The notes under the pieces: model-generated
Seen by the model: the letters and a program-made list of their open reading frames with translations, nothing else
Databases searched by the model: none
What the model was told of the DNA's origin: nothing
Part shown: piece after piece, positions 1-57,929 of the stretch
Position numbering within the stretch: the first letter of the stretch is position 1
How the letters are laid out: each line of letters begins with the position of its first letter
Made by a program: the position numbers and the translations under genes
Virus record (IMG/VR): IMGVR_UViG_3300025009_000123
Span: 1 to 57,929 of that record
DNA from: a virus
Lineage: Duplodnaviria; Caudoviricetes
Strand: one strand, 5' to 3'
DNA length: 57,929 nt

Positions 1-112
1 TGTTTCCCCAGGCCACGACATTGCTGTTTTCCCAGGCCTCGACATGGCTGTTTTCCCTGGCCACTACATGGCTGTTTTCCCTGGCCACTACATGGCTGTT
101 TCCCCAGGCCTT
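1..112. repeat. 24-bp tandem repeat, about 4.5 imperfect units
   Basis: Unit is approximately catggctgttttccctggccacta; it encodes the octapeptide repeat on the minus strand. Confidence 0.9.
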
Positions 113-220
113 ATTGATGGTAATTCTTATCGCCACCCTTATTTCTATTCGAGTATATTCCTCGAACATTTCGGGCAGAGCGTCAAACTCCTTTTGCGTT
201 TTAATGATGATTATTTTCAT
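1..220 (-). CDS. Octapeptide-repeat (NSHVVARE-type) beta-helix-like phage protein, running off the window edge
   Basis: Not in the ORF track. ATG at 220 overlaps the Mre11 stop (ATGA). It reads MKIIIIKTQKEFDALPEMFEEYTRIEIRVAIRITINKAWGNSHVVARENSHVVARENSHVEAWENSNVVAWGN. Confidence 0.75.
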   Translation of the reverse strand, partial: MKIIIIKTQKEFDALPEMFEEYTRIEIRVAIRITINKAWGNSHVVARENSHVVARENSHVEAWENSNVVAWGN

Positions 221-1404
221 GCTGCACCCCCTACCGTCCGAATAAGTTCATCCGCCGCCATATCTTCAAGAGAATCCGCCTTCATCAGAATAGACCATTC
301 AACTTCCTCGTCTTTCAGTTCGGCCATTTTCTGTATTTTATCTCGTAGTCGATCTGCTTTGAGTACAGCTTCCGACCTGACATTCTGGCGGGGTACCCGG
401 ACGATACGGATATCGACGTCGAGGGCGCCGGCGGCTTTCATAATTTCCGTGATTGCCTCTTTGTCTATCTTGTCGGCGTCGTCTTGCCAGACTTTGTAAT
501 CCAACCGCGCAAAAGTACCCTTGACGCCATTTATAACATTGGCATCAATCCCTGTGATTTCGCCGACGGTATAGTCAAAGCTGATTCTTGATAGCTTTTT
601 TGCAGGAGTCTCGATAAAGCGCGAGCTGGTTAATTCTTCATCGATAAATTCATGTAGATAAAATCCCTTTGGCTCCATTTCGCCCCAATTCTGATGGTAA
701 AGAGATCCGCTGTAAAACGTATGCGCTCCGAGCTTCTGACTTTTATGAATATGGCCGAGAGCCACCAGATCAGGACGTGCAAGATCAATTTGCTCAAGCG
801 AAACCTCAACATCCATTCCAGTTCTTACCTGCCCGTTTGAAAGCATGGCCCCAGACACGTTAAAATGCCCGACAAGGATATGCGGGCAATCAAAACCCGC
901 CGCCTGAACCCCGAATCCAGAAAACAGCCCCGACATTGCATTACCTATTTCCTGATCGCTGTCAGTAATTCCGGAAGCAGTCTGGAAATACTGTTTTGTC
1001 GGTTGCGGTATCATAGTAATTACAGCTTGCGGCCTGCCATCCTGCATATTGTGATCGCGGAATCCGCCCTCGTAGAGATAAACTTGCTCCGGCATTGAAG
1101 CAACATAAACCGGAAAGACCCCTTTTGCGAATTGCAGGATCTCCGGGGATTTACCGTCGTGACTTGGAGTCCCGATTATAATTGCAACCGGCGCGATATC
1201 TGCCAGCTCGGAAACAACTCTGACTGCGAGCCTTGCAGCTTTTGAGTCCAGCTTGATTTCCTGCGAATCAAAGGTATCTCCGGCGTTAATAATAAGATCA
1301 ACTTTCTCTGATCGCGCCGTTTCAATTAGAAAGTCGAGGCATTTTTCAGCCTCTTCGATATCTTTGTCTTTTAAGTGCCAGTCGGCGGTAGCTAATATTT
1401 CCAT
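217..1404 (-). CDS. sbcD: SbcD/Mre11-like metallophosphoesterase exonuclease (allele A)
   Basis: Motifs ADWH, AGDTFD, GTPSHD, LVGH, LGHIH, YSGS. Start set at MEILATADWH by comparison with the second copy. Confidence 0.85.
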   Translation of the reverse strand: MEILATADWHLKDKDIEEAEKCLDFLIETARSEKVDLIINAGDTFDSQEIKLDSKAARLAVRVVSELADIAPVAIIIGTPSHDGKSPEILQFAKGVFPVYVASMPEQVYLYEGGFRDHNMQDGRPQAVITMIPQPTKQYFQTASGITDSDQEIGNAMSGLFSGFGVQAAGFDCPHILVGHFNVSGAMLSNGQVRTGMDVEVSLEQIDLARPDLVALGHIHKSQKLGAHTFYSGSLYHQNWGEMEPKGFYLHEFIDEELTSSRFIETPAKKLSRISFDYTVGEITGIDANVINGVKGTFARLDYKVWQDDADKIDKEAITEIMKAAGALDVDIRIVRVPRQNVRSEAVLKADRLRDKIQKMAELKDEEVEWSILMKADSLEDMAADELIRTVGGAA

Positions 1405-1838
1405 AGGATTGTCTCCGTCTCTTTTTTGCCGTGATATTCTAAGTGATGTTTTCTGCATAGCCATCTAACAGAAAGCGGTTTATAGTAATCGTCATGGTGC
1501 GCCTCAACTTTTTCCTTTCCGCAAATCTCGCACACGCCCTTTACGAGATTTCCGGACTTAATGGCTCGTTCTGCCAACTGGTTTGCAAGATATTTTTCGG
1601 GATTTTTCCTTCTTCTTTTTCTTTGGTACTCACCCGCATTTTGTTTTCTGTCGGGCCTTTGGCATCGCTCTTTTTCATATTCCACATAATGAAGTCTGTT
1701 TTTGTCGTAATTCTCCTGGACATCTTTTTTGTTACACTCCTTGCACTTTCCGACACGGCCATCTTTCATTTGAGAATGTTTATAAAAATCATCCAAAACT
1801 TTTTCTTTTCCGCATTTAAAGCATGTTTTTGTTTCCAT
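1392..1838 (-). CDS. Zn-finger HNH-type putative free-standing homing endonuclease
   Basis: CFKC..CKEC at the N-terminus; CEICG..EAHHDDY..VRWLCRKHH at the C-terminus; AGGAGG RBS; absent from the second allele. Confidence 0.75.
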   Translation of the reverse strand: METKTCFKCGKEKVLDDFYKHSQMKDGRVGKCKECNKKDVQENYDKNRLHYVEYEKERCQRPDRKQNAGEYQRKRRRKNPEKYLANQLAERAIKSGNLVKGVCEICGKEKVEAHHDDYYKPLSVRWLCRKHHLEYHGKKETETILWKY

Positions 1839-1896
1839 AATCCTCCTACAAGGTAAGGGTTTATGGAAACATAGCACGCGTCTAAAATGTTGTCAA
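1830..1896 (-). promoter_or_regulatory. Sigma70-like promoter plus RBS-occluding hairpin for the HNH gene
   Basis: TTGACA-17bp-TATGTT with an extended TG; 11-bp perfect inverted repeat TGTTTCCATAA/TTATGGAAACA covering the start codon. Confidence 0.7.
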
Positions 1897-1908
1897 GAGA
1901 ATACCGTT

Positions 1909-2988
1909 TTAGAAAGGAATCCCATCGTCGTCTTTGGCTTTGTCCTGTAGGTTTAAAAGGCTCTTAAAAAGGTTCACTCTCTGGCCGGGAGTTAATTCGG
2001 GTATGATTTTAATCTTTGATCTTTGCAGGAAAGCCGGAAGATCGTAGCCTTTGCGATCCGCAAGAATTGTGAGTGACTTAGCTTGTTCGTGAACGTCTCC
2101 GTTCTGAAAGTCAAGAATCTGGCTTTCTTCCGGTGTCGGAGGAGGAGGGTCTGGCTTATTGTCGTCCGGGGGATCGGGGGGATCATCCTCTTTTTCAGGA
2201 TTTATAGGCGTGATATCAATTGGCTCTGATTCCTGAACGGCGCCATCCATAACCTGTTTGCCGTAAATCCCGGTCATGCTCTGAATATGAGCCTGAATTA
2301 ACTGCTTCTTGACTTCTTTGTCGTTGTAGTCGGGCCGGAAAACTATTCGAACCATGACAAAGGGTTTCGCTAACTCGGCTTTCGTGTAAGCGTTTTTGAG
2401 TCCTAATATTTCCCTGACAACCCTGTTCATGGCCCCGGCCTCCGCTAATTTCAGTTTATGTTTTCTTTTCTGCAGCATGTCGCGCTTTACGCAGAATTCG
2501 ACATAATCAGCCTTTTCTTTCGCGCTTGCTTCCTTCTTGTATTTTTTGGCTTTGCCCTCGTAGGATTCCCGGAGCTCTTCTTCTACAACTTCAAAATCAA
2601 TGTCGTATTCAGCCCGGAAAAATACCGGCTGCCCGTCGGCTTTTTTTATTCCACCGACCGCTGCGAATGCACAATAGTTACGATCCGATCTGTTATCCAG
2701 CCGTTTTGCCTCCGCAACTGACCAGATAATACCGGCGCAAACAGACAACTTCATAAGCGCCTGTTTTGTCAGCCTGAATTTCTGCTTGTTTTCGTCGTCT
2801 TCTGAGCTATGCGGATAGACATCACCGTCTTTCGGGTCTGAGCTCAAAACAACCTTTTCAATTACCGGCGCATGAAACTCCGATAATCCCGCAATTTGAG
2901 TTGAGGGCATTAAAAGATTTGCCCCTGCTGTTTTTGCGACTTCAAGTTCTTTCAATATTTCTTTTTCTTTAGGTTCTTTTTCAGCCAT
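1909..2988 (-). CDS. Putative recombination / ssDNA-annealing protein with an SSB-like acidic tail
   Basis: Lies upstream of the Mre11 gene; Pro/Asp linker; C-terminus DDDGIPF. Confidence 0.5.
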   Translation of the reverse strand: MAEKEPKEKEILKELEVAKTAGANLLMPSTQIAGLSEFHAPVIEKVVLSSDPKDGDVYPHSSEDDENKQKFRLTKQALMKLSVCAGIIWSVAEAKRLDNRSDRNYCAFAAVGGIKKADGQPVFFRAEYDIDFEVVEEELRESYEGKAKKYKKEASAKEKADYVEFCVKRDMLQKRKHKLKLAEAGAMNRVVREILGLKNAYTKAELAKPFVMVRIVFRPDYNDKEVKKQLIQAHIQSMTGIYGKQVMDGAVQESEPIDITPINPEKEDDPPDPPDDNKPDPPPPTPEESQILDFQNGDVHEQAKSLTILADRKGYDLPAFLQRSKIKIIPELTPGQRVNLFKSLLNLQDKAKDDDGIPF

Positions 2989-3005
2989 GTTGCACCCCCT
3001 TGTTG

Positions 3006-3188
3006 TTATTTCTTCTCATTATCAATAATAAAGTTCTCGATTTCTTCCATGTTCTCAATTATTGCCTTCGCTTTTGCCAGGCCGAAACTGAAATAATAAA
3101 CCTCGCCTGTTCTTGAATTCTCTCCACACGGAATTGAGATTGTCTGTTTTCCTTTGTACTCGTCGAATTTAACTTCGTGTTTTGACAT
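3006..3188 (-). CDS. Small phage protein, possibly a PC4-like nucleic-acid binder
   Basis: EYKGKQTISI...FSFGLAKAKAI pattern; contiguous with the early operon. Confidence 0.45.
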   Translation of the reverse strand: MSKHEVKFDEYKGKQTISIPCGENSRTGEVYYFSFGLAKAKAIIENMEEIENFIIDNEKK

Positions 3189-3190
3189 TG

Positions 3191-3442
3191 TTATCCTTTC
3201 AGTTTGTAAGAAAATAAGCCCTTGTCGATCCTGCTGGCCTCAATATCCATCAGGTAGGGTTTCAGTTTTGCCCGAATATCGGAGATCCTTCCCGTTCCGT
3301 TCAGTATGTTCATCTGTCTGACTATCTCGGAATTTGTAACTTCGCCGGCAAGAAGTCTTTCGTATAGTTGGTAAGACTGAGTTCCCGGCGTGAAAAGTTT
3401 TGCAGGAGCTGGTCGTGGATGGAAAAGAGGTTGTTGAGTCAT
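3191..3442 (-). CDS. Winged-HTH phage protein
   Basis: LYERLLAGEVTNSEI...GRISDIR...YKL pattern. Confidence 0.55.
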   Translation of the reverse strand: MTQQPLFHPRPAPAKLFTPGTQSYQLYERLLAGEVTNSEIVRQMNILNGTGRISDIRAKLKPYLMDIEASRIDKGLFSYKLKG

Positions 3443-3738
3443 TCTGCCTCCCTGCGTTGCTCAAAATATTCCCTTACAAGTTTTTTATGCGCTTTATAAA
3501 CTGTCATTCTTTTTGGGCGCACATTCATTCCTTCCATAACAAAAGAAGCATAAGGATGGTTGGCTATCCACACCCGGACGCTTCCGATTGTTGCATTGAA
3601 TTTATCAATTTTAATGAACCTGTCGCACTCCAACAGTCTGTTTAATTCTTTATCCCATTCTGCGCTGTATCTGCCTTGCGAAAGCCAACAAGCAGGATGC
3701 GCCAAAGCAAACAATATTTCTATCAATCTATTCCACAT
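3439..3738 (-). CDS. Hypothetical phage protein
   Basis: GGAGG RBS before MWNRL; coupled to the next gene. Confidence 0.55.
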   Translation of the reverse strand: MWNRLIEILFALAHPACWLSQGRYSAEWDKELNRLLECDRFIKIDKFNATIGSVRVWIANHPYASFVMEGMNVRPKRMTVYKAHKKLVREYFEQRREAE

Positions 3739-3751
3739 AATCCCCTCCCCT

Positions 3752-3886
3752 TTATTTCGGTAAGCAGCACCAGATATAAATGAATACGACAAAAGCGATT
3801 CCGGCGGCGGCAATAGTCAAACCCTTACACGGCGGACCCTGTTCTTCGTCCTGAATGCGGTGATATAATTCATTGGGGTTTTTCAT
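3752..3886 (-). CDS. 44-aa membrane peptide
   Basis: MKNPNEL...IAAAGIAFVVFIYIWCCLPK; ATGA-coupled to the upstream ORF. Confidence 0.5.
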   Translation of the reverse strand: MKNPNELYHRIQDEEQGPPCKGLTIAAAGIAFVVFIYIWCCLPK

Positions 3887-4038
3887 CCTTCGCTCCTCGG
3901 CATAATGTAGGTGTATTTTATTACCTGTGATTCGATCTCATGTGCCATCCGCCACGAGTACCCGGTTCCAATTCCAGCCAGAAAAACAATTAAAAACGCT
4001 GTGAAGATTTGAAAGGCCTTCCATAATTTATCTGCCAT
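3883..4038 (-). CDS. 51-aa membrane peptide
   Basis: AAGGAGG RBS; MADKLWKAFQIFTAFLIVFLAGIGTGYSW... Confidence 0.55.
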   Translation of the reverse strand: MADKLWKAFQIFTAFLIVFLAGIGTGYSWRMAHEIESQVIKYTYIMPRSEG

Positions 4039-4052
4039 TTATGCCTCCTTCT

Positions 4053-4223
4053 TTAAGTATAAAACCATTGTTCGGGATGATTTTTAAGGACTTCAAGCTT
4101 GCAATAACTCGGGATAATTTGTTTGGCTTCTCTTTCGGTTGTTTCATGAATTTCCTGCTCACCTTCGGTTCTGAAGAGATATCTGCCTTTATCTTTGTCA
4201 TATTTAACTGTTAATTCTGGCAT
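4053..4223 (-). CDS. 56-aa early hypothetical protein
   Basis: AAGGAGG RBS; MPELTVKYDKDKGRYLFRTEG...QWFYT. Confidence 0.55.
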   Translation of the reverse strand: MPELTVKYDKDKGRYLFRTEGEQEIHETTEREAKQIIPSYCKLEVLKNHPEQWFYT

Positions 4224-4310
4224 GCTTAAGCCTCCTTTTATGCCTCCTTCGGGGTTAGTTTTAGCTGTTTGCTTCTTTCAAATTTTGTGGTTTTGTTTTT
4301 GGCTTTGTGT

Positions 4311-4348
4311 CATTAATTAATCAATAAGATTATTGATGTCAAGAAAAA
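4311..4348 (-). promoter_or_regulatory. PL-like early promoter with repressor operator
   Basis: TTGACA followed by the palindrome AATAATC-N5-GATTA; 21 nt form an exact inverted copy of 5555-5575. Confidence 0.75.
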
Positions 4349-4448
4349 TAATAATCAAATTGTAATATTTTTTTGCGAGAGGGGCTCTGTAAAGAGATAA
4401 GGCATTAATAATAAAAACGATTATGATGTTGAGATTATTGGGGAGATG

Positions 4449-4487
4449 AAAAAAGAAAAGCCGCTGCAATCAGGAAGTTGCAACGGC
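4449..4487 (-). terminator. Intrinsic terminator of the cI-lipoprotein transcript
   Basis: gccgctgcaat/gttgcaacggc stem followed by a U-rich run on the minus strand. Confidence 0.6.
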
Positions 4488-4513
4488 CTTGGGGATGTTC
4501 TGAATTATCGGGT

Positions 4514-4834
4514 CTATTTTCTCTTGTCTTCGATTACCACATTCGGGCTTTGCTCCCAGTCTTTTCTTACATAATCGGGATCATCAGGGCTTAGACAGCG
4601 AAACACTATAACGTAATAGCCCCGGCCTGTTGTGTCTTCATTTATTGGCATAATTACCTGGTTTTTTGATTTACAAAACTCATTTGCTCTGTTCAGGAGG
4701 GCCGTTCTGAATTTGGGGGTTGCGCTTGATGTATATGTATCGGGACCAAATGGCGTGATCCCCCTGTAGGGGTCTCGGGCACATGAAAACAGCATAAAGG
4801 CAAAAACCATTGAAACAAGAATTTTAATTTTCAT
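4514..4834 (-). CDS. Lipoprotein, candidate superinfection exclusion factor
   Basis: Signal peptide with lipobox (MKIKILVSMVFAFMLFS-C); directly downstream of cI. Confidence 0.65.
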   Translation of the reverse strand: MKIKILVSMVFAFMLFSCARDPYRGITPFGPDTYTSSATPKFRTALLNRANEFCKSKNQVIMPINEDTTGRGYYVIVFRCLSPDDPDYVRKDWEQSPNVVIEDKRK

Positions 4835-4868
4835 TTCAAAAACCCTTCCTTAACATGCTCTGTTTTGC

Positions 4869-5522
4869 TTAAATTTTTACAACAACATCAACAACCTTTC
4901 CAACTACGCGGAAGTCAACCGGGCTGTCTTTACGAATAACTATTTCGGGATATTTATTGTTCATCGGTCGCAATATAATAGCATCTTTTGTATCATAATA
5001 AAATTTAAATGTTGCCTCGCCGTTTAACACCGCCACACACGGGCAACCGTTGTCACAGGCTATTTCGGGGTCATCCACAATAATGTCGCCGGGAAGATAT
5101 CGCGGATACATGCTGTCGCCCTCAACGCGCAGCCCAAATGCGTTTGGCCCTGTTTTTTTGTATGAGTGAACCGGATCTCCCTCGCCGGAAACGCCCGGAG
5201 GCCATTCGTCGGAAGCCTCTGCAAGCAACCCTGCGCTAACCCACGATATCACCGGAAGCGGCCCTGAATATTTTTCCGGCAACTGAACAGACGAGAATTT
5301 ATACATCTCGCTCTCATCAACATTAAGTTTCTCGCAGATAATTTTCAATATTTTGTTTCCGATATTTCGCCGAGCCCCGGTTTCTTTATCGTTTAAAATC
5401 ATTAAAACATACACCTGGTCGCGGTCAATAAGGCGCGCGAGATCGATGGGGCGAAGGCTGCGCTCCTCCATTAAACGCATCAGGTTTTTCCGCTTAATGT
5501 CGTTTAAATTAACATCAATCAT
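4869..5522 (-). CDS. cI: CI-like repressor (HTH plus S24 autopeptidase)
   Basis: N-terminal HTH; VSAG cleavage-type site; GDSM catalytic Ser; TFK catalytic Lys; divergent from the Cro-like gene. Confidence 0.9.
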   Translation of the reverse strand: MIDVNLNDIKRKNLMRLMEERSLRPIDLARLIDRDQVYVLMILNDKETGARRNIGNKILKIICEKLNVDESEMYKFSSVQLPEKYSGPLPVISWVSAGLLAEASDEWPPGVSGEGDPVHSYKKTGPNAFGLRVEGDSMYPRYLPGDIIVDDPEIACDNGCPCVAVLNGEATFKFYYDTKDAIILRPMNNKYPEIVIRKDSPVDFRVVGKVVDVVVKI

Positions 5523-5554
5523 ATAATTTCCCTACATAATCAAAATGGTGAAAA

Positions 5555-5590
5555 TTTTTCTTGACATCAATAATCAATAAGATTATTTAT
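5555..5590 (+). promoter_or_regulatory. PR-like promoter with repressor operator
   Basis: TTGACA at 5561, then the palindrome AATAATC-aataa-GATTATT (5569-5587); the -10 is AT-rich but imperfect. Confidence 0.75.
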
Positions 5591-5596
5591 CGACAC

Positions 5597-5800
5597 ATGA
5601 AGCTAAAACAATACCTCAAAAAAAAGGATCGTGCGGCATTTGCCGCGAAAATCGGCACTACGAAAAACTATGTCAACCTGCTGTCCTGCGGATTGCGCCG
5701 GCCCGGTCCGGAACTCGCATTAAAAATTGAAATAGAAACCCAGGGCGATGTTTCGCGGATGGAGCTGCTATATCCAGGCGAGACGCTACCACAAAACTAG
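5597..5800 (+). CDS. cro: Cro/YdaS-like HTH protein
   Basis: MKLKQYL..RAAFAAKIG..RRPGPELALKIE..T.G.VSRMELLYP; divergent from cI. Confidence 0.8.
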   Translation: MKLKQYLKKKDRAAFAAKIGTTKNYVNLLSCGLRRPGPELALKIEIETQGDVSRMELLYPGETLPQN

Positions 5801-5841
5801 TTGCCGAACAACAAAGAAACTTATCAATTGGATTAATTCTC

Positions 5842-6072
5842 ATGAGTCTTCCAAAATTAAGTGAAGAAAAATTACCGGTGTCGGTTACGCTTGAACAATG
5901 GCTGACCGAGATAGCGGATCATGTTTGCAGGGTCGAGGATATCAACAGATCCCAACTCGTCACAAGAGCGTTAAAATATTATTGCTTCAGCCGCATCATA
6001 AAGGCGCGTCCCGGATTCTGGCAGACAATCTACAACGACATTATTGAGGCGTCAAACGATAGAAATGGTTAA
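5842..6072 (+). CDS. Ribbon-helix-helix regulator in the CII position
   Basis: VSVTL...NRSQLVTRALKYY RHH pattern. Confidence 0.6.
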   Translation: MSLPKLSEEKLPVSVTLEQWLTEIADHVCRVEDINRSQLVTRALKYYCFSRIIKARPGFWQTIYNDIIEASNDRNG

Positions 6073-6189
6073 AAATTATTTTAATTATAATTCTAAATCA
6101 ACCCTTTCCGGGAAAACTATCGGTGATGGGCGGGATTGAAAGGCAAGTCTTATGAGTTGGACAGAACTCAAAATTCAAACTATTTTCAG

Positions 6190-6259
6190 AAAAAGGTACA
6201 TCAGAAACCGTGCTCCCTGCATGGTCAAGAGGCTGTCCCCTCGTCTGATGTGCCTTTTT
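6190..6259 (+). ncRNA. Branched (three-way junction) RNA structure or attenuator upstream of the replication gene
   Basis: 16-bp closing stem aaaaaggtacatcaga/tctgatgtgccttttt encloses two hairpins (accgtgc/gcatggt and gagg/cctc) and ends in a U run. Confidence 0.5.
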
Positions 6260-6285
6260 GTGTAAATAAAGGGGGGGCGGCATAA

Positions 6286-6999
6286 ATGCCAAACAGGGTT
6301 ATCAAAGAATCATTATGGACTTCTCCAAATCTCAATAAACTATCCGATCTTGCCGAAAGGCATTTTTATAGAATCTTGTGCCTGCCGGATGATTTCGGTT
6401 GCTGTGAGTTGACGCCGCTTGTCGTCAAAGGTCGGTGCTATCCGCTTAAAGAAAAAATCACAACCAAGCAGATCGAGGGCTGGAATCGGGAGCTTGAGGC
6501 AGAGGATATTCTTAGAATCTGGAATGACAACGGAAGATATTATGCGTATTTTCCAACATTTAATATACATCAAAGGGTAAGATCAAAACATTTAAGAAAG
6601 ACCCCGGAGCCCCCCGAAAGCGTCACTTGTCGTCAAGTGTCGGCAGGCGACGGAGATTGTCACCCTAATCATAATCCTAATCATAATCATAATCATAATC
6701 ATAATCATAATCATAATCCTGTTTCCGACGACACGGAATTTGTTTTGCCTGAATGGATGCCAAAAGAAACCTGGGATGCTTATTTAGAAGTTAGAAATAA
6801 AAAGAGGGCAACAAAAACAGTCTATGCTTTAAATTTAATTATCAAGGAGCTATTAAAAATAAAAGCTGAATATAATCAAAACCCCTTGGACGTCCTTAAT
6901 AAATCAATAAAATCTGGATGGATAGACGTTTTCCCTTTAAAGGAAAACCAACAACTCCGGCCCATTAAAGAAAAATCAGTCCAGGAGCTTATATCATGA
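6286..6999 (+). CDS. Phage replication initiator (replisome organizer)
   Basis: MPNRVIKES..DDFG N-terminal motif; C-terminal W..Y...R..K domain; coupled to DnaB. Confidence 0.8.
   Translation: MPNRVIKESLWTSPNLNKLSDLAERHFYRILCLPDDFGCCELTPLVVKGRCYPLKEKITTKQIEGWNRELEAEDILRIWNDNGRYYAYFPTFNIHQRVRSKHLRKTPEPPESVTCRQVSAGDGDCHPNHNPNHNHNHNHNHNHNPVSDDTEFVLPEWMPKETWDAYLEVRNKKRATKTVYALNLIIKELLKIKAEYNQNPLDVLNKSIKSGWIDVFPLKENQQLRPIKEKSVQELIS
6661..6720 (+). repeat. (AATCAT)n in-frame hexamer microsatellite encoding an HN/PN linker
   Basis: Visible directly in the sequence. Confidence 0.9.
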
Positions 7000-8306
7000 A
7001 CAAACTCCCCCCCCAAAATATCGAAGCCGAACAAAGCCTTTTATGTGCCTGTTTATTGGAAGATCCGTCAGAGGTTTTAGACATTCTCATACCGGAAGAC
7101 TTCTATAAAAAAGCGCATGGCAATATTTTTAGGGCCATTATTAATCTGAAAAGAACAAAACAGCCTATTGACGCGCCCTTTTTATTTACCGAATTAAGAT
7201 TAATGGATTGCCTTGAAGAAAGCGGCGGGCCTGCTTATATCAGCGCCCTCCTGGATATACCCAGGGCAACAAACCTGGTTTATTATGCCAAGCTGATAAA
7301 GGCTGCGGCGGTTGGCCGCCTGATAATCGAAAAAGCCAATAATATTATAAATTCAACCTATGAAACCACGGTCACAAACGAAAACATAGTTGAAATATTA
7401 GACAAGGCACAGGCTGATATTTTAGGGATCAATTTTAACCTGGGGACGGACAACCTGACCTCTTTCCCGGATTTATGTGTAATGCGAATATTACAATATG
7501 AGGAATTATCCACAGGCAAAACATGCGGGATAAAGACGGGATTTCCAAGCCTTGATTTTCTGACGGGAGGTTTTTGGGGATCGAAGCTGATAATAATTTC
7601 AGCTCGACCGAGAACGGGAAAGACCGCGATTATGCTGAACATGTCAAAAAACATGGCGTCAAACGGGCATAGGGTGGGGATCTTTTCTGTCGAAATGGAC
7701 AAAGAAGAACTGATTGACCGACAGATATCAGCAGAAACCGATATCAACTCGATCCGATTATCAACAGGGCAAAACCTTTCAAATGAAGAATGGCGCAAGA
7801 TCCATGAATCGGCCGAGAAAATTTATAGATATTCAATTTATGTGGACGATACCGGAGGCTTAACGATTCAGGAATTAAAAAGACGCGCAAGAAAAATGGT
7901 TAAACAGGGCATCGAGATAATTTTCATCGATCAGTTGAGTAAGATCCGGGGCGGCCAGGGCAAGTCGGAATATGAACAGAGATCGTTTGTTGTCAACGAA
8001 CTCTCGACCTTAAAGAAGGAGCTGCGCATTCCAATTTGTTTATTGGCACAGATAAATAGAAACGCAGATAACCGGCAGGGATGCAAGCCAACTCTTTCAG
8101 ATTTAAAAAGTACCGGCAGCCTGGAAGAAGACGCGGATATTATTTTAATAGGGCATAGACCGTTCCTGTTTTCCAAGCAACCAGAAGACGAGGGGAAAGC
8201 AACCTGGGAACTCGCAAAACACAGACAGGGGCCGACAAGAAACATAGAAATGAGATTCGATGAAAAAACAGTAAGATTTTATGAGGTTACAACAAACTAT
8301 AATTAA
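6996..8306 (+). CDS. dnaB: Replicative DNA helicase
   Basis: PPQNIEAEQS, Walker A ARPRTGKT, FSVEM, IDQL, AQINR, DLKSTGSLEEDAD, AKHRQGP. Confidence 0.95.
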   Translation: MNKLPPQNIEAEQSLLCACLLEDPSEVLDILIPEDFYKKAHGNIFRAIINLKRTKQPIDAPFLFTELRLMDCLEESGGPAYISALLDIPRATNLVYYAKLIKAAAVGRLIIEKANNIINSTYETTVTNENIVEILDKAQADILGINFNLGTDNLTSFPDLCVMRILQYEELSTGKTCGIKTGFPSLDFLTGGFWGSKLIIISARPRTGKTAIMLNMSKNMASNGHRVGIFSVEMDKEELIDRQISAETDINSIRLSTGQNLSNEEWRKIHESAEKIYRYSIYVDDTGGLTIQELKRRARKMVKQGIEIIFIDQLSKIRGGQGKSEYEQRSFVVNELSTLKKELRIPICLLAQINRNADNRQGCKPTLSDLKSTGSLEEDADIILIGHRPFLFSKQPEDEGKATWELAKHRQGPTRNIEMRFDEKTVRFYEVTTNYN

Positions 8307-8317
8307 AGGAGCCTATT

Positions 8318-8530
8318 ATGGAAATCGCGCTTGAAGACTTGTTTGATCTCGCAGAAAAAATATCAGATGCAATCGGCATCCCGCTTGCTATTAAAAAACT
8401 TCATGATGGGTGGTATGCACATTTTGTGGGGATATCGAAGAGGGATAATGTCTTTTCGGTTTCGACGGGACCACACGATACTATAAAAGAGGCTGTTTTA
8501 GCTGCGCTTAAAGCTGTAAGGCCAGGATAA
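8318..8530 (+). CDS. Hypothetical protein
   Basis: AAGGAG RBS; lies in the operon. Confidence 0.6.
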   Translation: MEIALEDLFDLAEKISDAIGIPLAIKKLHDGWYAHFVGISKRDNVFSVSTGPHDTIKEAVLAALKAVRPG

Positions 8531-8663
8531 CCGGAAAGATTTTAAAGCTGGTAGGAGTTAAATAATCCGGCAACGGGAAACAGAAAGGAGATCGGTGAAT
8601 AGGTAAATCAAGGGCCGGGGTTTCGTGATGGTTTCCCCGGCCAAACCAAAGAGGGGAACGACC

Positions 8664-8981
8664 ATGTTTAACCCAGACCCAAAGATAATAGCGATCAGAC
8701 TATCCCCCCATAAGCTCCAAGAGCTTAAAAGAAAGCTGTACCTGGGCCGAGCTGGTGAAAGTTGCGAGACATGCGGTAAACCTCTTCGATGGTCCATAGA
8801 TGGAAAATGGGATCAATTCAAGTGCGCTCATTTATCTCATAATAAGTCAAAGGGAGCTGGCGGATCGGATACAGCGGAAAACTGTAAAATTGAGTGTTGG
8901 GAATGTCATTCAGGGAAACATGGGCCAAGGTGGAATAATGAAATTACAGAGCATGACAAAAGACAACCCGTTTTATTTTAA
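8664..8981 (+). CDS. HNH endonuclease
   Basis: CETCG...HLSH.KSKGAGGSD..EN...CWECH..KH. Confidence 0.75.
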   Translation: MFNPDPKIIAIRLSPHKLQELKRKLYLGRAGESCETCGKPLRWSIDGKWDQFKCAHLSHNKSKGAGGSDTAENCKIECWECHSGKHGPRWNNEITEHDKRQPVLF

Positions 8982-9162
8982 TTACGTATTCGGGCAATAC
9001 GACCTACAAAGAGCAAAAATCAAGTGGTGGCATTATCCGGCCCTATGGTTCAGGCAAACCTACGTTCAGGCAAGCGGCGGATATGTTTATTATTTTAAAC
9101 GAAACGGCAGGGGGCAGATATTTTTAATGAAGGTCGAAAAAATCGATAAGGAGACTAAATAA
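8938..9162 (+). CDS. Hypothetical protein
   Basis: ORF fills the gap and is coupled to the next gene; start uncertain. Confidence 0.45.
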   Translation: MKLQSMTKDNPFYFNYVFGQYDLQRAKIKWWHYPALWFRQTYVQASGGYVYYFKRNGRGQIFLMKVEKIDKETK

Positions 9163-9461
9163 TGGGCGAGGCAAGAAGACGAGAGGAATTAAGGAAAATA
9201 GGAGCGTTACCACCGCAACAACCAGGACGGGGACAAACCATCAAGGTTGACTTAACACACGCGAAACAAATCCGGTGTAAATGCGGCGGAAAGGTGTTTT
9301 TGCCCGGCGGGGTTACGTTATTTTCGGTATCAGCGATAGTATCTCCAACAGGGCAAGATCTGATCGCCAATAAACCCTGTGCGTATTGCGCCAAGTGTTT
9401 TGAGCCCATGGGGCCGGATACGACAACCATTGACGGGCAGGAAGAGGCGAAAACCCAATAA
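9162..9461 (+). CDS. Hypothetical Zn-binding protein
   Basis: MGEARRR start; CKC and CAYCAKC motifs; RBS present. Confidence 0.6.
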   Translation: MGEARRREELRKIGALPPQQPGRGQTIKVDLTHAKQIRCKCGGKVFLPGGVTLFSVSAIVSPTGQDLIANKPCAYCAKCFEPMGPDTTTIDGQEEAKTQ

Positions 9462-9505
9462 AAGCTTTATCGAAGCCGGGATCGTCTTTAAACAGGGAGA
9501 TATGG

Positions 9506-9697
9506 ATGGAAAGCAGACTGCTGGTCGGCTCTAAACAAATCTTAGAATATCTACAGATGTCAAAAACCACATTCAAGAAGTTTCTCGATCTGGGGCTGCC
9601 CGCAGTCCTGATAGATAACCGGTGGTATTCCCATAAAGACAACCTGGATGAATTTTTGAGATCCCTGACAAAATCAGCCAAGAAAAAGCAGACGTAA
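9506..9697 (+). CDS. MerR/Xis-type HTH protein, candidate late-gene activator
   Basis: LLVGSKQILEYLQMSKTTF....GLP...WYS pattern; immediately upstream of direct repeats and a promoter. Confidence 0.65.
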   Translation: MESRLLVGSKQILEYLQMSKTTFKKFLDLGLPAVLIDNRWYSHKDNLDEFLRSLTKSAKKKQT

Positions 9698-9710
9698 AAA
9701 AGCGTGTCAA

Positions 9711-9808
9711 GGTATTTATTAGGCATTTAAAGGTCGATATCGGGTATTTAATGGTCGATATCGGGCATTCTTTGAATTTCCCCAAAAATATCCCTTATAA
9801 TGCGAGCA
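9711..9808 (+). promoter_or_regulatory. Late promoter with upstream 21-bp direct repeats
   Basis: ggcatttaaaggtcgatatcg (9722-42) and ggtatttaatggtcgatatcg (9743-63), then TTGAAT-N18-TATAAT (9772-9801). Confidence 0.7.
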
Positions 9809-10126
9809 ATGGAAAAAGACCCAGACAACCCCGAAGAAATTAAGATTATAGGCCAATGTTCAGGCTTTAAAACCCTGGCCATGGGCGGGGCAAGATTTTC
9901 AATCGATTTATACGAGGGAAGAGCAAATGATTACGCATTAGCAACAGAGTTAAGCAGGCGCAGGGCGGTGGTTAGTCTTGCTATCGCACCATATACGGAC
10001 ATAAATAAAGACGAAGGACAAGACCCTGAAATCATTACCGAAAAAACCGAAAAGAAAAAGCGGAAAGCAGGTAGTTGCAAAGAATCCTCCTCCATCAAGG
10101 AAGATCACAGCCGACTCCCCGCTTAG
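9809..10126 (+). CDS. Hypothetical protein, probably on a leaderless mRNA
   Basis: ATG 7 nt after TATAAT with no SD sequence. Confidence 0.55.
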   Translation: MEKDPDNPEEIKIIGQCSGFKTLAMGGARFSIDLYEGRANDYALATELSRRRAVVSLAIAPYTDINKDEGQDPEIITEKTEKKKRKAGSCKESSSIKEDHSRLPA

Positions 10127-10619
10127 TCCAAAACAAGCCTTGTTTGTTGAAGAATATCTGAAAGACTTCAACGCACTACAAGCCGCTATAAGAGCGAAAT
10201 ACTCAAAGAGAACGGCCGGGGTTATCGGGTGTAGACTGTTAAAGAAAGTTAATATTGCTGCTCGAATTGCTCAAAAAGCGGCAGAAAGAATGAAAAAAGC
10301 TGATTTATCCGCAGACGACCTCTTGTATCAGATAAAATCAATCTGCTCCAGCGATATTCGCAGTTTTTTAAAGTTTGGGCCTGGATATGTAACCATAATC
10401 GAGTCAGACAGATTAACGCCGGAGCAGGCGGTATGTATCTCCGAGGTGGCGGAAAGCGCGAGCGAAAACAGCAGCCAGGTTAAACTAAAACTCCATGATA
10501 AAGCCAAATTTATTGATATGGGTATGAAATATCTTGGTTTATATGCTCCGGAAAAGCGCGAGTTAAGCGGTAGCCTAATCGTTGAAACGGGGGTGCGGAG
10601 GGTTGGGGATGAAGATTGA
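10026..10619 (+). CDS. terS: Terminase small subunit
   Basis: LSPKQALFVEEYLKDFNALQAAIRAKYS motif and LKLHDK. Start uncertain: CTG at 10026 proposed, versus TTG at 10140 in the track. Confidence 0.85.
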   Translation: MKSLPKKPKRKSGKQVVAKNPPPSRKITADSPLSPKQALFVEEYLKDFNALQAAIRAKYSKRTAGVIGCRLLKKVNIAARIAQKAAERMKKADLSADDLLYQIKSICSSDIRSFLKFGPGYVTIIESDRLTPEQAVCISEVAESASENSSQVKLKLHDKAKFIDMGMKYLGLYAPEKRELSGSLIVETGVRRVGDED

Positions 10620-12150
10620 TACGGGTTATCGCCCACAACCAAAACAAGAGTTGCTGCACCTATGTCAGGCAAACGAAATCCTATATGGCGGTGCTGCCGG
10701 TCCTGGCAAAAGCCATGCCCTAAGGCACGAAGGCCTGGATTGGTGTATGAGAGTCCCCGGGATTCAAGCATACTTGTTTCGCCGGACGTTCCCTGAAATT
10801 GAGAAAAACCACATAATACCATCGCTGGGTGAATTCCCGCGAGAAATCGGTCATTTTAGCAGACAGGCCCGCCGGTGGGAATTTGTAAACGGTTCGATGC
10901 TTCACTTCTGTCATTGTCAGTACGAACAAGACGTATTTAATTACCAAGGAGCAGAGATACACTTATTGCTGATCGACGAGCTCACCACGTTCACGGAATT
11001 CATTTACGACTATCTACGGGGCCGCGTAAGATGCGCCCTGGATGTTCCTGATAAATATAAACACAAAATACCCGGTATAGCCTGTGCGTCTAATCCAGGA
11101 GGCGTGGGCCATGAATTCGCTAAACGTCGATGGGTGGATTATCAAAAGCCATACGAATTAAAGCAAGCCGACTCCAAAGAGGGTGGAATGGTACGGTGTT
11201 ATATTCCGGGCAAGCTGGAGGATAACCCGATACTGATGGAGCGCGATCCAGGATATATTTCCCGACTCGACGGACTGCCCGAACCATATCGAACGGCCTA
11301 TAAAGACGGTCGATGGGATATTTTTATAGGCCAAGCCTTTGATTTTACACCTGAATACCACGTTTGTTCCCCGATGCCAATTCCAAAATATTCTCAAACA
11401 TACTCCACTTTCGATTGGGGATTCGGCGCTCCGTTTTCATGGGGCTGGTGGTGGGTGGACGCAGACGGCCGTGGATACCGTTTCGCAGAGTGGTACGGAT
11501 GGGACGGGCAGACGCCGAACCGGGGTTTGAGGTGGGAAGACTCCAGGGTAGCGGAAGAAATAAAGCGCAGAGAAGGCCTGCTATCGGAACAATATGGCGT
11601 TGATTTTAATAAGACGATCCGCTTGGCTGGCCCAGATTGTTTTCAGAAAAAACCTGATTACAGGGGTGGGGGACAAGGGCCTCCAACCGCTGAGATGTTT
11701 GCGGCTCAAGGTATATATTTATCTCCGGGAGATGCGAGCAGGGATCTGAAAATCAGGCAATTCCGAGAACGCCTGAGGGTGCCACGAGATTCGGAAGGCC
11801 GCCAAACAGGGCTCCCAATGTTGATGGTTTACGATACTTGCGATCAGTTTATCCGCACGATACCACTTCTTCAAACAGATCCAAAGAACGTGGAGTATGT
11901 GTTGGATAAAGGTGAGCTCCATTGTTTTGACGAAGCTTGTCACTTTTGCATGGCGCGCCCGATTATCGCTTTCCCGCCCCAACCGAGAATGACATCCGCC
12001 CAGGCCCACATAGCTATGATCGAGAAACCGATTCGGGAAGGATACGCGGCGGAAGCAATAGCTGAAAAGATAATAGACGAACAGTTTTGGATGCACGAAG
12101 CCAATAAAGAGGACGTCGGAACGACGTATAGTGATGTCGATGGATATTAA
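10609..12150 (+). CDS. terL: Terminase large subunit
   Basis: PQPKQ, YGGAAGPGKS Walker A, IDEL Walker B, ASNPGGVGH, FDWG nuclease motif. Confidence 0.95.
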   Translation: MKIDTGYRPQPKQELLHLCQANEILYGGAAGPGKSHALRHEGLDWCMRVPGIQAYLFRRTFPEIEKNHIIPSLGEFPREIGHFSRQARRWEFVNGSMLHFCHCQYEQDVFNYQGAEIHLLLIDELTTFTEFIYDYLRGRVRCALDVPDKYKHKIPGIACASNPGGVGHEFAKRRWVDYQKPYELKQADSKEGGMVRCYIPGKLEDNPILMERDPGYISRLDGLPEPYRTAYKDGRWDIFIGQAFDFTPEYHVCSPMPIPKYSQTYSTFDWGFGAPFSWGWWWVDADGRGYRFAEWYGWDGQTPNRGLRWEDSRVAEEIKRREGLLSEQYGVDFNKTIRLAGPDCFQKKPDYRGGGQGPPTAEMFAAQGIYLSPGDASRDLKIRQFRERLRVPRDSEGRQTGLPMLMVYDTCDQFIRTIPLLQTDPKNVEYVLDKGELHCFDEACHFCMARPIIAFPPQPRMTSAQAHIAMIEKPIREGYAAEAIAEKIIDEQFWMHEANKEDVGTTYSDVDGY

Positions 12151-12358
12151 TAAAATGTATTTTGCCCTGGCCTTACTTAATATCGCTTGCGTATGCCTCG
12201 GTTTTTATCTTGGAAGGATCACCCAGGACAAGGCAGTCGGCCCCGCGTTACCGAGAGTCTTTCCGGAGAAACCTGCGGAAGCCGATCAGGATTTGTATTA
12301 CGGCGCCATGTATGGCGGGGAAGATGAAATCATTCAAACCGTTGAGGCTAAAAAATGA
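12140..12358 (+). CDS. Small membrane protein
   Basis: One hydrophobic helix; start uncertain. Confidence 0.5.
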   Translation: MDINKMYFALALLNIACVCLGFYLGRITQDKAVGPALPRVFPEKPAEADQDLYYGAMYGGEDEIIQTVEAKK

Positions 12359-12843
12359 GTGAACTAATAGTCAAATGCGAACTATGCGACGAGATTATCT
12401 CTAAAACAACCGAGGAAGCCCTCTCGTTCCCAATGACAGGCGCCATGTTCCAATCGCCCGACCCGGAACATGGGATTCCGGCCCCGTTCGATCCTATTCT
12501 TTCCTGGGAGGATTTCAGGTGTCCACACGGTAGAACGCATCGACCATTCATAAGCCAAGAGGTAATATCGACAACTACAGGGCCTTACAGAGTGTCAAAA
12601 AATGGCGCACCCGGCGAATTTGTTGACAAAAGACCAGAAATCGACCGCGAATCAGTTATTGACAGGACGATTGTGCCGACAGATGAACAGGCTGCATCGA
12701 CTGTACGGGCCGAACTGAACAAAAACAAGGCGCCCGAAAAGAAACCAAACACCCAGGATCTGATTAAATGTGACGTTTGCGGGAGAAGTTTCCAGCAGCG
12801 AGGGTATTTGTCTCATAGGAATTCACATAAGGATAAAGAATAA
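12355..12843 (+). CDS. Zn-binding protein with a C-terminal C2H2 finger
   Basis: CELC...CPH...H; CDVCGRSFQQRGYLSHRNSH. Confidence 0.65.
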   Translation: MSELIVKCELCDEIISKTTEEALSFPMTGAMFQSPDPEHGIPAPFDPILSWEDFRCPHGRTHRPFISQEVISTTTGPYRVSKNGAPGEFVDKRPEIDRESVIDRTIVPTDEQAASTVRAELNKNKAPEKKPNTQDLIKCDVCGRSFQQRGYLSHRNSHKDKE

Positions 12844-15083
12844 TGCCTGATAAGAATCAAAGCTATGAACTCTTGCCGCCCGAAGGGGATAAGAACGTCG
12901 GTAAAAAGGTTTTCCAACTCCTTGCGGTGATCCTTAACGACAAGGTGCGTCTCGGCCTCCATGAGAAATGGAACAGGAATTATAAGTTGCGTCGGAATAA
13001 ACATTGGAAAACTAAAACGTCGGCGAGCCTTCCCCTGGTGAGTGCCAATATAACCTTTACGCATATCCAAAGGACAACGAACACCCTCACCGACAACAAC
13101 CCGACCTTTAACGTGGCCTCGGTTGGTAAAGTCGAAGAGGACCAGAAGGATGTTTGTCTCGATCTGCAGCGATCCGCCGAACATTGGTGGCTAGACCAGG
13201 AACAGCAGGACAAGCTCGAAAGCTCGGTTTTAAACGGCGAAACATACGGCATTTGTATAGAGAAGGTTGTTTTCAACGAGGATCTTGAAGGCGGCCTGGG
13301 GGATGCTCAAACCGTTATAGTCGATCCGTTCTATTTTGGTTGGTATCCGGTAGCCCTGAAAGATATCAGCGAGTTACAATCGAGCGAGGCCGTAGTCCAC
13401 TTTTATCCGAAAAGCGTTCGAAGGATGCGGGCGAAATACCCCAAGCTGGCCAATAAGATAAAACCCGACAAGGAAGTTTTAAAGGATCTCAACGACGACA
13501 GGCGGGATATCAACGCCCAGGGCGACAAGAAAACGAATAACATGCTTGTCACGATACAGACTATCGTAAAAAGTATCTCGAACTTTATATCAGGTGGCGA
13601 GTCTCTTGACGACGAGGAAACCGTCGTGTGTGAAATGTGGGTTAGGGATAACACCATGGTAAGGGATGAAAAAACCCAGACCGACGGGATAGGGAACGAA
13701 TACCTGATTGAAAAAATGAAATACACCGGCGGGATTCGATATGTCCTCGCTTGTTCCGGCGGCGTCGTCCTGGAAGACAAGGATAACCCGAACATAAATC
13801 CATCCATAGGCGAGGATGAAGCCAGGCAGACATATCTCTATGATAAGTTTCCGTTTTACGGCGCCAACTCGGTAAAGGATACGGCGAGCGCCTGGGGAAT
13901 AAGCGACCTTGAACAGCTCGAAGCCCTGAATATGGAGCTCAATAAAAGCCTGTCTCAAATGGTGCTGGAAAAGGATAAGTCGGCCAGGAGAAAGATAATA
14001 AATCCGAAGAATTCGGGGGTAGAGAATAACGAATTCACTAATTATCCGGGCATAATCAGACCGACAACAGCGGAGACCGGCGCCGGGATCAGATATCTGG
14101 AATTGCCTCAATCGAGTATTGATATCGAGAAATCAATAACCTTATTCAAGGATCTATTCTTCCTGATAGCCGGTACATTCGATCTGGACCAGGCCCAGGT
14201 CGGGAATAATGTTATAGCCTATAAAGCGATCGCGGCTCTTCTTGAACGAGCAGCAACGACAATGAGAGGGAAAATCAGGTCTTACGGGAGGCTTATCAGG
14301 GAAAGAGGCCGGATGTATATATCCCATCTCCATAACTTTTATACGGAAGAGCGCTGGATATCTTATGCCGAGAAAGACGGAGAGCAAACATCCAAGTCAA
14401 TAGTCGGAACCAGACTGATAACACCGGCGAAACTTACGGTTGTTTCCGGATCAACCCTGCCTATTTCGAGAGTGCAGCAGCGCGAAGAAGCCCTCGAGCT
14501 ATTTAAGGGAAATGCCATTGATCGGCAGGAGCTTCTTGAAAAGCTGGATTGGGGGAACAGGGCCGAGGTACTAAAAAGAATGAACGCCGGTCCTCTTGGG
14601 AGCGTTATAAACCAGATGGAACAAGCCGGAATACCGCCTCACATCATGGAATATATCAAGAATATCATCGAGATAGATCCTAAGAAGCTGCAGGCAGCTA
14701 TCGAAAAAGGCCAGTTCCCATCATTCGAACAGTTTATGACCGAATTCATGCAAGAGAAAATGCAGGGCGAACCACAGGGAAAACCCGAAGACGTTGAAAC
14801 AACCAAGGCGCGGGCCGAGGTTAAAAAGCTCGAAGCAGAAGCAGCCCTCACGACGGCACAGATCCAAACAGAAGCCGTAAAACAGGAGGTCGCGCTCGCC
14901 GGTGTTGATTTTGACGAACAGCAAATGAGGATTAAGAGGGCCGAGTCTGTTTCGAAGATGGAGAGCGATATCAAGAGCCACAAAAGGGAAGACGTCAAGA
15001 CAGGTGCGGATATAGTCAGCAAATTAACCAATGATCCCGGTTTCGTAGATCGGGGAACCAAGAGTGATAACAAGGCATTATAA
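12843..15083 (+). CDS. Portal protein (podovirus type)
   Basis: 746 aa downstream of TerL; VDPFYF, WGISDLEQL, GSTLP motifs; coiled C-terminus. Confidence 0.85.
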   Translation: MPDKNQSYELLPPEGDKNVGKKVFQLLAVILNDKVRLGLHEKWNRNYKLRRNKHWKTKTSASLPLVSANITFTHIQRTTNTLTDNNPTFNVASVGKVEEDQKDVCLDLQRSAEHWWLDQEQQDKLESSVLNGETYGICIEKVVFNEDLEGGLGDAQTVIVDPFYFGWYPVALKDISELQSSEAVVHFYPKSVRRMRAKYPKLANKIKPDKEVLKDLNDDRRDINAQGDKKTNNMLVTIQTIVKSISNFISGGESLDDEETVVCEMWVRDNTMVRDEKTQTDGIGNEYLIEKMKYTGGIRYVLACSGGVVLEDKDNPNINPSIGEDEARQTYLYDKFPFYGANSVKDTASAWGISDLEQLEALNMELNKSLSQMVLEKDKSARRKIINPKNSGVENNEFTNYPGIIRPTTAETGAGIRYLELPQSSIDIEKSITLFKDLFFLIAGTFDLDQAQVGNNVIAYKAIAALLERAATTMRGKIRSYGRLIRERGRMYISHLHNFYTEERWISYAEKDGEQTSKSIVGTRLITPAKLTVVSGSTLPISRVQQREEALELFKGNAIDRQELLEKLDWGNRAEVLKRMNAGPLGSVINQMEQAGIPPHIMEYIKNIIEIDPKKLQAAIEKGQFPSFEQFMTEFMQEKMQGEPQGKPEDVETTKARAEVKKLEAEAALTTAQIQTEAVKQEVALAGVDFDEQQMRIKRAESVSKMESDIKSHKREDVKTGADIVSKLTNDPGFVDRGTKSDNKAL

Positions 15084-15095
15084 GAGGAGATTAAA

Positions 15096-15289
15096 ATGGC
15101 AATACCGACACAGAATCCGGGCGCGACAAGCGCTATGCAGGCAAAACTTCAGCAATGAGAGGTGGACCGCCAGTACAGGCAGCAGCACCGGCCCAGGAAG
15201 CTCCGCCAGAGGGGAGCCCGATTGACACGGCAAAGATGCACCTGGTAGAAGCCCTCAAAGCACTTAACGCCATGGGAGAGGCACAGTAA
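15096..15289 (+). pseudogene. Small Pro/Ala/Gln-rich gene split by a 1-nt frameshift, or two coupled micro-ORFs
   Basis: MAIPTQ...AKLQQ* (15096-15158) overlaps MRGGPP...MGEAQ* (15155-15289); only the first has an RBS. Confidence 0.45.
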
Positions 15290-15700
15290 ATGCCTATTTA
15301 TGATTACGAATGTAAAAAATGCGGAGTCTTCGAGTCGATAGAGCGAATAAACGACACCTGGACGAGCTGCCCGACATGCGGAAAGAATTCGAAGAGGATC
15401 ATAAGCATGGGCGGGGTTAATATCGTAAATGAGGACGTCCTGCACGTAAGGCAATCGGCGGAAGCCTTGCTCGATAAAGAGTCAGCCGCCAGAGATCCAA
15501 GGCCGCACGCAAGAGATCTGGCGAAGAATCCGACCAGATCAAACCTTAAGAGGTACCTTAAGGCAGAGGGGCTCAGATATGCAGAGAATGAGGGCGGAGC
15601 GCCGCCAAGATACCGAAGACCAGAGGGGCCTGATTCCAAAGCAATCACTAATGATCTGTATAAAAAGCACCGAGAGCGAGAGGCGATAGAAATCAGATAA
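15290..15700 (+). CDS. FmdB-family zinc-ribbon protein
   Basis: MPIYDYECKKCG..FE...CPTCG...RIIS signature. Confidence 0.8.
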   Translation: MPIYDYECKKCGVFESIERINDTWTSCPTCGKNSKRIISMGGVNIVNEDVLHVRQSAEALLDKESAARDPRPHARDLAKNPTRSNLKRYLKAEGLRYAENEGGAPPRYRRPEGPDSKAITNDLYKKHREREAIEIR

Positions 15701-15792
15701 TGAGTGAAGACGCAAAACAAATATGCAGAGTTTTGATAAGAGGTTTTAAGATGATTGTAAAGTTGTTGGAGGAATTGGTGGAACAAAAATAG
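15700..15792 (+). CDS. 30-aa amphipathic peptide
   Basis: TAATG-coupled; MSEDAKQICRVLIRGFKMIVKLLEELVEQK. Confidence 0.5.
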   Translation: MSEDAKQICRVLIRGFKMIVKLLEELVEQK

Positions 15793-15858
15793 CCCATAAA
15801 TAACTGCCCCTATCCCTCGAAAGACGCATAGAGAGGCAAGTCAACCGCGCCACATACC

Positions 15859-15907
15859 AAGGCCCCGTTGAGTCAGAAAACATCTGATTTAACCGGGCCT
15901 TTTTTTA
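15859..15907 (+). terminator. Long hairpin plus U-tract immediately before the scaffold gene
   Basis: aaggccccgttgagtcaga-aaaca-tctgatttaaccgggcctt followed by a T run. Confidence 0.7.
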
Positions 15908-15934
15908 TTCAACCAATAAAGGAGAAAAAAACAA

Positions 15935-16837
15935 ATGTTACCAGAAGAAACGAAAACAGACGACGCTAAAGGAACCCCTGAAACTGCTCCCATAGTGGAC
16001 GCGGACAGGGCCGGAATATCGTCTATTCCGGTTTCGTTGATGTCAAGTCCGGATGCAAGCGCAGCGATTGTATCAACAGTAGATCAATCACCAGTTAAGC
16101 CAGCAGCGGACGCAAAACCGGTCGGGGCGAACGACCCCGAACAAGGCGGAGACGATACCGAAAGGTACGATAAGATCCCCCGCTTTAAAGAAATTATCGG
16201 CGAACGAGACCAAGAGCGAGAGGCCAGGATAAGGGCGGAAGCGAAACTTGAAGCGCTTACGACTAAACCGGCCGTCCCTGCAGGCGAAGCCGAGAAGCCA
16301 TCCACCGAACTCCCGTTCAAGGACATTACTAAAATGTCGGCGGAAGAGTTAAGGGAATGGATGGAGGAAGATCCGGTTGGCTATGAGGCCAACAGGTTTG
16401 CTCAATTTCATTATGAGAGCAAACAACTCTTGGAGCAGGAAGCCATAAAAAAGGCAACCGTTGAGGGAATGGACAAAACTTTCAGCGATTATGAAAAGGC
16501 AAACCCGGATTTCAAAAAGATGTGGGATTCCGGAGAGCTGGAAACATACATGAAAGCTCACCCAGGCCACAACGCGATTTCTGCCCATAAAGAGCTGACG
16601 GAAGCGACAAGGGTAAAGGCGGCCGTAGATGATGCCGTCGCAAAGGCGATTAAAGAAACCGAAGCGAGGATAACTAAAAACTTCCAGGCAAAACGGAATG
16701 CCACGGTCTTAACCGATGGACCCGGTGTTGCTCCTGGGATCACTCCGGACGCTTCATTACAAAACACAAAACAATTCGGGGGTTTTACGCGGATTATGGC
16801 CAACAAGTTGAGCCAGATGCGCCAGAATCCGCAGTAA
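15935..16837 (+). CDS. Capsid scaffolding protein
   Basis: Acidic, coiled; IPRFKEII.ER motif; precedes the major capsid gene. Confidence 0.75.
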   Translation: MLPEETKTDDAKGTPETAPIVDADRAGISSIPVSLMSSPDASAAIVSTVDQSPVKPAADAKPVGANDPEQGGDDTERYDKIPRFKEIIGERDQEREARIRAEAKLEALTTKPAVPAGEAEKPSTELPFKDITKMSAEELREWMEEDPVGYEANRFAQFHYESKQLLEQEAIKKATVEGMDKTFSDYEKANPDFKKMWDSGELETYMKAHPGHNAISAHKELTEATRVKAAVDDAVAKAIKETEARITKNFQAKRNATVLTDGPGVAPGITPDASLQNTKQFGGFTRIMANKLSQMRQNPQ

Positions 16838-16870
16838 CGGCCTCCATGATTCCAAAAAGGAGATCTTGAA

Positions 16871-17845
16871 ATGGCACTTACTTATACAGAAATGGAAGCA
16901 ATAACCGCTGATTACTTTATTGCTGACAACCGGAAAGCGATCGACATTTATTTTAACGACAGTTTTTTCATGGATCTGTTCATGAACAACAAAAAAGGTC
17001 TATGGGAAAGACCGAACGGCGGGAAGAAGATCCGCGTAAACCTGTCTTACGACGGGCAGGAAGGCGGGTTCTATTCAAAGGCATCAACCCTTTCTTCCGA
17101 CGACAAAGAATCTCTCAACTCCGCGTTTTTTCAATGGAAGCATGTTTACGGCAATGCAACCGTTCACAGGCTTGATGAACTGGAAAACGCCGGGGCCTAT
17201 GCCGAGGTTCAGTTGGTTCAGGCGAAACTCGAAGGAGCACAGAAAACCGCCAGGAAGAAAATCGCACAGCAGATTTACTCGGCCGCTGGTGACGGCGCCC
17301 TCGAAATTACCGGCTTGAGGTCCCTCTGTTATGGGGCAGCGGCCACCGCATACGGCGGAATAGCCGAGAACGACCTTGTTGCTGCAGACGGGACAAAGCC
17401 CTGGTCGGCAGAAAACACAACCACGGTCGAGGCGATAGCCCTTTCGGTTATCCGGACCCTGCGATCCGGCGCAAAGATCAGCGACGGCCCCGGGGGAAAA
17501 CCCGATATCGGCCTCACAACCGAGGCGCTGTTCAATATCGTTTCCGGAATTTTACAGGTCCAGCAGAGATTCACCAAGGACACATCGGTAAAAGCCGGAT
17601 TCACGCACCTTGTATTCGAGGAAATGCTGATCGCTGCAGACGATTATTGCCCGTCAGGATATCTCTTTGTCCTGAATAGCCAGTACATTGGTTGGGCTAT
17701 CCACGAACAGGGATATTTTGCAAGAACACCCTGGGGGGATCTGCTTCCTTCCGGTACACCGGCAAAAACGCTCAAGATCTTTTTCGATGGGAACCTGATC
17801 TGCTCAAACAGAAAGGCTCACAAGTCCCATAGCAATTTGAGCTAA
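16871..17845 (+). CDS. Major capsid protein (HK97 fold)
   Basis: 324 aa; GGKKIRV, FQWKH, GLRSL, GNLICSNR motifs; position; followed by a hairpin. Confidence 0.85.
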   Translation: MALTYTEMEAITADYFIADNRKAIDIYFNDSFFMDLFMNNKKGLWERPNGGKKIRVNLSYDGQEGGFYSKASTLSSDDKESLNSAFFQWKHVYGNATVHRLDELENAGAYAEVQLVQAKLEGAQKTARKKIAQQIYSAAGDGALEITGLRSLCYGAAATAYGGIAENDLVAADGTKPWSAENTTTVEAIALSVIRTLRSGAKISDGPGGKPDIGLTTEALFNIVSGILQVQQRFTKDTSVKAGFTHLVFEEMLIAADDYCPSGYLFVLNSQYIGWAIHEQGYFARTPWGDLLPSGTPAKTLKIFFDGNLICSNRKAHKSHSNLS

Positions 17846-17875
17846 ACGGTTTTCGTTTTTAATTTTATACACTTA

Positions 17876-17898
17876 TAGCCGGGGCAACTCCCTGGCTA
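17876..17898 (+). terminator. Hairpin after the major capsid gene
   Basis: tagccggg-gcaact-ccctggcta; no clear U-tract, so it may be a stabilising stem. Confidence 0.45.
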
Positions 17899-17923
17899 AA
17901 CCTTAACATAGGAGAAAAAGACA

Positions 17924-18649
17924 ATGGCTAATCCTTTTAAAACACAGGGCTGGAATCAGGGCCTTTACGAACAATCAGCAACCAAGAAGGAAACTCTTGG
18001 GGCGTTGAGATTTACAGCAGACGGCAGATCTTTCCGGTACGCAAGAGCGAGCGGAGCACTGGCCGCAGGCAAAGCCTGTATTATGGCCCCTGCGATTGCA
18101 AACCATATCAAACAGGCGAATACAGGCTACACGATGTCGGTCGGCGATATGTCGGTCAATGTCCTTATCGGAGCAACAGCCCTCACAGCAAATCAGTATG
18201 ACGACGGATATTTGCAGATATACGACGGCGCTGCTGGCGCGGTCGGCCAGCAGATGATGATCTCGTCTCACGGAGTAAGCGCTGCCGGGTCTGAAGCTGT
18301 ATCTCTGAATCTTGCGGAACCTGTCAGGGCGGCGGTTATAGCGACGGATTCTTTCGCGCTTATTCCGAACCCGTGGAGCGTGGTTTCCAACACAACGGCG
18401 CTTGCAAACGGCTTCGCCGGTATAGCTGTGATTGCCGTAACAACCCTGTATTATTGCTGGCTTCAAACTGGCGGCGTCGGTTGCGTGCTTAACCAGGCCA
18501 ACACTGCTCTGGGATCTAACATCAACCTGTCAGCAACAGCAGGAGCGCTTGAAACATCGGCCGGCTATACCTCGCCGTTCATCGGTAACACGATAGGCTT
18601 TGCGAACGTGTCGGCAAAATACAACCCGATATTCCTGGGTCGTTATTAA
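17924..18649 (+). CDS. Capsid cement/decoration protein
   Basis: LG...TADGRSFRYA and YYCWLQTGG motifs; follows the major capsid gene. Confidence 0.65.
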   Translation: MANPFKTQGWNQGLYEQSATKKETLGALRFTADGRSFRYARASGALAAGKACIMAPAIANHIKQANTGYTMSVGDMSVNVLIGATALTANQYDDGYLQIYDGAAGAVGQQMMISSHGVSAAGSEAVSLNLAEPVRAAVIATDSFALIPNPWSVVSNTTALANGFAGIAVIAVTTLYYCWLQTGGVGCVLNQANTALGSNINLSATAGALETSAGYTSPFIGNTIGFANVSAKYNPIFLGRY

Positions 18650-18668
18650 CCAACAGTCAACACATAAA

Positions 18669-18690
18669 GGGCAGGGGGAAACCCCTGCCT
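18669..18690 (+). terminator. GC-rich hairpin
   Basis: gggcagggg-gaaa-cccctgcct with a GNRA loop. Confidence 0.5.
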
Positions 18691-18709
18691 ACCTACGGAG
18701 GATATAAAA

Positions 18710-18973
18710 ATGGCTTTTTCAGCAACTAAAACAGGCGAAACCGTATTCGGTGACAAGCGAGCTACCTATGGCACCTGGGACGGTGACGGCGAGACGACCG
18801 GGAATATCAATACCGGGCTTCATCATTGTGAACATATTTCGCTGACCGCAGCGGGCGGCGCAATCGTTGCAGACGCCCCGACCGTTGACGAAACCCTTCC
18901 ATGCGACGGATCGGCGGTAACGATCATAGTTACATCGGATACCGACGGCTATTGGATGGCCTTTGGCGCATAA
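18710..18973 (+). CDS. Small virion structural protein
   Basis: VFGDKR...INTGL...GYWMAFG beta-rich pattern; RBS present. Confidence 0.6.
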   Translation: MAFSATKTGETVFGDKRATYGTWDGDGETTGNINTGLHHCEHISLTAAGGAIVADAPTVDETLPCDGSAVTIIVTSDTDGYWMAFGA

Positions 18974-19006
18974 CCATAACGCATAACTAAAAAAAGGCGG
19001 TGTAAG

Positions 19007-20512
19007 ATGGCGCTTACAGTAAACTCTAAAACTTTCTCCGTCGTAGGGGACAAGGCCCTTGTTATTGCGGATATCGCGCTCGACAGCTCCTACCCTTTCG
19101 GCGGGGAAAGTGTAAATACAGATCAGCTTTTCGGGATTCATGCGGTCGAGGCGGTTATTTTAGAAGCCGCTAAGGGCTATTCTTTGCAGTACGATTATAC
19201 AAATAACAAAATCAAGGTCTTTGCTCCCGCGCCCCCGATTGTTTACGAGGAAAAGATCACACCAGCAAGTGATGTTGCGACGTTGAGGTACCCGGCGGCG
19301 TTCATTATGAATATCGCGCGGTCGGAAAACAACAAGAAATTCAGATCTACAGGAATAGCTATCGCGTCTCTCTCCGATGATGAATGTTGCCTTGTCTCGC
19401 AGATGGAAGAAGGCGCCAGGACGCAGATCCGGGTCAAGGACTATGATAGATTGGTCGGGGATGGAGCGTTTACCGGCGGAACAACAAACTGGACGTTTAA
19501 TGCAACGCCCTGGACCTACGGCACAAACAACCTCGAAAAAGACGCTGGCGGAGTAAATGCGCTTACGCACGATAACTTTGCGGCTGTTATTGGGAGAACG
19601 TACAGATTAAGCCTCTCTCTGGCCAAACAGGGCGCAGAGGCAGAGGTTATCGGAACCATCACTCCGACACTCGGAGGCACCGCTGGGGCAGCGACAACGG
19701 CAGACACGACAGGCACATATACCTGGGAGATCGTCGCCACGACGACAGACGGCCTTTCGCTGGTACCTTCCGATACAGGGCGTTTCGTTATCGACGACAT
19801 CAAGATCTATGACATCACAGAGCCGGTTTATGTAACTTATGTTACCCAGGCATGGAAAGAAGTATGGGAAAACCTGGTGCAGGATGAATCGGTCACTCTT
19901 GCAAGCGGAGCAACCTCTTCTCTTGCTAATGCGGCCGTTGCCGTTATGTATGCGGATAGGACCTCGGCGACAGCAAAAACCCTAACGATTATCGATGAAG
20001 ACGATACCGCTGCTTCCGGAGAAGTGGCAATTTACATGAACCAGACATTAACCAACATCAAGGCCACTCATGCCGACGAAAACGCAAAGGTCGCGAAATT
20101 CACCTATATCAAAAAGCCCGCATCCGGTTTTCTGGCTGACAGGGTGTTCGATAATGAGGCAGCAACAAAGGCTGGCGGAGATCCTTACACGAATACATTC
20201 GATTATCCCATTCTAATATGGGGTTATACCGGACAATTACCGGTCAATGGCGGAACAACTCAGGTTCTAATCAATTACGCGGGTACTCCGGCTGCAGGCG
20301 AAGCGGTTATTGATTGGTACAACCCCGGAACAAGAGGCGCGGCAGCCCCGGCAGCAGGAACGGTAATCGGTCTTAAATCAGACCTTACCGGAACAGGGGC
20401 GGGAATATGGGGGGTTGTGTCAGATATTCAGAATCTTCAACCGCTAGAGGTCGCGGACGGCATAGATCTTTCAGGACTCTCTTCGGTCCGCATGATATTG
20501 ATTGGCACATAA
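19007..20512 (+). CDS. Head decoration protein with a large internal insertion
   Basis: N-terminal DSSYPFGGE..GY..YD..NKIKVF and C-terminal EVADGIDLS..VRMILIG flank about 400 extra residues. Confidence 0.6.
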   Translation: MALTVNSKTFSVVGDKALVIADIALDSSYPFGGESVNTDQLFGIHAVEAVILEAAKGYSLQYDYTNNKIKVFAPAPPIVYEEKITPASDVATLRYPAAFIMNIARSENNKKFRSTGIAIASLSDDECCLVSQMEEGARTQIRVKDYDRLVGDGAFTGGTTNWTFNATPWTYGTNNLEKDAGGVNALTHDNFAAVIGRTYRLSLSLAKQGAEAEVIGTITPTLGGTAGAATTADTTGTYTWEIVATTTDGLSLVPSDTGRFVIDDIKIYDITEPVYVTYVTQAWKEVWENLVQDESVTLASGATSSLANAAVAVMYADRTSATAKTLTIIDEDDTAASGEVAIYMNQTLTNIKATHADENAKVAKFTYIKKPASGFLADRVFDNEAATKAGGDPYTNTFDYPILIWGYTGQLPVNGGTTQVLINYAGTPAAGEAVIDWYNPGTRGAAAPAAGTVIGLKSDLTGTGAGIWGVVSDIQNLQPLEVADGIDLSGLSSVRMILIGT

Positions 20513-20527
20513 GGAGGTAATATTGCC

Positions 20528-20872
20528 ATGACTCAAATCAGAAAAACAGAATCAATATATAATATCGACAGGGCAACCGGCGCGGCGGCGATCGCCAAGA
20601 CAATAGCCCCTGGGCGTCCCTGGGAGCTTGAAAGTATCCGTGTCCATCTTTCCGCCGCTGGTGGAGCTGGCGATTTGACGGCCATAATCGATAGCGGCGT
20701 CGGTGCTGCTTATGACCATAACTTGCTCACGCAAGACATGACGGCCGTAACCGATCTTACATGGAGCCCGGATACTCCGATGCTGTTTTCGGCGGATGAT
20801 GAACTTGATATCGCCTGGGCTAATGCCGGGACCAAGACCTATGGACTTGAAATAGTCTATAAAACTTTTTAG
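20528..20872 (+). CDS. Small virion structural protein
   Basis: AAGGAGG RBS; beta-rich. Confidence 0.55.
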   Translation: MTQIRKTESIYNIDRATGAAAIAKTIAPGRPWELESIRVHLSAAGGAGDLTAIIDSGVGAAYDHNLLTQDMTAVTDLTWSPDTPMLFSADDELDIAWANAGTKTYGLEIVYKTF

Positions 20873-20885
20873 GGGAAAACGACCT

Positions 20886-22379
20886 ATGAAAAAGACATTC
20901 ATTATTGTTTTAATTGGGCTGGCTTGCCTTATAATGGCTCCTTCCGCAAACAGCGAGACCATAATTAATGGGGTCAAGGAGGGCGTTTCCGGCTCCGTCT
21001 CCGAATCCGACATCTCTACCATAAACCACGCTGCAACCGAGAAAGCCAACTTGGTCGATGCAGACGAAGTAACCGGGCAGGATTCAGCGGATTCCTTTAA
21101 TCTGATTCGCACTACCTGGACTTCAGTTAAAGCATTTTTGAAAACTTATTTTGATGGCCTTTATGCAACCACCGCCGATGAGACTTTTACAGGCACACAC
21201 ACCTTGCCGGCTATGGCTTTCACGCCGTTAACCGCGGCTCCCGGCTCTCCCGTAGCCGGTACTTGGTACTATGCCGATAATGACACTTGGGACCCGATTA
21301 CCTATGCTGGAACGGCTAACTATTGGGTAATATATGACGGGGCAAGCTACATCGGAATTATAGATGAGGATGGAGTGTGGTTAATAAGTTCGCTGAGTTT
21401 AGGCGGCATCGTCCTTGGTGACACGACCCCTGATGCGATAGGCGAGTTAGGGTATGCTTCCGGCAAGTTCCTGTTCTTTGGCGCTAACTCTGAAGACCTG
21501 TATCTTGAGGTTGGAAGTGCTGCGAATACCGTTGCGGTTGGGTCGAATACGGGCATTGACACCATTGACCTTGGCGCAATCAATCTCCTTACCTCTGGCA
21601 CGATAGGAAGCAAATTCCCAACAGTAGCTGGCGGTGCAGCGGATTTAAGCCTTTCGGTCGCGCAAGTATCAGGGACAAATATATCCAATACGGGGCAGGG
21701 GGTTAATAATAGAAACCACACCCTCCCAGTGGCTGAAGCAGGGCTGGTTTTCATAGGTTCTGTAGGTGAGGCTCAAGGAGCAAGCTATTATAGATTCACA
21801 GCAAATACGACTCCCACGCCTGATGACTTTATGTGTCTTAATGGTACATGCGGAAAGACCTATGTGTCAATCGCTGCCCCTACTCAGGGCGCTCAGGTAA
21901 TGTGTCGAACCGAACAAATTGCATCCACTGGCATTAAAACAGGGGCTGCTCTGGCAATCGGAACGACAAATACGGCAGTTGCAAATGGAGCTTTCACCTT
22001 TGACATCGGCGGTACTGGATACGCAAAGGCCGCAACAGCAGCCGGAACCGCGCCCGGTAATGATGTAATTCCACAAAGCTCTTTTGGGGCGGTCGCTTTC
22101 GATATAGGAGCGGACGGCACAATAGATGCAATCGAAGCTACGGATAACGCAACGGGATACGCCTCTGCTGTTCTTGCGGTTGCTGGTCTTCCTGCGGTTG
22201 CCGCTGCTCACACAAGGATGGGCAATGTGACAGCTTCAAAATCTGACGGAACTTTCACTTTCGGGACTACCGCTCTTGACGCTGCCAGCACAACGGTTGC
22301 ATATACAAGTTCTACGGCTTACACAAAACCATACAATTGGATGTGTAATAGCAGCGTGGGAACATGGGTGACTGATTAA
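20886..22379 (+). CDS. Fibre-like protein with an N-terminal signal peptide
   Basis: MKKTFIIVLIGLACLIMAPSANS leader; HAATEKA.LVDADE..DSA..VKAFLKTYFD.LY fibre-like motif; Gly/Ala/Thr-rich. Confidence 0.6.
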   Translation: MKKTFIIVLIGLACLIMAPSANSETIINGVKEGVSGSVSESDISTINHAATEKANLVDADEVTGQDSADSFNLIRTTWTSVKAFLKTYFDGLYATTADETFTGTHTLPAMAFTPLTAAPGSPVAGTWYYADNDTWDPITYAGTANYWVIYDGASYIGIIDEDGVWLISSLSLGGIVLGDTTPDAIGELGYASGKFLFFGANSEDLYLEVGSAANTVAVGSNTGIDTIDLGAINLLTSGTIGSKFPTVAGGAADLSLSVAQVSGTNISNTGQGVNNRNHTLPVAEAGLVFIGSVGEAQGASYYRFTANTTPTPDDFMCLNGTCGKTYVSIAAPTQGAQVMCRTEQIASTGIKTGAALAIGTTNTAVANGAFTFDIGGTGYAKAATAAGTAPGNDVIPQSSFGAVAFDIGADGTIDAIEATDNATGYASAVLAVAGLPAVAAAHTRMGNVTASKSDGTFTFGTTALDAASTTVAYTSSTAYTKPYNWMCNSSVGTWVTD

Positions 22380-22393
22380 TGGGAGGCTACACC

Positions 22394-23014
22394 ATGAAGA
22401 AACTTTATAAACTTAGTATCATATTATTGATTCTCTTATTCCCTGCCTTCGCCTTTGCTGGCGGGGGAGCTACTACGATGATGATGGGGACGAGTGGGGC
22501 GGCGGTGGCCACTTGTGGTGATTTGGCAACTGCAAGAACGGATGGCGATATTTCACAGGCTATAAGTGATGGCACAACAGGTATGGTGTCGTCTGCTATT
22601 ACAGCCACAGCTTCGGGAACAGCTTTGACTGTATACGTAAAGATATCTGATGTTGGAACTCCTCCGGGATATTTGTACGCCTATCTATGCCCTTCTGATG
22701 GCAGTAACCCGGCATCTGGAACTGCCCTTGATGCCTGTGTGCAGTCAACGACTACAAATATCGGGCCTCCGGGAGCGTCATCCGTAGATGTTAAGTATAA
22801 ATTTGCTGGGTATTCAATTACAAACACAAGCGTTTACCATATTGTTTTGAATCCCTCTGTGGCTGGGGATGCAAGCAATTATTATAGATGGCTCTGCAAT
22901 CGAACAGCAACCAATACAGGTGGTATGGATCAAGATGCCGATGGAACTCCGGCATGGACAAGCATTGATACATCCGCCCAATGTAATTTTAGGGTAACTT
23001 CCTGCGATGAATAA
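22394..23014 (+). CDS. Secreted-type Cys-containing beta protein
   Basis: MKKLYKLSIILLILLFPAFAFA signal peptide; 6 Cys. Confidence 0.6.
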   Translation: MKKLYKLSIILLILLFPAFAFAGGGATTMMMGTSGAAVATCGDLATARTDGDISQAISDGTTGMVSSAITATASGTALTVYVKISDVGTPPGYLYAYLCPSDGSNPASGTALDACVQSTTTNIGPPGASSVDVKYKFAGYSITNTSVYHIVLNPSVAGDASNYYRWLCNRTATNTGGMDQDADGTPAWTSIDTSAQCNFRVTSCDE

Positions 23015-25253
23015 AACACTTATATCATTATTATTGATTATTCTTATGCCCCTTAGTGCGTATGCTGCCTGTACCGACTTGGGCGGGGGAGTCTGGCAAA
23101 CAGACGGCAATGAGGCCGCAGATGTGGCGGAGTGCATTGCGGCTGCAAGTACGGGGAACACCATTAATGTCATTGCTGGTGATGGTGCGACTGCGTGGGC
23201 TGCTCCCGTTTCGGTTACTAAAGCAGTTAAAATAATCGGCCCCGGCAAAACCAATCTAACAATTACATGGTCAGGCGCAAGTGCTTTTAATATCAACACC
23301 GTTGATGCTTGGCGGATAAGCGGATTTAAATTTTCAACAGCGTCATCTCAAACAGCTATTGTTATCAGCAATGGCTCTGGATGGAGGATTGACGCAAATG
23401 ATTACACAAACACACAGTCCAATTCAGGGCTTTTTGCTAATATTGATGTTACCGTATCTGGAGATAACGCATATGGGTTAATTGACAATAACACATTATA
23501 TAACGCAAGAATATTAATGTCGAATGCCAGTCTGTCCTCTGCTGGTATAAATTCACTTTGGGACGATGCCTTGGACTTAGGAACTGCCAATGCAGTGTAT
23601 ATTGAAAACAACACATTTGATGATGATGGTACTTTTACTAAAAACGATGTGGACAGCAACAGGGGTTCAAAATACGTTTATAGATATAATAACAACGCAA
23701 ATGGAATTATGGCTCACGGTCTTTTAACTGGATATAGAGCAAGCAAAACATGGGAAGTATATAACAACGCTTTCAACAGCAAATCAATAAAAACATGGCA
23801 GGCTATATATTTTAGAGGTGGAACTGGCGTAATATTTAGAAACGATTTTACTTCTGAGATTGATTTTAACGGGAGCATTGAATTTGATCTTGAACGTAAA
23901 ACAACCTGCCCTGATGATTATCCCGACTGTACAGACACAACAACTCGGAGAGGGGCATGTGACGGAGACCATGAATGGGATGGCAATACAGGGAGTGGTG
24001 ATACTGCTGGTTATCCTTGCAGAGACCAGATAGGCAGGGGTTTGGATTCATCAAATTGGGCAGATTATTCTACAAGGCCAGTTCCTTCTCAAGATTTAAC
24101 TCCTGCCTATATTTGGGGGAATATCAAGGACGCATCTGCTGTTACAAGCGTGTACGTCCCATCGGCAGGTGGCGATAATTTAATGATCGTAGCTAACCAA
24201 GATTATTATATTAACGGGGCTTCTTTTAACGGAACATCTGGTGTAGGCTCCGGGCTTTTTACCGCGAGACCAGCTACATGCACAACAGGGGTTGGCTATT
24301 GGGGAACTGACACCAACATACTTTATAAATGCACAGCTACGGACACATGGAGCACCTATTACCAGATGTACACCTGCCCTCATCCTCTTGCCGGAGCCGG
24401 AACCTGCTCCTCTGTTGCGGGAAGAGCAGGGTATGAAATTACCGAAGAAGCTGTTTTTTACGATTTGACCATAACTAAGGCGGGGGACGGTTCAGGTACG
24501 GTTACAAGCTCCCCATCTGGTATTAATTGCGGTGTAGGATGTTCTTATTCGTTTGCGTCTGGAACCGAAGTCACTTTAACCGCCACCCCTTCCGGTGATT
24601 ACAACACTTTTGATGGATGGTCTGGCGAAGGCTGTTCTGGAACCGGAACCTGCGTAGTTACGATGTCAGCGGCCAAAAACGTCACAGCTACATTCAGCCA
24701 AACCACTCCAGACCAATTTGCGGTGATTGTAAGTTATGCCGGAACGGGAGAGGGCACGACAAATCCGGCTTCAGGCTCACACGCCTATACGGTTGCGGCA
24801 GAAGTAACCATAACAGCCACAGAAGGGGCTAACGCTTCATTTACCGGATGGTCTGGAACCTGCGGTGCTACAGGAACAGGCAGTGCGGTCTTCAATATGC
24901 CAGCAAACGACTGCACAGCAATAGCGACTTTCGCAGATGACCCGAAATACACTTTAACCGTGACATACCCCGGAGATGGAATAACGGCTGATACCGATGT
25001 TGGCGGTATCCATTGCGGCGAGTACAATTTGGACTGCTCGGCTCAATACTATTCCGGCGCTACCGTAATTGTGACCTCAACATGCTCCACGGCTTCGGTG
25101 TTTTCGGGCGATTGCACAGGGGCGGACTGCTCACTTTCAATGACCGCAGATAAAAATGTGTCGTTAAGTTGCCTTGGGGCAAAATCCACCGCCCAAAATC
25201 AAGCCGGGGGAATGACTGCAATATACCAATCTGGAGGTATGACAGGACAATAA
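23007..25253 (+). CDS. Secreted-type beta-helix protein with InlB-B-like Ig repeats (adhesin/depolymerase-like)
   Basis: Signal peptide ending AYA; Asn-rich parallel beta-helix pattern; three LT(I/V)...G.G.V...C..FxGWSG.C repeats. Confidence 0.65.
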   Translation: MNKTLISLLLIILMPLSAYAACTDLGGGVWQTDGNEAADVAECIAAASTGNTINVIAGDGATAWAAPVSVTKAVKIIGPGKTNLTITWSGASAFNINTVDAWRISGFKFSTASSQTAIVISNGSGWRIDANDYTNTQSNSGLFANIDVTVSGDNAYGLIDNNTLYNARILMSNASLSSAGINSLWDDALDLGTANAVYIENNTFDDDGTFTKNDVDSNRGSKYVYRYNNNANGIMAHGLLTGYRASKTWEVYNNAFNSKSIKTWQAIYFRGGTGVIFRNDFTSEIDFNGSIEFDLERKTTCPDDYPDCTDTTTRRGACDGDHEWDGNTGSGDTAGYPCRDQIGRGLDSSNWADYSTRPVPSQDLTPAYIWGNIKDASAVTSVYVPSAGGDNLMIVANQDYYINGASFNGTSGVGSGLFTARPATCTTGVGYWGTDTNILYKCTATDTWSTYYQMYTCPHPLAGAGTCSSVAGRAGYEITEEAVFYDLTITKAGDGSGTVTSSPSGINCGVGCSYSFASGTEVTLTATPSGDYNTFDGWSGEGCSGTGTCVVTMSAAKNVTATFSQTTPDQFAVIVSYAGTGEGTTNPASGSHAYTVAAEVTITATEGANASFTGWSGTCGATGTGSAVFNMPANDCTAIATFADDPKYTLTVTYPGDGITADTDVGGIHCGEYNLDCSAQYYSGATVIVTSTCSTASVFSGDCTGADCSLSMTADKNVSLSCLGAKSTAQNQAGGMTAIYQSGGMTGQ

Positions 25254-25279
25254 CAATTAAAATTAGAGGATGCTGACTC

Positions 25280-25567
25280 ATGGAAAAACCTTGGAACAAA
25301 GAAGATCGGAGAATCAACAACAGGCTTCACGAAGACGATATTAAGCTGATTGTTTCAGGTGTTATCAAGTCCCTAGACGGTCACTATTGCAGGTTTCAAA
25401 ACATCAGAACCGAAGATATGGAGGCTGTTATTCCTTTCATGCTTTCTTTCAAGGGTATTACTGAAAAGACCGGGATGCTGATATGGAAATTAATTATCGG
25501 CACTTTCATTGTGGGTATTTTTAGTCTGATAGGGTTAGGGTTCTGGAATAGGGTGGGTGGGAGATGA
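25280..25567 (+). CDS. Holin-like membrane protein
   Basis: C-terminal transmembrane helix; coupled to the endolysin. Confidence 0.5.
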   Translation: MEKPWNKEDRRINNRLHEDDIKLIVSGVIKSLDGHYCRFQNIRTEDMEAVIPFMLSFKGITEKTGMLIWKLIIGTFIVGIFSLIGLGFWNRVGGR

Positions 25568-26013
25568 GGCTATCCTACGCAAAAGGCTTTATTCTGATAA
25601 TTGGTCTTGAAGGCAAGGACTCAGACGATCCACAAGACCCCGGTGGCTATACCCGCTTCGGAATTTGTCAGAAATATAACCCCGAAGTTGATGTCAAAAA
25701 TCTGACACTTGAGCAGGCAAAGGATATTTATTACCGGAAATATTGGGAGCCAGCCGGATGCAACGAAGCTCCTTATCCGATGGACATCTGTTTATTTGAT
25801 GGTGCTGTAAATCCGATGCGAGGCGGGAATAAGGAAATACTGAACCAGAACCCCGAAAACTGGCAGGAATTTCTCTTGCTTCGGGCTGTCAGGTACATGG
25901 AACATTCAAAAGATATTTACGTCAAAGGTCATGTGTTCAGGGTCTTGAGATTATTTAAATCCATTAACAGGGATATTCAGTCAATAGAGAAGTTAAAAGA
26001 AACAGGCTATTGA
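25564..26013 (+). CDS. Endolysin, glycoside hydrolase family 108
   Basis: EG..SDDPQDPGG.TRFGI, LT.EQAKDIY...YW, FDGAVN. Confidence 0.85.
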   Translation: MRLSYAKGFILIIGLEGKDSDDPQDPGGYTRFGICQKYNPEVDVKNLTLEQAKDIYYRKYWEPAGCNEAPYPMDICLFDGAVNPMRGGNKEILNQNPENWQEFLLLRAVRYMEHSKDIYVKGHVFRVLRLFKSINRDIQSIEKLKETGY

Positions 26014-26154
26014 TCATGTTGCCGACCCCGGCAAAGGCATAAAGGAGGTCACATGTTAAAGCTGATATTCCTCTTAATTGTAGTGTACGCTTTCTGTCTG
26101 TGCATGTGCAAAATTGCGAGCAAGAACAATTATGATTCCGATAGGGAGTGACCG

Positions 26155-26463
26155 ATGGATAACCTTCTCAAATGGTCAAACGATTGGTGGACTTATTTAA
26201 TCTCTGTCTATACGATTACCATAGGTCTTATCCTGAGTTTCCTCGTTACCGTCCTGAAATGTATTGCTGTATGGCATCCTGATGAACGGACAAATACCAT
26301 TACCGGATTGTTAAGGGGATGGATAGGTGGATTCCCCGGTGCTTCAAAATGGGACGGGCAGGAAGAAAGGCGCAAGGATATTGCAAGAGCCGAGATAGCC
26401 GTTGACCGGAAGGAAATCAAGATTGATAAACAGGAAATTAAGGAGAATGAGGATAAGATATGA
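26155..26463 (+). CDS. Holin-like membrane protein
   Basis: Hydrophobic N-terminal half, charged C-terminal tail; next to the endolysin. Confidence 0.5.
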   Translation: MDNLLKWSNDWWTYLISVYTITIGLILSFLVTVLKCIAVWHPDERTNTITGLLRGWIGGFPGASKWDGQEERRKDIARAEIAVDRKEIKIDKQEIKENEDKI

Positions 26464-26509
26464 CACAAGACCAATTCCTAACCGATTTAAAGTGTAAGGA
26501 GAATGATTC

Positions 26510-27919
26510 ATGTCAATAATGGTTTCGGACCTTATAGAAGAAATACAAGACCAGATTCCGGCCGAGAGGTTGCCGGGATTATTTCCGGCGCTTAATCGAG
26601 CAATTAAAACGATTGCCAAAAAGCTGTATATTCTTGAATCGGATCTCCTGCTCGGCGAGCTGTCAGTCCCGATATTCGCGTCTATAGATTACGCGGCTGC
26701 AACAATAGGCCTTTTGAGTGGCGGGAATGAGACCAGCGACACCATCACCGATTCAGCCGATGGATTCGTTACTGCAGGATTTCAAGTGGGGATGCCAATA
26801 GGAATGAACAGCGCCTTGTCTGGAAATTTGGGGCCGCACAGAATTTCGTCATTGGTGGCTGGAACAATAACCCTCGATGCAAGAGAGTCAAGGTTGACCA
26901 CGGAAGCGGAAGGGGTTTATCACGCAGTCTATCCGCCAGCGTACAGCTCAACTTACGTTAAGGCAACGACTTACTTGGCTGGCGACACAGTCCCTCCGGG
27001 AATCGATTTTACGAGCGCCCCGTGGAATGCCACTAATCCGTCTACTTCTTTAACCGGAGCCGCCGGCAATGCGGCGTGGAAGTCGGCTTTTTTCCAAGTT
27101 ACAAATCAATGTTTCCATATAAAACTTTCGGAAGCGGCGGTTATTGCCCGAATTTATTATGAAAATTATCATAGTTCAGGGGCTAATACAAATTACGGTG
27201 TCAAGAATTTTTCCTTCTGGGGATCAAATACCGAGGCTGATTTTCTTGATACAGCCTATGCGAATGATGGAACATGGGTTGAATTAACTGCCGACTTATC
27301 AGCATCCCAGTTCGACGAACACGCCGCAGCCGATGCCGCTGATCCGAAATATATTACGTCTTCAAACGTAACAAACTATCTTTACTATCGCTTTAAAATT
27401 GCCGACAATTGGGGATATGCGGCGAACATGGCGATAAGAAGGCTTGTATTACTGGAAGCGGCCACCATAACCTCTATTGCTGATTTCGGATATATGCCTG
27501 ACGATTTTTGGGGGTTCGTAGGCGAAGAGCCATATATCTATGGCTATAAATGGCCCCTAAAGCCTCTTCCCGACCAGGCGACGGCGCTTTTATACACATC
27601 ACCAGGAACACCGAATTACTATAAACTCAAAAACAACCGGCTTTATGTGTACCCTGGAACCAGCACAGACATAATAATCAAGGGCGATTACTGGAAAAAA
27701 CCCCCTGCTCTTTCGACCATGAACGATTATGTTCCATGGAATGAGCAGTTTGACGATGTGATATCCGAATATCTGTCAAAGGTCCTTATCGCAGGAGTCG
27801 CTTCCAGCGATGCAGCTCTTCATGAATTTCTAAATGAGTCCGTGTCCCTGATAACATCAAAACGAAGCGGGAAAGCTCCTGTAAAAATGCCCGGCGGCAT
27901 CAATTACGATTTATATTAA
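26510..27919 (+). CDS. Head-tail adaptor-like protein with an inserted discoidin/F5-8-like domain
   Basis: LNRA..., MPDDF, GTP.YY...LYVYP adaptor motifs; insert with GVKNFSFWGSN and YYRFKIADNWG. Confidence 0.6.
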   Translation: MSIMVSDLIEEIQDQIPAERLPGLFPALNRAIKTIAKKLYILESDLLLGELSVPIFASIDYAAATIGLLSGGNETSDTITDSADGFVTAGFQVGMPIGMNSALSGNLGPHRISSLVAGTITLDARESRLTTEAEGVYHAVYPPAYSSTYVKATTYLAGDTVPPGIDFTSAPWNATNPSTSLTGAAGNAAWKSAFFQVTNQCFHIKLSEAAVIARIYYENYHSSGANTNYGVKNFSFWGSNTEADFLDTAYANDGTWVELTADLSASQFDEHAAADAADPKYITSSNVTNYLYYRFKIADNWGYAANMAIRRLVLLEAATITSIADFGYMPDDFWGFVGEEPYIYGYKWPLKPLPDQATALLYTSPGTPNYYKLKNNRLYVYPGTSTDIIIKGDYWKKPPALSTMNDYVPWNEQFDDVISEYLSKVLIAGVASSDAALHEFLNESVSLITSKRSGKAPVKMPGGINYDLY

Positions 27920-27932
27920 GGGGGGTTACTTA

Positions 27933-28826
27933 ATGGCAGCTCCAACAGCTCCAACCAAAACGACGATAGCGACCGAGGCTTTAACTCGGTTTCTCAATGG
28001 CGCATCCCCTGAAACTGACGAGATCACCAGGGCAGAGGATTATGGCCTTGAAAAGGTTAAACGCGACATTATGAATGTCGGACGCACCTGGCGCCCTCTT
28101 TTAAAAACCGTGTACGACATTACGGTTATCGGTGTCTCTCATTATGCGAACCCGGCTGATTTTGATTCTAATTATTCCGTAGGATACATGAACGGAGATC
28201 ATTCGGGGGTATTGGCAACCGTGACGAGCACCAGCGTTGTTGATCTTGCTGCTGCGGAGGACGTTACAAAGGCACAGGCAGAGGGGAAAAAACTACTTAT
28301 TACATCCGGAACGGGCGTCGATCAGTCCCAGGTTATCGACGATTATAATATTACAACGAAACGGGCAACCATGGCAGCGGCTTATGATACTTTGCCGGTG
28401 ACGGGAGACGGATACATCGTCGTGAACAGCATCCTTCCTTTGAGAGATATGATGTCAATCGCTCTTTATGATCGATATCAGCATCCTGGAATTGCCGGAA
28501 CCCCGAAGCGATTCATCCATATACCGAATACAACGGTCGGAGAACTGGCCCTATATCCGGTCCCCGACGCGGTTGGAGGATTACAGCGAAGGTATTACGC
28601 CGATTTAATGCTGATTGATATCACGTCCGCTTTTTATTCAACCATATTAAGAAGGTGGGCCGGAGTGTTCGAACAGGGGATATATGTTTGGAAGCTCGGA
28701 GAAGACGACGACCGATATCAAGAGCAGAACGGGGTATATCAATCAATGCTGATCGCTATGATGGCTAACGATCTGGACGGAGTTGATAAAGAGGGGCTTA
28801 AAAGCGCTGTATCCGGAGGCAAATAA
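27933..28826 (+). CDS. Second adaptor / tail tubular-A-like protein
   Basis: Y..PADF, GTP.RF, LYPVPD motifs. Confidence 0.6.
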   Translation: MAAPTAPTKTTIATEALTRFLNGASPETDEITRAEDYGLEKVKRDIMNVGRTWRPLLKTVYDITVIGVSHYANPADFDSNYSVGYMNGDHSGVLATVTSTSVVDLAAAEDVTKAQAEGKKLLITSGTGVDQSQVIDDYNITTKRATMAAAYDTLPVTGDGYIVVNSILPLRDMMSIALYDRYQHPGIAGTPKRFIHIPNTTVGELALYPVPDAVGGLQRRYYADLMLIDITSAFYSTILRRWAGVFEQGIYVWKLGEDDDRYQEQNGVYQSMLIAMMANDLDGVDKEGLKSAVSGGK

Positions 28827-30389
28827 ATGGCATACAAGGGATCGCATCGGATAGTAAGTTGTGCCGGCGGCGGATTGGTGGGCTGGAATAGCATGACTCA
28901 AAATCTTCCGCCAAACGCCATGGTGCATCCGACGGCCAACATTATTTTTGAAAAAGGCGGCAGAAGGAAACGCGGCGGCACAGCTCACGTTTATAGTTCG
29001 GCCTTTGCCGGAACCCCAAAGATCCTTGGAATATGCGATTGCACTTTCAGCAATCTTACTCAATATATCGTCGTCGCGACAGATGATGGCGATATCTATA
29101 AAAATGATGCCGATAAAATATCTACGGGCCTTGGGACTGCATTCCCCTATTCTTTCGCTTTTGGAGAAGACAAGCTGTTCATTGCGGACGGAGTTAACGA
29201 GCCCCATGTGTGGACCGGGGCAGGCAACACCGCGGAGATTTCAGAACCGGCTGCAGATTGGGCCGCAAGTCCGCCATTTCAAATTATGCTTCATGCTCGA
29301 GGCGCATCAAACAGGATGGCCGCGATTAATAATACAACCCTCTATCTGTCAAAAAGCTATAACGCCGCCGGTGATATGGAGCTTTTTGTCACAAGCGCTG
29401 AATCCTTTTATATGGAAACAGGGGATGGTTACGGCCTGGTCGGGATGGACGAGCTCGGATCTGAACTTATAGTTTTTGGTAAAAAGAAAGCGTACCGGCT
29501 GGACGATTCAGATTTAAGTACGGCAAATTGGGGGTTCTCCCCGGCTCAATGGAGTGGCGGCGTCGCCCATTGGAGATTGAAGATAAAGATACCAACCGGG
29601 GATATAATCTGCATGGTTGACGACGGAGACATATACAGCGTTCAAGCCGCCGCCGAATATGGCGATTATAAAGCAGCATCTCTCATACAAAACAACATGA
29701 TACATCAGTACATAAAAGATAACATAAACCTGGCATATATAAATAATTTCCATTCGGTTTATTACCCTAACATCCGGGCTTGCGTCTTTTTTATGACAAG
29801 TTTTAACAAAACGACAAACGATACGGCCATTCTTTATTATATTGATCGCCCCGTAGATGAAGCCTGGATCGTACACAACAACCTTGTGAATCCTTCCGGA
29901 TATGAGGCTTTTTCAAGCGCGGCGGTCCGCAATAATACAAACGGATCGTTTAGCATATATACGGGAGATTATTCAGGGGAAATATGGAAACTGGACCAGG
30001 CCAACAGGAGCGACAACGGCCTGGCATATTATGGTGGTTTTACGGCGGCGTATGATGCCTTTGATGATCCGCGAAGCGATAAACACATTAACAATGCCCG
30101 CATAACGATAGAGCCGAAGGGGGCGCATGACCTATCGATATATTCAGAAATTGACGGTAAGAATAAGGTTTATGACTCTTTTTCTATATTGCAAAGCGGA
30201 ACGAAGCCTCTTGACGAGTTTGTTCTCGATACGGATGTTCTTGGGGGTGAAAAAATACAAGAAGGAAAAATCAAAATCGGGAAAGTTGGGAAGCGAATAC
30301 AATACGAAATGTTTAACTCCGGCGCAGATCAGGATTTCTTTATAAGCGAATATACAACCGATTTTAAGTTGATGGGAGCAAAACAGTAA
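28827..30389 (+). CDS. Tail nozzle / tubular-B (stabilisation) beta-propeller protein
   Basis: GWN...N..F..GG.RKRGG N-terminus; size and position typical of podoviral nozzles. Confidence 0.7.
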   Translation: MAYKGSHRIVSCAGGGLVGWNSMTQNLPPNAMVHPTANIIFEKGGRRKRGGTAHVYSSAFAGTPKILGICDCTFSNLTQYIVVATDDGDIYKNDADKISTGLGTAFPYSFAFGEDKLFIADGVNEPHVWTGAGNTAEISEPAADWAASPPFQIMLHARGASNRMAAINNTTLYLSKSYNAAGDMELFVTSAESFYMETGDGYGLVGMDELGSELIVFGKKKAYRLDDSDLSTANWGFSPAQWSGGVAHWRLKIKIPTGDIICMVDDGDIYSVQAAAEYGDYKAASLIQNNMIHQYIKDNINLAYINNFHSVYYPNIRACVFFMTSFNKTTNDTAILYYIDRPVDEAWIVHNNLVNPSGYEAFSSAAVRNNTNGSFSIYTGDYSGEIWKLDQANRSDNGLAYYGGFTAAYDAFDDPRSDKHINNARITIEPKGAHDLSIYSEIDGKNKVYDSFSILQSGTKPLDEFVLDTDVLGGEKIQEGKIKIGKVGKRIQYEMFNSGADQDFFISEYTTDFKLMGAKQ

Positions 30390-30402
30390 GGAGAAAACTA
30401 AT

Positions 30403-31371
30403 ATGGGAGCAACCTTTAGTAGAATAAAAACGTGGGTGGCCGAAGTTCTGACGTTTGCCGATTTAAACGCAGAGTTTAATAATATCCTCACGAATTTGAC
30501 GCCTGCAGGAGTTGACGACGCCTCGACCAATGCTGCAGCTATGCAAACAACCGCAGATCCATACCCAGGAGGTGTTGCGTCCCTTCCGACAAGCCTTGAA
30601 GGTGAATTGCAGAGAATACGATATTTACTCGCGCAAATAACCGGAGAAGCGAATTGGTATGTCGATCCGGACATTACCCTGGCCGCTATAGCTGTAGTAT
30701 TCGCAGCAGGATACTTAACCCCAACAACCGGGATAGAGAAAGCCCAGTTTGATGCAAATACGATCTTGGCGGCCAACGCAGACGACACCCCAGCAGCGGT
30801 AACGGTTGCTGAGCAAAGGATAGTTGGCAGAATAACGGGGGGGGATATAGCAGCCCTCACAGCGGCAGAGGTACGAACCTTGCTCGGAACGACCCCGTTT
30901 GTTCTTGGATCTGACGACGCTGACGGAGATATGTTTTATAGGGCATCAGGCCTGCTTGCAAGGCTCGCAAAGGGGGCGGCAAATACAAGTATGTTTATGG
31001 ACGCAGCCGGAGGTATTCCAGAATGGGCCGTCGGTTTAAAAATAGGTTCCTTCACGAGAGACACAGCGGCTGCTTCCGGTGATGTTGCTTATACGGGAGT
31101 GGGGTTTAAGCCGAGTGTCGTTATTTTTATTGCAGGCCACTCAACAACCTCAGCTTCTATTGGGATAAGTGATGGGACCACTCATGGCTCTATATATGCA
31201 CGAACCGCAAATGGTATGGAAACCTATGCATTTTCTCTTTCCGATGCAGCCGGCAGTAATTGGCAACTTGCAATAATAAAATCAATGGATGCAGACGGCT
31301 TTACCTTAACATGGACAAAAGGAGGCAGTCCGTCAGGGACAGATACAATTAATTATTTAGCAATAAGATAA
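30403..31371 (+). CDS. Tail fibre
   Basis: W..EVLT.ADLNAEFNNI anchor motif; TGVGFKP...DGFTLTW C-terminal domain. Confidence 0.7.
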   Translation: MGATFSRIKTWVAEVLTFADLNAEFNNILTNLTPAGVDDASTNAAAMQTTADPYPGGVASLPTSLEGELQRIRYLLAQITGEANWYVDPDITLAAIAVVFAAGYLTPTTGIEKAQFDANTILAANADDTPAAVTVAEQRIVGRITGGDIAALTAAEVRTLLGTTPFVLGSDDADGDMFYRASGLLARLAKGAANTSMFMDAAGGIPEWAVGLKIGSFTRDTAAASGDVAYTGVGFKPSVVIFIAGHSTTSASIGISDGTTHGSIYARTANGMETYAFSLSDAAGSNWQLAIIKSMDADGFTLTWTKGGSPSGTDTINYLAIR

Positions 31372-31383
31372 GGAGTTATTATT

Positions 31384-31689
31384 ATGAGAGTTTGCATCGA
31401 TAAAAAAACCGGGAAACTGATCGAGGCGCAAAGCGGAGGCGACAAGCAGGAGCACCTCAACACGCTTATTAATAACGCAATTTTGCAGGGTTATAAAGCG
31501 GGTGATGTTGAAGCTAAATTCGTAGAAGATTCAGAGTTTAAAACTTTATTAGACGAAGCGACCCAGGAAAAAATTGAGGCGGATCCAATTGAAATCCTTA
31601 TTCAAACAAAACTTCGTGAGATTGCTATTAGCGCCCTGAAAACAGAGGGGAAACTAACAGGGGCGGGGGAAATAAAAACAAAGGGGTAA
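31384..31689 (+). CDS. Tail-fibre-associated protein
   Basis: Follows the fibre gene; strong RBS. Confidence 0.5.
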   Translation: MRVCIDKKTGKLIEAQSGGDKQEHLNTLINNAILQGYKAGDVEAKFVEDSEFKTLLDEATQEKIEADPIEILIQTKLREIAISALKTEGKLTGAGEIKTKG

Positions 31690-31703
31690 GGGGGTGCGCG
31701 GAT

Positions 31704-32255
31704 ATGGAAAAGAACGCTTTTATAAAAATAATCAAACAATATGGTTTTCCGCAAATGGTCCTTACGAGACACATGCGGAGTTTTATAGGGGCCGAGATTT
31801 CCAGCGTCACCAAGGGAACGTATAACCATTTTTGCTGGCTGATAAACGAAAACACCATAGCGAGCCAGGATCTTATTTTTAAAATCGTTTCTCTCGATAC
31901 CTATCTTCAAGGATTGCATATAGTCAAATTTGTTACAGATACCAGGTGGACGCTCGAAGCGAAAGCGAGGATTCTGGAAAAAATAAATACCGAACTGAAA
32001 TATCATTGGTGGAAGCGAAGATATGATCCGCTTGCCATCCTGGGCCAATGGTTAGGCTGGAAATGGCTTCAAGACCCAAAAGCCGATATATGCTCTGATA
32101 AAATAAAGTTCATTAAAGACGAAGACCCGGATTATAACCTGGTATTCCCGAATCCAACAGACGTAAACGAATACCAGAAAATACATCAAGCTACGCCCGA
32201 AAACAATATGCAGGGATACCTGGTTACGGGCCGATGGTTGCCGGAGGATTTATAA
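31704..32255 (+). CDS. Permuted papain-like (YiiX/YebB, NlpC/P60) peptidase or amidase
   Basis: I..VT.G.YNH (His first), RYD, then ICS (Cys last). Confidence 0.65.
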   Translation: MEKNAFIKIIKQYGFPQMVLTRHMRSFIGAEISSVTKGTYNHFCWLINENTIASQDLIFKIVSLDTYLQGLHIVKFVTDTRWTLEAKARILEKINTELKYHWWKRRYDPLAILGQWLGWKWLQDPKADICSDKIKFIKDEDPDYNLVFPNPTDVNEYQKIHQATPENNMQGYLVTGRWLPEDL

Positions 32256-32258
32256 TTA

Positions 32259-32648
32259 ATGCGAGCAGAGCTATACAGAAAACACCTTTATTATAAACTC
32301 TTTCGGGCTCTGCAAGACGAAGGATACGAGGAAAGCCAAATGAGTTTCGAAGAGGATATCTGTTACGTTCTGCCAATAGGCTTTTTCTCTTTCAGGTTTG
32401 AGAATGGCCATCCTTTTCTTGTTCATTTTCTTATATTTAAGGAACACCGGAGCCTTAACAATGCGATTGCGCTTTATCGTGTCTTTAGAAATATAATAGT
32501 TTCCCTGGGCCTGGTGTCTTTTATTGCCCTTGCCAGCCGCGAGAAGTTCTTTGAGACATTTTTTAAGTGGGTTGCGCGAGACAAAAGCCTTGAGCCATAC
32601 ATGACGCATAATAATATAAAATGTTATTACATCACCTGCAGGAGGTAG
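32259..32648 (+). CDS. GNAT-like acyltransferase
   Basis: PIGFFSF..LVHFLIFKEHRS..AIALY resembles GNAT motif A; in the position of T7 gp13-like genes. Confidence 0.5.
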   Translation: MRAELYRKHLYYKLFRALQDEGYEESQMSFEEDICYVLPIGFFSFRFENGHPFLVHFLIFKEHRSLNNAIALYRVFRNIIVSLGLVSFIALASREKFFETFFKWVARDKSLEPYMTHNNIKCYYITCRR

Positions 32649-32650
32649 GC

Positions 32651-33697
32651 ATGAAAATTTATAAAAGGGTTGTTTTGAGTATCGAGACGGGGGAGATTAT
32701 CGATGAAGATAGCTTTGAATATTCCGGACAAATAGCTCTTTGCGGAGGCGACACCAAAACCATTGGCTCTACCATATTTGATCCGCTTAATTTGAGCGGT
32801 GTCCGAACGCCGGATACTCCGGATGCCCCAGGGAAGACTTCGGCAGAACAAAAGCTTGACCAACAGCAAATCAACCTCTTGCAAATACAAATTGAGAACA
32901 GCCAAAAACAGCAGAAACTTCAAGAGGAATTCGAGCCTTTTCAGCTTGAAGCAATGGGCTACAAGCGAGACATAAACGGCAAAATCCAGAAGATAGTAAA
33001 AGCGCCCGAACCGCCTACCCCGCAAGATATTTTATTGAACAAGCAGCTTGCCATGGCAGGGTTTTCTCCCACAGGGGAAAAATTAACCGAACAGCAAATG
33101 ATTGACCAAATGAGCGAAAGCGAAAAGGCGGACTATGAATTGACAAATATTTCCCGCCAGCGCCAGAAAGACGCCATTGAGGGCAAGATCCCGATCAGTC
33201 CCGCACTCGAAGAGGAGCTTGCAAGCGAAGAGAAACAGGCAACCGAAATGCTATCCCGCAAACTTGGGCCGAATTGGATGCTGACAACTCCGGGCCAGAA
33301 AGCCATGGTGAGCCTCAAACAAAAAGCCGAACTGCTGAGAGAGGAAGCCAGAAGGGGGCAGATAACTTCCGGCGAGGGGATTCTCGCGTCAAGGACGAAC
33401 CAGGAAAACTTGAAAAGCAATATGCTTTCAGGAATTTCTGGAACCATCGGGCTTGCTGCTGATATAAAAAACAACACCTTGAACCAGAAGACATCTGAGC
33501 TTTCCAGGATGCAAGGCTATGTGAGCTCGCTGGGGGGCGGAAATGCGTTTGACAATTCCCTCAGTCTGTCAAGCAAGTATGCGTCTGAACGGGCCAACAC
33601 TCAAAATCTTGCCATGCAAAAATGGACAACTCAACAGAACCAACAGAGTTCAAATACTTCGGCTGGTATGGCGGCAGCGGCAGCGGCAGCGGCTTAA
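32651..33697 (+). CDS. DNA ejection (pilot) protein with an N-terminal leader ending ALCGG
   Basis: MKIYKRVVLSIETGEIIDEDSFEYSGQIALCGG; Gln-rich helical body; ends in 8 Ala. Confidence 0.65.
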   Translation: MKIYKRVVLSIETGEIIDEDSFEYSGQIALCGGDTKTIGSTIFDPLNLSGVRTPDTPDAPGKTSAEQKLDQQQINLLQIQIENSQKQQKLQEEFEPFQLEAMGYKRDINGKIQKIVKAPEPPTPQDILLNKQLAMAGFSPTGEKLTEQQMIDQMSESEKADYELTNISRQRQKDAIEGKIPISPALEEELASEEKQATEMLSRKLGPNWMLTTPGQKAMVSLKQKAELLREEARRGQITSGEGILASRTNQENLKSNMLSGISGTIGLAADIKNNTLNQKTSELSRMQGYVSSLGGGNAFDNSLSLSSKYASERANTQNLAMQKWTTQQNQQSSNTSAGMAAAAAAAA

Positions 33698-33722
33698 TAC
33701 TATAAAGGAAAGGTTTAAATAT

Positions 33723-34589
33723 ATGAAGGACAAGATCGAATCAGCGAAAGAAATTATCAGCATGACGGACAAGAACTATAAAAACCCAATAATCTATACG
33801 GGTTTCGGAAAGGACTCCATCACCGTTTTACACCTATGTCGGGCCATGGGCTATAAGTGGGATGTGATGTTTCATCGAGATCCGCATTTTCCCAGGAAAT
33901 ACAGATACGCCAACAAAATTATTGATATGTGGAACGTGGTATGTCGGGATTATCCGGCGAGGTCCACAAGCATCTTTTACCGGAATGACACCTTTGAAGT
34001 TGTCAGGGAATATGGCATAGGATACGGCGCATTGATCTTATGCGCCCTTCTTTATAAGCCGGATGAATATATCGAGGGTGAATATCTTTGCGGTCTCAAT
34101 GATGTGTATCTGCAGCCCAAGGGGTCTGGCGATTATATTTGGGATGTAGCCCTTGAAGGATTCAGGACGGTTGAATCAAAACCCCATTCCGGAGGCCGGC
34201 CTTGTGGTTTAAGATGGGTTAATAAACAGAATATCGGGAGTGCCGACGTAGTATTTCCGCTTCACAACTGGACCGGCCAGGATGTTTATCAGTACATCAT
34301 AGACAATGGAATCCCGATCAATACGGACGTCTATGATGTAAAAGACGGGGAGCTTGTTCCTAAGATTGATCCAAAAACGGGGAAGATAGACAGCACCTAT
34401 AACCCGGATCGTCGGCCAGCCTGTACCGAGTGTATGCGCCCCGAAAACCCCCAAAGTGTTTTATGCCCTAAAAAAATGATGACAGTTAATAATGTGTGGG
34501 AATATCTCGTAAAAACAATAAGGCCGAATGATTTTCCGGGGTCTCAATGTGACGCGGAAAAGGATTGGTCGGAAAAAGGAGGAAAATAG
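33723..34589 (+). CDS. PAPS-reductase-family (PP-loop) protein
   Basis: TGFGKDS PP-loop, G.R..E, FPL.NWT..DV..YI, C-terminal CTEC..CP. Confidence 0.75.
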   Translation: MKDKIESAKEIISMTDKNYKNPIIYTGFGKDSITVLHLCRAMGYKWDVMFHRDPHFPRKYRYANKIIDMWNVVCRDYPARSTSIFYRNDTFEVVREYGIGYGALILCALLYKPDEYIEGEYLCGLNDVYLQPKGSGDYIWDVALEGFRTVESKPHSGGRPCGLRWVNKQNIGSADVVFPLHNWTGQDVYQYIIDNGIPINTDVYDVKDGELVPKIDPKTGKIDSTYNPDRRPACTECMRPENPQSVLCPKKMMTVNNVWEYLVKTIRPNDFPGSQCDAEKDWSEKGGK

Positions 34590-34590
34590 T

Positions 34591-35898
34591 ATGCCATTTC
34601 AAGCGCCGCATTATATTTATCCGACACCAGACACGCCTGATATGACGGGCGCAATAAAATCCGGGCTCGCCATGGGGAGGACAATAAAAGCCGATCGCGT
34701 TCAGCAGGAAGAAAGAAAAAAGAAGGACGCTCTCGAAAAGGAGATAGGCGATATTTACAAAGAGGCCGAATCAAAACTCGCTGAATATGACAAAGAAAGT
34801 CCGCCTGCAGGACAGCGCGATCCGAAACAAGGAGAGCCTGTAGCCGTCCAGGGCGCATCTCCCGAAGCTGTAAAAATGGCCGGTGTAACGCCTGAGCAAC
34901 CAGCCTCAAACCTTCAAGCTGCAGCAGGGGTTACCGAGAAAGCAGCGGCACTTCCTCCTGCCAATAATAACAATAAGCGCCTTGAAATCAACGCGGATAT
35001 GCACAATAAGATTATAGGTGCGTATATCAAGCACGGTGACTATAAAAGCGCCGAAGAATTGAAATTGAAGTATATGTCCAATGTTGAGAAATTAGCCTCC
35101 CTCGACCCCGAAGCCGCTGAAAAAGTCTGGAATAACTCATATCTGAAAAAGGAATTCGGCGGCATTGACTTGAAGAGCCTTAAGAGCGAATGGAAGGTGA
35201 CGATATCAAAAGACGGGAACACAGCCCTGAAAGTCAATTCCAGGACCGGCCAGGTTTTGCCCGTCCCACTACTCAAAGACACAGACCAGGTTAAACAAAT
35301 GAAAGAGGGCGATAGCCTTGTCATGATTAACCCCAAGGACGGCAAAGTATCAGAGATATATAAAAATTCTAAACCGGCCGGCGACCTGGACGCAGAAAAG
35401 ACCTTTATTAAGGCAGAGACAGCAAAAGGAACAGCCCCAGAAGTTGCGGCTAAAAATTGGCGGGGTATTGTTGATGCTGGAAAGGCTAAGGGAAAGACCG
35501 GCGGAGCTGAAAAGAAAACGGCTCTTCAAAAGAATTTTGAGTTTCTTGTAGCCAGGGGAATGACAGACGCGGAAGCTATGTCGATTCTTGAACCTGGGAA
35601 GCTGTCAAAAACTAAATTTGTGGGCGGGGTATATGGAGCTATAGTTAGAAGCGGGGGGACCGCTGCAGAGGCTCAAAAGGCCGCTGACGAAGCCGGAGCA
35701 TATTACGAAACGATGCCCGAAAAATCTTCCGCGCCGTCGAGTGGTGTTGTCACAAAAACAGCAAAAGGAAAGGAACCGTCCGGAAAAGTGGACATTGCTG
35801 CAGAAAGAGCGAAGGCTGACGCCGCAATAAAGATAAGACCGGATCAAGCCGGTAATATCAAAAAGAAATATCAGCAAATAACAGGCCAACCTTATTAA
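34591..35898 (+). CDS. Internal virion / ejection protein
   Basis: Lys/Ala/Glu-rich; lies between the pilot and giant genes; GGAGG RBS. Confidence 0.6.
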   Translation: MPFQAPHYIYPTPDTPDMTGAIKSGLAMGRTIKADRVQQEERKKKDALEKEIGDIYKEAESKLAEYDKESPPAGQRDPKQGEPVAVQGASPEAVKMAGVTPEQPASNLQAAAGVTEKAAALPPANNNNKRLEINADMHNKIIGAYIKHGDYKSAEELKLKYMSNVEKLASLDPEAAEKVWNNSYLKKEFGGIDLKSLKSEWKVTISKDGNTALKVNSRTGQVLPVPLLKDTDQVKQMKEGDSLVMINPKDGKVSEIYKNSKPAGDLDAEKTFIKAETAKGTAPEVAAKNWRGIVDAGKAKGKTGGAEKKTALQKNFEFLVARGMTDAEAMSILEPGKLSKTKFVGGVYGAIVRSGGTAAEAQKAADEAGAYYETMPEKSSAPSSGVVTKTAKGKEPSGKVDIAAERAKADAAIKIRPDQAGNIKKKYQQITGQPY

Positions 35899-35916
35899 TG
35901 TTTCAATGGAGTTGAC

Positions 35917-38900
35917 ATGCTTATCGATTTTTTGACCGGGCTATTCTCTTCTAAAAAGAAACCTGATTACACTAATCCCGAAGAAAATGAATATCTGCAA
36001 AATATTCCCGACGCTACCGATCCGGAGCAAAACGAATACCTTCAAGATTTACCGGAAGTTGCCACGAAGGAGCCCGAAGTTGTAACCCCAAAAGGCGGAT
36101 ACGACTTAACCGGGAAGGGTGGGAAGCTATTTGTGCAGAGGCAACCCATCGATTATGACATGGGCGCCGAGGCCGCGATCCAGGAGTCCGCCGGATTAAG
36201 CGGAAAAATGAAGGAAATCGCTGACGCCAATAAACCAAGGTGGCAACCAGCCGGGCGCCCGATATCCACCTTGTCCGGCAAAGAAGTTCCGACGTCCGAA
36301 GAAAACTTAGAGACAGGCAATAAGAGGGGCTTGTTAATGATGTCCCTGCCTGCTTATGCGCTCGCCGCATTTACAAGAGGCGTAATCCCAAGAGCATTGG
36401 AAACGAGTGTCGGTAACGTCTATACAAAGACGTTCATGGGAAAAGATTATGTTTCGCCTATTGACGAAGCGTTAAAAGCGTCAGGTAAAAATATACCGGG
36501 TGCCGGACCCGCGATTATTGGCACAGCGGCGCAACTGACCGGCGCTACCGTACCTATCAGACTCGCTTTCAGGGCAGCAAACGAGATAATGGCAGCTATG
36601 GGCCTGCCAACCGACCTTGTTTTAAGCTCCGGATCAGCGGTCGAACAAATAGCTGCACACGCATTGAGGGGCGGAGCCGCAGGCACAATATACGGCGGAA
36701 CAACACAAGGCACACCCGAAGCCATGAAAGACGACGCCCTGTTCTTTGCAGGGTTAGAGGGCGCCCTGGGAGCCACCGGCATAGCCTTACAGAAGATGGT
36801 TGATTCGAATTGGTTCAGGCGTCTTACCGTCAAAGAGCGCGGCCTTGTGGTTCAAAATCTGGACGACATGATAGCAAGGGGATATCCGGTAGATGATTTG
36901 CTGGATAAGGGTTTTTCTCCCGACGACCTGATTAAAAAAGGATTCACCATTGACCAGGTATTTAACAAACAGCCCGAAGGGGCGGCGGCCGCATTTGCCA
37001 AAGCAAACGGAATAAAATGGCCCGTTGAAAAGCCTCTCGTACCAAAACCCTCAATCGGTCCTGGGCTCAGAAGCAATCAGGCGACAAAGAGAGCGGAGAT
37101 ACTAAAGAGAGAGCTTAACCCTGAAACAAACCAGTTATATACCGAGCCTGAAATAGCGGCTATATTAGAGAAAGAATTCGCTCCCGCTGTAGAAACCGTT
37201 CCTGAAACCGCCGCTGCGGCCGATCCCAAGGCCCAGACCAAGCAAATATACGACGCTTTTAAGGAACAGGCCGAGACCGGTGCGGATATCCAGGCTCTTA
37301 TTTCTGGTAAAAATACGATTGTTTCACAGTTCCCGCACCTTGAAGATGAACTCAATAAGATAATAATCGATGCAAAGGCAGCCAAGCCGATAGTTCCTCC
37401 CGTTGAGGTCAAACCGGAAACTCCGGAAGAGCCCGCCATTCCTGAAAAAGAAAGACACTTGATGGGCCGGGATGAATTCATCCAGAACGCCAAAAACAAG
37501 TTAGGAAATAAGTTTCTCCCGGACGGATCGCCGTTTGGAACGGAAGGACAATTTACAATAGCTGCCGGTGCGGCTCATAGGGAATTCGTTAAACAGGCCA
37601 TTGCATCCGGCGAATTAACCCCGAAAGACGCTGTTAAACTTCACAAGCAGGACTATTCAGATATCGAGACCTGGCCGGAGATGAAAGCCCCGGAGAAACC
37701 GATTGCCCCCGAGACCTCGCCAGACTCGACCGCCTCTTTCGAGCCACCAAAACAGGCCCAGGGGCAAGTGCTTTCTGTTCCGATTGAATCCCTAACCGTA
37801 GCACCTGAAAAATTTCAATGGCGCCGGAATCTCGGACAGGGCGGAGTTGATTCATCCCTAAAACACATTAAGGTATGGAATCCGGATCTGGCCGGAGTTG
37901 TTGCTGCCTGGAAAGACCCTGCAGATGGAAAAACATATATTATTAATGGACATCACAGATACGAAAGAGCCGCCGCGCTCGGAGTCAAAAACCTCGATAT
38001 CAAGTACATCAATGCGCCCGACGCAAAAAACGCCAAGATGATCGGCGCATTAATCAATATAGCGGAAGGACACGGAGATCCGGTTGATGCAGCTATCGCC
38101 TTAAGGGAATCCGGAAAGACAGGGAAGCAGCTTGAAGAGGAATACGGCATATCGTTAAAGCGCTCGCTCGCCCAAAAGGGTTTTGCCTTGTCTAAACTTG
38201 ACAGAGGAATTATAACTGCGATTCAAAACGGCGAGATCCCGGAAGAATGGGGCGTAATTATTGGCAATTCGATTGAGAGCGAAGACACCCAATGGCTTAC
38301 TGTAAAATCACTTTTAAGGGAAAAGGCGAAGGGCAGACGGATAACGGATCGTTTTGTCGAGGAATACACCAATGAAATAAACGGCATACCTAAAATCGTT
38401 CACGTTCAGAAGATCCTGTTTGGTGATGAAGTTACCGAGACCCCAATTATTGTAGAAAGAACCGAACTCCGCGAATACGCGGCGAAACAAATAGCCGAGG
38501 ATAAGAGCCTGTTCGGGCTGGTAAGTAAGTCTTCAAAAGCTCAAAGGCTTACCGAAGAGGGAAGCACCGTTGATGTTGACAGGAGCAAGAAAATAGCCGA
38601 AGATGCGAAGACAGCATCCGAGGCCCTTGCAAGATTCGCATCCATAAAAGGAATTATAAACGACCTCTTAAACAAATATGCGGAGGAATTAGCAAATGCA
38701 AAATCAACAGGAACCAGAAACGAAATCAAGCAAAACTTCTATGGAGAACTCCGAGCCGCAATTCCCGACGTTATCGCAGGGCGATTGGGATCAGGTAGCG
38801 GGGGAGTTTCTAAGGATAGTGGACCCGAAGCTGTTAAACCAGCCGAAGAAACCGTAGACAAAGAAGTCCACGACTACAGCAGCGCCCAGGTCAATCTCCC

Positions 38901-41900
38901 CGAACCGAAAGTTGGTTTTGTGAGAGTTTATCGTGGTGAGGAATCGTTAAAAGGCAAGCCCGGTAAATATACAGGGACATCATTTTCCCCAGACATAGAA
39001 TACGCAAAAAGATATGGGCGAGAAGGGAAGGGCGGTGTTTACTATTTAGACATACCGGTCGAGTTAATGACAGACGCTAAATATGCACATTTAAGACGCT
39101 CAGCAGATGGTGTTGTGCATGAGATTGCCGTTCCTAAAAATTTACAATCTCAATATGGTGGGAAAAAGCCGACAACCCCTACAGCCCCAAGCCCTGACAA
39201 GCCTACTCCACCAGATGCCGCCAAACCGGAGATCAAGAATCCGGAGGGTACTGGCAAGCCCGAAAGCCAGCCAGCAAAGCCGACAATGGAAAAGTTTGCC
39301 GAAAAAACGCCGGAGGAAAGAAAAGATGCCGTTGCTCTCGCAAAATCATTCACTCCTGGCGATAAAGTTTCATGGACTGACAGCAAGGGCGAAGCGCATA
39401 CAGGCAAAGTAGCAAAAAGACAAACCGGCTCGATAGGGCAGGATTACCGAGACCAGGGACTTGTGCTCGTATCGACCGACGCAGGAAATAACACCGTATC
39501 CGCCGATCTATTAAAAAAGGAAGTTGAAGCAAGTCCTTCGGATACAACACCATTTGATAAATGGAAATCCGGTCTGAAACTAATTAAAGAACCTATCAAG
39601 GGAAGTCAGGCTACAAAAAATTATTATGAGGATTCCGAAGGAACGAGGATTAGCCTTTCCGACACAGAGTCACAAGAGGGCTTGGATAAGAGGTTGTTAG
39701 ATATTTATAATTTAAAAGAGGAGGCTCCGGCTGATACTACCGGAAAGATTGAAGACTTCGGGGAAAAGATAGGTGGGGCCAGAAAAGATACTGCCGAAAG
39801 CGGCTACACCCTGGTCGGAAAAGAGAAAAAAGAATCATCCGCTCCGGCATGGCGCAAGAAATATGTTGCAATGGAAAAGGTTGATGGAACCGGATGGACT
39901 ATTGGGAAAACAGGTGATCGGCCTGGCATAAGTGCTCGCTCTTCTCAAAAGTTTGCCCCGAAGGAAGAAGCTGAAGCAGCCATTCCTCTTCTTGCCGTTG
40001 CTGATAGCCATAGGGTTTACCAGGGCCGAACCGACACCGGTTATTCGATATTCAAGAAGGTTGGAGAAAAGAAACTCTTCAAAGTTGTTAATCAAGACTT
40101 CCCTTCTCGCGAAGAAGCTATGAAATACATGGCCGAACATGCTGAAGAAATTTTGAATATCAAGACAACTTTTGGCGAAGAAATTCTCCCCGTACCCGAT
40201 AACGCACAGCGCAAAGGGATTGAGCGCAGAACAATAGACGCAACGCCTGAAATGTTTATGGAAACATTCGCGCCGAGAGGCATTGAGTTTGGGAACTGGA
40301 ATAACCAGGAAGAGCGCCAATTAATAATGAACCATGCGTATGATGGCCTCCTCGATCTTGCGGATGCGCTTAATTTACCTCCGAAAGCACTCATGCTAAA
40401 CGGTGAGCTTGCAATAGCATTCGGGGCCAGAGGGCAGGGTCTTTCCGGGGCAAAGGCACATTATGAACCTGATTATGGAGTTATCAATCTGACAAAGATG
40501 AAAGGCGCTGGCTCGCTTGGACATGAGTGGATGCACGCCTTTGACCATTATCTCGCAAGGCTTGATACCAAAGCCTCATCAGAAAAGAAACCGAATGAGC
40601 GCGGGGATATGGTTTATAATAGATCCGCCAACAAAATAGACTTTCAGAGCCATGGAGCCAGTTATAAAACACAGTTAAGACCGGAACTCAAAACCGCTTA
40701 TGATACATTGATTGATTTGATGTATAAAAGGGCGGAGCAATATGTTGAGGACACAAAACAGGCGGACAAGTTTATTGAGACGGCCCGCGAGAACCTTAAA
40801 ACAGCACTGAATGGTATTCGCTCCAATTTGACACAAGACATGACGAATTATCACAAGAGCAAGGGGGGATATAGTAGTAAATCCATTAAATACTTTGAGC
40901 CAGCATCGGCTGAACACCTTGCCGAATTTGACCGACTTGCGAATATTCTTATTGAAGGCGGGGACTTAAAAACAGAATTCAGATACAATAAGCCTGAAGG
41001 CGCAAACACACCAGCTATGCGACCAAAGGGAATGAGCAACGCCGCACATGGAAAATTAATCTCACATCGTTATTCAAACGATACGCTTGATGGTATTAAC
41101 GCCGTTCTGAAAACAGTACGAAACCGACAGGGGTTTAATAAAGAAGGTCATGGCTATCTTGACCGAGTTCGTGCGGCCATGAACACCTATTCCGAAAGAT
41201 TAAAGATGCTTGAGGATGCAAAGGCCGGAACTGAAAAAACAAAGAAAGTATCCACGTCTTATGCGATTGAAGCCAAAAAGATGGATCAGGCGCGCTCCAG
41301 CGATTATTGGAGCGAGCCGCATGAAATGGTTGCAAGGGCTTTTGCCGCTTATGTTGAAGACAAAATAGCAGAGACCGGTGGACAGAGCGATTTTCTTGTT
41401 TATCGTGCTCATGGCGGTATCCTGCTTCCAATGATTGACGGATTCGTAGCAAGGCCATACCCTGAAGGCGCTGAAAGAATAGCGATAAATCAAGCGTTTG
41501 ACGCATTTGTTAAAGAGATCAAAACAAAAGAAACCGATAAAGGTACGGCAATTTACGAACCCGCCACGCCCTATTCCGTGGAAACCGAAATTCCCATATA
41601 TAAAATGTCCGAAAACGGGGACTTGACAAAAGCTCCGAACAATGTCTATATTAATGAAAAGCAGATGGGGTTGTTTGTTCGCAACGAACATCAAGGGAGG
41701 CTTTTCAATGAAAAAATATCCAATGCCGGTAAGCGGCCTAAAAATATGCCAGCCGGTACTGAAGCACCACAAGGACGGGAGATATCCGGAGTTCGTGGAG
41801 ACATGGGATACCGGCCTGAATCCGGAACCCTGCCCGAAATCAGCTCAAAACCCATCGGAAAATGGGAATCATCCCGAAGCAGCATAACCTCCCCTGAAGA

Positions 41901-44900
41901 CGTTGCCGTAATCGCAAGGGATAATATTGGGGACGATGCCCAAGAATCTCTCATTTCCATCGTCACGGACGACTCAGGTAAAATACTTGCCATAAATCAA
42001 CACGCCATAGGCGGTCCCGGAAGATCACAGGTTTTCCCAGCTATTTTATCGGGCCAGATATTAAACATTCCTAAAGGTAAAAACGCCTGGTTAGTCCATA
42101 ACCATCCTGCTGGTGTGTCCGATGTGTCGCCCGAAGATGAGTTTATTTCCACAAATACTTCAAAGATTCTATCTGGTTCTGACATTGTATTGCATCCCAT
42201 AATGGCGATCACGCCGAAAGAATACTCAACTTTCAGATCTCCTGCTATTGCGATTCCGGCAAAAGAAAAAGCCACACACACATTTGATGTCCTCGGGAGA
42301 AAGTTCGATGTCCATCCGGAAGGACTTGCCGCTGTGTCCAGTCCTGATATGATGGCTGAATTCGGTGAAAAATATGTCAAGAACGGCGGAATCATTCTCT
42401 TAAACACGAAACTTCATCCGCTTGCCATTATAGAGGTTTCAGACTATTCCAAATTAAAACCCGATCATCTCAAAATTCTTAAAGAGGCGGAGAAAAGAAA
42501 CGCCTCGGCTTTTATGGTTTACGACAAAAACAGAAAGGTTTCCGAAGAAGGCATGCGGAACCTTTTGAAATTTGAGAAAGCCACGACCTTGCAGTTTATG
42601 GCATTGCACGACAAGACCGGCGAGATGTCGCATTGGATAGACACGGCGCGGATTTCCATTGGGGATAATAACGAGTTTTTTTCTATTAAAGGACAAGGAG
42701 GAAAAACAAATGAAGGACGAAGAGCCGTTGGTGAGAATAAAAACGGAGAACGGGGAGACGTATTACCCGAAGTTCGAGAAGAACACGCGAGACAAGTGGA
42801 CGCCCAAAGACAAGTCTCTGCAAAAAACCCTCAGGCACCGAGCGCGTTCCGAGAAGCCTGTGAAAAAGGGCAGGGGCTAACTCACTATCCGGAAGGATAT
42901 TCTGACCCCGAATTTGCCGAATTGCGCGATATTTCAGAAGGGTATGGACTTGATCTTGTTCCTGTCAAAGATACCAGCGACACCATAAACGCGGTTATCA
43001 GGGACGGGCGCGTTTTCCTGAACATGATGCGAGAGAAAGGCAGCGACACCCTGAAGCATGTCGTACTGCACGAAATCAGCCACGCCAAGGGTAACGAAAC
43101 AACTCAGGAAAAAATAGACACGCAATCCGAGGCATTTAGAAAGTATCGGCATAAATTAAGCTGGTACTACTTCGGTACGCCCTCCCGTTTGCTTTCGACA
43201 AAGCATGTGTTGGAAGAATTTGCCGCCGATTTGGAGAGTGGCATTGATTCGCGGTATGGGATAAAGCTGGCTGACGGATTGAAAAAGGGCGAGACAATTG
43301 CGCCGATAACAATAGATAGGGTAAGCCAGATAGGAAAGGAGACGAGAAAGGCGAGAGGCCCGCCAGAAAATGAACAATATTCCGTCCGGAAAAAAGAAGT
43401 CCCCGGATCTCTATTCCCAGAAGTCAACAAACGGTTAGAAGAATCGAAGGGAATCAAGTATGCCTCATTAACCGACAAAACCAAAGACGCCCTTGTTACA
43501 GGATGGGAGAGTTTTACACGACACTTCCCGCACCTGGACCCGAAGACTGACGGCGAGGTTATTGATATTTTCCGAAGATTCCAGGATGTGCCGGGATGGT
43601 CGAAGCATGAAACGATCCGGAGACTTGAAGAGTTTGTTGGAAAGCTCTCCCCTGGGGATCGTCACGTTTTCACCATGAATATCATTTTGCCTGATATGTT
43701 GAGGGACTTAGACAGCGGGCCTCTTCAAATTGAAGAAGACCAGGAGCTACCCTTTGGTTATAAAAACAAAGAAGAAGTTGAGCAGGACAGGGACAACTTT
43801 AAAGATCTGGCCGATAATAACCCGGCAATAAAAGAGGCTCTTGCAAAACGGAATACCTTTATGAAGTCTCTCACGGATCAACTTGTTGAGCACGATCTCC
43901 TTGACGGGGAAAAAGCGAAAGATCCAGCGTCTTATTTTCATCACCAAGTTTTGGATTACATGAATTACAAGGAAAATCCGAATTGGGGTATCGCTTCTAG
44001 GGATGTCCGCACCCACAGAAAGGGTTGGCAGATAGGCCGTGTCGGATCAACCCTCGACTATAACACCGAATACGTTGAGTCCGAATTCGAGGTTATATCC
44101 CAGGCATTGACACAAATAGAGACGGTAAAAACCCTTAAAAGGATCAAGGACGCCGCAGACATCAAGCCGGAGCTGGAGGCCCAGGCCAAAGATCAGAACA
44201 TGAAGGCCTTTTATAAAAAGGCCATGACTAACCCGCTCGAAGATCCCCTGGCGCCGTATAAGCAACAAATAGCCATAGGATACAGCAAGCTCGGTAAAAT
44301 GGTCGCTGCTGGAACGCTCGAAGCTCCCTCTTCATTTGACGACGTTATTGAGCATATAGCGGACCAGGCAGAGATCCGTAAAGCATCAAAACAGGACGGA
44401 GTGGAATTCAATCCCGAAAGCCATCCGAGAATGTTCGCCCTTTTAAACTATCTTGTGACTCACGGAGGCCCAGGATCGGGACCGGCGACCATGATATTTA
44501 AAGCGATTGTCGATAGAAACGCCTTTATCAAACAGGTTGTCGGGAAAGATTGGGTTACTTATAACGATTTAATTCCAGAAGGATACGAAGCCCATAAACC
44601 AGAGGCGAGGAGCGCTTTCTATTTTGCAAACACTATGACGGATCAGGCTCTTTCCATGGTTGTTTCAGGGAAAAAGGATTTAAACGACGTTATCAAACGC
44701 GAGCTGGTTCGCGGTTATGACGAAATATGGATTGTAAAGAAAGGCATATCAAAAACACTCAACGAATTCAGGCCGGCTATTGAGGGATCGCTCCCGGAAC
44801 GGATCTCGGCAGACATGCTTTCCGTGTGGAAACAATGGGTGCTTATGAATCCATATAGAGTTATCAAATATAATCTTAATAATATGAGCGGTGATCTTGA

Positions 44901-46488
44901 CATCTGCCTTGCTTATGATCCGAAAATAGTTTGGAACTATTTCTGGCCCGCTTTTAAAGATCTGGTTGCGGCATCGAGGGGCAAAGCTACATCTTTCCTC
45001 CTGGATGATCTGTCTGATATGAATAAGCTCGGCGTTATAGGTTCCGGCATGACCAATATAGATATACCAGAATTAAGCGGGGTTGAATCCATCAAGGGTC
45101 TTGTTGATTTCTTTGACGGCAAATCGAAAAACGCCCTGACCAGATGGTATAATATGAATAAGCAGCTCTCAACTCTCCGAGAAAATATCCTCCGACTGGC
45201 TGCATACAGGTATTTTCTGGACAAATTGAACAAGGGTGAGTTGGTTTACGGCGCCTCGAGGAAGACCGAAGTTGATCCGATAGAGGACAAGAGCGAAAAG
45301 GCCGCGAAACTGGCGAGGGAACTTGTTGGGGACTACGGGAATATAAGCCATGCTGGTCAATGGGTTCGCAAAAGATTGATCCCGTTCTGGAGCTGGAGCG
45401 AAATAAACGCGCCCCGGTATGTCCGGTTGATGAAAAACATAAGGTATGAGATGGGCGATGATTTTATCGATATGATTCCGGATGAATCGGGAGAATACGC
45501 TATGAAGAGAGGGGGGGATTGGTCTCGTCGATACCGGAGATATGGCAAAATGGGCTCTGTATTCGCGTGGAAGGGGACGAAGTTGGCGGCTTTCGCCTCT
45601 GCGCTTATGGGCATGGTTATGATGTGGAACGCGGCCATGTTCCCGAAAGAAGAAAGAGAGCTCCAAAGATCGGGCAGGGAACAGCTTCATTTAATCCTTT
45701 ATCGCCGGAAAGATGGATCGATTGTAACGATTAGATTCCAGGGCGCACTTTCGGACGCGCTTGCCTGGTTTGGCATGAGTAACCCGGTGGAACAGATAAA
45801 GGAAGTCTATAAAGGTGAAAAGGGTTCTGGCGAACTGACAAAAGATGTTTTAACCGGAGCGCCCTTGAAGATATTCCAGGGGTTGAGGCCAGAGCCGAAA
45901 ATATTATACGAAGTCCTATCCGGACAGGGGTTCTATCCCGATCCACTGCATCCTCGGCCGATAAGAGATACCACAGAGCACATTTTGAGGACATTCTCTC
46001 TCGATAAACTTTACAATATGGCCGCAGGCAAACCAAGAAAAGGCGGTTCATGGGAAAGCCAACTATTAAGAGACATCGAGGGAATGCTATTGTATGAAGC
46101 GGACCCGGGGGAGCAGGCATATTATACAATCCGTAAAGACGTCTTTGATTGGTTAGAGAAAAACGGTAAAGAAAAGCCGGTAACCATGCCGACCGGCAGG
46201 GCCAACAATCTATATTATTATAAACAAGCCTTGAAATATGGTGACTTTGACGCGGCTCAGAGATACCTCAAAAAATATGAGGAAGCTGGCGGAAAGTGGA
46301 AAAATATCAGGACGAGCATTAAACGTGCTGATCCGCTGGCGTCTTTGGGAGGACGGGACCGCAGAAAGTTCAGAGAAACTCTGACGCCTGAACAGAAACA
46401 GACCCTTCTTATAGCAAGCGAGTGGTATAAGAGGCATTATGTTGATACATATAGAGACCCAAGGGCGAGAAAGGCGGCTACTGAATAA
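35917..46488 (+). CDS. Giant polyvalent internal virion protein (ParB-like, ART-like, LPD5/LPD1, two HExxH motifs, RadC/JAB)
   Basis: INGHHR (ParB-like); YRG..SFS..YA..E (ART-like); KIEDFGEKIGGARKD; EFGNW..HEWMH..YWS.PHEM.ARAF; HNHP.G...S.ED; HEISH. Confidence 0.85.
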   Translation: MLIDFLTGLFSSKKKPDYTNPEENEYLQNIPDATDPEQNEYLQDLPEVATKEPEVVTPKGGYDLTGKGGKLFVQRQPIDYDMGAEAAIQESAGLSGKMKEIADANKPRWQPAGRPISTLSGKEVPTSEENLETGNKRGLLMMSLPAYALAAFTRGVIPRALETSVGNVYTKTFMGKDYVSPIDEALKASGKNIPGAGPAIIGTAAQLTGATVPIRLAFRAANEIMAAMGLPTDLVLSSGSAVEQIAAHALRGGAAGTIYGGTTQGTPEAMKDDALFFAGLEGALGATGIALQKMVDSNWFRRLTVKERGLVVQNLDDMIARGYPVDDLLDKGFSPDDLIKKGFTIDQVFNKQPEGAAAAFAKANGIKWPVEKPLVPKPSIGPGLRSNQATKRAEILKRELNPETNQLYTEPEIAAILEKEFAPAVETVPETAAAADPKAQTKQIYDAFKEQAETGADIQALISGKNTIVSQFPHLEDELNKIIIDAKAAKPIVPPVEVKPETPEEPAIPEKERHLMGRDEFIQNAKNKLGNKFLPDGSPFGTEGQFTIAAGAAHREFVKQAIASGELTPKDAVKLHKQDYSDIETWPEMKAPEKPIAPETSPDSTASFEPPKQAQGQVLSVPIESLTVAPEKFQWRRNLGQGGVDSSLKHIKVWNPDLAGVVAAWKDPADGKTYIINGHHRYERAAALGVKNLDIKYINAPDAKNAKMIGALINIAEGHGDPVDAAIALRESGKTGKQLEEEYGISLKRSLAQKGFALSKLDRGIITAIQNGEIPEEWGVIIGNSIESEDTQWLTVKSLLREKAKGRRITDRFVEEYTNEINGIPKIVHVQKILFGDEVTETPIIVERTELREYAAKQIAEDKSLFGLVSKSSKAQRLTEEGSTVDVDRSKKIAEDAKTASEALARFASIKGIINDLLNKYAEELANAKSTGTRNEIKQNFYGELRAAIPDVIAGRLGSGSGGVSKDSGPEAVKPAEETVDKEVHDYSSAQVNLPEPKVGFVRVYRGEESLKGKPGKYTGTSFSPDIEYAKRYGREGKGGVYYLDIPVELMTDAKYAHLRRSADGVVHEIAVPKNLQSQYGGKKPTTPTAPSPDKPTPPDAAKPEIKNPEGTGKPESQPAKPTMEKFAEKTPEERKDAVALAKSFTPGDKVSWTDSKGEAHTGKVAKRQTGSIGQDYRDQGLVLVSTDAGNNTVSADLLKKEVEASPSDTTPFDKWKSGLKLIKEPIKGSQATKNYYEDSEGTRISLSDTESQEGLDKRLLDIYNLKEEAPADTTGKIEDFGEKIGGARKDTAESGYTLVGKEKKESSAPAWRKKYVAMEKVDGTGWTIGKTGDRPGISARSSQKFAPKEEAEAAIPLLAVADSHRVYQGRTDTGYSIFKKVGEKKLFKVVNQDFPSREEAMKYMAEHAEEILNIKTTFGEEILPVPDNAQRKGIERRTIDATPEMFMETFAPRGIEFGNWNNQEERQLIMNHAYDGLLDLADALNLPPKALMLNGELAIAFGARGQGLSGAKAHYEPDYGVINLTKMKGAGSLGHEWMHAFDHYLARLDTKASSEKKPNERGDMVYNRSANKIDFQSHGASYKTQLRPELKTAYDTLIDLMYKRAEQYVEDTKQADKFIETARENLKTALNGIRSNLTQDMTNYHKSKGGYSSKSIKYFEPASAEHLAEFDRLANILIEGGDLKTEFRYNKPEGANTPAMRPKGMSNAAHGKLISHRYSNDTLDGINAVLKTVRNRQGFNKEGHGYLDRVRAAMNTYSERLKMLEDAKAGTEKTKKVSTSYAIEAKKMDQARSSDYWSEPHEMVARAFAAYVEDKIAETGGQSDFLVYRAHGGILLPMIDGFVARPYPEGAERIAINQAFDAFVKEIKTKETDKGTAIYEPATPYSVETEIPIYKMSENGDLTKAPNNVYINEKQMGLFVRNEHQGRLFNEKISNAGKRPKNMPAGTEAPQGREISGVRGDMGYRPESGTLPEISSKPIGKWESSRSSITSPEDVAVIARDNIGDDAQESLISIVTDDSGKILAINQHAIGGPGRSQVFPAILSGQILNIPKGKNAWLVHNHPAGVSDVSPEDEFISTNTSKILSGSDIVLHPIMAITPKEYSTFRSPAIAIPAKEKATHTFDVLGRKFDVHPEGLAAVSSPDMMAEFGEKYVKNGGIILLNTKLHPLAIIEVSDYSKLKPDHLKILKEAEKRNASAFMVYDKNRKVSEEGMRNLLKFEKATTLQFMALHDKTGEMSHWIDTARISIGDNNEFFSIKGQGGKTNEGRRAVGENKNGERGDVLPEVREEHARQVDAQRQVSAKNPQAPSAFREACEKGQGLTHYPEGYSDPEFAELRDISEGYGLDLVPVKDTSDTINAVIRDGRVFLNMMREKGSDTLKHVVLHEISHAKGNETTQEKIDTQSEAFRKYRHKLSWYYFGTPSRLLSTKHVLEEFAADLESGIDSRYGIKLADGLKKGETIAPITIDRVSQIGKETRKARGPPENEQYSVRKKEVPGSLFPEVNKRLEESKGIKYASLTDKTKDALVTGWESFTRHFPHLDPKTDGEVIDIFRRFQDVPGWSKHETIRRLEEFVGKLSPGDRHVFTMNIILPDMLRDLDSGPLQIEEDQELPFGYKNKEEVEQDRDNFKDLADNNPAIKEALAKRNTFMKSLTDQLVEHDLLDGEKAKDPASYFHHQVLDYMNYKENPNWGIASRDVRTHRKGWQIGRVGSTLDYNTEYVESEFEVISQALTQIETVKTLKRIKDAADIKPELEAQAKDQNMKAFYKKAMTNPLEDPLAPYKQQIAIGYSKLGKMVAAGTLEAPSSFDDVIEHIADQAEIRKASKQDGVEFNPESHPRMFALLNYLVTHGGPGSGPATMIFKAIVDRNAFIKQVVGKDWVTYNDLIPEGYEAHKPEARSAFYFANTMTDQALSMVVSGKKDLNDVIKRELVRGYDEIWIVKKGISKTLNEFRPAIEGSLPERISADMLSVWKQWVLMNPYRVIKYNLNNMSGDLDICLAYDPKIVWNYFWPAFKDLVAASRGKATSFLLDDLSDMNKLGVIGSGMTNIDIPELSGVESIKGLVDFFDGKSKNALTRWYNMNKQLSTLRENILRLAAYRYFLDKLNKGELVYGASRKTEVDPIEDKSEKAAKLARELVGDYGNISHAGQWVRKRLIPFWSWSEINAPRYVRLMKNIRYEMGDDFIDMIPDESGEYAMKRGGDWSRRYRRYGKMGSVFAWKGTKLAAFASALMGMVMMWNAAMFPKEERELQRSGREQLHLILYRRKDGSIVTIRFQGALSDALAWFGMSNPVEQIKEVYKGEKGSGELTKDVLTGAPLKIFQGLRPEPKILYEVLSGQGFYPDPLHPRPIRDTTEHILRTFSLDKLYNMAAGKPRKGGSWESQLLRDIEGMLLYEADPGEQAYYTIRKDVFDWLEKNGKEKPVTMPTGRANNLYYYKQALKYGDFDAAQRYLKKYEEAGGKWKNIRTSIKRADPLASLGGRDRRKFRETLTPEQKQTLLIASEWYKRHYVDTYRDPRARKAATE
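41623..41652 (+). promoter_or_regulatory. Internal sigma70-like promoter within the giant gene
   Basis: TTGACA-N18-TATATT upstream of a nested ORF that has an RBS. Confidence 0.5.
41708..41887 (+). CDS. Nested +1-frame ORF (59 aa)
   Basis: GGGAGG RBS 7 nt upstream of ATG; promoter upstream. Confidence 0.45.
   Translation: MKKYPMPVSGLKICQPVLKHHKDGRYPEFVETWDTGLNPEPCPKSAQNPSENGNHPEAA
42710..42880 (+). CDS. Nested +1-frame ORF (56 aa, basic)
   Basis: Perfect AAGGAGG RBS 8 nt upstream of ATG, with an A-rich spacer. Confidence 0.5.
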   Translation: MKDEEPLVRIKTENGETYYPKFEKNTRDKWTPKDKSLQKTLRHRARSEKPVKKGRG

Positions 46489-46533
46489 ATTTTATATTGC
46501 CTTTTTCTAAAAAAAAGGGGGGGCGGGTCTTTT

Positions 46534-46708
46534 GGGAGCCAACGGGAGCCAATATTTGGGGGTTTTCGTAAAATGTGAATAGCTATAAGTATCTGATATT
46601 ATGGTGGGCCGTGTTGGAATCGAACCAACAACCTACTGATTAAGAGTTAGTGCGCCCTGTTTTATATGTTTAATATCATTGATATTTTATAAGCCTGTTT
46701 TGGCTCCC
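46534..46708. mobile_element. attP: attP: core plus integrase arm-type sites
   Basis: GGGAGCCAA at 46534 and 46544 and inverted at 46700, flanking a tRNA-derived core; IHF-consensus match (TATCAGATACTTA, minus strand) at about 46586-46598. Confidence 0.8.
46602..46647 (-). tRNA. 3' half of tRNA-Lys(CTT), att core (not a full tRNA)
   Basis: Reverse complement ACTCTTAATCAGTAGGTTGTTGGTTCGATTCCAACACGGCCCACCA contains the anticodon loop, T-arm and CCA; no D-arm or 5' acceptor strand. Confidence 0.85.
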
Positions 46709-46718
46709 TGGCAACGGC

Positions 46719-47696
46719 TCATCCAAATACCGACCTAATCTGTTGAGAATGTTTTTTAAATGTAGTGTGTAAATATATCTGGGTCGTGCTGATACTCGCA
46801 TGGCCAAGCATGTCCTGAACGCTCTTTAGATCTGTGCCGCCTTCGAGTCCGTGGCTCGCAAAGGCGTGTCTCAGCATGTGCGGCGTAACCCCTTTAACGC
46901 CAGCCCGCTTAAGAGTCGCCTTCCATGCCGTCTTAAACGATCCGATATTGTCCCATACAAACAGGCTGGAAGAGGATGATTCTTGATAGATTAAAAGCGA
47001 TTCTAAAAGCATGGATGATAGTGGGATTATCCTTTCCTTATCGCCCTTGCCGTTTACTCTGAGATATCCTGATTCAAAATTGATATCAGACCATTTTAAA
47101 GAGCGGGCCTCCTGTGATCTTAAGCCGGCATGGTACAGGGCTATAAACAATGAGCGGTGAAATGGGCCTGACGCATGTTCGATTATGCGATATATCGTAT
47201 CCGGATCAGGGATGTCGGGTAATTTTTTCTTATATGGCAGGGGGCTTAACTTCATTGATGGTTCATTACACAGGCCGCGCCCAAATCCCCACTTCAACAT
47301 GGCCTGCAAGCACAGCAATTCCAGATTGACCTGGCGATATATTTTCCTTCCGTCTCCAAGCCTTTTTTGTTTATAGGCATCGACGATTTGCGGTGTTATC
47401 CGGTCCGGCATTAGCGCCCCAAAGTAGGGCAATATCGACGCAAACAGCATGCGCTTTTTTTCTCTTGCCGTCTTGGCCGCCTGGTGCATATCCATCCAGA
47501 CGATATATTTTTCAGCAACAAAAGATATGTTGTAGGCTGACAAATCTTCCCTGCCAAGCTCACGGCGGTATTTTGTTTCAAACGCCAGGGCTTCTATATC
47601 CGATCTCGCCTTAACCCTTTTGCGAAAGCGATATCCCCTGCTGCCCATGGGAATATTAATATCATATACTCCGGTTCTGACTTTTCGGATCGACAT
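46719..47696 (-). CDS. int: Tyrosine integrase
   Basis: GLR..E, GKGDKER, HMLRH, LGHASISTTQIY; likely start MSIRKVR. Confidence 0.95.
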   Translation of the reverse strand: MSIRKVRTGVYDINIPMGSRGYRFRKRVKARSDIEALAFETKYRRELGREDLSAYNISFVAEKYIVWMDMHQAAKTAREKKRMLFASILPYFGALMPDRITPQIVDAYKQKRLGDGRKIYRQVNLELLCLQAMLKWGFGRGLCNEPSMKLSPLPYKKKLPDIPDPDTIYRIIEHASGPFHRSLFIALYHAGLRSQEARSLKWSDINFESGYLRVNGKGDKERIIPLSSMLLESLLIYQESSSSSLFVWDNIGSFKTAWKATLKRAGVKGVTPHMLRHAFASHGLEGGTDLKSVQDMLGHASISTTQIYLHTTFKKHSQQIRSVFG

Positions 47697-47850
47697 AATC
47701 ATTTTTAATATTCCTCTTTTTTTGAAACCGCAAGACATCATTTTTAACCTTTTCCTCCATCTGTGCCGGAGACAGGCTGGGGGTCTTGTCCAGTCCGAGG
47801 GCAACAAGTATGAGGTCTAATTTGCGGTTTATGGTTTCAAGGTCGTTCAT
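47662..47850 (-). CDS. Hypothetical 62-aa protein overlapping the int start
   Basis: ATGA-coupled to the upstream gene. Confidence 0.5.
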   Translation of the reverse strand: MNDLETINRKLDLILVALGLDKTPSLSPAQMEEKVKNDVLRFQKKRNIKNDYVDPKSQNRSI

Positions 47851-48356
47851 TTTTTATTTGCGCTTTCCAGATATTCAAGAAAATCTATAAGTTGCCATCC
47901 CGTTATCCTTTTATTAACTTTTTTTCCGTGCTTTGTGATCCTTTCCCCTATTGGCACCCATCCCAGCTCCCCCGACTCCATCCACCGTTTAATTTTGGAG
48001 ATGCCAATAGATAATATCTGAGAAACATCTGAAATCGAATATAGCGGGTTAAACCGCACCATTCTACGCTCAAGATCCTTAATGCTTTCCTCGAGAGCCT
48101 TTCTGTGTTCTTCTGCAGATAGCTTTGCTATATTGTGTAAAGGCTTATTATTAATTATGGCATCCCGCTCAGCCTTCAAAGCCATTTCGCGTGATTCATA
48201 CGGCTCTATGTCTATGCGCGATATATCATTAAACCAAAAAGAGCCTCCTCTGTGCTGAGCAAGGCGGTGAAGATGGTTGAGGGATATGCCAACATAAAGC
48301 AAAACACCATTTTTATCGTAATGTTTGTAAAGAAAAGTGGTATTTATATTGTTCAT
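47847..48356 (-). CDS. GIY-YIG nuclease fused to an excisionase-like HTH
   Basis: LYKHYD..LLYVGIS..RL.QH..E..AI...P.HN, then LYSISDVSQILSIG..KIKRW..SGEL. Confidence 0.7.
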   Translation of the reverse strand: MNNINTTFLYKHYDKNGVLLYVGISLNHLHRLAQHRGGSFWFNDISRIDIEPYESREMALKAERDAIINNKPLHNIAKLSAEEHRKALEESIKDLERRMVRFNPLYSISDVSQILSIGISKIKRWMESGELGWVPIGERITKHGKKVNKRITGWQLIDFLEYLESANKK

Positions 48357-48432
48357 TTATGGTTCCTTGTGGCCCGCAATAGCGGCTATGTCGGGTCGGG
48401 ATATTTCCATTACATTAAACCCTCTTTACCCC

Positions 48433-49194
48433 TCACGTTGTTTTGTGCCACGGTAAATCGTTATGGGTGCGTCCGTCCAGCATGCGCCCAGCTTCCTTGC
48501 TGACATGCTTTAGGAAGAACGGCACTCCTGCCTCTTCGCATTCGTTGCGAATCCCTCTCACCCATTGCAAATCCATAAATCTTGCTCCGGGACCGGTTTC
48601 TGCCCCAAGAATTACACCGTCAATTAATCTTAATCCGTCAAGGTGGTTGGTCGTTTCAGGATATGGCTTAGTCGCCATGCCATCCCAAGCAACCATCCAG
48701 CGTAAAGAAATCGGCCCCAAGCACGGCTCAATGCTCAAAAACTTCTTCCCCGGCACCCGCAGGAAGATAGGTATCTTTTCATCTGCCTCCTGCTGGTTAA
48801 CAACCGTTAAACCATGCCAGATATTTTCGGGAAAGGGAACTCCATGTTCGGTGTACCATTCAACAAAGCGGAGCATATTTTGAGGGCGTTTTGTAAGGAT
48901 TAAAAAAGTATGCTGTTCCACCGACCAGATAACCCGGTAAGTCTGCTCCTGAAAACCGTCTTTCACATCCTCATGAAACAAATCATTCCATATCGCATAC
49001 ACTGTCGGCTTCTTGCGCTTCAAAGGTACGCTCAGGCGTTCAGGATGAACTTCAATCTTGCCTTCAACGCCCTTGTGAAATCGCTTCTCCATAGCCAAAG
49101 ACCAACAATGTTCACACCCTGGAGAACAGCGAGTGCAAGAAGACACTAAACTCCACGGCAAGTCCCAATATCTTCCTTTTGAAATATCAATCAT
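48433..49194 (-). CDS. DUF5131 / Gp37Gp68 family protein
   Basis: CTRCSPGCEHC, DLFHE, ILTKRP, FLSIEP, GAETGPGAR, VPFFLK. Confidence 0.9.
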   Translation of the reverse strand: MIDISKGRYWDLPWSLVSSCTRCSPGCEHCWSLAMEKRFHKGVEGKIEVHPERLSVPLKRKKPTVYAIWNDLFHEDVKDGFQEQTYRVIWSVEQHTFLILTKRPQNMLRFVEWYTEHGVPFPENIWHGLTVVNQQEADEKIPIFLRVPGKKFLSIEPCLGPISLRWMVAWDGMATKPYPETTNHLDGLRLIDGVILGAETGPGARFMDLQWVRGIRNECEEAGVPFFLKHVSKEAGRMLDGRTHNDLPWHKTT

Positions 49195-49601
49195 GCTTTT
49201 ACCTCCTTTAATTCCATATTGTTAGGCACATCAAACAGACCGAGCCTGCCTTTGTACGGAATGAAGTCTATCGGCTTGGGGTTCTCAACCACCCATCCCC
49301 AAGGGCCGAACATCCAAGGGCTATAATCAGCGGAACGCACCATCTTTTTTAGATTTACCATTCCAATTATCCCACCCATCTGGAAATCTTTATAAGCAGG
49401 AATATCATCAAGCCTTAAGGTAAGACGCTCATTACATAAGGCGTTTTCAACAAGCCAGTTATAGCCAGCGTTATCGAATGTTTTTGACGCATGGATTAAA
49501 AGCGGCCCTCGATAGTTTGTAGTCCATGTTCTGTTTTCGATGTTTTTCCCCAAACATATAACAGCATGAGCCCACGGTTGTTTCAACGATAGCGCTTTCA
49601 T
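49191..49601 (-). CDS. ASCH domain protein
   Basis: KALSLKQPWA..GKNIENRTW..YRGPLLIHAS..KGRLGLF. Confidence 0.9.
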   Translation of the reverse strand: MKALSLKQPWAHAVICLGKNIENRTWTTNYRGPLLIHASKTFDNAGYNWLVENALCNERLTLRLDDIPAYKDFQMGGIIGMVNLKKMVRSADYSPWMFGPWGWVVENPKPIDFIPYKGRLGLFDVPNNMELKEVKA

Positions 49602-49807
49602 TATTTTATGTCCTTATTCTGCCATGCTTTATGCGTCACATTTCTGCCGATCAACCCCGCGATCCTGTGAACCTCTGCTTGACTGATCTCCTCCTTCGGT
49701 ATTTTCCTCTCTGCCAGCAACCGGGAATAATGCAAAAACGATTGCCACGCCGCTTCAACTTTCTTTTCCAAAAGGTCTATTGGTATTTCGTTTTCGTTCA
49801 TGGCCAT
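49601..49807 (-). CDS. Hypothetical protein
   Basis: Coupled ORF in the operon. Confidence 0.5.
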   Translation of the reverse strand: MAMNENEIPIDLLEKKVEAAWQSFLHYSRLLAERKIPKEEISQAEVHRIAGLIGRNVTHKAWQNKDIK

Positions 49808-50109
49808 TACTTTCCTTTCACATAAGCTATTATCTGTTCAACGCTCCTGATAACCAGATAATTTCCGCCCCTTGATTCAATCTCTTTCTGGAATACGAGC
49901 TGGTTGTCAGACAGCTTCCCGGTCTCCGTTTTAATCTCGATAAACAATACCTTTCCATCTTTCACGGCAGTTAAATCAGACATTCCGGGATAACAACCTA
50001 ACCCCTGGAAATTGTTAATTACATACCATCTTTCAAATCTGAGAATATTTCTAACGCCGTTTTTAATATTCCCCTCTATGGACTTGGACTTTGGTTTTTT
50101 CGATCTCAT
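49807..50109 (-). CDS. VRR-NUC (PD-D/ExK) nuclease
   Basis: GMSDL..FIEIK..G.LS.NQ..F...RS. Confidence 0.85.
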   Translation of the reverse strand: MRSKKPKSKSIEGNIKNGVRNILRFERWYVINNFQGLGCYPGMSDLTAVKDGKVLFIEIKTETGKLSDNQLVFQKEIESRGGNYLVIRSVEQIIAYVKGK

Positions 50110-50208
50110 ATTTTCCTTTCAAGTTGCCCGGACTACCCGACCATACTCCGGGATTCTACTGGCTGTGCTGTGAGTATCCCCATACTCGTTATCGGGGCCA
50201 GCGGGGTT

Positions 50209-50628
50209 TTATGATTCAGGCCATTTAATACCGTTGTCTTTAAAGGCTTCCGGCTTATATCTGCTCCAATAGTTTCCGCTTTCTTTAAAAGAAATCATCC
50301 TGCCGATTATTAAATTGGTATCTTTTGACGTGAGATTCAAAACTATCCCAAAATATTCAAAATCAAGTTTTTTATGGAAACCCCATTCATTCGACTGATT
50401 AAAATCCACCACTTCAACAAGAACATATTCCTTGCTATGTTTTTGTGTTGATAATACAACCAGGTCGCCGGGTTTATAGATAGGAAGATTATAAGGAGAT
50501 TGCTTCTTATCTCGCTTTGCCTTTCTTAGTTGGTAATCCCTCATAGCCTTATGCCTGACTTCTGAAAACTTACAGTCGTTGTTAAGGCTTATGCCGAATG
50601 TTTTGTCGGTTGCCGGTGATGTTTGCAA
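50209..50628 (-). CDS. Hypothetical protein (start may be ATG 50544)
   Basis: ORF fills the gap in the operon. Confidence 0.45.
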   Translation of the reverse strand: MQTSPATDKTFGISLNNDCKFSEVRHKAMRDYQLRKAKRDKKQSPYNLPIYKPGDLVVLSTQKHSKEYVLVEVVDFNQSNEWGFHKKLDFEYFGIVLNLTSKDTNLIIGRMISFKESGNYWSRYKPEAFKDNGIKWPES

Positions 50629-50643
50629 TTATGCCCTCCTTTT

Positions 50644-52302
50644 TTATGCCACTTTCCAACTGACGTTAATAGGCACCGCTTTTGTCGATACCCTGGGCCT
50701 GCCTGTTCCCCTGATAAAATTCAAAGGGTACGCTGTTTTGATATAAGACAGACAGTTTTCAAGCTCTGGAATGGTCATGTTCTCGCGCTTTTTACCGGCA
50801 AAGTAGGCGTAAACCTCGGCGTTGATTTTCTTCGGATTATGTCTGTTCTGAAAACTGAACGTCCTGATATGGCTTTCGATCTGCGCCCGGAGATCCGCCT
50901 CAATCTCTGAGTTCGTCTTCAGGGCCATATTGTCGGTGCCGGCAAATTGGTGCGCTGGTAATTGAGAATAACCGTTGAGCATTCTTGACGATAAAGGGGT
51001 AATTCTTGGCTCATTTCCAAAAAGCCCACCCTGTTCGCCTGGCAACAATCCGGATTCTTTTCGTGCCTGACGAGACCATTCTACGGCCATGGCTTCGGAC
51101 TGGTCGGCATCTATTCTTGCGGCCAATTCCGTAAACATTCGATCTGCCGGAGCAAAAACATATCCTTTCTGTGTCTCATACGGTCCGGCCATGGGGTCTA
51201 TTCTAACCGCTCGACCGCACATCTGAATTATCCAAGGCTCAGACCTGATATTTGTCAGGCAGGCGATATGGCTTATCGATGGACAGTCAAGCCCCTCGTA
51301 TGCAACTTGGCAGGTTACAAGGACATCAGCTTTTCCGGCTTTGAACTTTTTTATTGATTTAAGCGCTGCTTTATCGTCGTCGCTGGTGGCGATCAGAGCG
51401 TTCAGCCCCTGTCCTTGCAAATATTTCGTGTATTCCTTCGTTACTTTAATATTCGCGGCCACAACAAGCAGCCGTGAGCTTGGATGCGCCTTTCTGTGTC
51501 TCTTCCAGTGCAAAACCGAGGTTTCTAAAAGCTCCTTCGCATAGCCGGTGTGGAGTGCTGTAAACAAAGCGTCTCTTGCTTCCGGCGTTGCCGTTGAAAT
51601 CTTTGATCGTTTTTCTTTTCCGTTTTTCTCCCAGCTCGCCTGTCCATCATGCAATACGAATTCCAGAGGAATTATGCTTTTGTCAGCCAGCGCGTCAGTT
51701 CGGCTATACTCAATAAAATGGGTTTCGCTGTCACCTTCCAAATCGGGTAAGAGGCAATCCCCCGATTGTCGGTATGGGGTAAAGGCAATTTTCTTTTTAT
51801 CGCCACGGCCCAAGGTGCCGGTGAGCAATATTCTGTATCGCGCCGCTTCATACAGAGGCAAAACAGCCTTCATCCATTCACCGTCTTCAGCCTCAAGATG
51901 ATGATATTCATCAATTACAAGAATATATCTCCGGCGCCGAAGCTCATTTAATACAGTGGAATATTTATCAACCGCTATTGCCTGTAGTGTCGTTATAAAA
52001 CCGTCTGTCCCCCGGCATGGATCGATTTCGTTTGTTGATGATCTTATTAAAAGATTGTGGCCGATCATTTCCCTGAAAAAAGGGCTTATGAAGTTTCTTT
52101 CTCCCTGATCCTGAAGAGACGACCGAGGGCATAGCCAGCAAATCTTGTCTGCCAGTCCTGCCGATATCAGTTTTCCGGCCTGCATGGGAATTGCTGACTT
52201 TCCGGCTCCGGGCGTTGCATACACAACGATGTTTCTTGTTTGAGAGCTCGCTATTATCTGGTCAATTATCTGCTGAAATTCCTGCTGATGTTTGCGTAAC
52301 AT
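50644..52302 (-). CDS. SF2 DExH helicase
   Basis: LRKHQ, TPGAGKS, DEYHH, LTGT, EGLDCP, QMCGRAVR. Confidence 0.9.
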   Translation of the reverse strand: MLRKHQQEFQQIIDQIIASSQTRNIVVYATPGAGKSAIPMQAGKLISAGLADKICWLCPRSSLQDQGERNFISPFFREMIGHNLLIRSSTNEIDPCRGTDGFITTLQAIAVDKYSTVLNELRRRRYILVIDEYHHLEAEDGEWMKAVLPLYEAARYRILLTGTLGRGDKKKIAFTPYRQSGDCLLPDLEGDSETHFIEYSRTDALADKSIIPLEFVLHDGQASWEKNGKEKRSKISTATPEARDALFTALHTGYAKELLETSVLHWKRHRKAHPSSRLLVVAANIKVTKEYTKYLQGQGLNALIATSDDDKAALKSIKKFKAGKADVLVTCQVAYEGLDCPSISHIACLTNIRSEPWIIQMCGRAVRIDPMAGPYETQKGYVFAPADRMFTELAARIDADQSEAMAVEWSRQARKESGLLPGEQGGLFGNEPRITPLSSRMLNGYSQLPAHQFAGTDNMALKTNSEIEADLRAQIESHIRTFSFQNRHNPKKINAEVYAYFAGKKRENMTIPELENCLSYIKTAYPLNFIRGTGRPRVSTKAVPINVSWKVA

Positions 52303-52908
52303 TTATTGAATGCTCCCCCATAGCTTCCCGCTCTTTATCTGAGAAATTGCATTTTGTGGAACGCCGTATATAGCGCCTATTTCTTTTTGTTTCTTGCCCT
52401 CATTAAGTAGTTTACGGATTTCCCTAACCCTCTCGTCATTAAGTTTTGTTGTCCTTTTGTTCTGATTATTCACCGTACCTGTTACAAAACGGCAGTTGCC
52501 CGGTTCATAATTTCCATCGACAGCTTCCCGGTCTATCTGAAGATCATCGGAATAGCCGTTTGCAAGTGCCCAATCACGAAAGGGAACGAACGCCATCCAC
52601 TCTTCGCAAACCTTAATTCCCCGGCCTCCATAATGTATGAATGATTCTGATTTCGGGTTAAGGCACCGCTCCTTCATCCCCTTCCAAATTCCATAAATCC
52701 TGGTACCAAATCCACTATGAGGTTTTCGAACGCAACCGCACGAAACCGCATGTCCAGACCTTAGGTTTCCGGCTGCAATAATCGCCTCCTTACCGCACTC
52801 GCAGCGGCACACCCACTTATAACTGCCATATCTCGTGTTTTCTTCGTGGCGCCGGATAACAGTTAGCCTGTTCACCCTGGTGCCCGTTAAATTAATTGCC
52901 GCTCCCAT
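52303..52908 (-). CDS. HNH-like homing-endonuclease-related protein with a C-terminal HTH
   Basis: W.C.CECG..SCGC, RIYGIW.GMKERC, YGGRGIKVCEEW, IDR..DGNYEPGNCRF. Confidence 0.8.
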   Translation of the reverse strand: MGAAINLTGTRVNRLTVIRRHEENTRYGSYKWVCRCECGKEAIIAAGNLRSGHAVSCGCVRKPHSGFGTRIYGIWKGMKERCLNPKSESFIHYGGRGIKVCEEWMAFVPFRDWALANGYSDDLQIDREAVDGNYEPGNCRFVTGTVNNQNKRTTKLNDERVREIRKLLNEGKKQKEIGAIYGVPQNAISQIKSGKLWGSIQ

Positions 52909-52921
52909 ATTTATCCTCCAT

Positions 52922-53335
52922 TTATCTAAAATCCCCATCCTGATAATCAATTTCGTTAGGGTTCGGAATATAACAGCCTAAAAATTCCGCAGCCCACCTT
53001 TGAATCTGTTCATAGTATTCAATAAACCGTTTTGTATCCATCTTGGCCGTGCTCTCGGTAATTGTCAGCCCGGTTTCCGGATCAATTTTACTGGCAAACT
53101 TAACCTTTAAAGCGTCGTGCATTGAGTCCTTGTCAAACCCTGTATGATTGCTTAAAATCTCAATTACAATTCCCCAGTACGCGGCATTCTGCTGTAGGGA
53201 ACGCTTTGATTTCGGCAGTCTTAAAATCAGTTCAATCTTTTTGCCCTCGAGTGCAGCCAGTCTCACAATATATTTATGAGGATTATCGAGTTTCAGCTTG
53301 CCTTTTTCTATTGTGCCGGTGAAGACAGGGTTCAT
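52922..53335 (-). CDS. NinB/YbcN-like recombination accessory protein
   Basis: KRSLQQNAAYWG..H..LK..ST.KM...F..Y.E.I..WA....IP.P. Confidence 0.65.
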   Translation of the reverse strand: MNPVFTGTIEKGKLKLDNPHKYIVRLAALEGKKIELILRLPKSKRSLQQNAAYWGIVIEILSNHTGFDKDSMHDALKVKFASKIDPETGLTITESTAKMDTKRFIEYYEQIQRWAAEFLGCYIPNPNEIDYQDGDFR

Positions 53336-55821
53336 GCCCATGTCGGATTTTCCCCTGCCTCAAACTTTAGAATATGATCAGCAAGGTTCCTGCAAGATGG
53401 CTTATGTGATATAAAATACAGGGTTTTGAATTTCCCTATCTGCATAAAAGCCTGATACATCTTTACGAAGTTTATCGAATTATCGGGATCTAAGGGACCA
53501 TCCATTTCATCGGCAAAAGCCGATTCATACACTCGCCCTGATTTCTCCTGACTTAATAACGTCATGGCCAACCTGAGAGCCATTAAGATCCATACCCTCT
53601 GGCCTCCGGAAAGATTTTCAAGCAAAACCTCGGTTCCATCGTCTGCTATTGTCACTATGTCCAGACATTCTTTGCCATCGTCGTCAAGCGTCCTGAACTT
53701 AACAGAGAATAAAGGCCCGAATGCCTGAGATAATAAATCGTTGGCATAACCAGTGATCAGGGGTGCAGCACCGTCTATTTCCAAAGCCTGTAGCCCGTTC
53801 TTCGAGCAAGCATTCCTCAGGTAAGTCCATTCTGAGGCGTTTCTTACCAGCAGGTCTTTCTGCCCCTGTATTTCCAAGAGTTCCTTTTCGGCATCGAGCA
53901 TACTTGATAAATCATGGTTGGCTTTCGATATCAGGTCCCGGACTTCGGCAATCTTTTTTTCAATTAATGGGAGTTGTTTTTCGGCGTCTTCGATATTTTG
54001 TTTTGCTATTGCGAGTTCGGTTTCGGCGCCGTGATTAATGTCCTTGTCAATTTCAGCCTGCTTAATAACAAGCTCCTGAATCTGCTGCAATTTGGCCTGT
54101 TCTTTCTCTGTCCATGTGGCCCGGAGTGTTTTCCCTGCTGCGGTTATTTCCTCTAATTTGGCTGTGATATCGGCTTTCCGGATAATTGCTATTTCCAGTT
54201 CTGCTTTGCGTTCCGAAAGAGCCTTGACTTCTGCCAGTTTCTTCTGAGAGGTTTGAATATTTCCCTTCGTGATTTTTAGTTGGTCAGAATATTGAAGGTG
54301 GAGATGTTTTACGGCTTTTATTAACCTCTCTATTGTTGTGGCCCCGTCCGATAACGCTGCCTGTTTGGTAATATTTTCTTGCAGTCTGGTATCCGCATCC
54401 TGTTCATTCAGTTTGTTTTTGCCCTTTAAAATATCAATTTCAATCTGTATGTCTGACCGTTCCTTTTCGACCTCGGCTTTTCTTTCCCCACATTCAACCT
54501 CGGCTCCGGGAAGCGCATCACGGGCAGCGAGGGCATCTTTAATATACAGACAGGAATTTTCACCCTCTGGACACCCGGGATCTCTGAAAGCCAGTTTTTT
54601 AATGCTTTCCTTGTGCTGTTTAATCGCGCTTTCAAGCTCGTATAGTTTGCGGTCATTATCCAGATTCCGAAGAGATATCAACTTGCTGTCAATGTCGTTT
54701 TGAGTTTGAAGAATCAACCGGGTAAGCTCGGTGAGTTTTGGATCATTATCCAGATCCCTTACCGACTGTCTTTTAATCAGCAATTCAGATTCAAGCCTGT
54801 GAATTTCAGCCAGACTTTTTGAAATTTCTTCGGTAAGCTGCTCAACAATTTTATTAAGATCCAATACCTGATTATTGAGCCATGCCTCTGTATCACCCGC
54901 CTCGTTTATTGCGTCCTGGATTGATATCACGGCCTCGAATTTTGCCAGTTCTGCAGAAACCTCACGATATTTCACTTTTAAGACTTCGATCTCTGTTTCC
55001 GCCCCTGATTTCTCTGCATCTAACTCTTTCTGCAGCTTGCCAATATTTTCCGCGATATCTGCCCGGCGCTGAATTGCGATTGTGTTTTGTGCCAACTTTT
55101 CTTTGAGCTTTTCAACAAGTTCCCGGTAGGAAATGAGCTCCGCTTTTTTACAGTCAAGATCAGCAACAAAAGAAATATGTTCTCGCTCATGCGTTTCGAT
55201 ATCTTTCCGGGCCTGCTCAATTCCTGACAGCTTTTCTTTGAGTGCCGCGATCCGGATATCAACCTGACTCGCTTTCCCATTAATTACATTCGCGCACTGT
55301 TTCGCGGTGTTCTCGTATTCGACAAGACGGTCTAAGCGCAGGAATTCAGAAAACAACTCCTTGAGCTTACCTGTCGTCAGATCTGATAGTTTTTTTGCGT
55401 TCTGTGAGCAGAATACAGAATTATAAAAAAGCTCCGGAGATCCGAAGAGGTCTTTCATGTATTTTGCGTATGCGGATATTTTCCCGTTTACAACCGGTTC
55501 CCCATCCAGCCAGATATATCCTTCGGACTTTTCAGAATCGCAGTCTATTTTTAATAGAGTTTTGTAATGATGGCCCTGATAGCTGAAAGAGAGTTCTTTC
55601 TCGGAATCCCTCAAATATACATGCCGGAATAAAGCGCCTTCTCTTGAAGCTAACTGATTGTACGGCCCCAAATTCTCAAGGACAGTAGATTTCCCCGCTC
55701 CGTTCATTCCATCAAAAGCGACAAGGCCGGAAATGTTCTTGAAGTCTATTTCTATCTCGTCCAGGCCAAGCCCTTTCTGGATGCCAGTGAAGCCTTTTAA
55801 TCGTAGTTTTTCTATTATCAT
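53332..55821 (-). CDS. sbcC: SbcC/Rad50-like SMC ATPase
   Basis: GMNGAGKST, Q-loop FCSQ, long coiled coil, LSGGQ, ADEMDGPLD, FISH. Confidence 0.9.
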   Translation of the reverse strand: MIIEKLRLKGFTGIQKGLGLDEIEIDFKNISGLVAFDGMNGAGKSTVLENLGPYNQLASREGALFRHVYLRDSEKELSFSYQGHHYKTLLKIDCDSEKSEGYIWLDGEPVVNGKISAYAKYMKDLFGSPELFYNSVFCSQNAKKLSDLTTGKLKELFSEFLRLDRLVEYENTAKQCANVINGKASQVDIRIAALKEKLSGIEQARKDIETHEREHISFVADLDCKKAELISYRELVEKLKEKLAQNTIAIQRRADIAENIGKLQKELDAEKSGAETEIEVLKVKYREVSAELAKFEAVISIQDAINEAGDTEAWLNNQVLDLNKIVEQLTEEISKSLAEIHRLESELLIKRQSVRDLDNDPKLTELTRLILQTQNDIDSKLISLRNLDNDRKLYELESAIKQHKESIKKLAFRDPGCPEGENSCLYIKDALAARDALPGAEVECGERKAEVEKERSDIQIEIDILKGKNKLNEQDADTRLQENITKQAALSDGATTIERLIKAVKHLHLQYSDQLKITKGNIQTSQKKLAEVKALSERKAELEIAIIRKADITAKLEEITAAGKTLRATWTEKEQAKLQQIQELVIKQAEIDKDINHGAETELAIAKQNIEDAEKQLPLIEKKIAEVRDLISKANHDLSSMLDAEKELLEIQGQKDLLVRNASEWTYLRNACSKNGLQALEIDGAAPLITGYANDLLSQAFGPLFSVKFRTLDDDGKECLDIVTIADDGTEVLLENLSGGQRVWILMALRLAMTLLSQEKSGRVYESAFADEMDGPLDPDNSINFVKMYQAFMQIGKFKTLYFISHKPSCRNLADHILKFEAGENPTWA

Positions 55822-56231
55822 AAAACCCCCTGTTTCCTGAATATGCACAACATTGAAGGACGCATTGCTCCCGCCTTTGAAAACCCGACAAACTTAATAC
55901 GCCCTCTCAAAAATCTCAATTCCGCTTTGCCATAAACGTAATCGTGAAACCATGCCGTATCTGTATTGGCAAACACCAGAAAAACTATGACATCAGCATT
56001 TTTATTGAGTTCCGCCTGAGCCTTAATAAGCCATGCCTTGACTTGAGAATAGGGTGGATTCACAAAGACATTGCCGGTCCAGTCTATTTTCAGGCCATCA
56101 AAATCAGCATGTAGCGGGCAAGGGTCAAAGTTAAAATGAAACTCGGTATCAAGTTGCTTGTACAGATATTCAGGAGTTCCCCAATCATCAGTTATTTTAG
56201 ACCCGAATAATTTTATTGAGTTTTCATCCAT
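55818..56231 (-). CDS. Phage DNA N6-adenine methyltransferase (Dam family)
   Basis: DDWGTP, F.FDPCP, VFVNPPYS, TDT.WFH, RFLRGRIKF. Confidence 0.9.
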   Translation of the reverse strand: MDENSIKLFGSKITDDWGTPEYLYKQLDTEFHFNFDPCPLHADFDGLKIDWTGNVFVNPPYSQVKAWLIKAQAELNKNADVIVFLVFANTDTAWFHDYVYGKAELRFLRGRIKFVGFSKAGAMRPSMLCIFRKQGVL

Positions 56232-57408
56232 TACCTACCGCCTGAATCAGATCATCTGATAACATATCTTCCAGAAGTTCTGCCTTCATCAGAATAGACC
56301 ATTCAACCTCTTCCTCTTTGAGTTCGGCCATTTTCTGTATCTTGTCTCTGAGGGTTTCAGATTTGAGCACCGCTTCTGATCGTACATTCTGGCGGGGAAT
56401 TCTGACGATACGGATATCGACATCGAGGGCGCCGGATGCAAGCAGCTCCTGAGTGATTGCATCTTTGTCTATGGCTCCGGCTTCATCCTGCCAGACCTTG
56501 CAATCCAGCCTGATAAATGAACCGTTAATGTCTCCAATGGAAAAATCAACTGGGCCGGAACCTTCCGTAAAGTCGTGACTGAACCTTGTCATTTTCTTTG
56601 CAGGAGTTTCAATAAAACGTGAAGTGGGACCCAGGGCGTCAATCTCATGGACATAAAACCCCTTGGCTTCCATTTCGCCCCAATTCTGATGGTAAAGAGA
56701 TCCGCTGTAAAAAGCATGAGATCGATGTCCTAACTCCTGGGCTTTATGGATATGGCCGAGACAGATTAAAGCGGGCCGCGCAAACATTATTTGTTCGACG
56801 GAAACCTCAATATCCATCCCTGTCCGGACCTGCCCGTTGGAAAGCATGGCCCCAGACACGTTAAAATGCCCGACAAGGATATGCGGGCAATCAAAACCCT
56901 CCGCCTGAACCCCGAAACCAGAAAAAAGCCCCGACATTGCATTACCTATTTCCTGATCGCTGTCGGCAATACCGGAATTTGTCTGGAAAAATTGTTTATT
57001 TGGCTGCGGTATGAGAGTGATGATCGCGTCGGGTTTCGCTGTGCATCCATCCATATTCTTATAAAAGCCATGCCCGAAAAAGAATATCTGCTCAGGCATT
57101 GAAGCTACATAAACCGGGAACATGCCTTTTGCGAATCGCAGGATTTCCGGAGATTTACCATCATGCGAGCTTGTCCCGATTATAATCGCAACCGGCGCGA
57201 TATCAGCCAGTTCGGAAACAACTCTGACTGCAAGCCTTGCAGCTTTTGAGTCCAGCTTGATTTCCTGCGAATCAAAGGTATCTCCGGCGTTAATAATAAG
57301 ATCAACTTTCTCTGATCGCGCGGTTTCAATCAGAAAGTTAAGGCATTTTTCAGCCTCTTCGATGTCTTTGTCGCGCAAATGGGCATCGGCGTAATGAAGT
57401 ATTTTCAT
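56224..57408 (-). CDS. sbcD: SbcD/Mre11-like exonuclease (allele B)
   Basis: ADAH, AGDTFD, SHD, LGHIH, YSGS; mosaic homologue of 217-1404. Confidence 0.85.
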   Translation of the reverse strand: MKILHYADAHLRDKDIEEAEKCLNFLIETARSEKVDLIINAGDTFDSQEIKLDSKAARLAVRVVSELADIAPVAIIIGTSSHDGKSPEILRFAKGMFPVYVASMPEQIFFFGHGFYKNMDGCTAKPDAIITLIPQPNKQFFQTNSGIADSDQEIGNAMSGLFSGFGVQAEGFDCPHILVGHFNVSGAMLSNGQVRTGMDIEVSVEQIMFARPALICLGHIHKAQELGHRSHAFYSGSLYHQNWGEMEAKGFYVHEIDALGPTSRFIETPAKKMTRFSHDFTEGSGPVDFSIGDINGSFIRLDCKVWQDEAGAIDKDAITQELLASGALDVDIRIVRIPRQNVRSEAVLKSETLRDKIQKMAELKEEEVEWSILMKAELLEDMLSDDLIQAVGNG

Positions 57409-57429
57409 GGGTATAATCCTTTCAGCAAT

Positions 57430-57929
57430 TTAGAAGGGAATGTCGTCGTCTTTGGCTTTATCCTGTAAATTTAAAAGGCTCTTAAAAAGGTTCACTCTCT
57501 GGCCGGCAGTTAATTCGGCCAGGATTTTAATCTTTGATCTTTGCAGGAAAGCCGGAAGATCGTAGCCTTTGCGATCCGCAAGAATTGTGAGCGACTTAGC
57601 TTGTTCGTGAACGTCTCCGTTTTGGAAGTCAAGAATCTGGCTTTCTTCCGGTGTCGGAGGAGGGTCCGGCTTATTGTCGTCCGGAGGATCGGGGGGATCA
57701 TCCTCTTTGTTGTGTATAGGAGTGATATCAATTGGCTCTGATTCCTGAACGGCTCCATCCATAACCTGTTTACCGTAAATACCGGTCATGCTCTGAATAT
57801 GCGCCTGAATTAACTGCTTCTTGACTTCTTTGTCGTTGTAGTCGGGCCGGAAAACTATTCGAACCATGACAAAGGGTTTCGCTAACTCGGCTTTCGTGTA
57901 AGCGTTTTTGAGTCCTAATATTTCCCTGA
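57430..57929 (-). CDS. 3' part of a second allele of the 1909-2988 gene, cut by the window end
   Basis: Nearly identical translation ending DDDIPF. Confidence 0.85.
   Translation of the reverse strand, partial: REILGLKNAYTKAELAKPFVMVRIVFRPDYNDKEVKKQLIQAHIQSMTGIYGKQVMDGAVQESEPIDITPIHNKEDDPPDPPDDNKPDPPPTPEESQILDFQNGDVHEQAKSLTILADRKGYDLPAFLQRSKIKILAELTAGQRVNLFKSLLNLQDKAKDDDIPF
57803..57929. repeat. 127-nt exact copy of 2291-2417
   Basis: Compared base by base; the first mismatch is 57802 (c) versus 2290 (a). Confidence 0.9.

Follow-up and report, generated by a model that had tools for sequence, protein, structure and literature searches.

Three consecutive genes of the phage genome analysed here (the window, a stretch of 57,929 nt), which we call A, B and C, each encode a protein with a Sec-type leader and paired cysteines, for which a role beyond the cytoplasm is accordingly more likely than one as a regular component of the virion. 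The explanation that we favour, with about even confidence, is that they constitute a late-expressed, exported, non-virion module that would act on host surface glycans and be freed at lysis. Tailed-phage fibres are generally regarded as cytoplasmic and leaderless, but the fibre family to which A belongs occurs in two states, one leaderless and without a certain set of four Cys, the other with a leader and all four; the leader-bearing A-type fibres sit in recurrent cassettes with predicted exported lectin-like and glycan-cutting partners. Whatever the role of these proteins, leader plus Cys quartet offers a simple annotation marker.

Results

Gene order and signal peptides

The cassette comes from a temperate phage from groundwater, with genes for an integrase and an S24 repressor (Table 1). 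It lies within the structural gene block, tightly packed inside a late operon almost without intergenic space. The listed start of B is ATG 22379, which the stop of A overlaps by 1 nt, but ATG 22394 is the likelier start because GGAGG lies 8 nt before it; the leader is present from either. The overlapping junctions originally described therefore hold for B and C (8 nt) and not for A and B, which with the start at 22394 are separated by 13-14 nt, nor for C and the next gene (26-nt gap). The view of the upstream genes at 19007 and 20528 as capsid decoration genes found no backing, as neither product has a significant family match. ESM Atlas clusters of the 20528 protein are phage-only, and locus L006 contains a leader-bearing homologue of it (46% identity) immediately ahead of A-like and B-like genes, so this small protein possibly belongs to the module. 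Downstream, the 25280 protein travels with the cassette: a homologue directly follows A-B-C in L003 (48% identity), and in L002/L063 a similar small membrane protein comes after the cassette.

Table 1. Features of the cassette, of other phage genes in the window and of the patches that differ in the sister phage.
Feature	Coordinates	Strand	Remarks
Lipoprotein-like ORF	4514-4834	-	leader-like by heuristic; adjoins repressor
S24 repressor	4869-5522	-	
Small protein	20528..20872	+	114 aa, leaderless; just upstream of A
Gene A	20886..22379	+	497 aa, fibre-like, leader-bearing
A signal peptide	20886..20954	+	23 aa; KK n-region, hydrophobic core, cleavage after A-N-S; mature from E24
A C-terminal module	21618..22376	+	aa 245-497, knob/XD-like domain; Cys 317, 322, 340, 487
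Gene B	22394..23014	+	206 aa, Cys-containing possible beta-sandwich, leader-bearing; alternative start 22379
B signal peptide	start 22394	+	22 aa; cleavage between AFA and G
Gene C	23007..25253	+	748 aa, beta-helix glycanase-like plus InlB-B repeats, leader-bearing, 22 Cys
C signal peptide	23007..23066	+	20 aa; cleavage between A-Y-A and A-C; mature from A21-C22
C right-handed parallel beta-helix	23067..24416	+	aa 21-470; pLDDT mostly >90
C InlB B-repeats (Flg_new_2)	24456..25172	+	three counted by eye, all containing Cys pairs
Holin-like protein	25280..25567	+	95 aa, one C-terminal membrane helix
GH108 endolysin	25564..26013	+	leaderless; PF05838 E 1.4e-19; phrog_315 endolysin
Holin- or i-spanin-like protein	26155..26463	+	102 aa, N-terminal membrane helix, charged coiled C-terminus; no family match
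Tail-fibre candidate	30403..31371	+	leaderless; C-terminal half swapped in sister phage
Integrase	46719-47807	-	
Sister-swap patch 1	21387-25563		A C-terminus, B, C, small membrane protein
Sister-swap patch 2	26914-27463		adaptor insert
Sister-swap patch 3	30873-31597		fibre tip

The leaders of A, B and C all have the basic n-region, the hydrophobic core of 7-15 residues and the small uncharged residues at -3 and -1 expected for Sec export and cleavage by signal peptidase I, and by eye none of the three has an RR (Tat) motif. That three consecutive ORFs carry Sec-type leaders, as first noticed, thus holds both by sequence and by a home-made n/h/c-region heuristic, by which 136/962 background ORFs (14%) also score as leader-bearing and from which all leader calls given here come. 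In the window it marks 4 of 66 ORFs, namely A, B, C and the lipoprotein-like ORF, and the chance of three of four such ORFs being consecutive is 0.0055. Conservation in homologues, proposed as a check, is also seen. A leader is present in 100 of the 120 C homologues listed (most of the remaining 20 look N-truncated), mostly ending in A-x-A followed by (A/V/D/T)-C, and in 46 of 61 homologues having the C-terminal module of A. Most of the 81 representative B homologues (E<=1e-3) have a length of ~200 aa and alignments that begin at residue ~1-10, and the leader is therefore conserved in this family as well. The numbers of mature cysteines first given, 4, 6 and about 22, agree with the counts: A has five Cys, one of them within the leader, B has six in its mature part, and all 22 of C are mature.

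We also considered C as a lipoprotein processed by signal peptidase II and rejected this, since it has Y-A-A-C and not the lipobox L-[AS]-[GA]-C with G/A/S at -1; for many C homologues a lipobox is ruled out because D, V or T directly precedes the Cys.

The fibre-like protein A and its cysteines

In the predicted structure of the C-terminal module of A (AF2 model m4485709fec19, pLDDT >90), an Mtd/RBP-shoulder-like domain is inserted into the knob/XD-like domain at aa ~345-480. By VIA-align, this module resembles the knob of the Pa223 capsid spike gp52 (Z 11.0, rmsd 2.3, 98 aligned), the N-terminal docking domain of CBA120 TSP4 (residues 79-184; Z 10.8), Mtd (Z 7.0) and the shoulders of lactococcal RBPs (Z 5.7-6.2). 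All of these are domains of phage fibres, spikes or receptor-binding proteins, and the phage-fibre-like motif originally seen in the first gene is thus borne out by fold comparison as fibre-type knob and shoulder domains.

All four Cys of the module are present in 40/46 leader-bearing A-family homologues versus 4/15 leaderless ones (Fisher p 2.5e-5). The four leaderless homologues with the full set are on contigs of <=2.5 kb, and the remaining leaderless fibres mostly have V/I/L/A/M in place of these Cys. That the four Cys track the leader speaks for genuine export and for folding with disulfides, and the partial patterns CCMA and FGCC suggest that the disulfide pairs of the family would be 317-322 and 340-487. 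Some leader-bearing fibres have the plan of a leaderless fibre with a leader prepended: P0154, P0176 and P0144 align collinearly with the N-terminal part of P0181, a leaderless fibre (identity 49-53%, lowest E 6e-10), and this common N-terminus may be the virion-anchoring part of the fibre. The SU10-adaptor-like proteins P0221 and P0233 have leader-like N-termini, a hint that in these phages leaders can also occur on proteins of virion type.

B and the beta-helix protein C

B is possibly a lectin-like beta-sandwich; its ESM Atlas neighbours are lectin-like/DUF4082-like, and these serve as a lead only.

The helix of C has no match in Pfam, NCBIfam or PHROG, and its PDB profile matches are weak (7chu, E 0.0011). 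The best fold matches reach Z 20-23 over 256-291 aligned residues, with a Foldseek probability of 1.00; by VIA-align they include the alginate epimerase/lyase 8ja4 (Z 23.1, rmsd 2.9, 267 aligned), RbmB (9ozd; Z 22.9) and the phage depolymerase Kp32gp38 (Z 22.4), and periplasmic VexL (6fi2) and WceF (6tgf) give Z 18.9 and 17.7. Foldseek matches to PL31/PL6 lyases have E ~1e-4, and E200, D216, R226, H237, E250, Y252, N279, R297 and D340 are invariant among 62 sequences. By its modelled fold, C is a polysaccharide-lyase/hydrolase-like beta-helix and a putative glycan-cutting enzyme. The repeats that follow match PF18998 in two stretches (E 1.7e-14, 54 bits against a gathering cut-off of 23.6) and are modelled as beta-sandwich units at lower pLDDT than the helix, so that the beta-helix plus InlB-B-like repeats first described for the third gene find agreement in both fold matches and PF18998.

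The helix starts right after the leader, without an N-terminal virion-anchor domain. C-like genes are found in 56 cellular genome loci, of Smithella/Syntrophaceae (37% identity), Acidobacteriota, Nitrospirota and others, often in tandem arrays, and within the fetched flanks of these loci there is no BLAST match to other window proteins. The cellular homologues and the helix without N-terminal anchor would fit an origin of C as a captured cellular secreted enzyme. In the C family, ORFs for which no leader was called retain the core Cys pairs too, which counts against the explanation favoured here.

Recurrence and exchange of the cassette

The survey of synteny in related phages that had been suggested kept 80 viral loci of 167 matches, with 67 unique C-like ORFs, 52 of them with a leader, and series of leader-bearing genes that close with a C-like gene do recur on many viral contigs. 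The gene just upstream of the C-like ORF has a leader in 29/47 cases and the second gene upstream in 21/37, against the background of 136/962 (p 6e-13 and 5e-9, respectively). With loci assigned by eye, the cassette is directly followed by a small membrane protein and then an endolysin in the window, L004, L003, L107 and L130. For 40 leader-bearing C-like genes, Pfam searches of the 84 ORFs lying downstream found GH108 (2), Phage_lysozyme (1) and Peptidase_M15_4 (1), and also connector and head-completion proteins; linkage to lysis genes is not general and occurs in a minority of loci. In L003, cassette and lysis block occupy another site of a related backbone.

A sister phage that is ~96% identical differs in only three patches (Table 1). 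In A, the first 180 aa are conserved (84%) and the C-terminus is swapped, and the joint swap of cassette, adaptor insert and fibre tip would fit a host-surface-specific module. Such co-variation with virion receptor-binding parts is also expected of tailspikes. The leaderless tail-fibre candidate, besides which the phage itself encodes an adaptor, has a segment in common with the leaderless fibre of L142 (56% over 72 aa).

Discussion

In the explanation favoured here, A, B and C would be a mobile three-gene module that immediately precedes the lysis genes and shares the transcription of the late genes. After late synthesis the proteins would be transported by Sec across the inner membrane, lose their leaders to signal peptidase I and undergo oxidative, disulfide-stabilised folding outside the cytoplasm, where their target would be polysaccharide of the host surface or matrix. 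C would be the glycan-cutting enzyme, and the lectin-like B and the trimeric fibre A would bind or target the glycan. Lysis would then release them as free agents, not virion parts, and they might remove capsule or exopolysaccharide and eliminate receptors on debris and cells nearby, allowing progeny to escape and spread. If so, many environmental phages would own a set of secreted tools devoted to removing host coats, which would matter for enzyme discovery and for how phages spread in biofilms and aquifers.

The original prediction had offered either a surface or secreted adhesin complex or attachment to virions at lysis. Export and oxidative folding appear well supported by comparison, and a secreted adhesin/enzyme complex fits better than virion attachment because C has no anchor, its family is a cellular secreted one and the phage has a leaderless fibre. 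Attachment would mean that A, B and C are exported, disulfide-folded and docked on finished particles as holin and endolysin mix the compartments, which we consider unlikely. We are just as doubtful of the broader proposition that a widespread group of tailed phages exports host-recognition parts via Sec (fibres, lectin-like adaptors, glycanases and perhaps adaptor-like proteins) has them fold with disulfides outside the cytoplasm, and completes its virions only once lysis mixes the compartments; such joining after export would amount to a new, two-compartment assembly route for tailed phages. Several observations do point that way, and most of them also against the non-virion reading: A is made entirely of virion-type fibre domains, leaders sit on a fibre N-terminus common to leaderless P0181, SU10-adaptor-like proteins bear leaders, and the cassette lies among structural genes and varies along with virion receptor-binding parts. 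A is also exchanged as modular fibres are, with its N-terminus kept, and for other phages particles that lack tails or fibres can be made complete in vitro. Against attachment, the phage already has an adaptor as well as its leaderless fibre, and the L006 homologue of the 20528 protein bears a leader too, which would place the entire set beyond the cytoplasm. We know of no tailed phage that assembles via exported appendages, and a literature search for such phages found none.

Two further possibilities keep the proteins off the virion. Expressed from the prophage, they might remodel or mask the receptor and block adsorption of related phages, as cargo for lysogenic conversion or superinfection exclusion; exported receptor blockers such as Llp and Cor are of a known kind, the phage is temperate, and near-identical phages swap the cassette like a cargo module. 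We nonetheless regard this as improbable, given the tight late-operon packing and a scan in which neither promoter-like sites (20 versus 18.5 expected, by a sigma-70 consensus that may not be the host's) nor terminator-like sites (17 versus 13.6) were in excess or convincingly flanked the cassette. PADLOC, moreover, matched none of A, B, C and their neighbours to any known defence protein model, and the lipoprotein-like gene adjoining the repressor is a more typical exclusion candidate. Alternatively, an exported enzyme with partners could assist lysis by breaching an outer layer beyond the reach of holin, endolysin and spanin. The adjoining small membrane proteins and endolysins, the three endolysin families downstream of C-like genes, the movement of cassette and lysis block between backbones as a unit and the fact that no clear two-component spanin was seen would all agree with this. 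We think it similarly improbable, whether the layer is capsule, sheath, S-layer glycan or matrix, since linkage to lysis genes is confined to a minority of loci and a simple lytic enzyme would not need fibre-like and lectin-like partners.

Among known systems, the Shiga toxin genes of lambdoid phages likewise lie just upstream of the lysis cassette, and their leader-bearing products are made late and released by lysis. No toxin similarity was found for A, B or C, whose fibre and glycanase domains set them apart from that cargo and whose likely target would be bacterial surface glycan. The closest parallels to the proposed module would be PghP and LevP, soluble depolymerases of phage origin that are released by lysis and are not known to be exported; the module here, in contrast, comprises three proteins that all have a Sec leader and paired Cys, one of them being built of fibre domains. 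According to the portions of PMC6966330 that deal with them, PghP and LevP of Bacillus phage phiNIT1 degrade host outer-coat polymers, are non-virion, late-made and burst-released, and were apparently acquired from hosts, and C likewise has many cellular homologues. Those portions describe neither leader nor partner proteins, and the fold they give for LevP-type levanases differs from that of C.

Like C, WceF, VexL and RbmB are right-handed beta-helices, and they act on extracytoplasmic capsule or biofilm polysaccharide. They are chromosomal genes in polysaccharide loci, whereas C is phage-borne, has no detectable sequence-family link to them and adds InlB-B repeats; the tailspike-like WceF, as described in the relevant part of PMC7949094, is exported by Tat, whereas the leader of C is of Sec type. 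Use of host Sec by late phage proteins, as predicted for A, B and C, has precedents in Sec-exported and SAR endolysins such as P1 Lyz and Lys44 of phage fOg44, the latter crossing the membrane before lysis in the account excerpted from PMC6116005. Those are peptidoglycan hydrolases, whereas here the endolysin (GH108) is leaderless and the fibre, lectin-like and glycanase-like proteins are the ones with leaders. Finally, Pa223 gp52, CBA120 TSP4, Mtd and the lactococcal RBPs have domains in common with the C-terminal module of A, but they are leaderless virion proteins, whereas A has a cleavable-looking leader and, unlike these fibres and spikes, belongs to a family with four Cys that track it.

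Leaders and gene layout of the cassette

The original prediction held that three consecutive late genes, here called A (fibre-like), B (possibly lectin-like) and C (beta-helix glycanase-like; together the cassette), encode Sec-type signal peptides (leaders) followed by mature proteins with 4, 6 and about 22 cysteines. The sequence bears this out: the counts are 4, 6 and 22, and the Sec-like leaders are real, comprising 23 residues in A (KK, a hydrophobic core and an A-N-S/E end, the slash marking the leader's end), 22 in B (A-F-A/G) and 20 in C (A-Y-A/A-C). For B, the ATG at 22394 is a likelier start than the listed ATG at 22379 because GGAGG lies 8 nt upstream of it. Leaders were called with our own n/h/c-region rule, which also flags 14% of background ORFs; by this rule 4 of the 66 window ORFs bear one, namely A, B, C and a lipoprotein-like ORF adjoining the repressor gene, and the chance of finding three of the four consecutive is 0.0055. 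The genes are tightly packed, with a 13-nt gap 5' of A, an 8-nt overlap between B and C and a 26-nt gap 3' of C, and a scan of the window for sigma-70-like promoters and terminators revealed no excess of either.

The two leaderless genes 5' of A (19007 and 20528) had been described as capsid decoration genes, a label that is unproven since neither has a significant family match. A leader-bearing homologue (46% identity) of the leaderless 114-aa protein encoded at 20528-20872 occurs in another viral locus (L006, 6986-7444), between a terminase-like gene and A-like and B-like genes, so that one small protein exists in both states. The lipoprotein-like ORF (4514-4834, minus strand; 106 aa, leader L-F-S-C) directly adjoins the S24 repressor gene, a position typical of a superinfection-exclusion or conversion gene; family searches with it, including NCBIfam and PADLOC, gave zero matches.

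Features of the window and the stretches in which the sister phage differs
Feature	Coordinates	Strand
S24 repressor	4869-5522	(-)
Terminase, portal, major head protein	10582-17845	
A, fibre-like	20886-22379	
B, possibly lectin-like	22394-23014	
C, beta-helix glycanase-like	23007-25253	
GH108 endolysin	25564-26013	
SU10-type adaptor	26510-27919	
Leaderless tail-fibre candidate	30403-31371	
Polyvalent protein, 3,523 aa, LPD1 and RadC/JAB domains, 2 Cys in total	35917-46488	
Tyrosine integrase	46719-47807	(-)
DnaB helicase		
Sister-phage difference 1: A (C-terminal two thirds), B, C and a 95-aa membrane protein	21387-25563	
Sister-phage difference 2: DUF5000 insert of the adaptor	26914-27463	
Sister-phage difference 3: tip of the leaderless fibre	30873-31597	

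Conservation of leaders and cysteines

Conservation of the leaders in homologues, on which the original prediction had been made to depend, is seen in all three families. A leader is present in 100 of the best 120 of 435 matches to C, and most of the remaining 20 look truncated, their first residue falling within the leader or the helix. Among the best 120 of 220 matches to A, the C-terminal module is present in full in 61, 46 of which have a leader, and alignments of B-family members start at the first residues. Such comparative evidence says that the leaders would be functional, and the strongest result in this respect is an association within the A family: the positions of Cys 317, 322, 340 and 487 are all cysteine in 40 of 46 leader-bearing homologues versus 4 of 15 without a leader (p 2.5e-5). 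Those four leaderless proteins, which may be truncated, are on contigs of at most 2.5 kb; elsewhere among the leaderless fibres the sites are mostly occupied by V, I, L, A or M. Partial patterns (CCMA, FGCC) point to 317-322 and 340-487 as the likely disulfide pairs in A. The same test did not discriminate in the C family, where 7-9 of 11 ORFs with no called leader retain the core pairs 318/338 and 425/442.

The same fibre thus comes in two forms, leaderless and with a leader placed ahead of it: the leaderless homologue P0181 aligns from its residue 2 to leader-bearing P0154 from residue 23 (53% identity, E 6e-10), and leader-bearing P0176 and P0144 align with it in the same manner. The tail region of a further 58-kb phage contains a P0181-like fibre, which has a segment in common with the window's own leaderless fibre.

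Proteins A and B

The N-terminal 240 residues of A were modelled poorly, which is what the monomer of a fibre would be expected to give. Residues 245-497 were modelled at pLDDT >90 as a two-part module, the outer domain of which resembles the Pa223 capsid spike knob (Z 11.0) and the docking domains of CBA120 TSP4 (Z 10.8), with an inserted domain (~345-480) similar to Mtd, an archaeal tail fibre and the shoulders of lactococcal RBPs (Z 5.7-7.0). Matches to A in a viral-model library were tail fibres and Mtd-N proteins; a PDB sequence-profile search with A gave no useful match.

A domain of ~130 aa in A (residues 344-477; 21915-22316) is 60-78% identical across otherwise unrelated phage proteins, among them gp6-like connectors (PF05135), PF11134 proteins, SU10-type adaptors and ~280-aa coiled-coil proteins, and it stands in two or three tandem copies in P0151, P0177 and P0180; such conservation over differing carriers is unusual. 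In five proteins (P0221, P0227, P0232, P0233 and P0237) a leader-like N-terminus is followed by an SU10-adaptor-like domain and then by the 130-aa domain of A, the adaptor domain (PF24175, residues 30-147) being recognizable behind the leader in P0221 and P0233. The assembly scheme as usually understood has no place for a head-to-tail adaptor that is exported.

The B family consists of ~200-aa proteins (81 representatives at E<=1e-3), and the ESM Atlas neighbours of B, which we treat as a lead only, are lectin-like and DUF4082-like beta-sandwiches. Searches of PHROGs, NCBIfam and PADLOC with A, B and C yielded only one weak PHROG match, to B (E 0.0049).

Protein C

Residues 21-470 of C were confidently modelled as a right-handed beta-helix, and since the helix begins directly behind the leader, C has no N-terminal anchor domain. 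In the model the closest folds are polysaccharide lyases, epimerases, hydrolases and phage depolymerases: the helix matches 8ja4 (Z 23.1), RbmB (Z 22.9), Kp32gp38 (Z 22.4), the periplasmic depolymerase VexL (Z 18.9) and WceF (Z 17.7), and Foldseek returned PL31 and PL6 lyases (E ~1e-4). Nine residues are invariant in an alignment of 62 family members (E200, D216, R226, H237, E250, Y252, N279, R297 and D340), which fits a putative active site along the helix. InlB B-repeats (PF18998, 54 bits) are found at the C-terminus.

C-like genes were also found in 56 loci of cellular genomes, the best in Smithella/Syntrophaceae (37% identity over residues 1-712) and others in Acidobacteriota, Nitrospirota, Methylobacter and bins of CPR bacteria and DPANN archaea. 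Tandem arrays are frequent, and within the flanks fetched for the 56 loci no C-like gene has another window gene beside it, so that C looks like a secreted cellular enzyme acquired by phages, with A being phage in origin.

Prediction of a complex between B and the C beta-helix gave a median score of 0.42 (runs 0.60, 0.42 and 0.00; best control 0.01) with partner pLDDT of at least 78, but 0% of contacts agreed between runs and the result is not counted as evidence. In the calibration, 58 of 80 solved complexes reached the mark, as did 2 of 110 mismatched pairs, but scores of 0.60 or below were obtained for only 7 of the 80 complexes and for both of these mismatches.

Recurrence and linkage to lysis genes

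A survey for viral C-like genes matched 167 stretches, of which 80 loci were retained and their ORFs called by a greedy longest-ORF method. A leader is present in 52 of 67 unique C-like ORFs, in 29 of 47 genes directly 5' of them, in 21 of 37 genes in the second position and in both in 20 of 37, compared with a background of 136/962 survey ORFs. The directly upstream gene belongs to the B family in six loci; the other leader-bearing upstream proteins vary widely, and most are without a Pfam match (ten from other loci gave a single one, Beta_helix). Clustering the full set of 65 upstream leader-bearing proteins left mostly singletons.

The order cassette, small membrane protein, endolysin recurs in the window and in L004, L003, L107 and L130, the membrane protein being encoded directly 3' of the cassette and the endolysin types (GH108, M15-like or GH24) having been read from the sequences by eye. 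Among 84 ORFs 3' of 40 leader-bearing C-like genes, Pfam identified only 2 GH108, 1 Phage_lysozyme and 1 Peptidase_M15_4, along with connector and head-completion proteins, and the linkage to lysis genes is thus limited to a subset of loci. No clear spanin pair was seen. Between the endolysin and a 102-aa membrane protein, a 32-aa ORF (26053-26151) starts with a hydrophobic stretch and has clustered Cys residues, but it is below the usual o-spanin length.

Comparison with the sister phage

The sister phage (58,011 bases) is ~96% identical to the window over 11989-21386 and 27464-30411 and differs in three stretches (see table). Its genes at the position of the cassette are leader-bearing too. 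As the cassette is replaced along with the adaptor insert and the fibre tip, its behaviour is that of a host-range determinant. The insert is DUF5000-like at E 2.5e-4, below the cut-off, and is missing from the sister phage's 287-aa adaptor.

Interpretation

We give an even chance to the reading in which A, B and C form an exported, non-virion module: stabilised by disulfides, the proteins would act on glycans of the host surface or matrix and would be set free at lysis rather than as part of the virion. What favours it is that C, besides lacking an anchor domain, is of cellular pedigree, that the phage has a leaderless fibre of its own, and that there are precedents, namely soluble late phage depolymerases (PMC6966330), exported tailspike-like enzymes (PMC7949094) and Sec-exported endolysins (PMC6116005). 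It is tempting to speculate instead that the exported parts join virions at lysis. The full fibre build retained in A, the fibre N-terminus kept behind the leader in its relatives and the existence of SU10-adaptor-like proteins with leader-like N-termini all speak for this; the main texts of open-access papers and preprints yielded no report of leader-bearing phage fibres, and we regard virion joining as unlikely. Surface conversion by a cassette expressed from the prophage, a reading to be set beside the temperate gene content, seems quite improbable, and a role as an accessory for lysis of the outer layer, to be set beside the endolysin linkage in some loci, has the slimmest chance.

The phage and its genome

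The window spans a complete viral record (57,929 bases), and its gene content, including an integrase, an S24 repressor and head and adaptor genes, marks the phage as temperate and, by sequence, podovirus-like. Four sequencing runs, all labelled groundwater metagenomes, contain >98% of the window's sampled words and may be the source of the sequence; no RNA dataset containing it was among the runs listed. Zero tRNA genes were found in the window, hence no host hint from them, and megablast of 16000-36000 against a phage collection gave zero matches.

The record ends (230-2417 and 56234-57929) are diverged direct repeats with 81-98% identity at a spacing of ~55.5-56.0 kb, and the phosphoesterase-like genes at 217-1464 and 56224-57408 (both minus strand) are two versions of one gene. 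The picture is that of an assembly that wrapped around a circular or permuted genome and drew on two variants of it, which would make the true unit ~56 kb. The giant 3,523-aa gene resembles large polyvalent proteins of mobile elements, and a similar giant gene lies 5' of the fibre in the viral locus L142. Within the tail gene region, a 348-aa ORF (33543-34589) that overlaps adjacent ORFs has a PAPS-reductase-like domain (E 1.2e-9).

Follow-up and report, generated by a model that had tools for sequence, protein, structure and literature searches.

The closest described counterparts of the locus analysed here belong to the Bcep22-like phages, a set that comprises Lessievirus Bcep22, BcepIL02, DC1, BcepMigl and JC1 as well as CSP3 and many Ralstonia phages. 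In these genomes, the gene of an acetyltransferase is followed by those of a virion protein, a PAPS reductase, one or more further virion proteins and a giant DarB-like protein. Proteomics of JC1 virions (Table 6 of the JC1 paper) detected gp64, gp67, gp68 and gp69. The first of these, whose Bcep22 counterpart is annotated as structural, was represented by nine peptides. The acetyltransferase gp63 and the PAPS reductase gp65 were not detected, which may reflect mere low abundance. The papers describing JC1 and CSP3 read both enzymes as morons and the PAPS reductase as an aid to host sulfate assimilation.

A second point of reference is the 14-7-20-16 region of phage P22, in which a small accessory gene and the genes of a small tailed, a middle and a large protein come right after the tail genes. 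The small tailed protein, gp7, loses a 20-residue leader, which is cut by the host peptidase OpdA according to its annotation. It then displays a Gly-rich start, and its C-terminal tail is a hydrophobic Gly-zipper. Little is understood about ejection proteins in short-tailed phages, including the solubility, packing and host-envelope entry of their hydrophobic ends.

Layout of the locus and its counterparts

The window, which is the entire 57,929-nucleotide stretch of viral DNA that was analysed, contains the genes of a nozzle-like 520-residue protein and a fibre, then gene A (not a constant element, as described below) and genes B, C, D, E and F (Table 1). This order is also present in four other loci (L003, L006, L008 and L096). 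The genes are packed as tightly as the initial annotation had stated, with gaps of 3 nt between A and B, 2 nt between B and C, 25 nt between C and D, and 1 nt between D and E. The start of C was placed at an internal ATG at 32651 (MKIYK...) of a longer ORF (32621–33697), and that of D at 33723 (MKDKIES...) within ORF 33543–34589.

Table 1. Features of the locus in window coordinates.
Feature	Position	Strand	Description
A	31704..32255	+	183 aa, predicted permuted papain-like protein (Peptidase_C92 / NlpC-P60 superfamily); adjoins the module without being a conserved element of it
B	32259..32648	+	129 aa, small protein with a predicted GNAT fold, directly 5′ of C
C	32651..33697	+	348 aa, putative small ejection protein (pilot type), assigned from position, size and tail
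C N-terminal block, residues 1–33	32651..32749	+	candidate removable leader
Codons of the eight terminal Ala of C	33674..33697	+	sequence feature
D	33723..34589	+	288 aa, PP-loop protein with PAPS-reductase/CysD fold; PF01507
E	34591..35898	+	435 aa, middle ejection-type protein by position
F	35917..46488	+	3523 aa, giant polyvalent protein; LPD5, LPD1 and RadC/JAB domains

The initial annotation had combined A, B, C and D into one maturation system for an ejected protein. Three of these genes (B, C and D) fall in the DNA-ejection block of a short-tailed phage, and A lies outside it. By position, B-C-D-E-F would be the counterpart of the podovirus ejection-protein block exemplified by P22 14-7-20-16, and the same arrangement, with proteins of comparable sizes, is displayed by Bcep22 (gp69-gp70-gp73-gp74-gp75) and JC1 (gp63–gp69). 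E, which has no family match in Pfam or NCBIfam and whose homologues come after D in L003, L006 and L008, occupies the slot of P22 gp20 and Bcep22 gp74. The position of F is that taken by gp16 in P22 and by the giant DarB-like proteins in Bcep22 and JC1. Unlike the window, P22 has no PP-loop gene, and its gp14 and gp7 have no detectable sequence similarity to the B and C families, respectively. A by-eye impression of a ParB-like stretch in F was backed neither by Pfam nor by a search of PDB sequences, and an IbrA/IbrB-type idea was therefore abandoned.

The small tailed protein and its upstream neighbours

The C protein begins with a conserved acidic block of about 30 residues ending in ALCGG (residues 29–33, counted from 32651), continues with a core (ISPALE ... 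REEARRG) and a Q/N-rich stretch, and terminates in an uncharged tail that ends with GM and eight alanines. The N-terminal block is the most conserved part of the family, of which 79 relatives were found (alignments A1 and A6), and Cys31 is nearly invariant. Several relatives begin exactly at the block junction, with MGC.., MCGG or MGG... The protein has no Pfam or PHROG match, and its profile retrieves nothing below an E-value of 0.87 from PDB sequences. It matches neither the Pfam family of P22 gp7 (PF25688) nor gp7 itself (5.5% probability in an hhalign comparison with A1), so that the resemblance to gp7 is one of position, size and tail only.

The assignment of C as an ejection or internal virion protein is made by analogy with JC1 gp64, a virion component, and with the Bcep22 protein annotated as structural in the same slot; ‘pilot’ and ‘leader’ are labels given by position and not observations. 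Bcep22 gp70 has an uncharged Gly/Ala tail like that of C, but a hydrophobic N-terminus where C has its acidic block. We infer that the leader of C is removed; a phage-encoded protease for this step is not supported. The possibility that ALC is a lipoprotein signal was rejected, because the block, being acidic, is not hydrophobic and because any of L, H, E, Q, K, R and W may precede the cysteine.

The protein encoded directly upstream, B, belongs to no Pfam family at E-values up to 0.1. Its GNAT fold is predicted from an Atlas model (pTM 0.78) that resembles ten GNAT clusters at TM-scores of 0.75–0.81, a single source of evidence in which both sides of the comparison are predicted models. The acetyl-CoA-binding motif A of GNATs has the form R/Q-x-x-G-x-G/A. 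It is poorly preserved in B, where the corresponding HRSLNNA retains the arginine only and the usual glycines are gone (alignment A2). The pairing of a GNAT gene with a pilot gene, pointed out by the initial annotation, is conserved: among 21 loci, the ORF directly 5′ of C-family genes passes the Pfam GNAT cutoff in 5 and scores weakly in 6 more, and an acetyltransferase is paired with a virion protein in Bcep22, JC1 and CSP3. B occupies the slot of Bcep22 gp69 and JC1 gp63, and its family has no profile similarity to gp69. The named cluster nearest to B by language-model features is DUF2824 (P22 gp14; 0.92), and the B family profile (A2) has no detectable similarity to gp14. Among the small ORFs located two genes 5′ of D in the 62 loci described below, none is similar to the B family and one gives a weak Pfam GNAT match (L089).

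A has no match in Pfam (at E-values up to 0.1), PHROG or NCBIfam, and its membership in Peptidase_C92 is thus a matter of predicted structure only: its ESM Atlas model (pTM 0.72) has TM-scores of 0.70–0.76 to Peptidase_C92 / YaeF-YiiX clusters, in agreement with the papain-like fold proposed initially. H42, D108 and C130-S131 are invariant across 16 relatives, with the His ... Cys pair in permuted order. Neither L096 nor Bcep22 has the gene, nor do 22 related viral loci; it is present only in a near-identical contig. Conversely, its relatives are found elsewhere, in seven loci that all lack B, C and D, and in two of these seven it comes after a lipoprotein-like ORF, as in lysis cassettes. A is an unrelated gene of the NlpC/P60 type, outside any system with B, C and D, and its proposed role as a system member is not borne out.

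The PP-loop protein and its family

D matches PF01507 (E-value 6.9e-10; 39.7 bits against a cutoff of 22.5). It carries the PP-loop TGFGKDS and a CTEC motif that is followed 11 residues later by another cysteine (in VLCPK). These motifs, like the ALCGG and eight-alanine end of C, are present as the initial annotation had described them. The GKDS loop (G29–S32) and cysteines C123, C234, C237 and C248 are invariant in 79 sequences (alignment A5), and the four cysteines probably hold an Fe-S cluster or zinc. An AlphaFold model derived from these 79 sequences has a pLDDT of 92.2 (an input of five sequences gave only 56) and displays the adenine-nucleotide alpha-hydrolase fold.

The model resembles CysD (1zun_A; VIA Z 16.2, rmsd 2.7 over 158 residues), the PAPS domain of FAD synthase (Z 15.9) and APS/PAPS reductases (Z 12.6–15). 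Its similarity to other PP-loop enzymes (TilS, LarE, NcsA and GMP synthetase) is at about Z 8–11, with Z 10.9 for the [4Fe-4S] LarE 8cnz_A, and that to NAD synthetases at Z 7.7–10. The D profile matches CysD with an E-value of 1.4e-20. The alignment to CysD and CysH reaches residues 1–237 only, leaving the C-terminal cysteine region unmatched, and the query-normalised Foldseek TM-score is about 0.4. Within the PAPS-reductase/CysD branch of PP-loop ATP pyrophosphatases, D falls into a large clade specific to phages (249 representative clusters).

While D shares its core fold with CysD, CysH, APS reductase and the FAD-synthase PAPS domain, its genomic context is not that of sulfur metabolism. 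As the initial annotation had noted, sulfur-assimilation and dnd genes are absent nearby: Pfam scans of 60 window ORFs (8 + 26 + 26) found none, nor did they find desulfurase or DndD/E-like partners. CysD requires CysN, and no member of the CysN/GTPase family is present among the scanned window ORFs. In CysH, the C-terminal catalytic cysteine sits in an ECG[LI]H-type motif, and a direct reading of the D sequence found no such motif. Finally, D falls far short of the curated equivalog and subfamily cutoffs: the CysH models TIGR00434 (23.9 vs 165.1 bits), TIGR02057 (24.3 vs 254.2) and NF002537 (18 vs 154), the CysD model of NCBIfam (31.9 vs 396.6) and the DndC model (12.7 vs 290.4). D is not the equivalent of cysH, cysD or dndC, which upholds the initial distinction from an auxiliary metabolic cysH.

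Cultured relatives of D were identified via the literature; tblastn with D retrieved zero phage records, and D-type queries against a cultured-phage collection gave no matches or weak ones at 22–24% identity. The A5 profile matches Bcep22 gp73 with 98% probability (E-value 1.3e-13), and a gp73-type gene is found in 43 phage records. At 242 residues, gp73 is shorter than D and has the cysteine pattern CC ... CxxC where D has C ... CxxC ... C.

Co-occurrence of the PP-loop gene with uncharged tails

We collected 65 distant loci carrying D, 62 of which were parsed. The next same-strand ORF 5′ of D encodes an uncharged, Gly/Ala-rich hydrophobic C-terminal tail in 55 of the 62, compared to 6 of 310 other neighbouring ORFs that served as a control, and the stop of the tailed ORF overlaps the start of D in 31 of the 55. 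Because gene order is inherited in phage structural operons, adjacency of D alone is weak evidence. Within the C family, 42 loci were compared, 14 with D and 28 without it. A tail that is uncharged and closes with a hydrophobic residue (poly-Ala or other) is present in 14/14 D-carrying loci vs 3/28 D-lacking ones. The associated Fisher p-value of 1.3e-8 ignores kinship and stands for about three independent contrasts: on the C tree, the presence of D requires three changes, and well-supported branches force at least two. For example, L106, which carries D and has an uncharged tail ending in IIAF, is sister to L132 and L134, which have no D and a tail ending in GLKK. Both comparisons reveal the co-occurrence of the PP-loop gene with small hydrophobic pilot tails that had been suggested initially as a point to check.

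Uncharged tails are also found on Bcep22 gp70 and on the protein preceding the D-like gene of Aeromonas phage phiA008. When the C-like proteins of D loci are compared to the C family, the Q/N-rich stretch and the tail alone align (78% and 37% probability), which may be compositional. Three D-lacking loci of the C family and P22 gp7 have similar tails, and the tail thus works without D.

PAPS-reductase-like and small acetyltransferase-like genes, labelled metabolic morons in cultured phages of Burkholderia and Ralstonia, occupy fixed slots around a small tailed protein in very divergent phages and are not random passengers, and the presence of D follows the C-terminal chemistry of this putative ejection protein. 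We tentatively favour, with a confidence somewhat short of even, the explanation that D serves as a non-virion accessory enzyme that uses ATP chemistry on the tail of C, and that B and D are dedicated to C. The window would then be a complete temperate podovirus genome with B–F as its ejection (internal virion) block, in which C would be the small member that enters the host envelope via its uncharged Gly/Ala tail, E the middle and F the giant member, and B (with its predicted GNAT fold) and D would be non-structural accessory enzymes serving C. D would adenylate the free C-terminal carboxylate of C, the sole charge on an otherwise uncharged tail. Prior to incorporation of C into the procapsid, the adenylated terminus would become an amide, thiocarboxylate or linkage, and the N-terminus of C would be the target of B.

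We infer both the substrate and the chemistry of D. Carboxylate adenylation is known from LarE, NAD synthetase and asparagine synthetase, in LarE together with sulfur insertion. Together with lasso-peptide cyclases, these enzymes combine the PP-loop fold with a precedent for carboxylate activation, but they belong to other branches of the superfamily than D, and by analogy their likeness to D suggests a possible mechanism only. To our knowledge, no enzyme of the PAPS-reductase branch acts on a protein. A broader and clearly more doubtful proposition is that in a widespread class of podoviruses a phage-specific PP-loop/Fe-S enzyme edits the C-terminal carboxylate of the small ejection protein to an amide or thiocarboxylate and a small GNAT caps its N-terminus. 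Losing its only charge could let the tail enter or cross the host membrane, or the activated end could prime a covalent link to a partner. If this broader proposition is true, the ejection protein would be the first protein substrate of this branch and its modification the first enzymatic tailoring known of a phage DNA-delivery protein. An enzymatic link would mean a new substrate class for a familiar enzyme family and a correction to the common virome annotation ‘cysH auxiliary metabolic gene’.

Alternatively, D could be a late nucleic-acid-modifying or anti-defence enzyme akin to DndC, SspD or the PAPS-Dam anti-Dnd protein and a mere resident beside an anti-restriction protein, F, which, like its Bcep22 and JC1 counterparts, is a polyvalent DarB-like protein. 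PMC13551039 discusses the PAPS-reductase genes of phages as homologues of DndC/SspD and as candidates for an anti-defence role, and according to the preprint 10.1101/2021.05.05.442762 a vibriophage PAPS-Dam fusion confers anti-Dnd activity. The vibriophage protein, however, is a methylase fusion encoded in a different region of its genome. The DndC score of D is far below the cutoff, and the window contains neither a desulfurase nor dndD/E-like genes. The D counterpart was not detected in JC1 virions, and D could therefore not act at entry. An anti-defence role, which leaves the tracking of C-tail charge by D unexplained, appears unlikely.

The same synteny and tail covariation would be explained if D were an ATP-driven holdase or assembly chaperone that shields the tail of C in the cytoplasm and delivers the covalently unaltered protein to the procapsid. 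Such a role would fit both the missing enzyme in JC1 virions and the D-less lineages with a working tail, but the invariance of the PP-loop residues and of four cysteines in 79 diverse sequences fits an enzyme better. We know of no PP-loop protein that acts as a chaperone and regard this role as rather improbable.

The moron reading of the JC1 and CSP3 papers, with D as an auxiliary metabolic gene of the cysH/cysD type boosting host sulfate assimilation, agrees with the PF01507 match and with CysD and CysH being the closest solved relatives, but it is highly improbable in view of NCBIfam scores of 18–32 bits against CysD, CysH and PAPS-reductase cutoffs of 154–413, the missing ECGLH-type motif and CysN, and a slot within a late structural operon that is constant over deep divergence, unlike that of a moron. 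Hardly any credence is left for the initially proposed four-gene RiPP-like system, in which A would cut the leader near GG, B would acylate the new N-terminus and D would modify the C-terminus: the folds proposed for A, B and D are upheld, leaderless C relatives begin at the junction, and P22 gp7 is Gly-rich after its 20-residue leader, but A, the candidate protease, does not accompany C across relatives, the leader is cut by a host peptidase in P22, and ‘RiPP-like’ fits C poorly because a RiPP precursor is a short peptide, whereas C is a structural protein that has 348 residues and contains a conserved core.

Further domains are associated with the D family. Those linked to protein modification, in line with the favoured explanation, are SET domains, found as fusions with D relatives in two cases and adjoining D in three loci, proteins with a CxxCxxCC motif that come after D in eight loci, and a weakly SAM-methyltransferase-like ORF that occupies the slot of D in locus L100. 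As a point against that explanation, one D relative contains a Peptidase_S74 domain, of a kind typically found in structural fibres.

Gene layout and the tailed ejection-type protein

The window spans one entire virus record (57,929 bases) and carries on its + strand genes for the small and large terminase subunits, a P22-type portal, a major head protein, a GH108 endolysin, an SU10-type adaptor-like protein, a 520-aa virion protein and a fibre-like protein, and recombination genes on its - strand. With an integrase, an S24-type repressor and a Dam methylase, this gene content identifies the virus as a temperate short-tailed phage. Tightly packed genes encode a papain-like protein (A), a small GNAT-fold protein (B), a small ejection-type protein with a hydrophobic tail (C) and a PP-loop protein of the PAPS-reductase fold (D), followed by a middle ejection-type protein (E) and a giant polyvalent protein (F). 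A ParB-like stretch noticed by eye in F (residues ~620-700) was not confirmed by a search of PDB sequences.

Coordinates of genes in the window and of selected features at other contig loci (L-numbers)
Feature	Locus	Position	Strand	Remarks
S24-type repressor	window	4869-5522	-	
A, papain-like	window	31704-32255	+	183 aa
B, GNAT fold	window	32259-32648	+	129 aa
C, tailed ejection-type	window	32651-33697	+	348 aa; ATG at 32651 chosen as start
D, PP-loop	window	33723-34589	+	288 aa; 33723 chosen as start
E, middle ejection-type	window	34591-35898	+	435 aa
F, giant	window	35917-46488	+	3523 aa; polyvalent; LPD5, LPD1, RadC/JAB domains
Integrase	window	46719-47807	-	
Dam methylase	window	55818-56231	-	
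Two tandem D copies between C and E	L006	6691-8512		47% and 59% identical to window D
Overlapping ORF in the D slot	L100	1059-1880		weak class-I SAM-methyltransferase matches, best E 3.8e-4
A relative after ORF with lipoprotein-like signal sequence	L155	4693-5489		
A relative after ORF with lipoprotein-like signal sequence	L157	4639-5489		

C has no match in Pfam, PHROG or PDB sequences. The best-conserved stretch of its family (79 relatives) is an acidic N-terminal block of ~30 residues that ends in a nearly invariant cysteine and glycines, and some relatives begin exactly at the junction of this block (MGC.., MCGG or MGG..); C itself carries ALCGG at residues 29-33. The family core (ISPALE ... 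REEARRG) is followed at the end of the protein by a Q/N-rich stretch and a Gly/Ala hydrophobic tail, which in C terminates in eight alanines. A Peptidase_S74 (intramolecular chaperone) domain is present in 17 of the 79 relatives (P0049, P0054 and others). In the two examined, it starts directly after an Ala-rich hydrophobic stretch, so that self-cleavage by this domain would produce an end similar to the poly-Ala tail of C.

C is similar to the ejection protein gp7 of podovirus P22 in its position, its size and its tail; profile comparison of the two detected no homology. According to the P22 record, the host protease OpdA removes a 20-aa leader from gp7, which then has a Gly-rich start and a Gly-zipper tail at its end. 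Thus, leader removal from C may reasonably be inferred by analogy, and would need no phage protease.

A similar gene order is found in cultured phages, the Bcep22-like podophages. In JC1 (PMC9144972), the order runs through the acetyltransferase gp63 (146 aa), the virion-associated gp64 (332 aa), the PAPS reductase gp65 (240 aa), the hypothetical protein gp66 (99 aa), the virion-associated gp67 (196 aa) and gp68 (510 aa), and the DarB-like giant gp69 (4515 aa). Table 6 of the same paper includes gp64, gp67, gp68 and gp69 among the virion proteins, gp63 and gp65 being absent from that table. The order in the Bcep22 record is that of JC1, and DarB-like proteins of 4515-4602 aa take the slot of F in these two phages. 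Bcep22 gp73 matches the D profile with 98% probability (E 1.3e-13) and carries FSGGKDS, a CC pair and CxxC; the C-terminal Gly/Ala tail of gp70 is uncharged. Genes of the gp73 type occur in 43 phage records (31 Ralstonia, 10 Burkholderia, 1 Aeromonas and 1 uncultured). The tail pattern recurs in the Aeromonas phage, whose D-like gene is preceded by one for a protein with an uncharged hydrophobic C-terminus and followed by one for a giant protein. By analogy, B, C, D, E and F make up an ejection-protein block.

D presence and the C-terminal tail of C

A scan of viral contigs yielded 65 D loci with 24-36% identity to window D, 62 of which were parsed; the D ORF of the other three was removed by the overlap filter. 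The next same-strand ORF 5′ of D ends in an uncharged Gly/Ala-rich hydrophobic tail in 55 of the 62 parsed loci, compared to 6/310 for other neighbouring ORFs taken as a control, and in 31 of these 55 its stop overlaps the start of D. Of the seven loci that deviate, two have a tail with a single Lys, one has an intervening SET-domain gene, two had an upstream ORF picked on the opposite strand, and two are of other kinds. Apart from the Q/N-rich stretch and the tail, the upstream proteins show no detectable homology to C. Downstream of D there is usually a 140-230-aa protein, then a 300-390-aa protein and then a giant of 1000-2000 aa. D and B flank the small tailed member of the block, around which they occupy fixed slots.

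The protein upstream of D starts with MG[GS] in 38/60 cases; the corresponding counts are 0/62 for D, 0/115 for the ORFs three or four genes upstream, and 6-10 of ~50 at each of the next positions in the 62 D-family loci. MG[GS] N-termini are concentrated among the proteins of the ejection block. Relatives of C and D occur on contigs assigned to MAGs of Deltaproteobacteria, Smithella and Clostridia.

Within the C family, we pooled viral, metagenome and genome loci that had a complete C gene and either a D gene or at least 900 nt of downstream sequence; removal of rows with identical last 80 residues left 42 loci. Tails were classified by the charge over the last 15 residues and the nature of the last residue. 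All 14 loci with D have an uncharged tail with a hydrophobic last residue. Among the 28 loci that lack D, three have such a tail, five have an uncharged tail with a polar end and 20 are charged (raw Fisher p 1.3e-8 over the 42 loci, uncorrected for kinship). In a tree of 41 C proteins, which leaves out one shorter than 200 aa, D is present in a clade of 12 and two separate rows, a distribution that needs three changes, at least two of which are forced by well-supported branches. A clean contrast is provided by L106 (D present, uncharged tail ending in IIAF) and its neighbours on the tree, L132 and L134 (D absent, tails ending in GLKK). D presence accompanies a C tail whose sole charge is the terminal carboxylate. 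Locus L100, which has just 804 nt downstream and for that reason stands outside the 42-locus table, combines an uncharged, hydrophobic C tail with the overlapping, weakly methyltransferase-like ORF in the D slot; by eye, the C-terminal part of this ORF resembles an AdoMet-decarboxylase-like start.

Considering (i) the identity of the block, (ii) the fixed slots, (iii) the association of D with the tail, and (iv) the JC1 enzymes going undetected in virions, we infer that D would be a non-structural enzyme that acts on the C-terminal end of C by ATP-dependent activation, and that B would act on the N-terminus of C. This overall reading is tentative, if plausible; that a chemical change actually takes place at the C-terminus of C is, taken by itself, rather doubtful. 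LarE, NAD synthetase and asparagine synthetase are precedents for ATP-dependent activation in the PP-loop superfamily. No enzyme of the PAPS-reductase branch is known to act on a protein, which counts against the reading, as do three further points: structural operons inherit their gene order, D is missing from P22 and from the majority of C-family phages, and there are only about three independent contrasts.

D might be an enzyme of DNA modification or anti-defence whose place in the operon is incidental, an alternative that leaves the association with the tail aside and that we consider unlikely. D might also be a non-covalent chaperone of the C tail, with which that association agrees; the sole invariant columns in 79 aligned D members are the G-K-D-S of the PP-loop (K30 and D31 in window D) and four cysteines (C123, C234, C237 and C248), and this alternative, too, appears improbable.

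Fold and family of D

Among A to D, only D has a sequence-family match (PF01507, 6.9e-10, and the PHROG 'PAPS reductase' families). The motifs quoted in the initial annotation are all present: D has TGFGKDS, and CTEC with another Cys after it, and C has ALCGG and the eight alanines. The AlphaFold model of D was poor with five sequences and reached a pLDDT of 92.2 with 79. It aligns best with CysD (Z 16.2) and the PAPS domain of FAD synthase (Z 15.9), followed by APS/PAPS reductases (Z 12.6-15) and other PP-loop enzymes (Z 8-11), the matches spanning only residues 1-237. D falls far below the curated CysH, CysD and DndC cutoffs. Together with the ESM Atlas models of A and B, these results confirm the initially assigned folds and the view that D is no ordinary cysH. 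Pfam scans of 60 window ORFs detected no sulfur-assimilation or dnd gene.

The D family comprises 249 representative clusters (exhaustive search, E up to 0.001), mostly of 255-290 aa, and forms a large clade carried by phages, in which the gene keeps a fixed slot. A SET domain is fused to the D relative in two proteins (P0162, P0184) and a SET-domain gene adjoins D in three loci (L036, L040, L063), while a CxxCxxCC (PF03692) gene lies directly 3′ of D in eight (L066, L067, L076, L079-L082, L084). One relative carries a Peptidase_S74 domain, another a TPR and a glycosyltransferase domain, and in P0199 an intein with a LAGLIDADG domain is inserted right after the PP-loop.

For Bcep22-like phages, both the genes and the way they are arranged have already been deposited in GenBank and published, with an interpretation as morons: the JC1 authors suggest a role in sulfate reduction for gp63 and gp65 (PMC9144972), and the CSP3 paper offers much the same reading (PMC10269572). 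A cysH-type moron is very improbable in view of the missed cutoffs. The literature searched, which excluded most subscription journals, held no paper tying a PAPS-reductase-like gene or an acetyltransferase to ejection proteins. Here, a known enzyme family stands in a fixed structural context, for which a new substrate is proposed as a testable hypothesis.

The B and A neighbours

The model of B matches ten GNAT clusters with TM 0.75-0.81. The ORF directly 5′ of the C-family gene passes the Pfam GNAT cutoff in 5 of 21 loci and has weak scores in 6 more. An HMM of the B family finds a match in 32 of the 42 pooled loci; these loci supplied part of the sequences from which the HMM was built, and several of the 10 misses occur on contigs truncated upstream. 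The enzymatic activity of B is uncertain, because its motif A retains the arginine and has lost the glycines. The small upstream ORFs of distant D loci are not detectably GNAT, which counts against the reading proposed for B and D.

The model of A matches Peptidase_C92 (YaeF/YiiX, permuted NlpC/P60) clusters with TM 0.70-0.76, and H42 and C130-S131 are invariant across 16 relatives. The initial annotation had made A the protease of a four-gene RiPP-like maturation of C, with B acylating and D modifying the product. This model is highly improbable: an A homologue is absent from 22 related viral loci found via the C family, from L096 and from Bcep22, and A relatives occur in other contexts, so that A is a neighbour of the module and no component of it. 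As a single query, A returned just one match, a near-identical contig; seven more distant relatives lie on contigs that have no B, C or D in their vicinity. Two of these seven loci have the A relative directly 3′ of a small lipoprotein-like ORF, in the style of a lysis cassette, and in L157 it also lies, by eye, close to holin- and endolysin-like ORFs. These neighbours suggest a lysis-related role for the C92 family of A.
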